Positions 1 through 64,000 of a stretch of 64,000 bases of DNA are shown one piece after another. Below the pieces are notes generated by a model. It did no database searches. It had not been told where the DNA came from and was given only the letters and a program-made list of their open reading frames with translations. Position 1 is the stretch's first letter; each line of letters opens with the position of its first letter. Location of the stretch: assembly GCA_000182565.2 (NCBI GenBank), contig KQ257476.1. The stretch is one strand, 5' to 3'. Made by a program: the position numbers and the translations under genes. Origin of the DNA: Spizellomyces punctatus DAOM BR117 (lineage: Eukaryota).

Positions 1-7
1 CCCACCT

Positions 8-150
8 ACCGGACAGGCAGGAAACTTGGGAAAAGCAACATCATTCTGGGAATCCTGATAGCTCTCCAATCACTCGGGGCGGGACCTCATGGCATATGCA
101 CAGACTGAATCTGGCAAGACAGCAGCGTATCTGCTCTCAATCATAAGCAG
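8..150 (+). pseudogene. DED1/DDX3/Vasa-type DEAD-box helicase fragments, permuted (C-terminal motif VI region joined to N-terminal motif I)
   Basis: 8-49 reads [14 protein letters not shown], then after a frameshift NPDSSPITR. 77-150 reads GRDLMAYAQTESGKTAAYLLSIISR (cf. GRDLMACAQTGSGKTAAFLxPII). The first part matches 13441-13500 at nucleotide level. Confidence 0.8.
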
Positions 151-788
151 ATCGAGGCCTGTAGTTTGATAGATACATATTAGTTTGCACTAGGTGTTGA
201 TATGTGTATACGTGTATAGTAACGTTGGTTTGAGATTGAATAATGAACTTATCGTTAATCGTGTCCCTATCGACTTGAGTGGTAGCAATATTTTGACAAA
301 TTTTTATTTTACAACTCGTATTGACGTATTCATTGACATGGGTGGCATATGAAATAGTAGCTAAAGTTATGTATATTGAAATCGCCTATATCCGATGAAT
401 TGGAGGTGGGTGACTTTGGATGTAATTACGGTGCTGTAGGTTCTGGTGGAGGTGAGTTCATCCTGCATTCCGGTCTTGCATTTGTTGTTGTAGGATACAG
501 ATACAGTGCTTGTCTCCCCAACGACACTTAATCCCAACATAGTCATTTTCAGTTCCTTCGGCGGAGTTTGGGTTTATTGTAAAACCCGTTACATACGTAC
601 AGGAAAAGTACAAAGGCAGTTGGGGGCTTAACACAGTGCTTAGCTACGCGTTCAACACACGAGATGCCATCTAGCTTACACTCGCTGCTGGATATTTTGA
701 AAATCAAAGAGACATTCAGTTGTGTGGCGCCACGATGGAGTACACATTACTCTGTGTAAGGGTACTCAAGTCAAAGATATATGCCTCT

Positions 789-1760
789 CTATGTATCAAA
801 CGATACCACATGTAGCGTTTCTGTAGCTTCATCCACCACGATCAAGTTTGATGCCGAACAATGACAAAAGGGCGGCCATTCTTTTATACTACAATGTCCA
901 CAGTCTCTAATTCGCCAATACGATTGGGTATTATAAAGTTCGCTCTGCGTCAAAATCATTTCCATACTCGACCTCTTGTCAACCCACGAATACCGATTGT
1001 TATTGAGCGTTTTCCCGAACGCACGTTCATGGTCTTGTCGCCGCGCCGAGACGAGCAACATTGCGAATGGCATCTTAATCACATTTCGGTGGATGAAGGA
1101 TAAAAATCGGCGGAAGAGACCAGAGCAACCGCACAACCCGGCGTGTAACGGATCAACATGCAACTGAGCGACGCACAGAATGAACGCAAGACCAAGCAGT
1201 TCCAGACTCTAACGAGACGGCGCCATTGCCCTGAAACGGCCCAATTTCTCACCTCACCGGCGTCCCTTAGCAAACTAAAAAAACGACTCTCAAAACCACG
1301 ATTCTGCTAATCAATCTGAAATGTGCAGTTTGGACCACGACTGGATGCAAGTGCGACAATGTGGGGAGCGGAGTACCCGTAGCCAAACAGGATCTGGACG
1401 GGATCCTCTAAAAGAAACACAGCCCAACCGGTAGCGGATGCTACAATCCGACATCGGACCACCCGACGGCGCCGCCGCGCCAAGCGGTGCGCCGCATCCA
1501 ACGCCTGTCCACTGCAAACTATACTCTTTCTCGAANNNNNNNNNNNNNNNNNNNNNNNNNNNNNNNNNNNNNNNNNNNNNNNNNNNNNNNNNNNNNNNNN
1601 NNNNNNNNNNNNNNNNNNNNNNNNNNNNNNNNNNNNNNNNNNNNNNNNNNNNNNNNNNNNNNNNNNNNNNNNNNNNNNNNNNNNNNNNNNNNNNNNNNNN
1701 CGTCGCTTTTGTAAATTTTCGACCTTGACGCTTTCCATTCCAAACCCGAAAAATAGCAAT
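789..1760 (-). CDS. Possible hypothetical protein, interrupted by an assembly gap
   Basis: ORF 789..1163 ends in a protein-like tail (NLIVVDEATETLHVVSFDT*), and upstream ORFs run into the N gap. No recognisable motif. Confidence 0.25.
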
Positions 1761-2218
1761 GCCGCTTCACCATGACGCGCTGCCAGTTACATTCCGCCCG
1801 ACCATTGCGGGGGGGGGCGCCGCCCACCCTACGCCGGTCCAAGTTTACGTATCGATCATTTGGTCAAGGTCGTTTGCATCTACGGGTGGGGTTTATAAGC
1901 TACCTGTTGTCCATTTAATTTATTTTAGGAATAAATGATAAATAATACAGTGTTCCGAACACCATTTAAAGAATAATAGAACGTATTTCTTATCTTTCAA
2001 AACTCGAAATTTGAATAAGATAAAGTATGATAAAAATATAGTAAAGTGAAAGGAGTGAGCCGCGCCAAGCAGTGCACCCAACGCCACTTGACCTGCTATT
2101 AGTTTTAACAATGCAAATCCATCACAAAACGTTGAAGTTGTAAAAGCCGTTTGCGTGTACTGCGCCCACCGTTTTTGAACAGATAAAATGTAAGCGCTCG
2201 ATGTGGACATTCGGGTAA

Positions 2219-2263
2219 ACAGCGTTGTTTACAGATACAGAAGCGTTGTTTACAGATACAGAA
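2219..2263. repeat. 21-bp tandem duplication
   Basis: agcgttgtttacagatacaga occurs twice. Confidence 0.85.
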
Positions 2264-2587
2264 TTTTATGTAAGTTCTTAGTTTGAGTGCCGAAGTCCCT
2301 AGGAAGAAAGGAACATTTGTTCGAACGGTGCAAGTAGGGGAACACAGATGCCAGTAAAGATCCCAAGTTGCCAAAGAATACACGCTATAATATTCAGTAG
2401 CTACACCAGCTCCAGCGCTCGCTGTCCTCGATGTAGCATTTTCCTGTCCTTTACCACTACCACTGGTACCTCTCGCCCTACCAAAAGTAATTTCCCTTTC
2501 TATCGTCTTCTTCTAGATAGGGTAATATCTGCGCCAAGGAGATGGAGTGTTTCCGACATAATATTTCTCTCTCTCTGAAGAAGTACC

Positions 2588-2671
2588 GCTTCTGTGGCGC
2601 AATTGGTTAGCGCGTTCGGCTGTTATCTGATAGCTACCGAGAGGTTGCCAGTTCGACCCTGGCCAGGAGCG
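2588..2671 (+). tRNA. tRNA-Asn(GTT) with a 10-nt intron
   Basis: Acceptor GCTTCTG/CAGGAGC, D-arm GCGC..GCGC, anticodon stem TTCGG/CCGAG around CT-GTT-A, intron TCTGATAGCT, T-arm GCCAG-TTCGACC-CTGGC. A poly-T follows at about 2691. Confidence 0.95.
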
Positions 2672-3132
2672 CTGCACGTGCCCGGTCCTCTTTTTTCATT
2701 CTTTTCTTGCGAATGAAGCCCCTCGAGGGGGTCCGTCAGTTTGGCTGATAATTGCTGCCTTGCGAATATAAGGAAGGGGGCATAGAATTAGTTTGCTAAA
2801 AAATTGTGAATGCTGCACCAAACGGAATAGTAAAATGGACCTAGATACGATTAGTACATTCAGAGTTGACACAGAATCGTGGGAACCCAGTCTCGTCACT
2901 GGTGAAGTAGTTAAAGGAATCAATGGAGGATATACCATTTGCAAGTATTCTCAACTTTACATGCGATAAGCTCTTGTAGCGGTGCACTAGTTTTCTTCGA
3001 TGAGTAGAAATTCGTTCTTTGCCATACAGCACAAGCTACGAAAAACTTGCCATAATGGCCCTTTTCGTGCAGAAAATACAATTTTATAAAACATTAACAC
3101 GTATACACCCAACGTATGTACCAAGTTCCATT

Positions 3133-3189
3133 AAAAAAAAAAAAAACACACACACACACACTCACACACACACACTCACACACACACAG
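3133..3189. repeat. poly-A run followed by (CA)n microsatellite
   Basis: A14 followed by CACACA... with CT interruptions. Confidence 0.95.
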
Positions 3190-3248
3190 ATAGAAAGAGC
3201 AAAAAAGTTACACACAAAAAAATCCCTACAAAAAAGCATACGATGATA

Positions 3249-5941
3249 TCAAATCTTGTCTGGTACCGGCGGTCGATCACCATCCCCACCCGCTCTTGAT
3301 CCCCCTACTTCGCCCTCATCCCCTGAATCATCCCCTTTATTCACAACAGTCAATGGCGTAACAACTACCTCTACCCGTTCATCCTCTGGCGTAAGATCAT
3401 CTCGATATGGCTCATCCTCACCATCAAAAGGGGGAGTCGAAGGTCGAGGGGGAGGAGGAGGAGGAGGAGGACTCGCAAAAACATGATTCATACTCGACCG
3501 GCGATCCATTGGAACGGGTGGAGAAAGCGGGAGAGGAATCGCAGATGTACTGACCGGTCGTTCCCTCGTACCCGCTAATCCACCTACATCCCCATGTACA
3601 TCTAATTTCGGATCCACTTTCCGTTCCGGGAGTGAATNNNNNNNNNNNNNNNNNNNNNNNNNNNNNNNNNNNNNNNNNNNNNNNNNNNNNNNNNNNNNNN
3701 NNNNNNNNNNNNNNNNNNNNNNNNNNNNNNNNNNNNNNNNNNNNNNNNNNNNNNNNNNNNNNNNNNNNNNNNNNNNNNNNNNNNNNNNNNNNNNNNNNNN
3801 NNNNNNNNNNNNNNNNNNNNNNNNNNNNNNNNNNNNNNNNNNNNNNNNNNNNNNNNNNNNNNNNNNNNNNNNNNNNNNNNNNNNNNNNNNNNNNNNNNNN
3901 NNNNNNNNNNNNNNNNNNNNNNNNNNNNNNNNNNNNNNNNNNNTGGGTTAACGACAGTAATAAGGAAACACGTACTTTGCAAGATGCTCCGCTAAGAACT
4001 TTAGAACCGTATGATGGCTCCTAGGTAACGCCTTGACTCTCGCGCGCAACCTCAACACCCGCTCCTTTTCATCCGCAATTTCTATCCCATAAACAGATAA
4101 TCAACAAACGCATCGCACCAAACAAGATCAAAATCAACTTTCCAACATACGAGAATACTCTGTCCGCTCTTTAGCAGGAAACGGAAAAACAGGAACAGGT
4201 AATTGTCGCAAGTACATTTTAACCAACCCTGCAATCACATGTACATCCCAACTCTCATCTTCCAAATTGACGGAATGCACGTCTTTTTCGACTCGGAGTT
4301 TGAGCTCGAGGACGTCCGAGTGTTTGCCTGATACGCGGTAAATGCCCTCCTTGTCCAGTCCTATCCAAAGCATATATCTCATCAATATGGCATATTGGGA
4401 GGCGAAAAAGGAGATATGTTACCTCTTGCCTCAACGGCTCGAACGCACTTGTACAGAACAGCTGGAATCCCACTCCCGGGATGAGCTCTCAAAAGTGTCT
4501 CAAGCGGAACTCCAAACACCATATCTAATCACCACCATCACCATCAATTTGCTACGCACACACAAACACCGAGAAACAGACAAACGCTACGCACGTACCT
4601 TTGGCAATCCCATGCGTGTAACTCTCATAATACATTGGCGTAGCATCCGGCCAAATCCTCATAAAATCGGCCACAAAAAAGTGACAATCGACTTGGGGCG
4701 ACATGCATTCCACGAAAATGCTGCATCGATCCACAGCTTCTCCACCGACTTTCATGAGTTTGCCTTCTGCTTCCGTATAGGTTCCTAGAGCGTTCTTGAG
4801 CGCCAATACCCTGTCCCATTCGACGCGTTCGCATGTCTATTGATTTCTGTGAGTATAGGGATAGAGTGTTGTGCGATCAGGGGGAAAGCGTACCTTTTGG
4901 GTTTGCTCTCGTACTAATTGGAAACGTTGTCGAATTTCTTCCAAATCCTGGATTCCACGACGGTATCCTTGTTCTAAACACGAAATGTCAGTACATATTG
5001 AGTGGGCACTGTTTCGTTGGTCACCGCTTCTCACCTGCACTCGTAATGTCCTTGGCCAGTTTCAACGTCTACACACATGTTTTCAGCATATTCAACTTCT
5101 ATCCCTTACAAACGAGAAGGATATATCCCACCTTCGGATTCCCCACACCTTCCTTATTTTCTTTTTCGAGTGCTTCCATATCTTTATGCCTCTTAAAATA
5201 ACTATGCTTCAACTAAGTGAAGACAAAAAGCTTAGCAGCCGGGACAGAAAGAAAAACAAATCGGCATCACGTACTTTTGGANNNNNNNNNNNNNNNNNNN
5301 NNNNNNNNNNNNNNNNNNNNNNNNNNNNNNNNNNNNNNNNNNNNNNNNNNNNNNNNNNNNNNNNNNNNNNNNNNNNNNNNNNNNNNNNNNNNNNNNNNNN
5401 NNNNNNNNNNNNNNNNNNNNNNNNNNNNNNNNNNNNNNNNNNNNNNNNNNNNGAGTTGCTGGTGATGAGATGACAGTGCATTTGTCAATTGCGCAATGCT
5501 TGCCCACGCCTTTATTGCCGTTCGATCACTATTTGAACTAAACACACAATACACATCAGTCGATCGATTTTACCCACACTCCCATCCAATGGCTACTGAC
5601 GCGCGCAAGACCTACTTATTTGGATCAGCCGTAATCTTCTTTGCTAATCGATCCAACGATTCAAAGTAGATTCGTTCTATCGCCATACTAGGGGTTCCAT
5701 TCAACGTTAGCCAAACTCAACGCAACGGTTGCAAACGGCGTTTGGCCCATACCGTTCCGTAAAGTAGGTAATAACTTGCTCCATCCCCATTTCCCCCTGT
5801 GCCGTAAAATTCCGAAATGCAGCATACGTTTCGTCGCTCTATGAACGTCGGTTTAGCACTACGCACTGAAGTGGACAACTGACGTGTTCTTACACCGCCG
5901 AATTCGTTGGTGCCTTGCACCGGATTCCTCGGCATCGTCAT
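3249..5941 (-). CDS. F-BAR (FCH) + RhoGAP protein (Rgd1-like), multi-exon, spans two N gaps
   Basis: Spliced N-terminus MTMPRNPVQGTNEFGG|SDETYAAFRNFTAQGEMGMEQVITYFTER|MAIERIYFESLDRLAKK...AWASIAQLTNALSSHHQQL (FCH-like). RhoGAP GLDKEGIYRVSG...DVHVIAGLVKMYLRQLPVPVFP at 4140-4360. The Pro-rich ORF 3249..3617 is the probable C-terminus. Confidence 0.85.
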
Positions 5942-6009
5942 GTTGCGTTACGTTCTGTATAATATCGATCAGTCAATTCGTCTTGTTGTTATGTAGTTAG
6001 TTGAGATGG

Positions 6010-6980
6010 TTATCCACCAACAGCCGATAACCATTCCTCTCGGACAACATATCAGCATCTACACGTATCCGATCCCTTCCTCGCAAATCAGACTTGGTCT
6101 CATCAATCCTCCGCTTTACTCTATTCTACTCCATTACCCACTCTACCTAAGTAGACACAAAAAGCAGGAAGCCCTACCTTGACCAAGCCAAATATCGGAG
6201 ATATCCTTATACACACACACTGTGCTTGTTGTTGCCTTGGTTTTCGCAGTATCTCTATTAAAGCACTAGACTGTGGTGCTCAACACCAAACTACACAATA
6301 CAATGTCGCAATCTTTTGATAATGATACAAAAGCAAAAAGCAACTGTGCTGTACTCTTTGCGTTCAGACCTTGCAACACTGGGTTGTGCTGGGGTGTTGC
6401 TTCAGCCCCATTGGTTGGAATGGACTGTGCCGTTGGGTGGAATGTAGATGCAAGCCGAACAAACCGTGTTAATGAAAAGTCCAATTCCAGGTCTAATACA
6501 TCCCGTATTGTCGGTGATGGTAGTGTAGAGGTGACAGAAAATGGCACTAGCTACTACACCAGGGAATAAACCGGCGACAACCGGTTCGGAAAAGCTATCT
6601 AACTACTACTAGGCAATTATACACGCAATACGTAACGGTTGGTTCTAACCGGATAATTGCCCACAACCACATGCGGTCCCTACTAGGCCTTGATCCAGAA
6701 CTCTTGATGGCATTGAAGCCAGAGTCTTCGCAATATTGGGGAGACTCGCAAGCTGGAGGATCTTCAGTGACAAGGCTTGGAGACTAAAGCTGCATGTCAG
6801 CGACAGAATGACAGAATGAAAAGAGATGATGCCATTGGTACATACCAACCAAGCTCAACTAATGTGGCAGCATAATAGTAGGTTTTGTTATCAGATCTGA
6901 TTGGTTGCAGCTGGTTCTGATCACGGTTGCTGTCGGGCGGACGAGGTCCTCGACACCACCACATCTGTATTCTCATGATT
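6010..6980 (-). other. Possible small spliced gene or pseudogene of unknown function
   Basis: GT...AG intron-like segments (e.g. GTATGT at ~6844 to TTTAG at ~6784) separate protein-like pieces. No consistent full frame or motif was found. Confidence 0.2.
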
Positions 6981-7608
6981 AGACTGACAGTCGCGATGAG
7001 AAGAGTTGCACAGATGCTTTGAGAGTCGAGGAACTGGTGAGGAAGGGGAGAGAGAGCAAAGGCCCCCCTTTTATAGACCTTCGGCATGCGCCTCACCGCA
7101 GTTTAAAAAAAAGTTACATTAGCATGCCACACCACTTTGAGCGATAGAGGGGGTTCTGATTATGCGATATGGTTAACCGGATTAATCCGGAAAATAATGG
7201 GTCCTAGTGCCATTTTCAATCACCTCCACACTATGTTTTCTTATCATAGATTATAAGTTGCATAACGAAGGATGACGCTTGTTTTTAATACTAAAAAAAG
7301 AGGAATTGGGTATCCCTTATTCTGTCAGAGCACTGTGTCATTTCAGAATATGATGCTATTCTGTTCATTTAAATCCTGTAGTGCAAGTCATAAGGGATTG
7401 GAAAATGCGAACAGAAGGTGAACTCTTCTACTTGTCACCTACTCTGGCCATCCATAATGCCCACCATAGAAAATAACTGAATGCACCCGCAGACAATAAC
7501 ACCGTGGAAATTTCAGAATGGAAAATACAATTTGAAGGAGCAAGGTTGTTCACAGCATCAAAAAAAAGGTCTATTATTCTCCAAACTTCGCAGAAATCCA
7601 CTCCTATC

Positions 7609-10070
7609 TCACAACCGTCTCGTCACACTTCCCCGCACACTTCCCACGCCCGTTTCGACAAGACTCGTCCTTGATGATCTCAGTCCATGATCGGCAAGAT
7701 TCGTACGTGAACTACGTAACGACCGTGGCTCATTATCCGACGCAAGATTCGTACGAGACGATCGAAGACTGGGTGGTTGGGAGGGTGCAAAGTCTGTGAA
7801 AAACTGTACATTCATTCGTTAAGTATGTCGCTTCAAAACGCCGCGCATGGATGGAAGTGAGCGGTCGTACCTCAATTTTAGGTTTTGTTCGTAATTTTTC
7901 CTTTGTTTCTTGAGTTGGAGGTGTGTATCCTTGCGGGTAGCCTGAAACGAAAATAATCATCAATATGTCGGTAGGTCAGTGAGCAAGCATATGCTTGTGT
8001 GGGTCAGCACATACCTGTTTGCTCAAGGGACTCTAAGGAGGTTGACTTCGCTTTTTGTGTCCCTGTGTAGTTTCTGTTTTCGGTACGCTGTGCTTAGTGG
8101 TTTTGTGTGTTGCGGATATAGGAAAGACCAAGTTGATGACGGAAAAAAAACCTACCGTGGATCTGTGAGCCGCTTAACGACTTGTTCCGCTTTCTATCAT
8201 TTCCAAATCTGCGTCAACAGACAAGTCGCACACATTGGCACATCGACACCACACACCTTTGAGAGCCCTGCACCACTCCCGTTTCCACTCAGTCCTGGTG
8301 CTCCAACCTCCGATGCGCGTCCTACTTCGGATACACGTTCTTGGTGTAATCTTGTGGCCTCATATTTCGACTTGTATGCTGAGGGAAAGTTTGTCGGGTC
8401 TGCTAGGCGGTTGGTGATGTCGTTTATGGATGTTGACTTTTTGTAATAGTTTGCGATAAGACAGATGTCTGTTTAATAGATTCATGCGATAGAGACATGA
8501 AGCCGAAACTTACATGAGTACGCGAGAGGGGAGGGCGGGATTCCAAGAGAGATGGTTGGGAGATCTGTGCCATTCGTTATGGAATGGGATCAATTGTGGG
8601 AGCGCAACTCTAGAACATTTTAACAGACGCAAAACCCACCGACTCCTCAAAACTTCCTCTCAATCTCCTCCTACGCTCTTCTCCAGCCCGAATCGCCTCC
8701 TCAGCGGCAACAAGAACACCGCGTCCTTCACCAGCCTCCATGTCGTGTGCAGACTCTCGCCTGGACAGAATCGGCTGCTGTGACTGGGGTTTTACGAATC
8801 TCGAATCAATCTCTGGTAAGGACGATTTGGACTTTACTTTCGCAAGCGACGGTTGCGATGCGTAGTGGTGCAGAGTAGGTGATGACAGTCCTAGCCGCGA
8901 GGCGGGGCGACTCAATTTCGTTGTGCTGCCGGATCGTTCCAAAGCGTCCGGGTCATACAAATGCCCCGAACTCCCCGTCAGCGCCGTTAATTTCACCTTG
9001 ACCAGATTGTCTGTGCTCTGAAAGAGATTGTCCTCAGCTTTCGCTAGACTCTTTTCCAACGATTTCTCGACATTGTTTAGGATTGTCGCCAAGTCGGGCG
9101 ACCCGGAGCGGGTAGGTGGTGAATCTGCCGCCAATTTGGCTGTGGAACGGGAGAGTGATTGGGAGCCATGTAGAGATTTGGAGCTGCGCGATGCAGAGAG
9201 ATTCGACAGGGAACCAAAGGGAGATTTACTCCCCATTGTCCGCGACAAATTGGATTGAGACCCGCGGAGCGGAACAAATGTCCTTTCTTTTTCCGTTTCC
9301 CTTCTGGAGAGATTCGATGTGGATGGTCGCGACGACAAGCTCTGTACGCTCTTTGACTTTTTCATCCGTCCACTCTCAGGTCCTTCGTCCTCTACCCGAT
9401 CGTTCAAAGCCATATAACCCGGGGTAGGTACGTCGACATCCCGAACTTCATCGAAGAACTTATCATGGAAAGTACGTTGGAGCGAAGCAAAGGCATCATG
9501 CGCTTCTTGGTTGAAAATTTGGGAGCGGTTTGTAAGTGGGTTCATTGTCTAGTGATGACAGTGAAGTGTTGAACTCCCGTCGGGTTCATAACCTGCATTT
9601 CTTGAGGGTGAGAACCCTTGATTCTATTTCCAGTGCACGTAATTTCCCCGCGCACGAATCAACCCAAAATTCCTGTTAACCTTGTCCTGCACCGAATAAA
9701 TCGTCTTAAAAATTGGATGTACGGTAATGGTACACTTATCCAGTGCAGCCCGAGTTACCCCACCGCGGAAAGCAGGCAAACACTCAATCAATTCAATTAG
9801 GTCAATCTCTGCACTTACACAGAACCACACCAGGGATATTTGTCATGCAGGGCAATTGCACTACAAAGTTTGAAGATAATCCTTGCATTTCATTCGGAAG
9901 GACCACTCTATCTGGTCCATTTCCAGACGTAGTCAACAGACAGCTGCTAATATCCTACATACATTGGAAATATAACGGCGGGATTTCCATTCTCTTCTTC
10001 TCTTGACTCCAAACCAATTCTTGAAAGCCGGTCGATGAGAAGCCAAAACAAGGTAGCTTGCTTTGCCATG
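7609..10070 (-). CDS. Multi-exon Ser/Pro/Lys-rich protein; N-terminus weakly resembles augmin subunit HAUS6
   Basis: Exons include MAKQATLFWLLIDRL, WSFRMKCKDYLQTL, EIDLIELIECLPAFRGG, the 311-aa low-complexity ORF 8610..9545 and C-terminal RSLRSSRTNLA repeats. The HAUS6 resemblance (FRxxCxxxLxxL) is by eye only. Confidence 0.55.
7655..7775 (-). repeat. Coding tandem repeat (LRSSRTN/SL x3)
   Basis: ORF 7609..7815: SLRSSRTNLA..RSLRSSRTNLA..GLRSSRTSLV. Confidence 0.8.
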
Positions 10071-10311
10071 TTATTGGGACGAAGAAGGAACAATGCAGAC
10101 GCAGCAGCACTACCGCTAATTAACTGGAGGCGACTTGAAGGAGGTCTCCGAATAAAACTGATGAAAAATCGACAGGATGAGTTGGAAAAGATTCCTCTCA
10201 AATAGAATTTAATCCCTGCATGCTAGACAGATAGAGACAGATGTCCGGCATGCACCAATTACCATTCGATGGTCGAAAACCGGAAAAAAAATGTCGGGTA
10301 CCGTACCCAGA

Positions 10312-10383
10312 GGGCTCAGCCGGGAATCGAACCCGGGACCACCCGCACCCTAAGCGGGTATTATACCACTAAACCACTGAGCC
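10312..10383 (-). tRNA. tRNA-Pro(AGG)
   Basis: Reverse complement GGCTCAGTGGTTTAGTGGTATAATACCCGC-TT-AGG-GT-GCGGGTGGTCCCGGGTTCGATTCCCGGCTGAGCCC folds as a cloverleaf, with a downstream T-run. Confidence 0.95.
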
Positions 10384-10589
10384 GTTTCTATTCACCCCGG
10401 TCGAGTTTCAATTATTTAATTATGTCAATTAACCCGCCGGCGCCTCGCGCATGAGGTTGTGATAACTTACTCCTAAACTGGGACATCCAGCGGACGTGAA
10501 TAGTTGCGGGAAATTTTACTCGTGTTTGTTAGCGAAGGAAGAGAAAATATATACACCCAGCCGCGGGGGAAGTTCCCTCGGGCGATCAG

Positions 10590-10841
10590 AACCAGAGCAA
10601 TGAAATTGGTTCGACCGAAAGCGATGCGATGAGTATTTTTAAAGCCATGACCACAACTATGTAGAATCTCATCCGAGACTTGGACATCAGACAAGCGACA
10701 TCAAGCGGATAGTCAAGAGAGTAGCGACACCGTCGCATTGCACAATGCCGACTTCTCACCCTGAAACCAGAGCAATGAAATTGGTTCGACGGTAAGCGAT
10801 GCGATGAGTATCTGTAAAGCGAATGAGCGCAACTATGTAGA
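10590..10841. repeat. ~75-bp direct repeat, two copies (10590-10665, 10765-10841)
   Basis: aaccagagcaatgaaattggttcgac..aagcgatgcgatgagtat..taaagc..caactatgtaga occurs twice. Confidence 0.85.
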
Positions 10842-11269
10842 TAGGGTTAACAATGTTGTGCATCGGGCCAACATTCACCAACATGGCGTTCGAAACGAAG
10901 GGAGCTCATTCACCTCTTGCAAGCTGATAAACAGGAAGCAATTCGTAACCAACCCCTTCACCACCTTGTGTTGATCTTCGTTGCCACAATAAGAGAAGCT
11001 GCAACCCTTTGAAGTTGCAGTGCAGAAGATGGATCTTTCTTTGCCCAAGTGGCATCGATGAACACACTCTCGTCAACGGGCGGGGAGCATCTGGCGCCGA
11101 GCACTTGCATCAGGACTTGTCTTGCGACCAGATAACCGGCCTTGTTGCCGATAAGCTTCATGATGCTGAGAATCTGTCGTGGATCTATTCCGCCAGCAGG
11201 ATGAAAAGGTCAAACCGTGATGGTGAAGAGTCCAACGACGTGGGCAGCGGGTCCTCTGGGTCTTTTATT

Positions 11270-11480
11270 ACTAGGATTATCGCCAGCCCCACTGACGGGA
11301 CGCTGCACCACTTTGCCCGGAAGATTGGGGTGGTCCACCCCCGGCCCAACTGGGCTTGGGTCGCCAAGCCCGGTGACCTCACGGACATTTTACTCGATGA
11401 GGCGGATGGCCCAGGAGAGGGCTTTCGGGCCGGTACGATTCATGGCATGTCATGCACGTCTGTCATGCACGTCATCCTGC
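11270..11480 (+). pseudogene. Collapsed DEAD-box helicase remnant
   Basis: Reads IIASPT...VAKPGDLTDILLDEAD-GPGEGFRAGTIHG...MHVI: motif Ia/Ib/II and domain-2 pieces abutted together. It shares sequence with 13220-13385. Confidence 0.7.
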
Positions 11481-11609
11481 ACACCTGAACGATGAATGCA
11501 AACACCACCCGATCTGAGAATTGAGTTGTTCGAACATCAAAAAGGTAGGTATTGGCTAATTCACGACGACAATGACTTGTCTTCTGAACTGGCACGTTTC
11601 CATTGAAGG

Positions 11610-12070
11610 GATATCAGTCAACTCGTCGCCTCTCGGCGAGCATGGGTGATCAGTCCGGTCGTTTTCGTGGCATCTTTTCATCATTTGTGACGACAGTTTT
11701 CATGCTCACGATCACATCTTCTGGCTCTTCAAAGTTCATTATCTCTCTGGTCGTGCACATGGTTGCAGTCTGTCGTGCTGAAAGGCAACCCCGAATGGAA
11801 CAAAAACATGTCCTTGCAAGTGCTTGGCAAAGTAAAGGGTTGGAGTGATCATGGTGGAATTCAAAAATTTCATAATTCGGAATATGGGTTCTCGATGGCG
11901 AATGTTGCCCCAATGTATTAATCACAGGTCTCTTCAGAGTGGGCGGCATTCGCTAGTTTGGTCATATTCTGATAGTGCATCCATGGTACAGCCTGACGAC
12001 ACTATGAAGCCGTACTCAACCTTCCTCCACTTATACTCGTAAGAAAATACACAGCTCAACACTTATAATA
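11610..12070 (-). mobile_element. Repeat module C, internally deleted copy (inverted relative to 28660-29756)
   Basis: Reverse complement aligns with 29490-29756 and 28660-28820. Homology ends sharply at GATATC (11610 / 29756). Confidence 0.85.
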
Positions 12071-12074
12071 TCTC

Positions 12075-13080
12075 AATTATGCCTTGAGGGTCCAAGAGTG
12101 GCACCCAGAGGGGGGCGAGGGGATCCCGGTTCGTGATTCTCGTGGAGAACGACCACGGAAGAGGGTGCCACGTACAGCCGAGGAAGAAACAATAACAGGT
12201 GGTGGAGGGGAGTGAAGAAAACGAAAACAAGCCGCGGTTCTCGCAGAAAACGAACGTTGAGAAGAGTCGTGGAAACCGATGCGGTTAAGAGGGTAGCATG
12301 AACATACGAGAAAAGAAAGGAAAAGAAGGTGGTAAGTATACGTCCAAACGTATTGTTGATGTTGATGCACCCCATTTGACAAGTGGTTGCTGCCTTTTTT
12401 GAACGGCATAACACATGGAAGACTTGTCCATGACCGTGAAGAATCGTGAAGGGACGCGGCTGCCTACTCCTGCTTAGCGCCGACCGAAGTCAGAAACCGG
12501 ATCGGAACAGGGACTAGCGAATTTTGGAGATTGCACATAGGAGGGGCCGGTGCCAACATGTCACGGGTCGACTTTCCGGACGAGGCACTCGTAGCTCACA
12601 TAGGAGGGGCCGGTGCCAACATGTCACAGGTCGACTTTCCGGACGAGGCACTCGTAGCTTACGCAGCTCAGCAATCACCATCACGGGTCCGGTCCGACTG
12701 GGTGCAGAATACTCTCTTTCTACCAACCCATTTGGAATGGAAGAAAAAAAGCGGCTGGGTCCGGTGAGGGCGCGGGTCCGTAGACGCCCCCAGGCGATAA
12801 GCCTGGGTTGCCGCATCAGGGATTCCACCTCTCCCCACAGCAACGTCGCATGATTTGGGAACCGCGAAAACTCACCTTACTGTTTCCTTGGTTGAGGTGA
12901 CGGAGAGCGCGCGAGCCAGGTGTCGGGGTAGCAAGTGCCAAGTCAGGTCAAACAGCGGATGACGAAGGTTGTGCTGGAGACCGCGTTGCAACGTACTGTA
13001 GTAACAGCCAAGGTACGAACGGGAGGGTCCACCCGTCGGGAGTTTGATGATGAGGAAGAGAGGGAGGGACCACTAGTGAA
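12075..13080 (+). pseudogene. Repeat module B: decayed intron-containing gene with CxxC...EIAH...N-xLxL-PTH (HNH-like) signature
   Basis: Homologous to 27065-27880, 27880-28660 and 32430-33330 (reverse strand). Conserved GTAAGT donor at ~12332. Frames give LEIAHIGGAG...DWVQNTLFLPTHLEWKKKSGWVR. It contains a ~64-bp tandem duplication at 12534-12660. Confidence 0.65.
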
Positions 13081-13219
13081 TGACCACCACACTTTAAGCA
13101 CTTTTAATGCATTAATTCAATTAAATGCACTCTCAATGATTCACAGTCATTTGACGCACGTGGTTGCAATTTAGGTTGCAGTGTGCCAAAAAAGGGTGGT
13201 TGCTCACTTAAGCCCAGTG

Positions 13220-13563
13220 AGGGCGGACGGCTTAGGAGAGTGGCTTTCGGGCCGGTACAATTCATGGCGACTTAACTCAGTCACAGCGGGAGGAGGCTCT
13301 CGCTGCATTCAAAAGTGCAAGAAAGCCTATCCGTTGCCGCCCAGAGAGGACTGGACATTCCAAATGCCATGCACGTCATCCAGTATGATTTGCCAAACCA
13401 GATTGACGACTATGTTCACCGAATTGGCCGTCTGTCCCGTGGCAACTTGGGAAAAGCCACATCATTCTGGAATCCGGACAATTTCCCGATTACTTGCGAT
13501 TTGGTGAAGAAATTGCAAGAGAATAAGCAGCTAGTTCCTGAGTTTTTACGTGGTGGTGGTGGT
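13220..13563 (+). pseudogene. DED1/Vasa-type DEAD-box helicase C-terminal domain remnant
   Basis: ADGLGEWL / [26 protein letters not shown] / [46 protein letters not shown]...[12 protein letters not shown], with frameshifts and deletions. Confidence 0.88.
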
Positions 13564-13942
13564 TCAAATTGTTATCTCGCGCCAATTAGAACTGTAGATG
13601 GTGATCATGTACATGAGTAGAATAGCATTGACCAATTTCCGACAACAATATTTGTTCCGTCACTGATGACTTCTAGCCATTTTGTTCCTCCGCCGCATCA
13701 AATTCCTTGGTACGAATGAATATCTTCTGTATTGCCTTCCTACCAGATCTGCTCATCGCGGACGTATTGACCGTTAGTCGCACGCGCCAATTGGTGCAGT
13801 TCACAGCCATAGGTGGTGTATTGCCGTCCCGCTTACAATGGTGCAGTGTAGACGCAAATATATGTAGAGGTTTTAGCTGCTAGTATCTATTAAGCCGGTG
13901 CCCAGCATATACAAAAATAGTAAATGTAGTCACTCATGGATT

Positions 13943-15739
13943 CTATAATTCTAGGACGATTGTTGGTATCTCGGGTACTCTTTCAGTCTTGTCTATCTTG
14001 TGCGTGTATTTTGTAGCCGGCGTCTTGTGGTTTGTGGCAGCCTGAAGAAGTGCCTCATATGATTGCATCAACTTCTGAGCAGCAGCGGAATCCAGGTTGC
14101 CGCCGATGATTAGTTTGCTGAAAGCCACTCTTGCATTTTCGACGAGATCGTTTTGTTTTGGGACGACATCCTCTTGTTCTGAATCGGATTCGGTCATTGA
14201 TTCCTCCGCTGATGTGTCATCCCGGGCTACGACCGTCGATGAACGACTCCTGATGAGCGAGCTTAACGACCGTCCCATTTCTGATATGGTCGATACTGAT
14301 GGAATCAACGACATCACACCCCCTATTAAATTGAGAGCGACGTCCGATGTATGTTTGAATCTCGTGTGTCTTAGTTCGGGGAGCTCTAGGCTGTTCAAAA
14401 CAGGCATCGAGGCGTTGCGACCCAGTCTGTTCATATCTTCTGGAGGTGGGCCGTAAAGTTCTATCAGCTGGTCGATGTAGTCGTGGTTTTCCTTGATTCG
14501 AGCTCCCATTTCTCGCTCGAATTTATCTACCATTTCGTGTCCATCTCGGGTTTCTGTTAGCTGTATCTTGCCGCCAGCAGTACCCTCCGAGCTGGCCAAG
14601 TAGCGTATACCAATTTTGCGGTGGCCGAGGCGGAAGTTGTAAACCATGCGAACGAGTTCCACAAACTCGGGAAGATGGGCATAGTGTTCCCGGAGTTTCG
14701 GCGCATGGGTGTCGAGAAAACTGTAGTGGAAAATGAAAATTATTAGGGTGGAATCTTTAATTTAACGTTACGTAAGCAGCATACTGTACCTCAAATAATC
14801 GCGCATCTTTGTGGTCATCGCACTACGCGACCTGATCGTCTCTCGATACATCATACTTTCCCCTTTGATACTCAAGATCGCGTCCAAACTGGTAACAGGA
14901 AGCATTTGAGCACCAGAAGCGCCGCCAATGCCGTCTATTCCCCAACCATGGGGCCCTTCAATGTAAAGAGCAAAGTACCTAATGGAAAAGAAAACCTATT
15001 AGATCGAACTCTTATACAACTGAGATCTAAATTTTCTGACTTACTTGGAGCTGATAATCTTTTTGGAATCAAACTCGTGGAGTGTCCTGAATACCGATGC
15101 AGCTAGACGCTTGGTCATTGCCAAGTGCTCTGCAATGACTTTCTCCTTGTCAGGTATGCTATCATCGTCGAGAGCAGTGCAGAGCTCAACAAGTTGCTCC
15201 AGGAACGGTGCGCTCTTTTGTTCGAACGTCCACAGCATCTTTGTCCATCCCTTCTCTGTTTGCATCACCCCTGGTAAGATGCTGTTGAACATGAATCGAG
15301 AGCCGTCACTTGCTGCATCGTAGTTGCAGACAACGAGAGCATAGACAGAACCGGCGAAAGGCAAGCCTACTTTGCCGGTCAGATGCAACAAGGGAACTTT
15401 AAAACATGGCGGAACCGTCATAGATTTGATGTCGCGAGTCTCTTGGAGTACTGGAACATGTTTCCACCGGTATTGGTGGACAGCAACAGTAAACAGGGCG
15501 AGTGTGGCTTCGAAAGCTCCGTCGCTATCTGGCTCCAGAGACGCAATTGCGTCCATGGTACTATCCAGCAGGCCATTGAGTTTATCAATATACTGCTCAT
15601 AGCGCTCTTCGACCTCAGCTGGAGAGAAGAAGTTAAGCCAGGTTGTTGCTTCATCGGCGAGGTCGATGTAAGGCTGCAGCGCGGTCGGAATAAGGTCGAA
15701 GCGCGATGTTGGGGGCCATTTCATGAATTGGTATGCCAT
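13943..15739 (-). CDS. Indoleamine 2,3-dioxygenase-family heme dioxygenase (3 exons) with C-terminal extension
   Basis: Exons ~15739-15045, 14978-14790 and 14720-13943. Motifs HQYRW, VPPCFKVPLLHL..GLP, GASGAQ (cf. GGSAGQS), MRDYL, FRLGHRKIGIRYL (heme His) and GTAGG. Confidence 0.8.
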
Positions 15740-16327
15740 TTTTTTGACTAGCAAGCAAAAGTTTAAAAGACAATCAGTGTTGGACCGGTAACTCTTGAGT
15801 TTTATTGCTAGAGATAAAGTAAGGGGGGGACGACATCTAACTCTATTTATGCACTTGGATTTGTCACAATTTTAAGCGTTGACTTTTGTGAAGAAATGCC
15901 CACGTTGGAAAACTAGTGGCAAAACAGACACCCGTAAAAAACAGATGGAGTTTCAGTCCTTGTTCTGCACGTTCATCATGCAACCAAAAGTCAGGATGAA
16001 TCATTTCGATCTTACTTCTAGAAGCGAGTTTTCGATATCCAACCTTACCAAAGGCATAACCAGTATTTCCAAATCATGGAATATTCACGCTGTTTTGGCG
16101 GTACCATATCAATGGGCCTAATGATAGAATTTGGATTTTACTATTTGGGTTTGATCCAATTCCCGCCTTTTTCGGAAAGAAGTCGTCTCGAATGAGGCTG
16201 ATGCAACCCTTGGAAAATTCTCTTTCAATATCTAAACTACCCCGTCCTCCCAGTTCCGCTCCGACACCGAACTTTGCTCCGCTCTTTTTTTTTTGATTGT
16301 AGGCGTTTCTTTCATTTTTCGCCAAGC

Positions 16328-17633
16328 ATGGGCCTCGACGCGGAAACATTCACTTATGTTTTGGGTATCGTTGTCGTCAGGTAACTTATGCTGATGGACT
16401 GTGCGACACACGATGGGGGGGCATTACCAAGTTTTATCTTACTGACAAAATTTACAATGGTAGTATGGGGACTTTGTCGACCTTCGAGAGCATTGTCATG
16501 GCTTTTCAATTTCTGACTCGAAGCTCCGCAGTATCAATTAAGCTCGTAATGGTGATGACTATATCGGCTTTCTTGTGTAGTGTCATCAACCTTAGCGATT
16601 ATTTTATTGGTATGTATAACCTGGTTTACAGTGAAACGTTTCCATTTTATAGTATTTAATTCCGATCCCTTTCCACTCTGGTCCTAACAAATAGCGACGG
16701 GAGACTGGTGCGTATGATGGATTTTCTAAAACCCTCAAGGATGATTTACGGTGCTAAATTCTGCATTCTTGCTTCCTACCAGCAAGCATCACTACGCCGC
16801 CGCGACTTTTTATCAGTGCAGCTTCTATCTCATGGACTGTCTCCTCATTGCGAATGCCAACACCATCCTCAAGGAAGCCAATCACAAGTACAGAAAGATT
16901 ATTTTGGGAGCTAACGGCGTTCTCCTCGCACTTGGTATTGCCGCGGGAATAACGGATATATATCAGTTCACCTTTCTGCACCCAGTACCGGGAGTTACAT
17001 GCATCCCCATTCAACCGAAAATTGCATGGCCTCTCTACGGTGCCGCTGAGCTGGCGATCACACTGAATCTTGCTTATTTCTTTGTCCAAGAGCTGAGATA
17101 CAGTATTGTAAGTTGCCTCTTGCCCCGTATAGTTCAATAATTTATCTGACGTGCCATTGGCATTACTTATTGTAGCACATCATGCGAAAAAACAAGCATG
17201 CAGTAACGGACATACTTGCTGAACTCTGCAACGACCACATTGTGCTCAGTCTTCTTTCCGCCATTATTGTTTTCATCTGTCAAACACTGATTGAACAAAA
17301 CTCCCTTGGTAAGTACGGCAAAGACTCCTTTGGTAAGACGCGTTCAATGGCCCTAATCCTTAATGCTTCCCAGGTACCAACACGTTCTTCCTCATTTTCA
17401 TCGAGCACCCGATCGCTGTGCGCTTGATTACATACTCGGTTAACCCAGATTTTGCTGAATTGCATACCATTTCAAAAAGTGAAGAAAATCTTGCCAAAAG
17501 CGGGAAACCGGCAAGCATCGGAAGTGTCACGACCCGCCCAACGCTTGCTATCGCACGTTCAAGGGAAATCAGGTCTAGGGAGAGAATTGGACCTGAAATT
17601 AAAGTTACTGCGGAGAGGGAGGACACGGTTTAA
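16328..17633 (+). CDS. Multi-exon polytopic membrane protein, 7TM/GPCR-like
   Basis: ATG 16328 MGLDAETFTYVLGIVVV|gtaact. About seven hydrophobic segments across exons, extracellular Cys residues (GDWC, VTCIP) and a Ser/Arg-rich cytoplasmic tail. Confidence 0.65.
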
Positions 17634-17794
17634 AAACTTTTACTGTACTAGACAATTTCATATATACCTCAGCTCCGCTGAATAGTCAGCGCAACCTTTG
17701 GATCCACGTGTGGTTTTATATCTTTTGCTCCAGCAACCAATACTGTCATCAGTCGATGACTAGAATTTGACGGCGCGATCACAAGTACCAGTAA

Positions 17795-17833
17795 GGTAAA
17801 ATTCCGGAGAACCACCACGGTAAAATTCCGGAG
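17795..17833. repeat. Short direct repeat
   Basis: ggtaaaattccggaga occurs twice, 24 bp apart. Confidence 0.75.
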
Positions 17834-18289
17834 ACCAGTCCAGGTGCATCTTCTGACTGCTTTTGGCTACATGCCATTAATACTTGGATTAGATCGGCCA
17901 TTAAAGACTGTCGCTCTACTGAGAGAACATCATAGATTAATCTGCTGGTTGAACGACGGAAGTCAGAGGTAGGGACATTAACAATGTCCAACTGTCCATG
18001 AAATTCGTGATTTAAACAAGCTTGATGGAAAGTTAGGCTTCTTTGTTGACGTCTTAACGTACTGTTACAGCGCAGACAATATTACACATGGCCAGCATCG
18101 TTGGATACGTTTTGTGGCAACGAATACTAAATATTTACTCTAACTCAATCTCTTCGAGAATGTGCGCTCTTTGTGACTTTGGATGCAAACAATCACGCTG
18201 CAGGCACAGCATGGCACAGCAATGGCACAGCACTTGATTCGAGAAGGAAGCGCCTAGGGCAAACGTTTGCCGTGATCGGCTTCCTTGTC

Positions 18290-21200
18290 ATGGGCGAATC
18301 AGTTCCCGCCTCGGACTCATGGCACCCTTTACCAAAGGGAATTCACGGCGTAGTTACCTCTGCATATGTCCCGGCACCCGCGTTGTCTCTCGGATTATCG
18401 ACTGAAGACTTGACAGCGGTCACCCTGGGAGGCTCCATCGCTACACAATCTGCGGTGGAGCCCCCGTTGACTGATTACCGAGTGCGCTTAGAACTGGGTG
18501 ATACGGTTCACCTGCTTGAGGAATGTGGTTCTTGGTATCGGGGATATGTATTCCCAACTTTATCGATGGAGTCTGGTTCCAAACTGGGCATATTCCCCGC
18601 TAGTCACATCTACTCTCGTTCCTTGCAGGACAGAGGATTGGCCAATAGCAACCGGGTTTCAGCATCTCTTCCTGAACCAGTCCCAGCTCCGCAACCGGAA
18701 ATTGAATTGGGAAAAGACAGTAGACCCCGACGGCCGTCCTTGTCTCGAACCCTGACGGCACCACTACCACTTTCAAGCGCTCTCCCGTCCATAGAACTTC
18801 TAATGCCAGAGTCTTCTCCTTCTCCTTCACCGAAACGACCTATTCAACCACAGAGACCGCTATCATATACCGCTGGTTATTCCACTAGTCCTCGAAGAGT
18901 TGCTCACCCGATCCCTGCTCCTGTACGGACGAATCATGAGACATTGACCGGTCTTAAAGAACCGCTTATTGATGAAATTGCCGCGGTTCTTCGAGACTGG
19001 GGCGGAAAACTGAAATCTTATTTGGAGCTGCAAGAATATGAGCGGTTTCAGCGCGTGCATGGAATGTTCAGCATTCTTTTTCAAGGGAGGAGGACGCTCC
19101 TGGCTCAAACTCTTGCGCAGGAGGAACTTGTTCGCCTGCGTAGAACATTAATTGCCACCATGGAAGAAGGGAACATGTATCAAAACATGGACTTGCTCGT
19201 TCGTCATAGCGAAAAGGGACATTTGCTCTCTGAGAGAAATACCACCATTATAAATGTATACCGTATGCACCTTCAGCTAGCGGAACGTCGTCGGCTAGGC
19301 AGAAGTGGATGGCGATCTAAGGATCCGACATCCCCCTCTTCTACATTAGGGAGCTACATTGAATCACCATTGACGAACACAGATCTTGACGTTCTAGCTA
19401 CCAAGTTTGCTCACTTACTTGTTGAAGTCCGGTCTTGTGACGCTTCAATATGTCTGCCAGGCGAATATGCGGAGCTTAGATTCTCTCTCTACAACTCCAG
19501 CGACTGCCGGATGGTGACTGAAGAGTTCATCATGAAAGTTGATAGTAGTGGCAAACCCGTGTCTGACGGTGGATGGGCTTCGAATAAAAGCCGTACATTA
19601 TTCGCAGAACTCGCCTTTAGGGATTTGACAGATAGTATGTACTTGGTTTGTCGACTCATCCGTGTCGGCAAAATGAACGTTAGCGAGAAAGAAAGCGAAA
19701 AGGCAGATAGAGCTGGATACGGTTCCGTCAGCTCGCTGCATACTTCTACTTCTTCTCTCGACATATCGAATGGCAACCCACAAAGCTCGTCCCATTACCG
19801 TCGTCCGTTTGGTTGGGCGGTCGCGCTAGTGGGTGACCTGCTGAAGCCTGCCGAAGCAGGCAACGCTGATATGGAAAAAACGAAGGAGATCAGGATGCGG
19901 ATTTACGTCCCATCCTCCGAATCTCAGTTCACCTCAATTTGTGAGAACATCATCAACCGGTCGGGTGGTTATGAAACGTCTTCACGGGCGGACTCATTGC
20001 AGGTGACCTTGAGAGTCTTTCGAGGCGATTTGAAGGCAGTGACCCGGACATATCCGGCCCTTCTTCCACAAGCGACTGTTACTCCACGTAATGGATTTTA
20101 TGATGTGATTCTTCCTGGCGTGGTGCGCAATTCAATGTATTTGACCCTTGTGTCTGGGGAGTTCATTCAGAGCCGAAAACCCTCTATCCGAAATATTCAA
20201 GTCACTGTCCAAGTTCGGCTGACAAATGGGAATCCCGTGGAAGATTGCATTTCATGCGGAGTGGGAGAAGGGAAGAGGACCTACTACGACTCGATTGTTT
20301 TCTACCACAATACGACACCGAAATGGACCGAGACAATCCGTATTGACCTACCAACCGAGCTGTTTGAAAAGGCGCATGTCTTTTTTACATTTCGCCATTG
20401 CTCTTCCTCCGACAAAGGCGACGGTAAAGATAGAGGAGAGCGCAACTTCGCATTTGCTTTCTTACCCCTCCTACGAGGAAACCACATGGTCATCTCCGAT
20501 TCAACTCACTCCTTGAATCTGTACAAGTATGACAAACGTGTCGCCGTCTCATCTGTCTACCTCACGTATCCAGCCGGGGCGAACCTTCTCGTGCCCGCCA
20601 AGCAGGCACCGTCGTCGTTCGACGCTTTGGCAACGGCTGCAGACGCAATGTCGAAGCTCCCGATGCTCAAAGATTCGGTTACAATCCGTACGCAGTTATG
20701 CTCCACCCAGCTAACCCAAAATGTGTCACTCCACAACTTCCTGCATTGGCGACAAGGCCACCAGCCAGTCGAGACCGTACTGCGGGAATTCATCTTGATT
20801 GGTGAACTGGAAATCATCATGTTTCTCCCTGCCATTCTGGATTCGTTGTTTTCCATACTCGATGCTGTGGCGGATGGTTCTCTCGGCGTATCCTCCCAGT
20901 CAGTAGATGATCTAGTGTTTTCCGCGCTAGTGTTCATTTTGGGAATTGTTGTAGATAAACGCTTCACTAATCATCGAGCCGCACTTGACACCTATATCAG
21001 TTCCACGTTCAGCAGTGAAGGAGCTTGGGAGATTTTGTTGAGAGGATTCGAGAGACTCATCAAACATCCCCAAGATAGCGGAAAAGGCAAAGAATTGAGA
21101 AGTGCGATCAAAGTTTGGAGCTATCTGTTGCGATTCGCAATCCGGAGCAATGTCATCAGCACCATCAAGGCGAGGAAATCTCACTCCCAAGGCTCGGGGG

Positions 21201-24200
21201 AAATAGCGAACAACCAAGGGGATTTGGTATCCGGTGGTAGAGTAGCTGCCCCTACGTCGGAATTCATCCAATCTATCACTTCGCTCTTCAACGCTATCAA
21301 CCAAATGATGACACTTTCTGCCCCTGAGCACATAATTGGATCACAAACTTTGACGCTCCAGCACTTTGCGAGTCTTTTACCTGACCTTGTTCAAGTCTTC
21401 CCGCCACCTCACCTAGTGAATATCGCTGCAACATTTGTCGACAGTGTGCGCAGCAATCGACCAAAGCTTAACGGATACAAATTACTGTTTGTGAAGGAGC
21501 TGGTAAAGGGATTTTTGTTTGCTGATGACAGAAGCCGAGGTGTGGTGGTAAATTGTGTATGCCGATGGGTAGGCGAGTGGATTAGAGAATGGTTGAGCTA
21601 TGCCCCGCGCACATTTGACGATATCCCCCCGACGCTGGACCTCGCAAAGGACTCCAAAATTAGTGGAGAGAGGGAAAATCTCAAATTCTGCTTAGATGTT
21701 GTCGCAGAGGTGGTCGATCGCTTACAACGATTGATGGAAAAAAGGGAGAGAGAAAAAGACAAAATGAAAGGGGCGCATCAACATGAGAAAGTCGCGGATG
21801 GTACCTCGACACAGAGCGAAGCTACATTGATGTGTGTCGCCGACCTTCTCCCTAAGCTTCTAGAGGTGCATTTGACTCTTGTGTCTGAATTGGGAGTCTC
21901 TACCGGCGGAGACGAACGTTATGAGCACAGAAGAAGAGCTGATACTGGCGTGAAGGACATTAATACCGAGAAACAAATCCTTCCGCAGTCATTAGAGTTG
22001 GCCCAGCTCGATGCTATTATTTTGGCCATCGTTCATCTGTTGCGGGAAGATCAGATGCAATCTTTCCTGGTAAAGCAAGCAGCGGGTAGTGGACCAAGAG
22101 GAACTGTACGAAGCCTGTATACACTCTGCGAAGTCTTTGGGCATATGATTGGGGAGCAGTCGTTCCCTGTTTCATGGGTCAGTATGAATATGATCGCACA
22201 TCGGGTCACCACGAAGGTACTTCGCCCCGTGAGTGAGCTCATGCGAGCGGAGTTTGTTGGCGGGAAGGATGAAGACGATGGGTCTACAGGCAAACGGGCA
22301 AGCGTTGCCTTCAGCATAAGCGGAAGTGAGCTGTCGAATGCAGAGATCCGCAGCGGAGCCCGAACGTTTTATACTGCTGCCACGGCTTACGGAACTGCGG
22401 TTAATGGCGAGCATAGCACGATTTTAGACGAATCAGGCACACAAGCCTGGCTTCACCGTATTTGGGACGGGTATTTCCGTGTGCTTCTTCAACTACTTAA
22501 TTCCCGCTGGCTGCAAATTGAGCGATTTGAACCGCAGCAAGCTCGAGCAGCACATAAACTTTCTGCGGATGTTCGGGGAGAAGGTGGGGAAGTGCTGCGG
22601 ACCATGTGGGAATATCTTGGCTCCACATCACGGGGAAAAACACTGCAAGCAGGTTTCATTCCCGCCCTGGTTGGACCATTCTTGCAGCTCACGGCGTCTC
22701 CACATCCAGTCCTTCGCAGTGCTGCAGTCGAGTTGCTCTTCAACACTATTGAACCCGAATTCGAACAAGTAGGGCATTTTGGAAGAGTTGAGGTGGAATG
22801 CATTGAGCGTCTTCATCGCCTCATTGCGCAGGAAAGGCTTGGTGATGACGCCTATCGATCATTCATAGTTGATGCTCTTGAACGACGATTTGCCACCAGG
22901 GCGCTGCTTACTGGAGATGAAGATGACCACCACAGCCGGGAGCTGACTACTCAGGGGCAAGCGTTCATCGGCAGCCTTGATAAATTTTTGGGGCTTTCTC
23001 TGCGCATTCGAGATCTACCATCGGGAGAACAGTCTCACGATGAGGCAGTTGAGACTGTCGTCAAAATGTTGAGGTTCTTGCGATCCATCGGTCGACGGAA
23101 TATCTATGTGGAATATGTTCATCGACTGTTCGACTTCCATATGGAAACCAATGATGTTGTAGAGGCAGCGTTGGCGCTGAAGCTTCATGGCGACCTCTTG
23201 GAATGGCGGAGTGACGCGCTTTTGGAACCTTTGCCTGCATACGGGTTCCCTGATTGGCAAACGGAATTCGAGAGGAAGGAGGCCATTTACTTGCGCTGTG
23301 TAGACCTTCTAGAAACTGGCCAAACTTGGGAGCGTGCTCTCGAGCTTTGCAGAGAATTAGCAGGAGAATACGAGCGAAAGGCATATTCATTCAGCAAGCT
23401 TGCAAACATCCTCCGTCGTCAGGCAGATCTATGTGCTGGTATAGCAGCTACATCTCGCTGCCAGCCTGAATACTATCGCGTAGGATTCTATGGTCGGGAT
23501 TGTCCGCCATTACTACGGAATAAGCAATTTATATACCGCGGAGGTGAATGGGAAAAACTCGGGTCTTTCTGCGAGCGCCTTTTGCGAAAGCATGTGGGTG
23601 GCAAACTAGCTAAAAGTAATGCATATCCGCCACCTCCTGAAGTCAAGGATGGAGATGGATTATGGTTGCAGGTCACAGGCGTGAAACCAATTATTGACTG
23701 GAGAGCATGGAGGACGGGGAAAGATAGTGGGGCGTTTGGCGCCATTCAATGGGAGAGGCCCTCTAGTACCCCAGATAATAGATACGGATTCGACGTGGAT
23801 GACGGGGACGATGCGGATTTGCTTCTTATCGAACCGGACCTGAGTCCATATTCAGCCACGCAACGCGGATCGGCGGTCGGAGGAAATATTTTAGGTGCCT
23901 TGGAGCGAGCTGATGAGCGCGTTAAATCATACTACGAGGCAAATGAGGTTAATGTATTTGCCTTCTCACGACCGGTACGGAAGTCTTTACCAGCAGAGTC
24001 CACTCTGCCGGCTAATGATGGCGCAAGAGAGTTCCTGGAGTTATGGACGGAGAAGACTGTATTCCTCACAGATGATCGATTCCCTGGCCTCAGCAGGCGA
24101 TGTGAAGTGGTGAGAGTTGAGAGCTATGAACTTTCGCCAGTGGAGAACGCCATTATCGCCGTGCGTGGGAAGAATAAGCAGCTTCAGGAACTGGAAAAGA

Positions 24201-25082
24201 AGTTTGCCCCATTTGCGCAACTGGGACTCCCTCGTCCAAGCTCAGATCTGGGCGCCAGGGGGTCGTATTTACCAGTCCAACGGCCGGATCGAGCATCAAG
24301 CTCGTCCGCAGCCGAGATCCCAAACGTAAATCCGTTCACAATGGCGCTCAATGGTGCTGTTGATGCTCCGGTCAATGGTGGAATTCCCATGTACAAACGA
24401 GCGTTTTTGAGCACGGAGTATCGAAGTGAAGCCGAGAAGAATGGGCGGGAGATGCTTGTCAATATGTTGGAGAGAGCAATTGAAGAACAAGTGCGTTGAA
24501 GCAGCTCTACCATCCCGGTGTAGGCAGATAACCCTAACCGTGTTTCGCTTTTGCTCTGCAGGTTGAAATCATCCATCGCTGCTTGATGGTCCACGACCAT
24601 ATCGTGCCGGAACAGATGAGACCATTACACGAGGAGCTCATCACCTGTAAGAAACTTGCTGTACCGATCTGCCATAGCCCTGCTTAACATATTATTTTGG
24701 GCTATAAACAGTCTTCCACAAGAACTTTGCAGATGACATTGCGAGACTCAACCTGCCCTCACTGCGACATGCTCGCCCGTCAGGGCAGGGTCTGCGCAGG
24801 AGTGAGAGTGTGTCGCCTACAGTCACGTCATCTGGATCATCCGCTTCAGGAGATGTGAGGACAAATGCAACTGCAAATCCTGCTCCAACAACGACTACGA
24901 CGTCACGAATGAGTTCCAGTCAGCGGTCTTCCGTTATACTTGGCTTGCGCCATTCCCTATCGACGGCTGATGGTAGTGGGTCAGTGAGCGCGGCAGTAGG
25001 CACAGGAGATGGGGAGTCTGTCACCGCAGACAGCCGTGGCAGAAAGGATCGGTTTGGGACAATCTTAAATAGGTTCTTATAG
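18290..25082 (+). CDS. DOCK-family (DOCK1-5 type) Rac GEF: SH3-like, DHR1/C2 and DHR2 domains
   Basis: 2108-aa ORF with LELGDTVHLLEECGSWYRG (SH3), YRRPFG, SIVFYHNTTPKWTETI..HVFFTFRHCSS (DHR1), PEYYRVGFYG..LRNKQFIYRG, LSPVENAI and LNGAVDAPVNGGIPMY (DHR2). Two small introns at ~24491-24561 and ~24647-24711. Confidence 0.95.
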
Positions 25083-25189
25083 TATAGATAGTAGTCGTAA
25101 GGGTTTTTTTGTAAATTTTTCTAATATATTAGTCAAGTTATATATAATTATACTTATTATATAATTACATATATTAAACTAACTTAATG

Positions 25190-26900
25190 TTTTAGAAAAA
25201 GAAAGCAAACACCGCTGAGGTGACGACGGCCGTGGCAGCACTGGCAGCTGCTGCAACATGGAAGGAAGACTTGGGAGCTTTCGTGCCGCGGTTGCGGCGT
25301 TTACGACGGCGGGTGGCCGGGGTCACAGTGGGACGGCCTGGACAGGTGGAAAGAACGCAAATTATGCTGATGCGGCGACCGCACCCACAGCACTAGCCAG
25401 TGCTAGATGGACAGAGGCGGGGCTATGGGCGTTGAGGGCGGGGGCGCCGGTTCAGGCATAACAGGCGCCGGGGTGTCATGAACTGTTTCATCGATGCGAC
25501 ATCGATACCACATCTCTCTGAATTCCTTTAACTGCTATTATTCTCACCGGGCTTGATTCAACATTCTATGGATTGGAATTGACCTCGGCATTTATAGATC
25601 TGATCGACCTGGTAAATCGAGTGGTGGAGCTGGGTCAGCGAAAGGAGGTGGTGCCCCGAGTGCATCGTGCAGCGAGTCCAGCGGGTGCATCGACTGGTGC
25701 ATCGGCTCTTTCTACGGCGGGTGGCCGGGGTCACAGTGACACGGCCTGGATAGGGGGAAAGAACGAAAATAGCGCAGATGCGGCGACCGCATCGACAGCA
25801 CTAGCAAGTGCAACTGTCGTGAGAGGGACCGCGGTGACGGGGTGGCGCAGCTGGTGCGTCGGCAGCCAGGGCGATGGGCGGAGGGACCGCTGCAACGAGA
25901 GCAAGTGCGGTTTCAGGGATGTATAGCTCGGCCGAGGGAGCGACGTCAGGATTAGAGGTTTCAGCGATATAAGGCTCGGTTGAGGTAGCGCCGGTTTCAG
26001 AGATCTGAGCGTCGGGCGGCGGCGGTTTCGACGTTTTCTTAGAGTGGTGGGAGTGACGGCAGGGTCCCTCATCCTGGCCGACCCCGCCTTCCTCACGGAT
26101 CCAGAGCCAGCGAGAAGAGGAAGAGGTGCACGGGCGCAGGCGCAGATGTTGCTTGGTTCACAACAGAAGCCTTCTCCATGTTGTGTGCCTCGATGCCCTA
26201 CCTTCAACGCTTCCAATATATCGTCTTTACAGTGTCTGAGCCCATCTCCAACTGTCTATAAAAGCAACGTGCCTGGCCAGAATCCCCCCCTCCAAACAGC
26301 TCCAGATATGCCTGATTACATACAATAAAAACATACACTAACTTATTATAGGAGGAAAGCAAATACTGCAGAAGCGGCGGCAGCACCGACAGCACTAGCA
26401 AAAGGCAACTGTCGCAAGAGGGACCGCGGCGACGGGTGGCGGTGTGGGCGTTGGGGGAGCGGCCGCGGTTTCACGGCTCGCCGGCGCCGGAGGAGCGGCG
26501 CCAGGTTGAGAGGTTTCAAGGATGGGCAGCTCGACCGGCGGAGCGGCGCCAGGTTGAGGTATATTAGGCCCGGCCGAGGGACCGGCGCCGGTTTCAGGGA
26601 TCTGACAGTCGGGCGGCGGCGGTTTCGACGTTTACTTGGAGTGGTGGGAGTGACGGCAGGGTCCCCATCCTGACCGACCCCGCCTTCCTCACGGATCCAG
26701 AGTCAGCGTCCGAATTGGATTGGTTCACAACAGAAGCCTTCTCCATGTTGTGTGACTCGATGCCCTACGTTCAACGCTTCCAACCAAAGCCTGTTCGACC
26801 AGACGGTGCCCTAGCCGACTTCATTGCGCAAACTGCTTCAGAGTCGAATACTGGGGAGGGTGTGCAGAGAGAAGAGCTGGCGTTTCTTCTGCTCCTTAGG
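25190..26900 (-). pseudogene. Tandem array of ~3 decayed module-A copies (Pro/Ala-rich, hydrophobic tail)
   Basis: Tails SAVFAFFF* (~25193) and SAVFAFLL* (~26348) match 31406. 26010-26210 is duplicated at 26600-26780, and 25300-25425 at 25710-25810. The N-terminal remnant NEVG*GTVWSNRLWLEAL matches TDVGKEYPQPNRAWMGAL. Confidence 0.75.
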
Positions 26901-27064
26901 CAGAAGCAGATTGTGTGTGTGTGGGAAAGTTGGGTGAGAGGGAAACCACCTCCTTCGTTCCTTTTATACCAATTTCTTACGTGATATTTAATTAAATACT
27001 TGATATAACTTAATTTAGATAAATAAAAATGGCACGTGACGACCTTACAAGTATTCCCACCAGT

Positions 27065-28660
27065 CATGGATGGACCATCCCGTTCCTTACTTGTCTGTTA
27101 CACCTTGTAACTCCGGTCTCCAGCACGACCTCCGTCATCCGCTGTTTGACCTGAGAAAGTGCCCCGACACCTGGCTCGCGCAGCCGCTCTCCATCTCGTC
27201 AGAGAAACACGAAGGTACGTTTTTGTGGTTCCCAAATCGTACACGATATTGCTGTGGGGAGAGGTGGGTTCCCTCAGGCCGCGCGATACTCGTGATTGCG
27301 GGTTGGTCTGCCTTTCGGTATACCCAGGGCGTGCTTCACCGGACCCAGCCGCTCTTTTTCCATTCCACATGGATTGGTGGATTGGTGGAAACAGAGTTTC
27401 TGCGCCCAACCGGTGTGCAGGACTTGCAGCGGTCATTGCTGAGCTGTGGGAGCTTTGAGTGCCTCGTACATGCGGTCTGCGACCCGTGACAGGTTGGCAT
27501 CAGCCCTTCCTATGCGCAATTTCCACCTTCGCTAGTCCCTACGCCGGCGGTTTTCTGACTTCGGTCGGCGCTAAGCAGAGCAGGCAGCCTTGTCCCTTTA
27601 CGATTCTAGCATCCGTGGACGGAAGGTCCATGTGTATATTCGTGTAGAAGAGGCAGCAGCTTACATCAGTCGTCAAATAGGGTGCATCAACACAACTTTC
27701 GAATGTATACTTACCACCCTTTCTCCCTTTCTCTTTCTCGTTTGTGCTTCTACCCGCCTACGTCATCGTCTTTAACGATGTTACCCGACATTCGCTTTCT
27801 GCGAGACCCACGCGCGCTTTCCGTCCCCTCGCGTTTCCCCCAATCTCGTCACCATTACCGTTCGCCAAAATGACCCTTCGTCTGGTGTTTAAACTGGCTC
27901 GCGCGTCCTGCCCCGACATCTGGCTCGCGCATTTGCTCTCCGTCGCGTCAGGCAACAAAACAGTAAGGTGCGTTTCGTGGTTCCCAATCATACACGACGT
28001 TGCTGTGGGGAGAGGTGGTTCCCTTGGGCTCGCGCGATACCCCGGGTTTAGGGGTTGAATTTATGGTCTACCTGTCGGTGGACCCTGTGCGTTCGTTACT
28101 GGACCAGCCGCTCTTTTTCTTCCATGGATTGGTAGAAAGAGAGTTTCTGCGACTCGTCGGTTACTGGACCTGCGATGGTGATTGCTGAGTTGCGCGAACT
28201 TGAGTGCCTCGTCAGCGTGGTCTTTGACCCGTGACAAGTTGGCACCAGTTCCTTCTAGAGTGCTTCGTACGCGTCAACCCGTACCAAGCTACTCCAACTC
28301 CTCTGTGCGGTCTCCCAATTTCGTTAGTCCCTGGCCGGTGGGGGATCTGACTTTGGTCGGCGCTAGGAAGAGCAGGCAGCCTTGTCCCTTTACGATTCTA
28401 CCGTGTCCCTGGACGAATTGTTCAGCGGGTCATTTATTTGACATTCTCCGCATCGAAGAGGCAGCAACTAGTCGTCGAATGGGGTGCATCAACATCAATA
28501 TTATTTTCGGATGTATACTTACCACTTTTTTTCTTTTCTTCCTCGTATGTTCATCCTCCACCCTCTTCCGTCACCGTCTTCAACGACTTTTTTTCGGCGT
28601 TCGTTCTCTGCGAGATCCGCAAACCGCGAACAACCCCCTGCGACACTCTTGTACCCTCAA
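27065..28660 (-). pseudogene. Two tandem copies of module B (HNH-like)
   Basis: Units ~27065-27880 and ~27880-28660 share ttgctgtggggagagg, ccagccgctctttttc, tctgactt(c/t)ggtcggcgcta and gtatacttaccac. Translation RIVKGQGCLLCLAPTEVR..GLAKVEIAHRKG. Confidence 0.7.
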
Positions 28661-29756
28661 GGCTTAATTTAGATATTATAACATAATGTTAAGCTGTTGT
28701 ATTTTCTTACGAATATAAGGGGATGAAGGTGGAATACGGCTTCTTAGTGTCGTCAAGCTGTACCCAGGGATGCATTATCAGAATATGACCAAGCTGCCCA
28801 CTCTGAAGAGACCTGTGATTGCTTGACTGACAGATTGATTTCCGTAATCAAACTGCCCCAGATTGCAAGGCTAGTGTTAGCCATTGGAATGATGCAGGCG
28901 TTGGCAAATAATTTCATTGATAACGATCACAATATCAGCCAGAATAGGAAGCACTCTCCTCCCTTCGTATGCCAGTCCTAACCCCAACCCACCACCTTGC
29001 CCTACTAGCTTTCTCAAGGAATCCGACTTTCAGGCTATTCAAAGACATGATTGGATCACAGCCGATCTTGTAGACACTACTAGAAAATATCAAGAGTTCA
29101 CATCTGTCGGGCGTGCAAAGAACACAAAAGCGTCGGTGATACAAGTGTTCAGATCTCCATGAAGAACTGAACACGAGACGGGGAAATTGCTACATGGGCA
29201 GCGCACCAGACGATGTAGCCGGGATTATCCTAAAGGTGGTCATTAAAATTCAAAGATCAGTAATTTTGTACATTACTTGATAATACCTCCGAGAGAGCAT
29301 CTCGCATCCCAAAAGAGCACATATTGCCCTTGCTGATATCATATTCCAAGTCATCTTAAATCCGTTAGAGTGTAGCAAAATGCTGAAAGACCAAGTCACG
29401 AGGGAGCAGATCATTGCGCAGATCGGGGGAATCGGTGCAACATTCGCAATCGAACACCCATATTCCACAAAGAATGTTCTGTCCCGCGAATTATGGAATT
29501 TTTTGAATTCCACCATGATCACTGCAACCGTTTACTCTGCCAAGAACTTGCCAACGACATGTTTTTATTCCGTTCGGGGTTGCCTTCAGCACGAGAGACT
29601 GTAACCATGTGCAAGATCAGAGAGATAATGAATTTGAAGAGCCAGAAGATGTGATCGTGGGCATGAAATCTGTCGTCACAAATGATGAAAAAATGCCTCG
29701 AAAACGACCGGACTGATCACCCATGCTCGCCGAGAGGTGACGAGTTGACTGATATC
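28660..29756 (+). pseudogene. Module C, longest copy; decayed gene of unknown family
   Basis: Matches the reverse complement of 11610-12070 and also 33425-33985. Broken frames FLKESDFQAIQRHDWITADL, IIAQIGGIGATFAIEHP and FEFHHDHCNRLLCQELANDMFLF...KMPRKRPD*. Confidence 0.65.
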
Positions 29757-29880
29757 GGCGCTAACTGAGATGGCTAATTGTTGAGGATAAAAAGGGCGTT
29801 GGAGTTCTCCTCCCTCCTCTCTATTCAGCGTCCGGTCTCCCTTACTCACGAAGCACCTCATCAAATTTATCCCAGCAACT

Positions 29881-31222
29881 ATGAAGATCACCCTTCTCTC
29901 TTTGGCTTTTGCGGCCTCGGCCATAGCAGTGCCAGTCCAACCTAGCTCTAGCGCTAGCATGGCCCCGGAGGCGGTCTCCAGCATTCCTATATTCCGTCAT
30001 CCCAAGAATGCTACAAAGCTCGAGAGGATTGTCGCCAACAAGGACTTTAGCATTCAGAAATATTCTGCGCTCACCTCTGGTTTGCATGCACGCGGTCCGA
30101 TTTTGACAAACGACGCAAACGAGTTGTACTATGGGCCTGTAACCATCGGATCCCAAACGTTCCAGGTTGATTTGGACACAGGCTCCTCCGATTGTATGTG
30201 GACCATCGGGATTTCAAAAGGCTCTTTAGCTGATCAGAATGAGTTCTTCTAGTTTGGCTTCGCGGAGCAAACTGCCAGTCAAGTGATGGCTCCTGCGGCA
30301 ATGGCCAGCCCGCGGTTAGCACGCGCGAGTTCAAAGATACAGGTTCCCAGTTCCAAGACTCTTGTAGGTTCAATTGAAAACAAAGCTAGAATTGCTGGGG
30401 CGGATCATTCTAACTATTTTACATCAAGACGGCTCTGGCTCTGCAGACGGCGAAATCTACCAAGGCACTTACACACTCGGTGGCGTGACCGCCAAGAATG
30501 CGTATTTTGGTGTATCGACGAACGAGCAAGGATTTACCGATCCCGCAGACGGTCTTCTTGGATTAGGATTTGCGGCCATCAGCAACATTGCTTCCGCCAC
30601 CAACGGTCGGGCCCCGATTGATGAACTGGGATTGAAGTCGTTCGGCTTTTACCTCAGCAACGCCAATGACGGAGACCAGGGACTTGTTACTCTGCAGGGA
30701 GCTGACAGTTCAAAGTACACGGGAGGATTCAACTATGGTGAGACTATACACATAACGGCATTCGCCCTCTGCGTGTGAAATCTCATCCATCTTGCAGTAC
30801 CCTTGAACTCTCGTACCTACTGGCAGTATTCTCTCAGTGGTGGCTCTGTCCAAGTCGGCAACACCAAAACTGCGTTCTCAATCCGAAACGCCATCGCCGA
30901 CACTGGTACAACCCTCATTATCATCGGTGACAAGGAAGCAAGTGCAATCGCCAGAGCTGTCGGCGCCGACTCTAACGGAAATATTTCGTGTTCCGTCGCC
31001 AGAACCGGTCCTAAAGTGGTCTTTAACATCAACGGCGTGGCTTACGCTATCCCACCTAGCGTCTATGTGTTTGAGGACCAGGGACAGTGCATCCTGGGCA
31101 TCCAGGGCGGTGCAGCTCAAGCTGGCGTCGCAATCTTTGGAGACGTTTTCATTAGACAGTATTACACCTTATTTGATGTTGCTAACAGCCGTGTTGGATT
31201 TGCTCTAGCTAATCACAACTAG
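29881..31222 (+). CDS. Secreted pepsin-like aspartic protease (A1 family), 4 exons
   Basis: Signal peptide MKITLLSLAFAASAIA, YYGPVTIGSQTFQVDLDTGSSD, DGLLGLGF, AIADTGTTLI and IFGDVFIRQYYTLFDVANSRVGFA. Three short GT-AG introns. Confidence 0.96.
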
Positions 31223-31405
31223 ACTCTAGATACACCATAGAATGACATGCTACCGTCGCTGGGCGACGAAAAGATGTAGTTAGAGTAGGTAGACTAGTTC
31301 AATTCAATATACAATTCTTGGATAGCTGATATATTCGACAAGTCCTTTATACATAATCATACTATTCCAATATAATTACATATAATAAAAACAAACACTA
31401 ACTTC

Positions 31406-32032
31406 TCAAAGGAAGAAAGCAAATACCGCAGAAGCGGCGGCAGCACCGACAGCGCTAGCAACAGCACTAGCAAAGGCAACTGTTGTAACAGGGACCGCGG
31501 CGACGGGTGGCGCAGCTGGTGCGTCGGGAGCCGGGGCGATGGGCGGAGGTGCAGGGAATTCAACCTCCGCCGCGCCAGCGGCATCAGGGTCAACGGTTTC
31601 AGGGATCGCCGCGATGAGAGCTGGCGCGGTTTCAGGTATCGGAGAGTTGGGCGGCGGCGTGTGGCGCTCCTGCGCCACGTTCGTTGTGGCTTGGCTGATA
31701 GCCGTGTCGCCCGAGTTGTTAAATCTGTTTCCGTTGATAACGTTTCGATTTTGGATATTCACGGGAGTCTGCCGTGACCGGCGGCAGAGCGTAATTAGCA
31801 ATTCTTTCTGAATTGCATCGTGCCGTTCTAAAAGTGTTGACGCGCGGGCGCGCTCGGCGTCCTTGCGGGAGTCGTCTCCCAAAATTTTTGTCAATGCACC
31901 CATCCACGCCCGATTGGGCTGAGGGTATTCCTTGCCCACGTCAGTGGCAAAGGAGGAGACCGTCCATCTTTGCGGTCTTCGTCTAAAGAACCGGTCTACG
32001 CGGCGTTGCTTCTGGGCTTTCGTCAAAGTCAT
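31406..32032 (-). CDS. Module A intact ORF: orphan helical N-domain + Pro/Ala-rich linker + hydrophobic C-terminal tail
   Basis: MTLTKAQKQRRVDRFFRRRPQRWTVSSFATDVGKEYPQPNRAWMGALTKIL...SAVGAAAASAVFAFFL*. Homologs at 25190-26900 and 34150-34400. Confidence 0.7.
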   Translation of the reverse strand: MTLTKAQKQRRVDRFFRRRPQRWTVSSFATDVGKEYPQPNRAWMGALTKILGDDSRKDAERARASTLLERHDAIQKELLITLCRRSRQTPVNIQNRNVINGNRFNNSGDTAISQATTNVAQERHTPPPNSPIPETAPALIAAIPETVDPDAAGAAEVEFPAPPPIAPAPDAPAAPPVAAVPVTTVAFASAVASAVGAAAASAVFAFFL

Positions 32033-32152
32033 TGTATGTTGGATATTTGGTAACAAATCAAATAGCTGGACAATAAGCGGCGGACATCGCGAGACCTCCT
32101 CTATTTAAAGTCCTTAAAAGTCCTGTATAAAATTAATTATTCCATATTTGTC

Positions 32153-32321
32153 TATATTACACATCACGTGAGCAATTACTCTCTCCATGGCTGTGCTGGG
32201 TGATTTTTGGCACAGCAGGCAATTAATTAAATTATTATTAATTGCTATTAATTGCCTGCTGTGCCATAAATCACCCAGCACAGCCATGGAGAGAGTAATT
32301 GCTCACGTGATATGTAATATA
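32153..32321. repeat. Long fold-back palindrome (~75-bp arms, AT-rich centre)
   Basis: tatattacacatcacgtgagcaattactctctccatggctgtgctgggtgatttttggcacagcaggcaattaat and its near-exact reverse complement ending ...gctcacgtgatatgtaatata. Confidence 0.95.
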
Positions 32322-32429
32322 ACTTAATTGGGATAAATTGTATATTATTGGCACAGTCATAGAGAGCATTGTTAGTAATATTGGGACACTAAATTTTCTT
32401 CCGGCTATTTAAGGACGCCTTCAACGCGC

Positions 32430-33330
32430 GTTCCCTTTCCTCCCATTCACACCAATGTGGTGCCATCACCACATTCGCAACACCGTTCTCCACCACAACC
32501 TTCGTCTGCGGGTTGACCTGACTTGGCACTTGCTGCCGGCCCCGACTCGTGGGTTGCGCGCTCTTCTTCGCGTCAAGGAGACAGTAAGGTGAGTTTTCAT
32601 GGTTTCGAAAGTATACGACGTTGCTGTGGGGAGAGGAGGGATCCCTCAAGCGCCACGATAACCGTGCAATGGGTTCAACTTTAGGTCTACCTTTCGGTAG
32701 ACCCTGTGCGCGCTTGACCGCGACCCAGCCGCTCTTTTTCTTCCATTCCAAATGGGTTGGTTGGAAAAAGAGTATTCTGCACCAGTTCGGAGGCTGGACT
32801 GGCGGTGATTGCAAATCTTCGCTGGTCCCTACACCGATCCGGTTTCTGACTTTGGTCGGCGCTAAGCAGGAGCAGGCACCCTTATTCCCTTCACGATTCT
32901 CACGCGCCGTGGACGAACAGTCCATGTGAATACGTACAAAAGAGGCAGCAACTTCTATAGTAGTGTCAAATGGGTGCATCAACATACTTTTCGGATGCAT
33001 GCTGACCATCTTTTTTCCTTCCTTTTTTCGTATGTTCATGCTCTACCCTCTTACGGCATCGGCTTCAATGATTTTCGGCCTTCGTTGTCACGAGAAACGC
33101 GGCTTGTTTTCTTCACCTTTGACCTTGATTTATCTTCTCCCACCTTTTATCGCTTCTTCCTCGGCTGTTCATGGCGCCCTCTTCCATCACCTTCAACGAT
33201 TTTTCTCGGCGGTCGTTTCCTTTGAGACCCTCGCGCGTTTTCCTTTTCCTCGGGTTCCGCCAACCTCCTCATCACCGTCAACAAAACAACCTCCAACATC
33301 CGCTGTTTGAGTTAATACTGGCCCTTCGTC
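32430..33330 (-). pseudogene. Module B copy (HNH-like), plus the junction to a deleted second unit
   Basis: ORF 32389..33039 includes ACSCLAPTKVRNRIG...QPTHLEWKKKSGWV...RDPSSPHSNVVYF. 33225-33310 matches the B/B junction at 27805-27890. Confidence 0.65.
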
Positions 33331-33424
33331 GCCGGGCGCGACAGAATTAATTGAATATCCGAAACCGGCAAGTGATTAACGGATACCGAAATCACTCAAG
33401 AATAGTGGCGAAGCGACAATTTCC

Positions 33425-33985
33425 TATCCTTAATTTAGATATTGTAACCAAGTGTCAACCTGTGTACTGTCTTACGAATATAAATGCATAAGATAGGACT
33501 TTTTCGTGAATGCTGGACACTCTGAAGGACCTGTGTTTGATTGGTACATTGATTTCCCTGCTTGAGATACCCAGTTTTTTAAGACTGCGACACATACAGA
33601 CAGTTTCCGTTTCCGGTCATGTTAGCCATCGAAATGATCGTGGCATTGATACCTTCATCAATCGGCGTCGTATGGGCTAGACTAGTAAGTGCTCCCCGAA
33701 ACTTCCCAACCTACCTACCAACTTTCTCAAGCAATCCGACCTCCAGCTTGGCAAATTTGTTCAACGGCATGATTGGATCACAGCCGATCTTAAGAAACTC
33801 CTAGGAAGCATGCGCAAAGTGGAAGAGATCGTAATTACACACGAAAGCGTCAATGATACTTGTGTTCAGATCTCCATGAAAAAACAAGGCTCTGCTGAAC
33901 ACGAGACGGGTAAATGCTGCATGGGGAGCGAGTGTGCGCGGGCGATGTATGGATCTAGCCGGTATTATTCCACAGGGTGGTTAAT
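33425..33985 (+). pseudogene. Module C, partial copy
   Basis: cttaatttagatattgtaac, tcttacgaatataa, cactctgaag, catgattggatcacagccgatctt and gtgttcagatctccatgaa..ctgaacacgagacggg are shared with 28660-29240. Confidence 0.75.
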
Positions 33986-33990
33986 TGTTC

Positions 33991-34398
33991 GCTGTGCCAA
34001 AAATAACCGGCACAGCCATAAAGAGAGTAATCACTCACGCGATACTAATTCACTACTCGTATCGAAGTGTCCATCTGACAAATGTTTCTGCTGTAATCCC
34101 GTTATCTGTAAGATCAAATATTCAATACCAGTTTTAGTTAACGACAGACGACATCTTGCTGGTGGAACCGCGCAACGCGGTTTTTTGAACAACTGGCTCA
34201 AGTGGCTCCAACATTTCCTTTGCCACTAAAGTTCCAGCGGAAAATACTCTACCAACCAGGGTTTGGACAGAACTCTTGACCAAAATTCTGAGTGAACCAC
34301 ACCGCACAAACGCCGAAAAAAACCGTGCCCTGCGACTTTCGAAAGTGCACGACGTCATGCAGAAAGACATTATTTTCAGCCTCTGCCGAACAGTCTAG
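33991..34398 (+). pseudogene. Third palindrome-arm copy followed by a module-A N-terminal remnant (opposite strand to 31406-32032)
   Basis: 33991-34045 resembles the palindrome arm. 34214-34398 reads SFATKVPAENTLPTRVWTELLTKILSEPHRTNAEKNRALRLSKVHDVMQKDIIFSLCR vs SFATDVGKEYPQPNRAWMGALTKILGDDSRKDAERARASTLLERHDAIQKELLITLCR. Confidence 0.8.
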
Positions 34399-34464
34399 TG
34401 CAACTCCGAGCAGACTATACTGTCAGCGGAGAAATCTATTATAATAGGGGCGACGCGTCTCTTG

Positions 34465-34668
34465 CCAAGCCACACGCTAAACAAGCCACACATTTTCCCT
34501 GAACTAAACCACACACTTGCCTGGACAAGCCACACACTTTCCCTGAACTAAACCACACTCTTCCCCTGGACTGAGTCCCTGACGCAAGCCACACGCTTAC
34601 CCTGAACTAAACCACATTCTATCCCTTGGACTAAACCACACTCTTTCCTTGGGCTAAACCACACGCCT
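34465..34668. repeat. Minisatellite of ~21-22-bp units
   Basis: About nine units of (a/g)ccacac.....ccctg(a/g)actaa. Confidence 0.85.
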
Positions 34669-34784
34669 AATCAGCTCGTAGGCCATAACCCCCAAGGACC
34701 ACGCTCACAATGACATGGTCTTTTTTAAAATCATTGGACATTGGTGGATTAAGTACAATAAAAAACAACACGATGCACTACTCT

Positions 34785-37700
34785 TCAGTCATCAAGTTGA
34801 AGCCTGCCAAAGCATTGATCGGATTAGTCGAGATTCAGGTAAACCACAACTTCGCTCAGTTGACATGATACTCACAGTGCGGCTACGCCGCGCATGATCC
34901 AGTGCTTTTCTGGTTTATCAGTGGGCAATCTGATTCCAATAACAAAATTTGTGGAATGCCCAGTAGTGGATAGAACTCCTCGTCTGGCGCTCGTCTTGTA
35001 TACCGGACAATCGTAGGTTGCTTTTACCTGTCTGTCGGACACTCTGCATGGCTTGAACCATATTACGGGGAGCGGATCGTAAAGCACCTTGGGGAAAGAT
35101 TCTGCGATGAATCCCTTCTCTCGGTTCCATCTTGCACCCTCCAGGAATAATCCGCTAACATAAACTCCGTTGTCAGCGGCCGCAGTGATATCGGACGGGT
35201 TGGATGGTAATACGTCAAAATCCAAGCCCAGCTCATCGATAGGTATTGTATACTTTCGTGCATAATTTTGGAGCGTTGCTATGTAGAAGAGGGGACAAGT
35301 ACATTAGTGTGTGAAGGCGTGAAAATGATTCGCTACTAGTATCATCTTACCTGTAATAAAGGACTGGGTAAAGAAGAACCCAGACATCCAAAAGACTTTT
35401 GGACTCCCATGCTCAAACCAATCTCGAAAGAACTTTATTCTCGCCACGAGGTCGTTGATGTACGCTCCAAGTGGTTTCAAACTTGGATAACTTTTCGCCG
35501 CCCACATTGCGGGTATTCTGCCGACCAGAATACTCTTACAGACTTCCTCAAGTTCCGCACTCATCACTACCAAGCCGCGAATCGCTTTCTGAACGTTCAC
35601 CAAGCTGACCAGTACAACTTGGATGAGCCGATTGAACCGTATCATTTCCTGTATCAGGACGGTGTTCATGCTTTCATTGTAAGTGACAGGATATTTCTTT
35701 ACGGCCTCATCGATATTGAAGACGGACGGTATTCGTGACAAGATATCGGTTGCAACTTCTATGAGCACCTCGTCACTGGTTTTCTGTCCACCACCTCCAG
35801 CCACGCTGCGCTCCTGGGTAGCGACAACACTCTCAAATAAACTTCTTGTTTCCGCAAGCTGGCGGGCAATATCACCATTGTCGTGTATGCCAAAAATCTC
35901 GGGGCTCTGGTTAAGCGGCAATGACCGAATATACTCCAGGTAATTTTCGTATGTGCCCTTGACAGGCGCATAGTAGGTTCCAGACGGAGAAAACCGGTAA
36001 TTGTTATCCTCCACTATAGCTGGACAATAAAAGGTCGTCAATATGTTCATCAATGTCCGCCGATCCCAGTCGTCCGTTACACGTCCACCGTAATTGCATT
36101 CCCCGGTAAGGTAGATTAAAGCTTTGAAGGGTATTTCAGAGTATTCGTTCAAGAACATTTGGAGCTGACGCATGCTGATGCCTATAAACCGAACATTCAA
36201 GAGTTAGCGACATAGCAAATCGGGCCTTGATACAACACGATACATACGGAGATCCGAGTCATTAAACTCGTATGGAATGTTCCAACCCAACGGGCCAAAG
36301 TTCCTTCTCTCTTGAACCACACCATGGAATGTGCACAATCCGAAGAGCAGCTTTTCCCACTCATTTGATTTTACGGACCCAGCGAAAAACTTTTCATCAC
36401 TGATGGGGTCGCTCAAGTAACTTTTAAGGAGGTTGGCTTTTAGCCCCTTTGGAGGTTCATTCGTCATTTTTACGCCTCTATAGTGCATGGATTAATGTCC
36501 GATATCGTAGCATGTCGGTTTAGTGGTGCTTACCCTTGCAGAATGCTAGCCGGAAACTTTGGGCTCGGGTAAGAAGTCAACCAAAGTCGGAAATCTTTGT
36601 GAACGGAGACAGCCTCGGTGCTAATATCATCCACAATTTTTTCAAGGGTGGGAAGCCAGCTGACAGCCAGATGGCAGTTCTGGAGAACAACCCAGGTTCC
36701 ACCTCTTTGAGCTTCTTTCACCATTGCTGCGGCGATTGGACCCTGACCTTGACCTAAGGAGATTGATTGACATTTGGTGCCCGCAAAGCCTTTATCTTCT
36801 GCAAACTTCAGAAGCCTGCACCAATATTATCAATGCCTGTTTGTGTCCAAGTACAGTTAAGTAGACAGTTTACTTACTGAGACATTGGATCTACCCCCGG
36901 GGATAGTATAAAAATGAGCGCTGATCGGTGGTTCGAGTCTTCGAAACTTGCTGCCAGATCGAAAGTTGGAGGCTCGATGAACTTGTGGCCAAGTTTGACT
37001 CGAACAAATTCTTGTATGGCTGGTATGATCCTCTCAGGTCTGAGAGCTCTCACAACCAACATCTTCTGGAATTCATTCAAGCTAGCCCATTTGCCTGGCA
37101 ATGCTGCCTCATGCGGCTCGCCATGTTCAATCCATCCTTTCCATTCCTGTGGATCAAACTCTTCTCTGAGTCCGGAGAATGCAGGAAGGTCCGACATACG
37201 ATATATCTCCGCCCACGCCTTCTCTGAGATTAGAGTTGGATCCGGATTCGGAATTGTCGGCGCTCCCACACTAATGCCACCCGTAGTAAGATGTTGAAAT
37301 TCGGGTTCATTCAGCTCCTGTCGGTTTTTCAGAATACTGGTGCATAGAAGAAACGAGAAGAGGAGTTTGTCTTTTTCAAACAGTGAACGGCACACGTTGA
37401 GGTAAAGTGAGTATGTGAAATATGACTCGAGGTTCTTCAGTCGCCGCTTAAGTACACTGGATTTGTTGGATAGTGCAATGCCGTTGATGAACAGATCAAT
37501 GAACCAGGTCAGAGAGTACTGGTACATTGGATCTATGTTTGCCAGATCCGCAATGCAGAAGTAGAGCGTAGATGAGTGATTGGCAATGGGCCGGTATGAG
37601 TTACGTGTTTCATCGATTTTGCGTTCCGTTTCCTCTGCAATCTTTTGCTTTTCGAAGAGTTCCGTGGATATCTCCTTGGACGAGGATAATACCTCAATTG

Positions 37701-40700
37701 CCGTCTCATTCTCTAAAATATTGCCCTCTGCTGAGGAAAGGATCTCCAAAATTCTGTCTTCAATTTCTTTTAGCCGCTTCTTGTTTTCCGCGCCCTGTAA
37801 TATCAGCTGCGTCTTTTCCTCCTCAAGCTCTGGACGCTCTTTGGTCACGACGATTCCAAGAAGTTGATCTTCTAAACCCTCAGGCGTAATCATGAAATTG
37901 AGCAGCGATACCTTAACCGCAACTTCGGGAAGATAGTGTGGATTCCTGAGCTTCGTGGTGATGTAGAGGCGGAAGTTGTCAGACCATTCTATAACTGCAT
38001 CTCCCAAGCGTATACACGTACTACCCCCAGATTTGAAGGTCTGCTTTTGGAGCACACTATCAAGAACCGGGTCTAGCTCCTCCTTCACGTTCTCTAGAAG
38101 CACTGGTGCGCCGAACTGAATCGCGTTCTCCAAGTTTCGAACGTAATCGGGATCAGTGAGCTTAATGATTTGTAAATTGTTTTCCTTTTCCATATTCTTA
38201 ACCCACTTGTTCGCCTGGCCTTGCGGGTCGATCATCAAAGGCCATCTTCTGGCATTTTTCACAATTATACCATTGTCTACGGAGAAAGCGTCGGACGGCA
38301 ACCCAGCGATGTTCCAGGCTCTAATTTGAATGGGATCCCCTAATACCTTCGCTAGGGAAAATGCATCCGAGCAGGGGATCATGGCCTTATTCATCATAGC
38401 CAGCCACCCGTTGATGCATTCGTGCCTGTATAGCTTAGTGAAGGCACCGAGGTAAGCGATAACTCCTGCCGATATCAGGACGTCACCGGTCAAGTTAAAC
38501 AGGGTTTGATCCAAGATTTTCACCACATCGGTCCATCGTTGCTTCTCGCCACCGAGGCCCCCGAGCAGCTTTTGAGCGCGGTCCAGCTGCTCCTCACAGC
38601 TTTTCACTTCTTTCTCCAATCGCTCCTTTTTGTCAGATAGTGCCTGAAGGTTGTCATTTAATGCTTGTAGACGGTCAAGCACTGCTTTTAGCTGGGCGCG
38701 TTTTTCAGCAAGGCCAGCCATGGTCTCTGCCAGTTCAGCTTCAGCGTGCGCTAGGGCGATTTGTTTCGGAGCAACCTCCTTCGCAACACGGTCATACGCT
38801 TCCATTGCTATAATCCAGTTACACAATCCTTCTGCCGCAGACGACGCATTTCGTACTTTCTCTGGCTTAAACTCTGGATTTGGAATATACTTGATTCGGA
38901 TTGCTTTGATCACATGTGCTGGAATATCATCCTTATCAAACGACTTCAAGCTGTCTAGGAACTTGGGGTCACCGAGCACCTTTAGTGAGGTTTTCCAGTA
39001 GTCAAATACCATCTTTCCAGAGCCCGAGGGATCTGGAATCCTGTCGGGCTTGACATCCTTCATAACACAAACGGCTTCCATCACCAGCTTCACACCTTCA
39101 GGTGGATTCTTCATGGATTTCACCAAATCAATGTCGGACTTCTTCAGGGTATCCAAAGCTGCGAGTGCCGAGTTCAACAACGGCAACGCCTGCGCCAAAT
39201 CATTTTCACATTCCTGTTTGATGGCAGACGCCTGCTCTGCCTTTTGCGCGGCGACGGCTTCGTCGGCCGAAACAGTTTCCTTTGTTGCCTCCACCTCAAC
39301 AGATTCCTTCTCAATTTTCTTCAACATTTCTACTGTTTCTTCGGAAGTCTTTTTCAGCTGAGGTTGGAGACTGGTCAAGTCCTCCTGCATACGTCCAATT
39401 TGTTCTGCAGCAAATCGTAGCTTGTCGAGACCACCGACATATCGTCTTTTGACTGCCGCCACTTCCTCGCGCTTTGCTGTAAGTAAATCTTTATATGCAT
39501 GCAATAATTCCAGATAGCTGGTTGGAGTCACATAATTGTGTCTTGACGAAGCTGATAGGTATCTTTCCGACAACGCAATTGCGCTTTGGTGGAAATGTTT
39601 GCACATTTGCACCACGGCATCTCGCACCGTGTCCCCAAGCTCGACTTCGCTCAGGAACTGCCATGCAACGGCTTGCAAGGCGTCGTCCGGCCAGGCTTGG
39701 AACCAATCAATAGTGCAGCAGTTGACAAGGGAAGAAAACTGCCTGAGCCTTGCACGGAATGCATCACCAATAGGACTCATACAAAGAACAATGTGAAGAT
39801 TGTTGCGCACGCGTTCGATAAAGTAACTGTACAAGGCGGCGGGACTGCCATCTCCCGCTTTACCTTGCTCTTGCGCGTCCGACACTATCCGATCAATGAT
39901 ATTCTGCCGCTCGTCCGCCGCAAACAGGTTTGGTACATCTCCTGAATTCAGTAAGTTACTAACGTCCTCTATAAATGATTCTTCCTTGATTTGAGTATCG
40001 GGGAAGAGGAACACCGTTTTCTTATTATCGGCTCCAGCCAAAATGAGAATTTTCTTCAAATCCTCCTTCCATTCCAAACGGGAGTAGGATTTCGATATTT
40101 CAATTTGATAGAGTTCATACTGGCAAATAAAGGCCGCTAAACGAGTCAAACTTTGTCGTCCACTGCCACCAACTCCGACCAATAATGCATTTCCTCCAGG
40201 CAATCGGAGTATGCGACAGATTCGGGACACGTGCTCGATGGCGAAACGGAATAATACCAAGTTTAGCTTTGCCTTCTTGACCTGGTTATATTCACCTAGC
40301 TGAGTCTGTACCACTTCTTTCATCTTATCAAAGTCAGTCAGCTCCGTGTAGTCTGGTTCTACATTTGGAGTGCGCTTGCTAAGGATGTCTCCAAACATGA
40401 GACTTCGTAGGTCATCCTCCATCAACATTTTCTTATCATCCAACTCGGTGGATCCGCTGGCTAGATGAGCGAAAATCTCATCTGGTTCTCTGTCAAACTT
40501 TTCTTTGATGACATCGAGAACATGACTGAACAGGTTGTATCTATCGTCCTCTGTCACCAGCCGATCGTAAAATACTCGGTACACCTCATGCGTCCACAAC
40601 CGTATAACCATATCGCTGGTCTTAAAAACGTTGGGACGCGAGAGAACAACACCTTGAATAACTCTTGCAAAATCACGAAGGTTGAAGGTGTAGTGCGTCT

Positions 40701-43700
40701 TGGCAGGTGTGGGTAGCAAATTGCCTACCGTCCACTGGAATACACTCGTCGTTGCTTCCACCAGATTGATAGCGACTGCTCTGATGTCTTCAGTAAAGTC
40801 AAGTCGCCCAAAGTGCCAATCTAGTATAGAAGTGAAAATTCGAGACATTGTCTGATCATCAAAGGAGTTGATGACAATCTGGTTGAAGTGTCGCTGAAAT
40901 CGTGGCGTAACGACATTGCGCCCTCCGCCCGGTGGACCCATTGCGGTTACCAGTTGGATGTCAATGAGTTCTAACCTGGAAGTATCCTTTTTGTCATACC
41001 AGTTCCCATGGTCCAGCCACTGTCGAAAGAGCTCAATGGGCGGCTGAGCTCCGTACTGCTCCTTGGCAGGCATATTCAAATCATCGATAAAAATGAGATA
41101 CTTCTTTCCCACAGGTGCACCAAATACACCCTTTCGGCGCTTGTCCAATTTCGACATGACAATATCTTGCGTTTGTGCTGCGCTCGTCCGCGCCGAAAAG
41201 CTGATAAACATGGGAATAAATTTGTCCTTTGGAACGCCATCCAGCAATTTGTTACTTATGTACTTGGATTTTCCCGTGCCCGTCGGGCCGACGAGTAAGA
41301 ATCCCACGTCGTGCATGATCATCAGGTCCATCAAATAGTTGTACCTTGCTGTGTCTTTAGTCGGGATTATGATGTCGTTGAAGTCGGCATTGGCTGGAAT
41401 TGGTACACTTTCGATCGTGCTCAGCCAAGGAACCCACTCATCGGTCTCTTGTGTTCGGTAAAGATAGTCATACAGTGTTCCTGCGTCCGGAAGCGGGAGT
41501 TTCATGGGTTCAGGTAACTGCCCAACAATTTTCTTGACACATGCATCAAACTTGACTTGACTCTGTGCGTCAATACTGCCTCCAATCGTCCAAATGAGCG
41601 CAAAAAGAAATCTGCATTCTAACCGTTGCTCTAACATCGGATTTGAAGCATTTGTCGCTTGATCTGTGTCTCGCATATCATCCAACGTGCAATCAAGTAG
41701 TCTGATCAAGGAATTCACAAGTCCAATGTCCGTGGTAGGAGAGACTTCTTTACATTCTCGGCGCAAACACTGCAATGTGGCCGGAACGAAGGATTCGAAG
41801 AGCTGCTGAAGATGCTTTACGTGATTTTCAGCGAGGTAATCAAGTCCTTGTAGCCATGAAACCATCATTGGCTTCCATCCTAAACGCTCGGGTTCGAGGT
41901 ACACCATACCACATCGACTAACAGTTGCCGGCTACCATGACAGAACGCATCAGCATGACAATGAAAAGCTGGAGGAGTGAAAGGGAATATCAACTTACAG
42001 AAGCTACGGCAAGGTCCATCACTTCAAAGACTAAGCTCATGGTGTTCGACAATTGGATGATCTCTCCGCTCATTAAGCAAAGCTTCTTATTGTCGTCCAA
42101 AACGGTATTCATATTTTCCACCCAGACTGCATCCACCGGTCCATCAAATATGACCCACTTCCGATCTGGAATCGTACTGTTTGCAAAGCTCCGAAAAGTT
42201 GTCGCAAGAACACCATCAGTCCACTCATGAGAAACAGGATCAAATTGACCGTAGAGTTGACCCATTGCAATAGCCTTGGGATTGATTACTCTGTACTGGA
42301 CTTTCAGCCACTCGGCATCTGGAGTATCATTTCCTTCCTGATTTCCCAGATCCGTCAACGCTTCTGCCAAGACACGGTACGCTGAGGTCTTTCCGCCATA
42401 AGGCTCCCCGACAAGCATAAATCCGTGGCGGACGAGCATCATCTCATAAAGCTGTATAATTTTCTCCAGGAAGGCAGGAACGAGTTGCAGTCGCATCCTG
42501 TGGCATACTTTCTCGATTGCGGATCCCAGAACCGCATAGTCGGGTTTCGGCAGGCGAACCCCGGGGAAAAGGTCCGATGCGATGCCTTTGAATAAAGCGA
42601 TATCTTGGGATAAAAATTTCGGCAAGTTGACATCAATAATGGATCTCAGCACGAGTATATTCTCGTCCTCTTCCGGGTACTTCAATTTTAGGTTTCCAGC
42701 GGCGGTAAGTACACTCTTCACCGCACGCATACCGTAATCGTAATGATCTTGGCTAGATAGTTGCTCAGAGCACAAACGGTATGTGGCAGCGATCTTGCGA
42801 GCCAAGTTACGGGCTTCAATGAATCCACAGGAGTAAAGAGTGATTTCCGCAATAAGAGTATAATCCGGTACCATCATTGCTACGGTTCTAAACAGCGCTT
42901 TCAAATTATCCGGTAGTTCCGATCGCCCGGCATAACCGGGATTCATTGTAATAAAGACTGCGCAGGTCGGATTCAAGGTCAAACGGGTGCCCTCAAACAT
43001 AAATTCGGTGACCTTCGCCCCAATAGCACGCTGAATGGTTAAAATTTGTTGAGCAACGACAGATAGAACTTCCAAATCGATTCGATTAAACTCGTCAAAG
43101 CATGCCCAAGCACCGGCACATGCAAGGCCTTTGAAGAATTTTCCCATCGCGAGATAGTCGAGGCCATCAGAACAGTTGAAAACGACGCACTGCTTTGCCA
43201 GCGCCTTTGCCAAGTCCTTTGTCGTCTCCGTCTTTCCAGTTCCGGCAGGACCCTCGGGTGCACCACCAAGGTTAAGATGTAGTGCACCAAACAATGTCCG
43301 ATAACAGCGATCCGTCAAGGGAGTAATCACCAAACGTGGTGAATTGCCAAGATATTCATAGCCATACTCTTTTTGCGCATTGATCATCCTCACGAAAACA
43401 TTATCTTCTTCCCAATAGTATCTCAATTGAGCTAGCCACGAAAAGTCGTTGATGTCTTTGAGGCTTTCCTGAGCAAGTTGTGCAGTCACATCACGGGCGT
43501 GGACATCAATAACGACCAGTGCACCCAGCGTTGCTCGAGCCATTTTGCTCAACGATCCACGAACAAGTCTGATGACTTCGTTGAGATCTTTGTTTAATTG
43601 TTGAAGGTATTCCTCCAAGCCGCGCTTTCCCTGTTGAATAGCATTCTCGACGCCAAGGGTCCAGTATATTTGACTGACACAGAGAACGACCTGACCCGGC

Positions 43701-46700
43701 CAGTCGAGGACCCACTTTTCACGAGCATGACGCTGATAGTCGTAGTACGCTTCTTCAACTTGGTACCGCACGCTTTGCAACATTGCTTTCTCGACCTAGT
43801 CGCTCAAAGTCAGCGTCAGTGCGCCAGCGGTTCGCGACCCTTATTGATCCCTTACCTGAGACAGCCATTTTTCGACACTCCCTTTGGCATCGACAGTGGA
43901 TACTTTCTCCACCAGCTCCAATCTCTCCTTTTCACTTGAACATAACGCTTTAATGTTCAACTTATCATCGAACTCCAAGTTCGCCACACCCTCGAAACAC
44001 TTTTTCAAATGAGGCTGGACTCGGGTAGGGTCTTTCGTTTCACTCAGTATCTCGAGCATCTCATCATTGGAGAGGAAGAAGAACCGGGGGAAGAACAGAC
44101 GTTTCACTTCTAGATAGGAATTTAGACCTTTTAGAATGGCTTCGAGCATGAGACTGTTTCTTTGGAGATCTTCCAGAATTTGCGGTATTTCCGTGGCTTT
44201 CAGGATATGCCGGTCTTCATTGACAGCCTGAACAAATCTTTAGAATTGGCAGTCATACATGCTTTCAAAGACATACATTCAACGTACGTTCATCATCTTC
44301 CTCCAGCTTTGGTCCACCATCTTGAACTTTCTCCCCTCTTCCGGCATCTGATTCATGATATCTTCGCTGCTGAAAATGGGTTCAAGATACAACCACGTAG
44401 CTTGCACTTTCAACCATTCATCAATGATCTCTTGTGTGTTGAGCAGTCGTCTTTCCCAGTCTTTAATCTGCTGCTCAAACGGTTTAATATAAGGCGATCC
44501 GCGCATGGATTGCGTCTTAACGATTTGATCATCCAGCAGTTGTTGTGCGTCATCAACAGCCGATAGAATGAAGGTGCCGCTTTCTCGGTAAGGTAGGAGG
44601 TTGAATACCAAAGGCTCCCATTCGGTGAACATTTTCGTCATATTCTTTTCGAGTGTGTATTCCTTTGAAGCGGCATCTGCAAGCAACCTTTATTAGAATT
44701 GCAAGAAGCTTATCATTGCCACGATTTGCATGTTACCGCTAACTTCCTGGAACGGCTCAAGGAATGGCTCTAAATTCAATTTCAACATTTTTCTCAAGCT
44801 CGTTGTTGCGTCCGGCTTGATATCAAACCCCGCAATCTGTGTCATCTTATTCCAATGTCGGTCTCTCATACCAGGGTTACAAAGCACATGAATCAGAGGT
44901 AAATTGATCATGAACTCATCAATTTTTTCTCGGACTTGCTTTGCAATGTTCTGCGGTGCGGCGTCTTGAACCAAACCACCGAGCAACCGGTAGATTTCGC
45001 GTTTGAGTCCATCGACTTCGACTTCAATCTGTTCCGCGTCCAACTCCAAGAGGTTTCCGTCCATCCATTTTTTGTAAGATCTTTGGAAATTGACGGCCGT
45101 ACTGTAAAGCGCTTGATATGGTTCGAGCATTCCCATGATTTGTTTCCTCTGGGGATAGACCGTTACATTCCAGCCGAATAATTGCTCCTCCTTGTTAAAT
45201 GCGGCAATGGTATCCGCCGCAGACTGGAGTTGCTTTGCAAGCGTTTGCACCTTTTTCACATAGAAGGGCATTTCATCCAAATCGCCGACTTCCTTCAGCT
45301 CTTCCACTTGCTTCTGGAAGTCATCTAATTCGGACTCAAACTTGGTTCGCCGCTCCCGCAAGTTTGCCTCGTTCTTTTCCCTCGCTGCCCCGATGATCTG
45401 GTTATGGTTCTCCATGATTGGCACGATCCGTTGGGGCCAGGTGAAAGTGACATTGTTCAGCGAAATATGTTCCTCTGTAAGAGCCGAAAAGTTCACGATA
45501 TAAACCAATCGACGGCGAGCTTCTTCCAGCTCAGCCAAGAGTGCAGGAAGCTCAACATTCCGAACTGTCTCCATATATTCCATTTGGTCCGCCATTTCCT
45601 TAAAGTTTTCGGGGATTCGGAGGGCGCGCTCTGCAATGACCTCGTATCGGGCACAGATTCTGATATGATATTCAATAAGACGAAAAAAATATTGACAAAA
45701 CAAAGAAGATACGCTACCTGCGCTGGTGTTCGGCATTCTGTTCCACAATTTTCGTCAGAAATTTGTTGGATAGGGTAATTGCTTGAGCTGCCAGAGATTT
45801 ATGCAACTCATCACAATTCAGCTCGACCATGGGCAATTCCACTTTTCGCGGATTGGCAAGTATGGAGGAAGCAAGAGCACGATATTTATCAATTTCCTAA
45901 GAGCAAAATCATTCAGCTCCTCTACAAATTATGCACTGATTATGAACTTACCACTGTGTATTCCTCAAAGGTATGTTCCTCCGTGAAGAAATTCTCCACT
46001 GCTTCGTCCACTTTATGCGTATATATATCCGCATAGATATAGTACTTCTTCACAAAGTTTTTGATCACTTCGAAGCACTCTGCAGCGTATTTTTCCAGTT
46101 CTTTTTCAGCACGATCGACAGCGCCATCTTCTAATGTTATCCGCATCTCATCACTCCCATCTACTGCAAGCATTCTAAGGACCTCAGACCCGGAGGTGGC
46201 AGGATTGGCCAAAATGAGGTCACCACTGGGTCCAAAAATTACGTTTGCAATTTTTGGCATTGACTCCACAGTTTTGACAACGTAGCCCAAGCCTTCAATA
46301 AGGGCTTCAGTTATTTCGGAGAGAGGAGGATCAAACTCAATGGCGTTCTCGGAGTTGAGCCATAGGCGAACCATAAAACGGGGAGCACAAGGGCGCAAGG
46401 GATGGGAAATGGAATCAGCGGCACTATCTTGGTGAATTGGGTAAGTGAAGAGAGAGCGAAAGTCCTGCAGTGATTGGGCAATGATAGAATGCACTTGTTT
46501 GTACACCATAGTTTCGGCTGATCGGAAAAAGGAGTCTGGAGGGCGTGCAGGAGGCGGCTTTCTCCGATCGTTCTTATGAAAAAGGTCTGTAAACTCCCGC
46601 AAGATCGTCATATACCACCTACAACCAAGGTTAGCAAATTGGAGCCGTGCTTAGATATGTCGCCATGCGGCATACCCATTCAATAGTCTCTCTCGACACT

Positions 46701-48261
46701 TCTCGGCATCAACCAATACTAAGCTCCTGAATCCCGAAATTCTAAACGCCTCCCTCTGCCCTCGTATCTCATCCAAATCCACGAATCGAAGTTTATCAAA
46801 CTGGAGCCACAGAGCTAGCATCCGCACCATAAGGAAGTGGGTGATGTGCAGATTCTTCTCAAGTTTTGCACGGTTTTCGAGAAAAGAATGGCGCCATGGG
46901 GATGGAAAGGGGCACTTGTCTTGAGGGAATGGGAGGATGTCCGCTGAGGTGCTGGACGCTTGTTTAGCACATGGATTGCAAGATAAGTTGGTGACATATT
47001 GCCGCTACCTTTCACGTTCCTTTGAACCTGATCCCCTTCTGAGGATGTAATCGACTATCAAGGAGAAGGATCGTGAGTCCATACTTTGCATTAAACCAAA
47101 TATCTGATGATTGCACCGGCGTACCCGCGGACTGCTTTCCACTCTCGCTGTACTCCTTTCTAGCTTCCTCCAATAAATCCGCTGTCAAGTCAGGGTAAAC
47201 GTCCACTAAAGCTCCAGGAATACTCTGCAATATGTTGATCACCCAGTCCCGGCTCAAATCGCTGTCGGTGTGTGACCGAATGGTTTGGTCAAAGTACTCA
47301 TAGAACGCCTTGAAAATTGTCAATCTGAAGGGCCTCCGTTAATGGAAGCGACACAATTCATACCTCAACCATATCCTTATCATCTGAGACGTTCGTGGAT
47401 GTCACTTCGTTGAGTATCTTTTGAACTCGGTTATCTGGCTGAAACTCGCTCGACATATTCAGGATTAAAATGCCAGCCGCATCTGCAGTTTTAAAATTAT
47501 ATTAGTTCAAATATTAAAGAGCACAGAGCATGGAGGTGAACTGGCGCAGCATGCCTTCTTGTGGTTGTTGCACTTTTACATTCTGCTGATCCCTGGTGAG
47601 CATGGTGCAATTAGCTAGTGAACGTCAGGAAGCAATCCGCATTTCATGCATGTGCACGAGGTTGTCCACCCACACAAGAAAGTCAACCAGTCTCGCTCTA
47701 AATGTCTTGCCGCTCCCGGCGTCAGCATTGTGTCCTTCGGCTTTCACACTGGTTTCCATCAAGTCATCCAACACTCCTGACACCGGGTCGCGCTTTTCTA
47801 CCCTGGACTCATGAAATCCGCCGGCATCGACCACACCCCGAACACCACTGTATCCCATTCGTGCCCTCTCCAGTCTCATGACTGGATCTTCTATGACCAT
47901 GTGGTGGTGGGTCTGTTGGCCCGGTGGCCGCCGTGGTGGTGGTGGTCGTACTTTAATCTTTGTAGCAAGGGTAGGAGGTAAGGATTGTGAACTGGCATTT
48001 TCGCGGGAGGAGCGGGAGGCATTGATAAGATCTGTGGTCCAAGAGGTTTAGGTCGACGATCAATGTGAAGATAGCCACGCTCTCGGAGTTGATAATACCT
48101 TTTAGTGTTATAGTTTTCTTGCGAAGGTTGGCAACTTGCTTCTTGCGTTCCCCTTCGTCACCAGGCGGATACCAGTCCTCCATCGCATCTTCCTCTTCAT
48201 GCTGTGACAAGTTGGGCAGAAAGCAGACTGGTGCTTCGTCGAGTGGTGCAGTTGTTGTCAT
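34785..48261 (-). CDS. Axonemal (inner-arm, DNAH3/7/12-like) dynein heavy chain, multi-exon
   Basis: P1 [19 protein letters not shown]2 GEPYGGKT, P3 GPTGTGKS and P4 [14 protein letters not shown]; stalk and [16 protein letters not shown]-terminus [38 protein letters not shown]. The 5' exon structure is approximate. Confidence 0.97.
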
Positions 48262-48621
48262 GTCTGCCCCACCGCCCTGTCAGACTTGAATGCAACAGGA
48301 AATTGATTTAAGGTGCACCAAAATATGATGTGAGATGGAGGTCTTAACCTCATCGACTCGCCGACCGCCCTGCAAACCAGATCCTGGGAGAAGTAAGTCC
48401 GTAACTTTATGTCAGCAATGCGAATGTGAGTGGAATGCATTATGCATTTGATTCACTTTTCAACCACGTCACCGCCACTTAGCTACGTGACCCCATTACC
48501 CAATCTTTACCAACCAGTCTTGGCAGATGCCCCACCGGATTTTCTTGCATAAAAGGAGCTGCAGTTGCTTTTCGTCCTTACTCAACTTGCGAATTAAAAC
48601 CTCTTTTATTCAGCATTTGCT

Positions 48622-49435
48622 ATGGCCGAATCACTACCCGCCCTTCCACCCCGTGCAGATGTTGTCCCTTCCCCGGCGGCGTCTGCGCTAGCGAAGCTGC
48701 AAACCGTAAAGGAAGCAGTCCATATTCCCACGGTCCGCGAGGTACTCGCTTTTAACCCCGCAAAATCCCTCTACCGAACCGTAGTACCGTTTATCCTCAA
48801 TAAGGAATCCCAGCTTGGAGAGGACACTCCAGCTGCTCGAGCCCGAAGTCTCGAACGAATTCAATTGGTATCAACATGGTTAGATGCCAAATATAAGATA
48901 CCGTTCACAAAATACAAGATTGGGCTGGATCCTCTTGTCAGCGCTGTTCCCTATGTTGGCGATGTTGTCAGTACAGCGATGAGTTGTTATATTGTGTATT
49001 TGACGAGACGATTTCATGTACCATGGCATATCACGGCCAAAATGGTGTGGAACGTTATGTTGAATGCAACATTTGGGTAAGTTCACAACTTCCATTATTT
49101 CTTTAAAAACTCTCTTGTCTGATACCATGCTCTCCTGTCATAGTGCAATTCCGGTCCTAGGCTCCGCTTTTGATATCGCTTATAAGCCCAACATGCGAAA
49201 CCTTATTCTCTTGGAAGAATTTCTGCGCAAAGAAGCTATCAAAGCTGGTCAAGATCCTAAAGTCATCGATGAGGCTCTACGGCGATCTCGCGCAGAAATA
49301 ATATCGTTTCATGAAGGAGAAAGTGGGGAGACGAGGCCATTGCTCGCGGACGGGGCTGAACAGTCAAAACAACTATATCCGAACGCGGGAACTTCGGAGG
49401 ATGTCCCAGCTCCTCCCCTACCGTCAAGGGGTTAG
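48622..49435 (+). CDS. DUF4112 family membrane protein (2 exons)
   Basis: WLDAKYKIPFTKYKIGLDPLVSAVPYVGDVV...KMVWNVMLNATFG|AIPVLGSAFDIAYKPNMRNLILLEEFL. Intron at ~49077-49143. Confidence 0.9.
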
Positions 49436-49536
49436 GTGAAAGGCACATGCCAATTCGATGGCTGACGCATGTGGTATTCTGTATTTGGTTATCACCGTGT
49501 ATATGTGTTTCATAAATGTAGTGTAAATTGTCACCT

Positions 49537-50921
49537 GCAATAACAACCGCGTTGGCAAGACGCTATTATTCTTCCTCAATGAAGAGCCCCGTATCAATTT
49601 ATCTACTTAGAAAACGCTTTTCATTGATATCATTCTCTCATCATCTGTGAGCCAACACAACCATGGTATCCCCATCAACAAAAGAGAAGGAAGAAGCCCT
49701 CCAGTGGAGGGCACAACATGCTCTACGGCTCTGGTAAGCTGACTAAGCCTCCGGTTAAGCCACGCCCAGGACCCCGCCGACTGGCCATTCATAACACGTC
49801 ACCTCAGCTGGCCGCATTCGTTTATGTTCTTCTCGCCCTCCCCACCGGATATGTTCCCCCAAATGCATACGGGGGCAAGATATCACAGGCAGCGACTAGT
49901 ACGTCGGTGAAATTGTATCGCACCGCACAACAAACAACCCAAACGACGGACACGCTTAGGGAATCCCCACCACTTCAAACAACGGCCCAAACAACGGATA
50001 CGTGATACGTGGGAAATCCTTACCCACACCAGACAATGGCTCGAATAACCCATGGTCGCAAAACGCAAGTGTGAAAAGCGGCGAGACGAAAATCCACCAA
50101 GCAGAATGTTTTGTCGGGGTGATAGGAACTCCTGCAATGGGATACCTCCTATCCCAGCAGACGAAGACCGGTGCCCGTTGTGCAAGAAGACGACATATCA
50201 ATGTTCGTCGCGCGACGACAAGGGTTACAAATGCCACAAGTGCCGCCTCAATAATTCGAATTCGATTTCTGATGCAGTCAGTTCTTGGTGAGTGCACGAG
50301 AAAGTCCATTGCTCATGTGGCCACACTGAACTGAATCATCTGCTCTTGACAGCACACAACAAATAGAACCGAGTCGCCTGAGGTCAATACATCCTGGAAC
50401 CTCTCCGCAAGGCCGTAAATCGCACGCTCCAATCGAATAGGCAATGCGGCCAACCTCATCCTGCCCTCGTCATTCCTATTATCTTGGTGCACCTTCTGGG
50501 AGATCCTGTGCAGTTTGTGGGGAAAACTGCCACGACACAGACCTGCGTGAAAGTTAATTCCCGTGGCCGCCATCCGGATCTGCTGCCGAGAAAGACCACG
50601 TCATCCGATGGATCTTTGGAACTTGGATTGCCGCTGAGCATTTGCCCGATAGCGCCGTAGGGGGGGGGGGGGGGGGGGGACTTGATTATCTGAAGCTTTG
50701 GCACATATGGAAATGTGCTGTCGGGAGTATGGGTGCACGGTCGCTTTTCGCGACCATGCGTCGTTTAGGCCGTTGTCTGGTGGGGGTAAGGATTTCCCAC
50801 GTATCACGTATCTGTTGTTTGGGCCGTTGTTTGAAGCGGTGGGGATTCCCTAAACGTGCCCGTCGTTTGGGCTGTTGTGCGGTGTGGTAAGGAGAAAGAG
50901 GGAGCCGCTTTGTGAAGACCA
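49537..50921. pseudogene. Scrambled mosaic of fragments of the neighbouring ycf45-like gene and of the BTB/Cys-rich gene
   Basis: 49537-49706 matches the promoter/start region 51073-51423. 50130-50245 matches the reverse complement of 57747-57860. 50355-50715 matches the reverse complement of parts of 52495-53107. 50901-50921 matches 53521-53542. Confidence 0.85.
49918..50888. repeat. ~150-bp inverted repeat pair (49918-50068 / 50740-50888)
   Basis: caccgcacaac..cccaaacgacgg..tagggaatccccacc.cttcaaacaacggcccaaacaac.gatacgtgatacgtgggaaatccttaccc.caccagacaa is present on both strands. Confidence 0.9.
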
Positions 50922-51378
50922 GACCAATCTGTTCAGTGCATGCAAGCACGGGTTCACATTAGTTACACATATTTGACCAGTATGTAGTCTACCCTGAGCT
51001 ACTCCATAAAATAATCAAGTACTGTTATTAGCTCGCTTATATGTTACATAAATATAGTTTAAAGCGTGACAAGCAATAACAACAGCTTTGGCAAGAGATT
51101 TAAACCAGAAATAACAACAGCGTCATGATCCAATAAAAGAGTAGATCAGTTTGTTTATTTAAAAAACGCGTCACTAAGCCACTCTTGCCAGACAGAACGC
51201 TGCTTTCCAGACAGAGCTTATTCTCGTTGTCCAGCAGCGCTCTTTTTGATTGATTTCGATCTGAAAACGCTCCATCATTGACACCATTTCCCCGCATCTA
51301 TCCACACATACCAAACCCTACCAACAACCAACCACTTGAACCAAATCTCCCGGCCTTTTGAAATCTCAACCCCAAAGC

Positions 51379-53755
51379 ATGCGGACCCCTGCGCAACAAG
51401 AGGAAGACGAAGCCTTAGCTTGGGTTCATACGAGAGTACGAACTATGTGCGCGAGAAACCAGGAATGGAATATCAGCGATCTGGTCAACGTGTTGAGAAG
51501 GGAAAACGACGCATTGACAGCCGCCTTCAGCAGAATAGGGAAGAACTGGAGTACCATTCTGGATAGGCACTTTCCGAATGAGTTTGACTTCAGAACCGCG
51601 GAAGGAAGAACCTACCTGCGGCTCCGACCCGGCGGCGGCGGAACCCCGTCTGACGACGGCGGCTCTGCTGCCGTCGGGAAGGAAGTGGCTACTGACGTTG
51701 GGAAGGAGGTCGCTATTAACGTTGCGAGATTGGCTTTAGTGAGCCCAATGAGTAACCGAGCCAACGTCACGAAAATAAACAGCAAGCAACTGTATGATGA
51801 GATGAGAGCGATCACAGAAGAGGCCCCGTACGTAGTCGTCCATGATTGGGGTTCTGCTTTTCTCGTTGGTGTTCCTGGGGGACGCACCTTTGTTGCTGTC
51901 CCATCCCTTCATGCCAGCAATATGAAAGAAATTCGAGATCATCAACGCAACTTGTTTGACAAAGGGAAGATGGTCATCAGTTGGCATTCCTCTGCTAGCC
52001 CTCCCGGTACTGAAGAGTGCACCGTTTGGAATTTCTACAGGGGTTTGGTACAACTGCAAAAGCCGTTGAAGAATAAGCTACTAATACCCATCAACGAAAG
52101 CTCGTACGAAGAATTTCGAGATGTTTTCGCCGCAACCTTCTCCATCCCAAACGTCTCCGTTCCTGAACTTGGAGCGAACACCGAGCAATGGCTTACGTCG
52201 GCCGGCAATGAAGCGATGGCGTTGATTGATAGCTGCATTCTACTCGGCCAATTAAAAATAATGATCGAGCTGCGCTTATCAGAGGGCAAAGAGACAGTTG
52301 GCAAGGTTCCTAAGCTGCCGATTGTCGCCGCCTACGACGAAGACGCCTACGATATCGACTTATTAACATCTTTTGACAAGGCGTGGAAGGCAATCCACCG
52401 TTTTCAGAACCCGACTGCAAAATTAGTCCCCGTGCCCCCATTCCCCGGTGGTGATATCCTTCAAGCCCGCAGGCAATGTCTTACTCCAGACGGCAGATTT
52501 CCATATGCGCCAGAGCTGCAGATCATCAAGCCTCCCCTACGGCGCATATTGCAAATGCTTAGCGGTGATCCAAGTACCAAGGAGAACTACCTCGACCCAT
52601 GGTACGACGAAGAAGATCGCGTCTATACTGTACACGAAGGCAGCCCCAGCGGCGTCGCCGGCTCCTTCCGGACGGCTGGTGATGCCGCCGGGGCCGCCAC
52701 CGACAGTGAGCAAGGTCCATTGGATGACGTGGTCGACCTGCGACAAGGGCTCCTGGATGCTTTCAAACCCACTGAGCTCGAAAACCTCAGTGAAATCTAT
52801 CTGGATGTGGGAGACGCAGCGTCCGCTATCACGTTCAAGGGAGAATACCGGGAGTTCTCTGTGAAGCCTCTTTCTCGGGCGCAGATCCAGATGGCGGCGA
52901 CGGGAATTCCCTTTCATGCCGATCTGTGTCGTGGCAGTTTTCCGAACGAACTGCACAGGATCTCGCAAAAGTTGCAGCGAGATGTGCTCGATGACGAGGG
53001 CAAGATGGGTTTAGCTGGATTGACCATTCGAGTGGAGCGGGCGATTTACGGGCTTGCAGAGAGGTTTCAAGATATACTGAATTCAGATGACTCTGTTTTA
53101 TTTGTTGGCCTGCCGGGTGCTGGGAAAACCGCCGTGTTACGGGATGTGTGTGCATACATAGCAGAGGGAATCCATCCAAGAAAACTTGCATTAGTAGATT
53201 CATCGCAAGAACTTGGCGGTGCAGACTTCGTGCGGCACAAATGTCTTGGCCGTACAAGGTGGTTTGGCGGTTTGGGCTGGGAGGGCGATCTTGCGGAACT
53301 AATGTCGCTGATCATGCGCAACCACACTCCACTTGTGATGGCCACCGACGAGATCACGGCTCGATCGGAAATCGACGCCGCCCGCAGCATCAAAGAAAGT
53401 GGTCTTCGTATGCTTGCCACCTGCCATGGGTCATTCCAGGATTTGATCAAGCACCCTGACAAGAATACTCTGCTCGGTGGTATTGCATCTGTGACAGTCA
53501 CGGATGAGAAGGCGCAAAAGGGGGGCCGCTTTGTGAAGACCATGCAGTCGCGAGCAAAGAGTCCGATATTCGATGTGATAATCGAAATCCACTCGAAGAC
53601 ACAGTATGTCGTCCTATCGAAACATCGGCGAGGCGGTAGATCGTGCCATTGACTTCCAACCTGTTGTTGCGGAGCATCGCTGGCTCGATGAAAGAGGAGT
53701 CCTGATGTCCCGCTTCTCGCCGACATTTATCTTTGAGATTGCTCCGACGTTGTGA
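51379..53755 (+). CDS. Intronless protein: putative OST-HTH/LOTUS + degenerate 3'-5' exonuclease-like region + ycf45/SpoIIIAA-type P-loop ATPase; +1 frameshift near the C-terminus
   Basis: LHRISQ..GLTIRVERAIYG, LFVGLPGAGKTAVLRD, VDSSQELGG, RNHTPLVMATDEI, LATCHG, LLGGIASVTVTDE and FDVIIEI. The N-terminus WNISDLVNVL..IGKNWSTILDRHFPNEFDF..GRTYLRLR is winged-helix-like. The frame shifts at ~53613 to YRNIGEAVDRAID...*53755. Confidence 0.85.
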
Positions 53756-53970
53756 CGGTCGGCGAACCTCCAGGGGCTCCGGCGGCGTCGGTCAGCTCGA
53801 TCGATGCTGCTGGAGCTCCCGGGCTCTGGCGCAATTATTGGTGATGGACACAAATGAGTGCGTGACAGATGCGTAACGGTCATCATCCTGCTGCTGTCTT
53901 GGAATAACTTGTAAATTTGTGTATATCTGATCTGTGTTGCTTGCTGATGTGAAGATTTCTCGCTTCTGTA

Positions 53971-54500
53971 TCATTTGCAATATAAAATATCTGAAACCAT
54001 GACAGTTTGGTGACTTTCAAGTTCAGTCTGAATCGATTCATCACTTACTACAGTGTAGCGCCATTCAATTGACATGGCCGACTGCTTTGACCCATTTTTC
54101 TCTTGAACTAGAACAGCAAATGGTGCTGGGTTTGTTACAGAGTACTTATAGAGAAAACATTCTCCGATGCTAGGAAATACCCAGCCTCTTTTATTGCAGT
54201 TGAAAGCGTGACAAACTTGTGAACTAGTCTGTAATAGGTGGAAAACGGCCAGTCGATCATAGTTTGAAATGTCGCGCTTGATCACGCTACTAAGTTCTCT
54301 AGGGAGTACCCAATATTGATAATGAATAAATCCTATGGAGGTTTCAATAACGACAGAGTTCAAAGTCCACCCAACCAACTGTTTCATAGTATGCTACTAT
54401 TATCGGTGCCTCACCAATGAGATTGCAAACTTGAGGAGTATACAATGTTGTGGTGTCATCGGTGAATTTCGACTTTGCAGGCCGGCGCTCTGTTATCATC
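53971..54500 (-). CDS. Hypothetical protein or remnant
   Basis: Overlapping ORFs 53971..54387 and 54344..54607. No motif recognised. Confidence 0.2.
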
Positions 54501-54844
54501 CCCCTGAACGTAACAAAAACCCGAAATGATATCCTAGAGGTACAATTGTAGAGGTACAATTGTTGATGCCTTGCAAGAATGCATTTTGGCGCTTCTGGCT
54601 CGCGCACCGACTAGGCGGCTTCTAGCGCTATCACCAAAGGAACTGGCGCTAAGACGCGCATATCGTAATTAAGAGACCCGCCGCGATTCCAGACATGCCT
54701 GAGTTCACAAGTCTGGAACAGAATGGCGGCATATTAAGTGGAAATGGCTTCTGATTCGTGACGGACAATACTTCTTATGCTAATGATGTGCAGGAAAAAA
54801 TACCTACGGAACCAAGAAAAAATAACTACGGAACCACCTACGGA

Positions 54845-54930
54845 CGCTCCCGGCCAGGGTCGAACTGGCAACCTCTCGGTAGCTATTCTGGATAACAGCC
54901 GAACGCGCTAACCAATTGCGCCACGGAAGC
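54845..54930 (-). tRNA. tRNA-Asn(GTT) with a 12-nt intron
   Basis: Reverse complement GCTTCCGTGGCGCAATTGGTTAGCGCGTTCGGCT-GTT-A[TCCAGAATAGCT]ACCGAGAGGTTGCCAGTTCGACCCTGGCCGGGAGCG. Confidence 0.95.
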
Positions 54931-55805
54931 CTTAATTTTTCAGTGCTTGGGTGTAAATATGTGTATAAATAAATATGGCACACGTAGCGCAAACTATTGC
55001 GATTGATTTATTTGGGATTTCCAATGAGCGATTTCCAATGCGCTCATTGCACCAAAACTGTGCCCAGTGGCACCCGTACACACCTTCTCAGGTGCCCAGT
55101 CAAATGAACACATGCAACCCGACGCAAAGACGGCTAAAAAAGGCTTTAGTTCCGTTGGTGCGTAGGCGTGTCGTCACAAAAAAAAATAGGTATGAAAAAA
55201 ATAAACAGTTGGTGCTGCAAAGGGCTTTTGCTGAGTGGCGGAGAGGGTAAGCGTCCGAATCGCTGAGCCCCCCGCCGTTTTTCTTAAAGTTTCAGAGCCC
55301 AAAAAGCTTAGTAAGAAACTCTTAGTGTGTGTACGTGTGTGTAATTTGAATGGCTGACAGTTCCCCCCCAAATTTCAATTTGTCTGATGAAGGGATACAT
55401 TCCGCAAGTCGCGCACTCACTACGAATTGTATCCTCTCCTTTTCTTTTTTTTCTTCTTCTTCTTTTTCTGTTTAGAACCCATGTCATTTAAAAACAAGGG
55501 AACGTCCTTTTGTCTTTTGTATCTTGTTCATTGGGACAGCTGTTTTGTTTCATAGGATATAAACTGACCCATCACGCGGGTCACAAGGGAAACACCCCAT
55601 AATAAAAGCCATAGTGTGCTCACTCGCAACACGGATCGGGACGCGGGATTGCGCAAGAAGGGAAAATCCAAAAGTATGTGTGTTGGGTGAATTGTCGTCA
55701 TTTAATATACTGCCCGATGGGCTTTCTGTTTACTCACATTTTTGCTTTAAAAGCAAGAACACATTCCCGTATTTCCTTCGTTATTTCAACAATATACAAA
55801 AAGAC

Positions 55806-56555
55806 ATGCAGTTTCTCCCGTCTCCCTCTACACACGCTTTTTCGACTTCATCCACCAAATTGCCAAAAACGCAAGCAACAACACATACAGCAGACGCCGC
55901 CCTAACGCGCGCGGCGGCCTCGTTGCTCTTTAGATTTCCTTCCGCTCAACCACAGTCATCACCCTCCAAGTCATTCGATACCTCATGCTCTCCATATAGA
56001 TCTACTCTCACAACTCCAAGACTCAAGCTCGTGCCTGTCGCAGATATACCCAAGAGATTTTTGGATCATGTAGCGGATTTACTAGATAGATTTGGGTTCA
56101 AGTCGATAGACGAGATGGACAAGCAACTTACGGGGCACCACGAAATGTGGATTATCGAATTACAAGAAGGGTCATCAAGTGTATCATCATCAACATTCTC
56201 ATCATCATCTTCCCTGGCACCTCGTTATGTTGGCATAGTTGATTTACGTGTCCATTCCCTTCCTTACACATCCTCGCCCGAGGCATCGCTCGAGCTATTG
56301 ATCGCACCATTGTACCGAGGTCAAGGATATGCCACTGAAGCCGCCAAACACGTCCTAAAGCATGTTCTTCATCCATCGCAAGGACGCCCTCTGCACCGCG
56401 TCTCGGCAGCCACATCACCAGCATACCCGGCAATGGAGCGCGTTGTAGAAAAATTGGGAATGCAGCCAGCTGATAACCTCGGCTACTGTACATTAGATGA
56501 TGCTAGGTACTGGGAGATTACCGAAGAGGGCTTTGCAGACTTGTGGTTGGAGTAA
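55806..56555 (+). CDS. GNAT acetyltransferase, RimJ/RimL (Acetyltransf_3) type
   Basis: TLTTPRLKLVP, YVGIVDL, IAPLYRGQGYATEAAKHVL and AMERVVEKLGM. Confidence 0.88.
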   Translation: MQFLPSPSTHAFSTSSTKLPKTQATTHTADAALTRAAASLLFRFPSAQPQSSPSKSFDTSCSPYRSTLTTPRLKLVPVADIPKRFLDHVADLLDRFGFKSIDEMDKQLTGHHEMWIIELQEGSSSVSSSTFSSSSSLAPRYVGIVDLRVHSLPYTSSPEASLELLIAPLYRGQGYATEAAKHVLKHVLHPSQGRPLHRVSAATSPAYPAMERVVEKLGMQPADNLGYCTLDDARYWEITEEGFADLWLE

Positions 56556-57468
56556 TTGTTATTGATTCAGAGCCTCTTTCTTTGTGCATGATTCTGTGCA
56601 TTTTGCTTTAGACATACGTATACATTGATTTGCTATGTAAATATATTTTGTCCGTAAATATACTTTTGAGCACCATGTGTAATGTCCGTAGCACGCCCAT
56701 AACATTCTCACTAACAGGGACATTGCAATCCAGGCCGACCTGGTGACTGCCGCATCACCAGACCAGCGAGCACAGTATTCCCAACGAAACCAGTTTTGCA
56801 ATCGTGACGGTGTCCGCCGCCAATCCCCGCCACCAACCGCTGTCCAATACCCCCGGACACGAAATATTGGATGAGAAACCACAAGTGTAAGGAAGATGAA
56901 GGAAGATGAGCACAAAGAGGGGCCCCTGCACAGGTGGGACACACGTGAGCCTGTGTGGCTGAAGCGGCGAAGGAACTGGTTTCATACAACTCTCAGCTAA
57001 TCCATTTTGTTGTCCCGAAATCGGCGACGATGCTGGGCTTGGCTCTTTGATTTGCCTGCGATCCAGATGGTTTGCCCGAGGACACATTGTATGCAGTATT
57101 CAGCCAAGATGACACTTGCGCCCTCCATTTCTCCCAAACTTTGATCGGTATGTCGTTCTTTGACCACATACGAACATGATCGTGCTCAAGCATGTATAGA
57201 TTACTGCTATGATAATGCTAGTCTTATTGCCATATTGAAGAATACGTACACTATACTGCTAATTACACCGCTTTGGTTGATAGTTTCAATATAAGTGGGA
57301 ACATATACACTACACATTCGCCTCCCGATTTGTTGTGCGCAATATGTGGCGAGTCGATTCTACAAGCAGACGCACGTCAGAGCGGTTATTTCGTATCGTT
57401 AACGTATTTGAACAATCTGCAGGACGTGAAACACTTACCGAAAAGGATCCAGCTATGGTGCATGACGG

Positions 57469-58341
57469 CTAACCAAAGAGAACATGAAATGCTTCGTTGA
57501 AAGTTTCCAGTAACACAGGTGAAATCTGTAGGTGTCCAGAATTGATTTTTTTCTTGAAATGCTGAAGCCGCTTGGTCCATTTGTCCACTTTTGACTCCAC
57601 TGTTGACGCCATCTTTTTGAGTTGCGTCCAAAGATTCAGTATGTTATAGCTGTGGGAATGTTGGCCCGCCGTTATCAACCAGATGATTGGAAGACATAGG
57701 GATACAAAAAGCTTGTTCATATCACAGCACTTCTTGCAGTGAAGGCACTTGTGGCATTTGTAACCCTCCTCGTCACGCGACGAGTATTGATACATCGATT
57801 TCTTGCACAACGGGCACCGGTCTTCGTCTGCTCGGATAGGAGGTATCCCATTGCAGGATTTGCTACAGCGTAAAGCAGCTTGAAAAATCGACAGCATCTG
57901 GTGGTCATCGAAAGACACGGTCTCCATAGCCACCCAAAGGTCCTGAACCATTTCTTTCGACCGGGCTATCTTTCTCACTGCGGCACCTACGAGATCCAGA
58001 CCCGAGAATTGCAACATGAACGCCATCTCCAAGTACTGCATGGCGCTCATATTGGTAATCGCAAGATCGTCCTCACGGTGGGTATACATGCACATGATTA
58101 TCCGAGTAAAGGTCTCGTCATCGGAAGTGAATGCCTTAGCATGAACCTCGTAGAGTATCTCGCCAGATTGCTCGTCGTTCCGCTTCTCTTCAAAGGACTT
58201 GTAGTGCTCGAAAAAGGCTGCCAATTGAAGGACCTCCATCTTGGCATAGAGAATATTGCCGTTGTTGAGCACAATCCTGGTGTCGGCATCGTTCTGGTTA
58301 TTAAATGCAGGAAGACCAGCAGGCTTGATCGGTTTTGTCAT
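57469..58341 (-). CDS. BTB/POZ-like protein with a Cys-rich (Zn-finger-like) C-terminal region
   Basis: ADTRIVLNNGNILYAKMEVLQLAAFF..DDETFTRIIMCMYT..YLEMAFMLQFSGL (BTB-like), then CSKSC..CPLC..CHKCLHCKKCC. Confidence 0.7.
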   Translation of the reverse strand: MTKPIKPAGLPAFNNQNDADTRIVLNNGNILYAKMEVLQLAAFFEHYKSFEEKRNDEQSGEILYEVHAKAFTSDDETFTRIIMCMYTHREDDLAITNMSAMQYLEMAFMLQFSGLDLVGAAVRKIARSKEMVQDLWVAMETVSFDDHQMLSIFQAALRCSKSCNGIPPIRADEDRCPLCKKSMYQYSSRDEEGYKCHKCLHCKKCCDMNKLFVSLCLPIIWLITAGQHSHSYNILNLWTQLKKMASTVESKVDKWTKRLQHFKKKINSGHLQISPVLLETFNEAFHVLFG

Positions 58342-59507
58342 CGTCGTAGTGCTGGAGTGTAAGTCGCGATAGAGCTTTCCAAGGAGAGCTTTGATTATTG
58401 GAAACCAATGGATTGAGCATCCATGGGAAACATCATATTACATCAATTCAACACACGGGTGACAGATGCTGGGCTTGTGAAGCAGAACGTGTATAGCAGG
58501 GATTTCATCACTTCTCCGTCCAACCCCGTGTGAACGTCAGTGATGGCTGGCATTTATCTCGATCGAATCCGGCTTGAAAAACGTCGAGAACGTAAATGCT
58601 CATTTGCTCTCGTCAATTTTCTTGATTTTTGAGCTTTTACGGGCATGGTCTTTAAAGTGTTTTCCTGTTCACTATCCTCATCATATATAAGTTTCGCTTG
58701 TTAGCTTGGGATAGAGCACGCCAATTGCCTGCACTCTATGGTTTAATTCCTTTTGTGGATTGACTAATATCTGATGAGAAACATTCAGCGGTTGCATACG
58801 TTAGCGCTGCTAAAAGAAATAGAATACTTGAGCAATATACATCCCTTTTCCATAGATCTGACACATGAATTGCTCAGAGCACTGTCAATTAGATTTTTCG
58901 ACCATTGCTGCTTATGTAATGCCATGATCTTTTAGTGTTGCTGACATAAAGACGACTTCCATACTTCTACAAAGTCGATATAATACAGAAGAACGGATCG
59001 GAATTTCTTCTTTTCTTTCTTAGACGGTAGATGCCGGAAGAGCTTCATTGCTCCATGCGCAGATGCATGTGAGAGGCAGCTAGAATGGCGCAGGGTTCAG
59101 CCAAAGAGACCTACTTGGAGCGGCAGAGAGCTAGAACGACAAAGGAGGGGTGAACTAGCCTTTGATCCCATCCAGTGATAGCCACCTCTTTATCGTTTAA
59201 CCTGGAAATAGAGCACGCCGATGTCCTGGGGAAAAACGCGCTTTCCTCAAAGGGAGCAGTCGTTAACTAGGAAGTGTGATGTGCCTGTTCAGATTGTGCT
59301 AATCACTAGGTACTTCAAGAATCAGTGACGGACATCATGATATAGCTGTTCAGCATCACCGCCAGTTTTCACTCCGTAAATTGTTATCAACTTATTATCA
59401 AACTGTCACCCATAGTCACATTATCCATTTACATTTTGAGGCCCATGTGTTCTAAAAATCTCATAGATAGATCGCTGCTACCTAACGCTTCTCCGTGCCT
59501 AGATGCA

Positions 59508-60510
59508 TCAATATAATCCTTTAAAGGCTGTAACGTAGATAAAGACGATCGACAACAGGGCCAGAATGGTGCTCATAATCGTAAGTCCAAAACCAGCTCC
59601 AAGAGCCAGTTTTGAAAAGGTGACACCGTCAATACTTGAATCAGCCATATCTTGTTTGAACAACCCAAGCAGGATGATCGAAATAAGTTCAAAGATCACT
59701 AGTGGAAGGACGCCGCATAGGGAAATTGTGGGTAACAAGGTGAATAGGAGGGCGGCACCTGTAAAGAGACGCTTGACACCTACCGGTGGTGAGTCCAGAC
59801 ACTATGCAGATTTGAGCAAAAACTCGGCGAGATGTTTTCCAGTAAAACCCGTATAGCACTGAACGATAGAATGAGAATCGTGGTCAGCGCCCGTTTGCAA
59901 TGGACACAATGACTCGAAGTATTTGCTGATAACGGCTTCACTTACCCATGGCTGCGAAGCTGGCGATCACCGCAAGGGGCATGAGAACTATAAATGAATA
60001 TGAGCATTGACGGTTGCAAGCAAAACAAAAATTGCAGAAGCTCACTTTCGGCTCCCAGTAGCTTTGCGCAAAACGAGTCAGAACTATTCCCGGAACAAAC
60101 GTCTGCCACTTTAATGCATTGCCCTGCAATACAAAAGTCATAGAGCCCAATCTTGGCGGGGAGTGTCCGGTACCTGAAGCAATGAGAATGCACCAAATGC
60201 AGAACTATGTCATGCTTCCATTGTTTGATTGAGAACTACTTGAGCGCGCTTCATACCGGCCGTTCACCCAATCGCCAAGCGCGGTGCCAACGATCGAAAA
60301 GATGGTAGTCAAGAAAAGACTGATGAAAATGGCCACACGCGGCCATGGAATATCGCTTTGGGTCGAGCCAGGTTGTTGCTTGCCAGTATCCTGGACTACG
60401 GCCACGGGAGACTCCAGATGGTGATCCGCGACCTTTTGGGTTGGAACGGACGCCGGATCTGCATAGAAACCGTTGTTGGGAGGATGATTGTAAACCTGTT
60501 GTTGGGACAT
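59508..60510 (-). CDS. Claudin/PMP22/SUR7-like four-TM membrane protein, multi-exon
   Basis: TM1 RVAIFISLFLTTIFSIVGTALGDW, loop KIGLYDFCIAGQC and a final TM LGAGFGLTIMSTILALLSIVFIY. GT-AG introns. Confidence 0.75.
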
Positions 60511-61425
60511 ATTGTGTCTCGCCGATGAATGAACGATAAGGAATAACGGTGGAGGCCTCAATCGGAGGGCCGGACTCCTCCGAACTACCTTAAATACTTT
60601 CGACAAAAAAAATCATCCTCCAGCGGCGATTTTGTGCAACTATGCTCGTATTCCACGGCAACCGGACTCAGCCATGTCCAAGACATAATCATGCGTGCTG
60701 CTGGGATCCCAGACACGTCTCTATGTACCTTCCTACTGCTTCTAAACCTGGTTTACCTGTATCTAAGCATCCTAGAACCAACCAAATTCCGGTGAGGGCA
60801 GGCACCAGTAGGTGGATGTCTATTTAAGTTTCAGTGGGTAGTAGTTACGCGGTTGACCAACCATAATATATTCCGTATGCATATATATCTAGTAGTAGTT
60901 AGCTTTATCCGGCCTGGTTGCTCCCAGACCCAAATGGTGCAATCGGTGACATTCGTTATTGGCAGTACGCGTCGCGTTTTGCATATGGGGCATGCAGTAG
61001 CTCCATCAAACATGTAGAGTCATCCTCCAAAGTTGAAGGACATAGTTATGGTCATACTACAATGCTTTCTATCATTGATTCCATACATATTGGCTGAGCT
61101 CATTTCATATCAAGCTCACCAATTTCATCGTATCGAAACTTTTCGAAAAACATTCATACGTCTCTATTTCAGACCATCCCTATCGTAAGACGAACCAGGA
61201 AATCTGGGCGGGTATGGTCCAATGCGTTCAATTTTGATTCAGCAATGTAGAGGCAGCCAGCGTATGCAACCAAAAACAGTAATCTTGTCTATTGCTTTCT
61301 GATAAGAGTACAGAGACAAGTGGTATTCGTACAGAATGCACAACTTTGCAGGTCCTAGAACGCTTTCTGCATTCCCTTTTCAACGTTCACAAATAGATAC
61401 GCTTGTGCTTCAACTCTATTTCACG

Positions 61426-62832
61426 TCATAAACATCTAAATATCATTCCTCCAACCCGGCCCACAACCATTTTTGGTAAAATCATTACCCGCCATATAAC
61501 CCACAAAGCAAATTGGACAATTTCGCCCGCAGCGGATGTCCACTTCTTGACACTGTTACGCAGTGTAAGGAACCACTCGTCATGTGAGGGTGCTGCATCC
61601 GCTGCTGCCAGTTCGATGTCGATATCTTGCCCAGTATTGGCACGGACGACTTGAATGAGACAGAGTAAATTTCTTGTTCCTTCATCTTCTTCTTCATCAG
61701 GGTTGGTCGATGGACATGGGCCCACGGTAAAATGAACCCAAGTGGGCACAGGATCTGATGATGTGTCCAGTTGAGAAGGCACCGCTGAGTCGAGGTATTT
61801 CGACGGCGATGGAGGAGGTGTAGGTAGAGGCGTGGACGGGTCGGCAATACTGGAGCTGCGGGAGGTAGATCGAGGACTTTGAGGGACTGAGGTTGCGGTG
61901 GAGAAAAGTGGAGGTTCAAGTGGGCTGGCAGAGGACGTGGCATCATGCGGAGAAACATTTTCAGGGGAGAATGTGGGAGATAGATGAGGTCGAAGTTCAG
62001 GTGCGAGGCCGATAGAGCGAGATCGGGCCCGTGCGGCCATGTACGCATTGACTTGTTCAAAAACTTCATCCGCATTTGCTTCGTCCGTGATCGTTTCATC
62101 AGGATTAGATACCATCTCAAAATCTTGCTTTTCTTCTTCATCATCAGCGGGAACTGCCACAGATCCCTCCCGCCCTTCGACAAGATCTCCATCTGCCCGC
62201 CCATCTTCTGTGCCTGACCAAGTCCAGCGAACCATAAACACAGCATAGCCATACGGTCTGCATGCCCGGCTCAACCCTCTGCATAGCTCCGCCACATCGT
62301 CCGGAGCCACAAAGCGCATTATGAAGCGATTCAAGAGGGACTCGGTATCATGTCCTAGAAACTGGGTCATGGGAAATGCTTGGACGATTCTACCGAAAGA
62401 GTTCAAGCGCAGCACAATAGTTTCCGTCGGTGGCGGGGTCTCTACGTTTCGCACATTGGTATCCTCGGAATCCACCTCAATAGCTCGTGACAGGTCTCGC
62501 ACATCCGTAATGTCTTCAAGAAACCAGACACTATACGCAATACCGTCTGTTTCGACTTGGTGCATGCACACCTGAATGAATCTGGTATCTTCTTCAGCGT
62601 CCTCCTCCGGTGCTAACACTCGCATCAATCTCACAGATCCAACATTGCGGTTCGGTACATCGGAAGAATCTGTGGCAACAAGTGTATTCCAGTCCCTGCC
62701 GACAATCGTTGAACCAGAAAAGAGACGTTCAGCAGAGGGCGACGCGGCAATGACCTTATTCTCCAAGTCAGTGAGAACGATAGCGCTGCTCGAAACCGGA
62801 CAAGAGGATATGAGGTGCGGAGACTCCTCCAT
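61426..62832 (-). CDS. PAS-domain protein with a C-terminal hydrophobic segment
   Basis: AIVLTDLENKVIAASPSAERLF..IVGRDW and IVLRLNSFGRIVQAFP..FLGHDTESLLNRFIMRFVAPDD (two PAS-like repeats). Confidence 0.8.
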   Translation of the reverse strand: MEESPHLISSCPVSSSAIVLTDLENKVIAASPSAERLFSGSTIVGRDWNTLVATDSSDVPNRNVGSVRLMRVLAPEEDAEEDTRFIQVCMHQVETDGIAYSVWFLEDITDVRDLSRAIEVDSEDTNVRNVETPPPTETIVLRLNSFGRIVQAFPMTQFLGHDTESLLNRFIMRFVAPDDVAELCRGLSRACRPYGYAVFMVRWTWSGTEDGRADGDLVEGREGSVAVPADDEEEKQDFEMVSNPDETITDEANADEVFEQVNAYMAARARSRSIGLAPELRPHLSPTFSPENVSPHDATSSASPLEPPLFSTATSVPQSPRSTSRSSSIADPSTPLPTPPPSPSKYLDSAVPSQLDTSSDPVPTWVHFTVGPCPSTNPDEEEDEGTRNLLCLIQVVRANTGQDIDIELAAADAAPSHDEWFLTLRNSVKKWTSAAGEIVQFALWVIWRVMILPKMVVGRVGGMIFRCL

Positions 62833-63332
62833 GAGCAAAAAATTGTAGTGTGAGCGGTGCAGAGTGCGGGGATTTGCGCGTTGAACGTCGCGAGAACGAG
62901 ACTGCCCAGCCGAAGGGGGGAATAAGGTCAGCACACCCAATGTCCAGAACTGTCGGCCACACGAGAGCCACACACCTGCCACAAACTAAGCACAACCGAA
63001 ATCAAGAACGTCATCGGCGAAATTAAAAGAAAAGTTTAATTTGGACACGTTTTTGTGGATCTGTTTTGCATCACGTGGGGTTGTTGGACAGTTTGTCCAT
63101 TTATGGAAAGTTTATGGATGATGTCATCAATATGCTAACCAGCTGTGCCACACTTAACCGCCGGAACACATTCTGACCCGACAATGTGGAATTAACGGGT
63201 GATCCGCCGGCCAATTCCACAGGCTCTTACCGCGTTTGTTTAATGAAATTAGGAGGGAAATGATCGAGTCTCTCAAAACCTGGCTGCTCTGCTCTGGCTG
63301 TTGCTTCAATTCGTTGAACGCATTTACACCAG

Positions 63333-64000
63333 ATGCTCTCAAGTTCCCTGCCGGCTATTCGACTTTGCATCCTAGGTGCACGTAGCGTTACGTCGTCCTC
63401 TCGCTGTTGCGCCGCAGCACTATCTTCTTTCGGACGTTCATCCCTTGCAGGCACCTTTCCCACCTCCTCACCCAGCCTCATGCAATCGACCAGGACGGCT
63501 GCGAATGTTGCAACTGTTGAGTCGTTTTCAAAAGAACAGTTGCACCCCCGTTCTCTAAAGTCCTCTGAACCGCCGACAGTTCCTACAATTGACTTTGGTT
63601 CATTTAATAATGTGACTGGTGAAGGTGCAAAACACGTCGCTGACCAAATTCTGAAAGCCGCCCTGGATACAGGTATTGCTCTCCATTTGCTAGGTCCCTT
63701 GGTGCGCGCTGCTTTCTGAATCACGCTTGTACTGGGACAGGCTTCTTCTACCTCTCCAATCACGGGGTTCCTCAAAAAGACATTGACGATATGTTTGAAC
63801 TGGTAAGTTATTATATTACCGTCCACCGCCAAATGGTTTATGGTTAATTTTGGCCGCCTGCATCGTAGACGAAGAGATTTTTTGCAAAAGGGAGTGCCCA
63901 TAATGCCAAATATCCGTACAACCCAGAAATAAACTCTGGCTATCTTGGAATCGCAACAGAAAGGTACGCTCCTGGACTAATGCATACGTAGCAATAGTGA
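63333..64000 (+). CDS. 2OG-Fe(II) oxygenase (DIOX_N), 5' part, runs off the window
   Basis: VPTIDFGSF..VADQILKAALDT|GFFYLSNHGVPQKDIDDMFEL|TKRFF..NSGY. The N-terminus resembles a mitochondrial targeting peptide. Confidence 0.88.

Follow-up and report, generated by a model that had tools for sequence, protein, structure and literature searches.

Dispersed segmental duplications and unprocessed chimeric pseudogenes are DNA copies of variable length that keep introns and have arbitrary ends, and Pack-MULE and Pack-TIR elements carry host-gene fragments at the DNA level together with promoter-bearing inverted arms. Non-autonomous Helitrons hold captured fragments as well, and the available part of PMC4289320 states that fungal Helitrons rarely carry host fragments. 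The lineage studied here is reported, in the accessible portion of PMC5751038, to possess very few DNA transposons. A preliminary description of a 64,000-nt stretch of Spizellomyces punctatus DAOM BR117 (contig KQ257476.1; hereafter the window) had proposed a block of genes that spreads as a unit between host genes. That idea is reminiscent of Starship cargo elements as outlined in the available text of PMC11162782. Unlike these, however, the repeat has no DUF3435 captain and no direct repeats, measures 2–5 kb, and bears cargo that is neither coding nor co-inherited. DUF3435 was absent from the cassette frames, and a genome-wide search for it, which had no valid control, was blank. As matters stand, the repeat is undescribed but ordinary, a low-copy sequence of a chytrid that serves as a laboratory model.

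The block had been described as an orphan gene A, an HNH-like gene B and a gene C, present three times. BLASTN confirmed the module order at two loci: in cassette 1 (25.1–29.76 kb) and cassette 2 (31.3–33.93 kb), an A-like module, a CACGTG spacer, B, a CTTAATTTAGATA spacer and C follow one another. The whole block exists in these two copies only, ~6 kb apart, with BLASTN pieces of 61–85% identity and E-values down to 1e-47. Cassette 3 (11.6–13.0 kb, like the others in the window) contains B and C inverted at 11610–13034, as had been noted, but lacks A; the BLASTN comparison also gave no counterpart of 28821–29430 there. B forms a tandem pair in cassette 1; cassette 2 has one B and part of another. 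The reported match of the B/B junctions was recovered between 27714–27890 and 33140–33308, with 67% identity over 179 columns. Homology does stop sharply at GATATC (11610/29756), and an SNF2 fragment unrelated to the repeat ends exactly at 11609. Cassettes 1 and 2 are separated by a host aspartyl protease gene (29881..31222, + strand; PF00026; poly(A) at 31329), of which no second copy was found in the DNA searched.

Genome-wide, B resides at seven places on four contigs, those beyond the window being C27 at 66 kb, C1, C4 and C9. Five different queries and one motif search returned the identical closed set, a count that very distant copies may escape. A accompanies B at two of the seven places and is missing from five, any C is present at four and missing from three, and A matches at the DNA level lie only within cassettes 1 and 2. 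The modules largely occur independently of one another rather than travelling together. A purely local duplication, against which the proposed element was to be judged, describes the A-B-C block well, yet B, at some places accompanied by the beginning of C, also lies outside the window, which implies more than one local duplication. What stands of the degraded spreading element is a set of relics without a transposase and a dispersed B; the spread of A-B-C as a unit does not. The termini of B-C vary from copy to copy. Identity between cassettes 1 and 3 climbs from 77–88% in B to 93–95% in distal C, and this gradient points to piecemeal copying.

On the + strand, B is represented by copy 1 (27068..27812; donor-like AG|GTACGT), the tandem copy 2 (27859..28620; donor-like AG|GTGCGT; weak + reads at its 3' end, depth 6.3) and copy 3 with a partial B tail and start (32440..33310, comprising 32440–33105 and 33138–33310), which has TATTTAAGG near 32407 and donor-like AG|GTGAGT near 32589. 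The cassette 3 copy (12157..13034, − strand) carries a 63-bp internal tandem duplication. B is non-coding by several measures: it shows no lag-3 periodicity, and only 182 of 949 pairwise indels among its copies are triplet. Indels shared among B copies are mutually incompatible, which favours exchange between copies. The RNA evidence derives from one run of short, 3'-biased reads; no indexed run is on record as RNA, and runs X1, X2 and X4 behave as low-depth DNA in that introns are covered. In the RNA run, the cassette 2 B transcript is polyadenylated, lies on the + strand and ends at 33498 (17 reads with non-templated A), and its depth of 99 at 33250–33603 compares with 105 at the protease 3' end. 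In this one run it shares with lncRNA genes the trait of a polyadenylated transcript that lacks a conserved ORF. Cassette 3 B collected 8 reads, antisense relative to the cassette 2 transcript. An apparent joint between 32534 and 27162 was rejected as a circular RNA, the reads deriving from the 12.9 kb copy. A retrozyme or Penelope-like retroelement was also dismissed, since no Rfam ribozyme was found and B copies extend beyond the poly(A) site; in a rough motif scan nothing resembled an HDV fold, and 8 strands gave a single hammerhead-like word. Viral and metagenome matches to a B motif (4 + 5) are chance matches, none of the nine scoring with the B model.

Downstream of B, a B/C spacer (CTTAATTTAGATA ... 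TTACGAATATAA; 28644..28725, + strand), whose homologue in cassette 2 is the poly(A) region, leads into C copy 1 (28726..29756; weak − reads, depth 5.7–7.3), whose GATATC end lies 125 bp ahead of the protease start. In cassette 2, the spacer with the poly(A) site at 33498 is followed by a truncated C copy 2 (33429..33930, + strand), and this C corresponds to no more than 28663–29203. C copy 3, inverted and internally deleted, spans 11610..12160 on the − strand together with its B/C spacer. No reading frame is common to the C copies, so the gene once assigned to C is not upheld. A C frame had no match in the Atlas, 12 frames of the C2 locus contained no Pfam domain, and a search for a longer relative of the frame at the C2 match found none, which is weak evidence.

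A, on the other hand, is represented by one intact gene: A2 (31409..32032, − strand) encodes an orphan protein of 208 aa with a basic N-terminal domain, a Pro-rich linker and a hydrophobic tail, and its expression is low (depth 9.5 and 2.9). A1 (25121..26870, − strand) consists of three partial, frameshifted tandem copies at about 26315–26870, 25703–26255 and 25153–25471; all 11 indels between A1a and the A2 frame are non-triplet. Reads from 3' ends on its − strand reach a depth of 24 at 25108–25461. We also observed A' (34189..34395, + strand; 47% amino-acid identity to A2), a paralogue of the N-terminal domain of A that is truncated and had been overlooked. The search for homologues of A returned its self-match alone, a profile search of 1.84 billion proteins yielded A itself and an SFI1 repeat artefact, and the Atlas gave only leads below 0.9. 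A viral origin of A was rejected, no relative being present in viral contigs.

The AT-rich spacer between A1 (−) and B (+) (26950..27060) holds CTTAATTTAGATA at 27009 and CACGTG at 27033 and may act as a divergent promoter. GGCACAGYCA occurs 411 times genome-wide versus 69 times for the reversed control, and the motif pair 11 times versus 0; seven of the eight non-family motif-pair sites, judged by eye, lie within ~300 bp of a long ORF. The CACGTG spacer hence carries a common host motif with a putative promoter function. In cassette 2, a 205-bp palindrome (32135..32339; 93-nt arms, 83/93 matching; z = −18) could represent an inverted promoter duplication, with one arm toward A2 and the other toward B. 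Rfam matches on the palindrome were discarded as sub-threshold miRNA models that fit any long hairpin. A third promoter arm (33981..34043, + strand), 83% identical to the palindrome arms, faces A'.

The surroundings of cassette 3 form a patchwork. The left flank (10590..11609, + strand) consists of intron-bearing host-gene fragments, namely a DEAD-box piece (10603–11003) with its source gene on contig C3 and SNF2-type pieces (11088–11284 and 11484–11609) with theirs on C1, names that were given by eye from the translations. It also holds an A-like/DEAD chimeric piece common to contig C20. In the right flank (13068..13563, + strand), short C4 and C1 matches precede a C-terminal fragment of the C3 DEAD-box gene (PF00271). 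The intron-retaining fragments around cassette 3, which belong to unrelated host genes, show 78–88% identity. Variable-length copies, introns, arbitrary ends, patchy identity and local clustering are all features of dispersed segmental duplications. The repeat differs from these in its non-coding core, which is polyadenylated and unevenly conserved, and in that the assembly contains no intact parent gene.

We give roughly even chances to the reading that the cassettes arose when repair duplicated a non-coding unit bearing a promoter, and that A joined this unit at one locally duplicated locus. B would be a non-coding unit of ~0.75–0.85 kb. A host-type promoter of its own (GGCACAGYCA, CACGTG and a TATA-like box) would precede it, and it would also carry a poly(A) site and a donor-like splice site; C would merely be DNA once located downstream of B. 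DNA-level copying via ectopic repair or recombination would have carried B-C pieces of varying length to a few places, and these pieces would have been tandemly duplicated and would have swapped patches while decaying. A would be a separate orphan protein gene that came to lie head-to-head with B at one locus, and a single local duplication of this locus would have produced the two A-B-C blocks flanking the protease gene. Here we infer the promoter function, splicing, copying mechanism and order of events. Against this scenario stands the number of related pieces, ten, which is high for repair by chance.

Of the other explanations, a cassette of protein-coding A, HNH-like B and C that moves as a unit now appears most improbable. 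It draws on what the cassettes have in common, namely the module order and both the B/B and the B/C junction, and on a 178-aa gene called on the − strand of B in cassette 2 (frame 32392–33042). This frame, however, is found in no other B copy and has no homologue beyond its self-match; 13 of 14 indels relative to the closest B copy (87% identical) break it, and mismatches to that copy are distributed 19/23/14 over the codon positions. Reads on the − strand of the frame are almost absent (depth <1), the abundant transcript being on the + strand, and the gene call is probably spurious. Among the stop-free frames of A, B and C, 0 of 126 reached the Pfam cut-off and nothing HNH-like was seen, and the linkage of A at two places of seven tells against the cassette as well. 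It is rather unlikely that B is instead a selected family of spliced, polyadenylated lncRNA genes, possibly exon plus long intron units doubled in tandem, with A and C as bystanders. In its favour, site rates vary among B copies (alpha 1.4, likelihood gain 19.8, against a gain of at most 4.7 in 25/25 neutral simulations) and conservation is clustered in blocks (p = 0.002; CpG is not the cause), which pure decay does not predict. CpG observed/expected is 1.01–1.07 in B versus 0.69 in the high-copy element at 6521–7239, and 5mC is reportedly confined to transposons in this genus, according to the accessible part of PMC12695648. The donor GT..GT is retained in 7/9 B copies, with variants that are donor-compatible only, and the poly(A) RNA is abundant. 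Yet covariation is scant, with two-sided changes in 3/31, 5/46 and 5/44 predicted pairs, folding z-scores range from −2.4 to +0.6 over 16 strands, and an Rfam scan of B revealed no family above threshold and no ribozyme. Matches to rRNA of ≥10 nt numbered 26 versus 29 in shuffles, and no guide adjoins a D box (both against SSU and ~2 kb of LSU); a role of B as a snoRNA host gene was rejected for want of an Rfam match and an rRNA-complementary guide. No splice joint in B appears among the short, 3'-biased reads, at least 3/9 copies are truncated, and inter-copy recombination can mimic rate variation.

Somewhat less doubtful, if still unlikely, is that the B-C pieces are relics of non-autonomous Helitron-type rolling-circle elements with a 3' end at the GATATC boundary, where read-through and capture would account for variable 3' ends, tandem B-B and the host patchwork. 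A hairpin (6 pairs, 4-nt loop, 5-nt gap) followed by CTGA and T lies at 11617, just 4 bp short of where homology stops at GATATC, and fits a strict HelSearch-like pattern with criteria from the available part of PMC4289320; it is one of 14 matches in 139 kb on both contig strands (background 0.1 per kb per strand). As in Helitrons, this CTRR-like motif lies near the shared end, intron-bearing fragments come from several contigs, and no TIR or TSD was found bounding the cassettes, nor a direct repeat >7 bp in 6 boundary comparisons; promoter-side ends are also retained more often than distal ones. The hairpin was noticed before the pattern test was applied, however. The cassette 1 end at 29.75 kb misses it by one G-T pair, and unlike at a Helitron end, homology continues 4 bases beyond CTGA in both copies, bases for which the flanking SNF2 fragment is not the source. 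No 5' TC terminus is common to the copies, nor any other terminus at their promoter end. The shared end is followed by G or C rather than by the base of an A|T insertion, and the GATATC end is reached at just two of seven places. No Rep/Hel partner was found: a search of the assembly with PF14214 (Helitron Rep) gave no match, nor any from controls, and a PIF1 search gave one strong and two marginal matches. B could also be the conserved, transcribed core of an undescribed non-autonomous, fragment-capturing chytrid element, a proposal that we likewise rate as rather unlikely; rolling-circle-like and ending at hairpin-CTGATATC, with a host-type promoter and tandem dimers, it would have built the chimeric gene patchworks on the contig. 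We regard as very unlikely a MULE-like or Pack-TIR element in which the promoter arms are the TIRs and their promoters point inward; the palindrome would then be a tail-to-head junction of two element ends, and A would occupy one end and B-C the opposite one. The arms are 83–89% alike versus 59% for A2 and A' coding DNA (103/174 bases), every arm faces A or B, and arm-like sequence also lies upstream of B at C9 and at C27 67.4 kb; DNA-level host-gene fragments and promoter-bearing inverted arms are shared with Pack-MULEs. Nevertheless, the arm core is the genome-wide promoter motif, a common outer terminus is lacking, and C9 and C4 have no partner arm. Paired long terminal arms with an 8–11 bp TSD were not found at the cassettes, and the MULE domain PF10551 had no match in the draft assembly, with a control that matched in 3/14 genomes.

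Were the Helitron-like or the lncRNA reading true, a lineage reportedly poor in DNA transposons would provide an example of gene-fragment capture or of a lncRNA family under constraint. For annotation, the locus supplies an unannotated poly(A) RNA antisense to the called 178-aa gene. The putative B promoter resembles the HomolD box plus TATA of fission-yeast nc-tgp1, as presented in the accessible part of PMC5769750, in its CAGTCAC-like core, its TATA and its polyadenylated non-coding RNA; it differs in the pairing of GGCACAGYCA with CACGTG, and the likeness is a lead only. The GGCACAGYCA promoter motif is a lead in its own right. Between the third arm and A' lies an unrelated, decayed 86-bp MITE-like element (34052..34136) with TA-flanked inverted repeats.

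The A/B/C repeat is real, undescribed and low-copy, and has a non-coding polyadenylated transcript. Self-BLASTN and sensitive pairwise alignment confirmed two blocks, 25121-29756 (block 1) and 31326-33930 (block 2), in which A-like sequence is followed by the CACGTG spacer, B, the CTTAATTTAGATA spacer and C, and whose matching pieces are 61–85% identical, as well as an inverted B+C at 11610-13034 (block 3). The B/B junction match was recovered (67% across 179 columns), and homology does end at GATATC (11610/29756). Of the cassette said to be present three times, B+C occurs three times, whereas A is absent from the third copy. Block 1 contains a doubled B and three partial A copies (A1), C of block 2 ends at the equivalent of 29203, and block 3 lacks the equivalent of 28821-29430. 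The preliminary description had missed a 205-bp palindrome at 32135-32339 (83/93 arm positions match; z = -18), a third arm of this type at 33981-34043, a fourth A piece (A') at 34189-34395 on the + strand and an 86-bp MITE-like insert at 34052-34136, which is unrelated to the blocks. The family of this insert has ~15-bp inverted ends with TA on both sides and also occurs on contigs C2, C5, C7, C8 (twice) and C16, with weaker matches on C12, C13 and C14. Host genes in the neighbourhood are those for a DOCK protein (+ strand, 18131-24499), an aspartyl protease (+ strand, 29881-31222) and, on the - strand from about 34.9 kb, a dynein heavy chain; the space separating A' from the 3' end of the dynein gene holds a 22–23 bp minisatellite (34481-34664).

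As had been proposed, A is a real orphan protein family: the block-2 copy (A2) is intact with 208 aa, and homologue searches returned no true relative. A1 is frameshifted, and A' is 47% identical, with mismatches by codon position of 21/19/31 across 58 codons. B, formerly taken for an HNH-like gene on the - strand, is no protein gene. Its copies share 63–90% pairwise identity over ungapped columns, indels are triplet in 182 of 949 pairwise cases, and mismatch autocorrelation among the copies has no peak at lag 3. The longest B frame (32392-33042, -), called as a 178-aa singleton, shows non-triplet indels in 13 of 14 cases against the closest B copy, with mismatches by codon position of 19/23/14. 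None of the 126 stop-free frames in the blocks and their flanks reached the Pfam cut-off. The idea of a gene C fares no better, its indels being non-triplet in 16/19 and 4/5 cases.

We mapped about 6% of one stranded, 3'-biased RNA run from a single sample to 24400-35000, with strand calibrated on the DOCK, protease and dynein genes. Polyadenylated + strand RNA ends at 33498 (17 reads with non-templated A), ~15 bases past a AATATAAA word in the B/C spacer, with a depth of 99 vs 105 at the protease end. Since - strand depth over block-2 B is below 1, B is transcribed on the + strand in this sample, opposite to the earlier assignment. A second + strand read pile covers 32188-32541 (depth 11.8). 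No splice joint was seen in B among these 3'-biased reads. A1 and A2 carry 3'-end reads on the - strand, at depths of 24 and 9.5. Block 1 has weak + reads at the end of B (6.3) and weak - reads across C (5.7–7.3), and the 12.9-kb B copy has 8 reads in the opposite sense; both go against a simple transcription picture.

Judged from sequence, the CACGTG spacer is a predicted host promoter motif. GGCACAGYCA, found in the window at 32350 and 34009, occurs 411 times genome-wide vs 69 for the reversed control, a six-fold enrichment, and 11 times vs 0 within 10–24 bases of CACGYG. Three of these 11 pairs lie in the A/B repeat family, and seven of the other eight have, by eye, a long ORF no more than about 300 bp away. 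GGCACAGYCA, often paired with CACGTG before host genes, is a candidate core promoter element of S. punctatus; its resemblance to the fission-yeast HomolD box CAGTCACA (PMC5769750) is a lead only. The palindrome is accordingly best read as a duplicated promoter that would serve A2 and B back to back. That it instead belongs to a TIR element with promoter arms seems very unlikely; six comparisons revealed no direct repeat >7 bp at block ends.

The closed B set, identical from five DNA queries and one motif search, comprises at least nine long copies and one partial at seven places on four contigs: the three window blocks, a tandem pair at 66.2-67.3 kb of the same contig (C27; 69,368 bp, of which the window is bases 1-64000, in a 24.1 Mb, 38-contig assembly), C1, C4 and C9. 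A adjoins B at just two of the seven places, outside which there was no DNA match to A, although short A-like stretches of peptide appear at positions 1353 and 11300 as well as on C20. Some C follows B at four of the seven (about 170 bp on C9), and an isolated C piece of 69–95 bp lies on C2. On these counts a cargo cassette spreading as a unit was rejected, and a three-gene cargo is scarcely credible. Distal ends of B copies vary, and promoter-side ends have common motifs without a common terminus. The C2 site is another patchwork, in which 4149-4220 and 5243-5450 of its locus sequence (L025) match rDNA-bearing C32 (97% and 82%). The C9 copy, in the upstream region of a NEDD4/Bsd2-family gene, alone sits between 59-bp direct repeats (83%; 4633-4691 and 5928-5986 of locus sequence L024), possibly a long duplication created at insertion.

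Block 3 lies within a patchwork of intron-bearing host-gene pieces: DEAD-box pieces from C3 (80–88% identity) and SNF2-type pieces from C1 (78–87%), the latter ending at precisely 11609. The patchwork also holds short stretches matching C4, C1 and C20. The DEAD-box and SNF2-type names were given by eye, and Helicase_C by Pfam. In a gap-permissive alignment excluding middle windows that span the deletion, blocks 1 and 3 are 77–88% identical in B and 93–95% in distal C, and shared indels of the B copies are incompatible with a single tree. Together, patchwork, identity gradient and indels indicate that copying was piecemeal and at the DNA level. The chimeric pseudogene patchwork (DEAD-box C3 + SNF2-type C1) occupies 10590-13563, 20-149 and C20 75219-75497, with an internally deleted DEAD junction common to 11401, 13222 and C20; a tRNA gene (10312-10383, -), with identical copies on C9, abuts its start.

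The likeliest mechanism, to which we give about an even chance, is a repair-copied non-coding unit to which A was joined at one locally duplicated locus. A promoter-bearing unit (B) and its downstream DNA would have been copied as pieces of varied length through ectopic repair or recombination, along with tandem duplication and partial homogenisation of the copies. A may have joined B head-to-head at one locus, which would have been duplicated once around the protease gene. The blocks behave like segmental duplicates or unprocessed chimeric pseudogenes. Uneven conservation of B counts against repair copying: sites vary in rate (gamma alpha 1.4, likelihood gain 19.8, vs at most 4.7 in 25/25 neutral simulations with indels), and this variation remains without CpG columns and is spatially clustered (p = 0.002). 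A selected lncRNA family would accommodate it, along with undepleted CpG (observed/expected 1.01–1.07, vs 0.69 in the high-copy element at 6521-7239) and a donor-like site retained in 7/9 copies; covariation is scant, folding z-scores span -2.4 to +0.6, and Rfam and rRNA-guide tests on B gave no match, making this family unlikely. In Spizellomyces, 5mC is said to be limited to transposons (PMC12695648).

The second result against repair copying is a strict Helitron-type 3' pattern at 11617 (background 0.1 per kb per strand), by the criteria of PMC4289320; its hairpin was noticed before the pattern test was applied. A Helitron-type relic is nevertheless doubtful, although less so than the lncRNA family: homology continues 4 bases beyond CTGA, the block-1 equivalent fails by one G-T pair, and neither a 5' TC end nor an A|T insertion site was shown for the blocks, which share some Helitron traits but not the 5' end and target features. 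Genome searches for Helitron Rep and DUF3435, run without a valid positive control, found no match; with a valid control, no MULE domain was found in the assembly. MULE, HNH gene, snoRNA host and retrozyme were each tested on their defining features, and the blocks fail them; the captain feature of Starships (PMC11162782) is absent from the frames of the blocks. According to a survey (PMC5751038), DNA transposons are very few in chytrids, Spizellomyces having a single Kolobok. Literature searches gave no description of this repeat among their listed matches, and it may have a catalogued consensus in Repbase.

Other Helitron-type 3' patterns near the B/A family are at 28871 (+), C27 67571 (+) and 25132 (-), the last in AT-rich DNA near the left end of block-1 homology. 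Short inverted or direct duplications occur near a ycf45-like ATPase gene and elsewhere on C27, including 49502-53107, 50123-50244 vs 57744-57865 and 2575-2671 vs 54845-54943. A 720-bp high-copy element with inverted ends lies at 6521-7239 (241 candidates; 39 scored, 81–99% identity), and its CpG is depleted (observed/expected 0.69).
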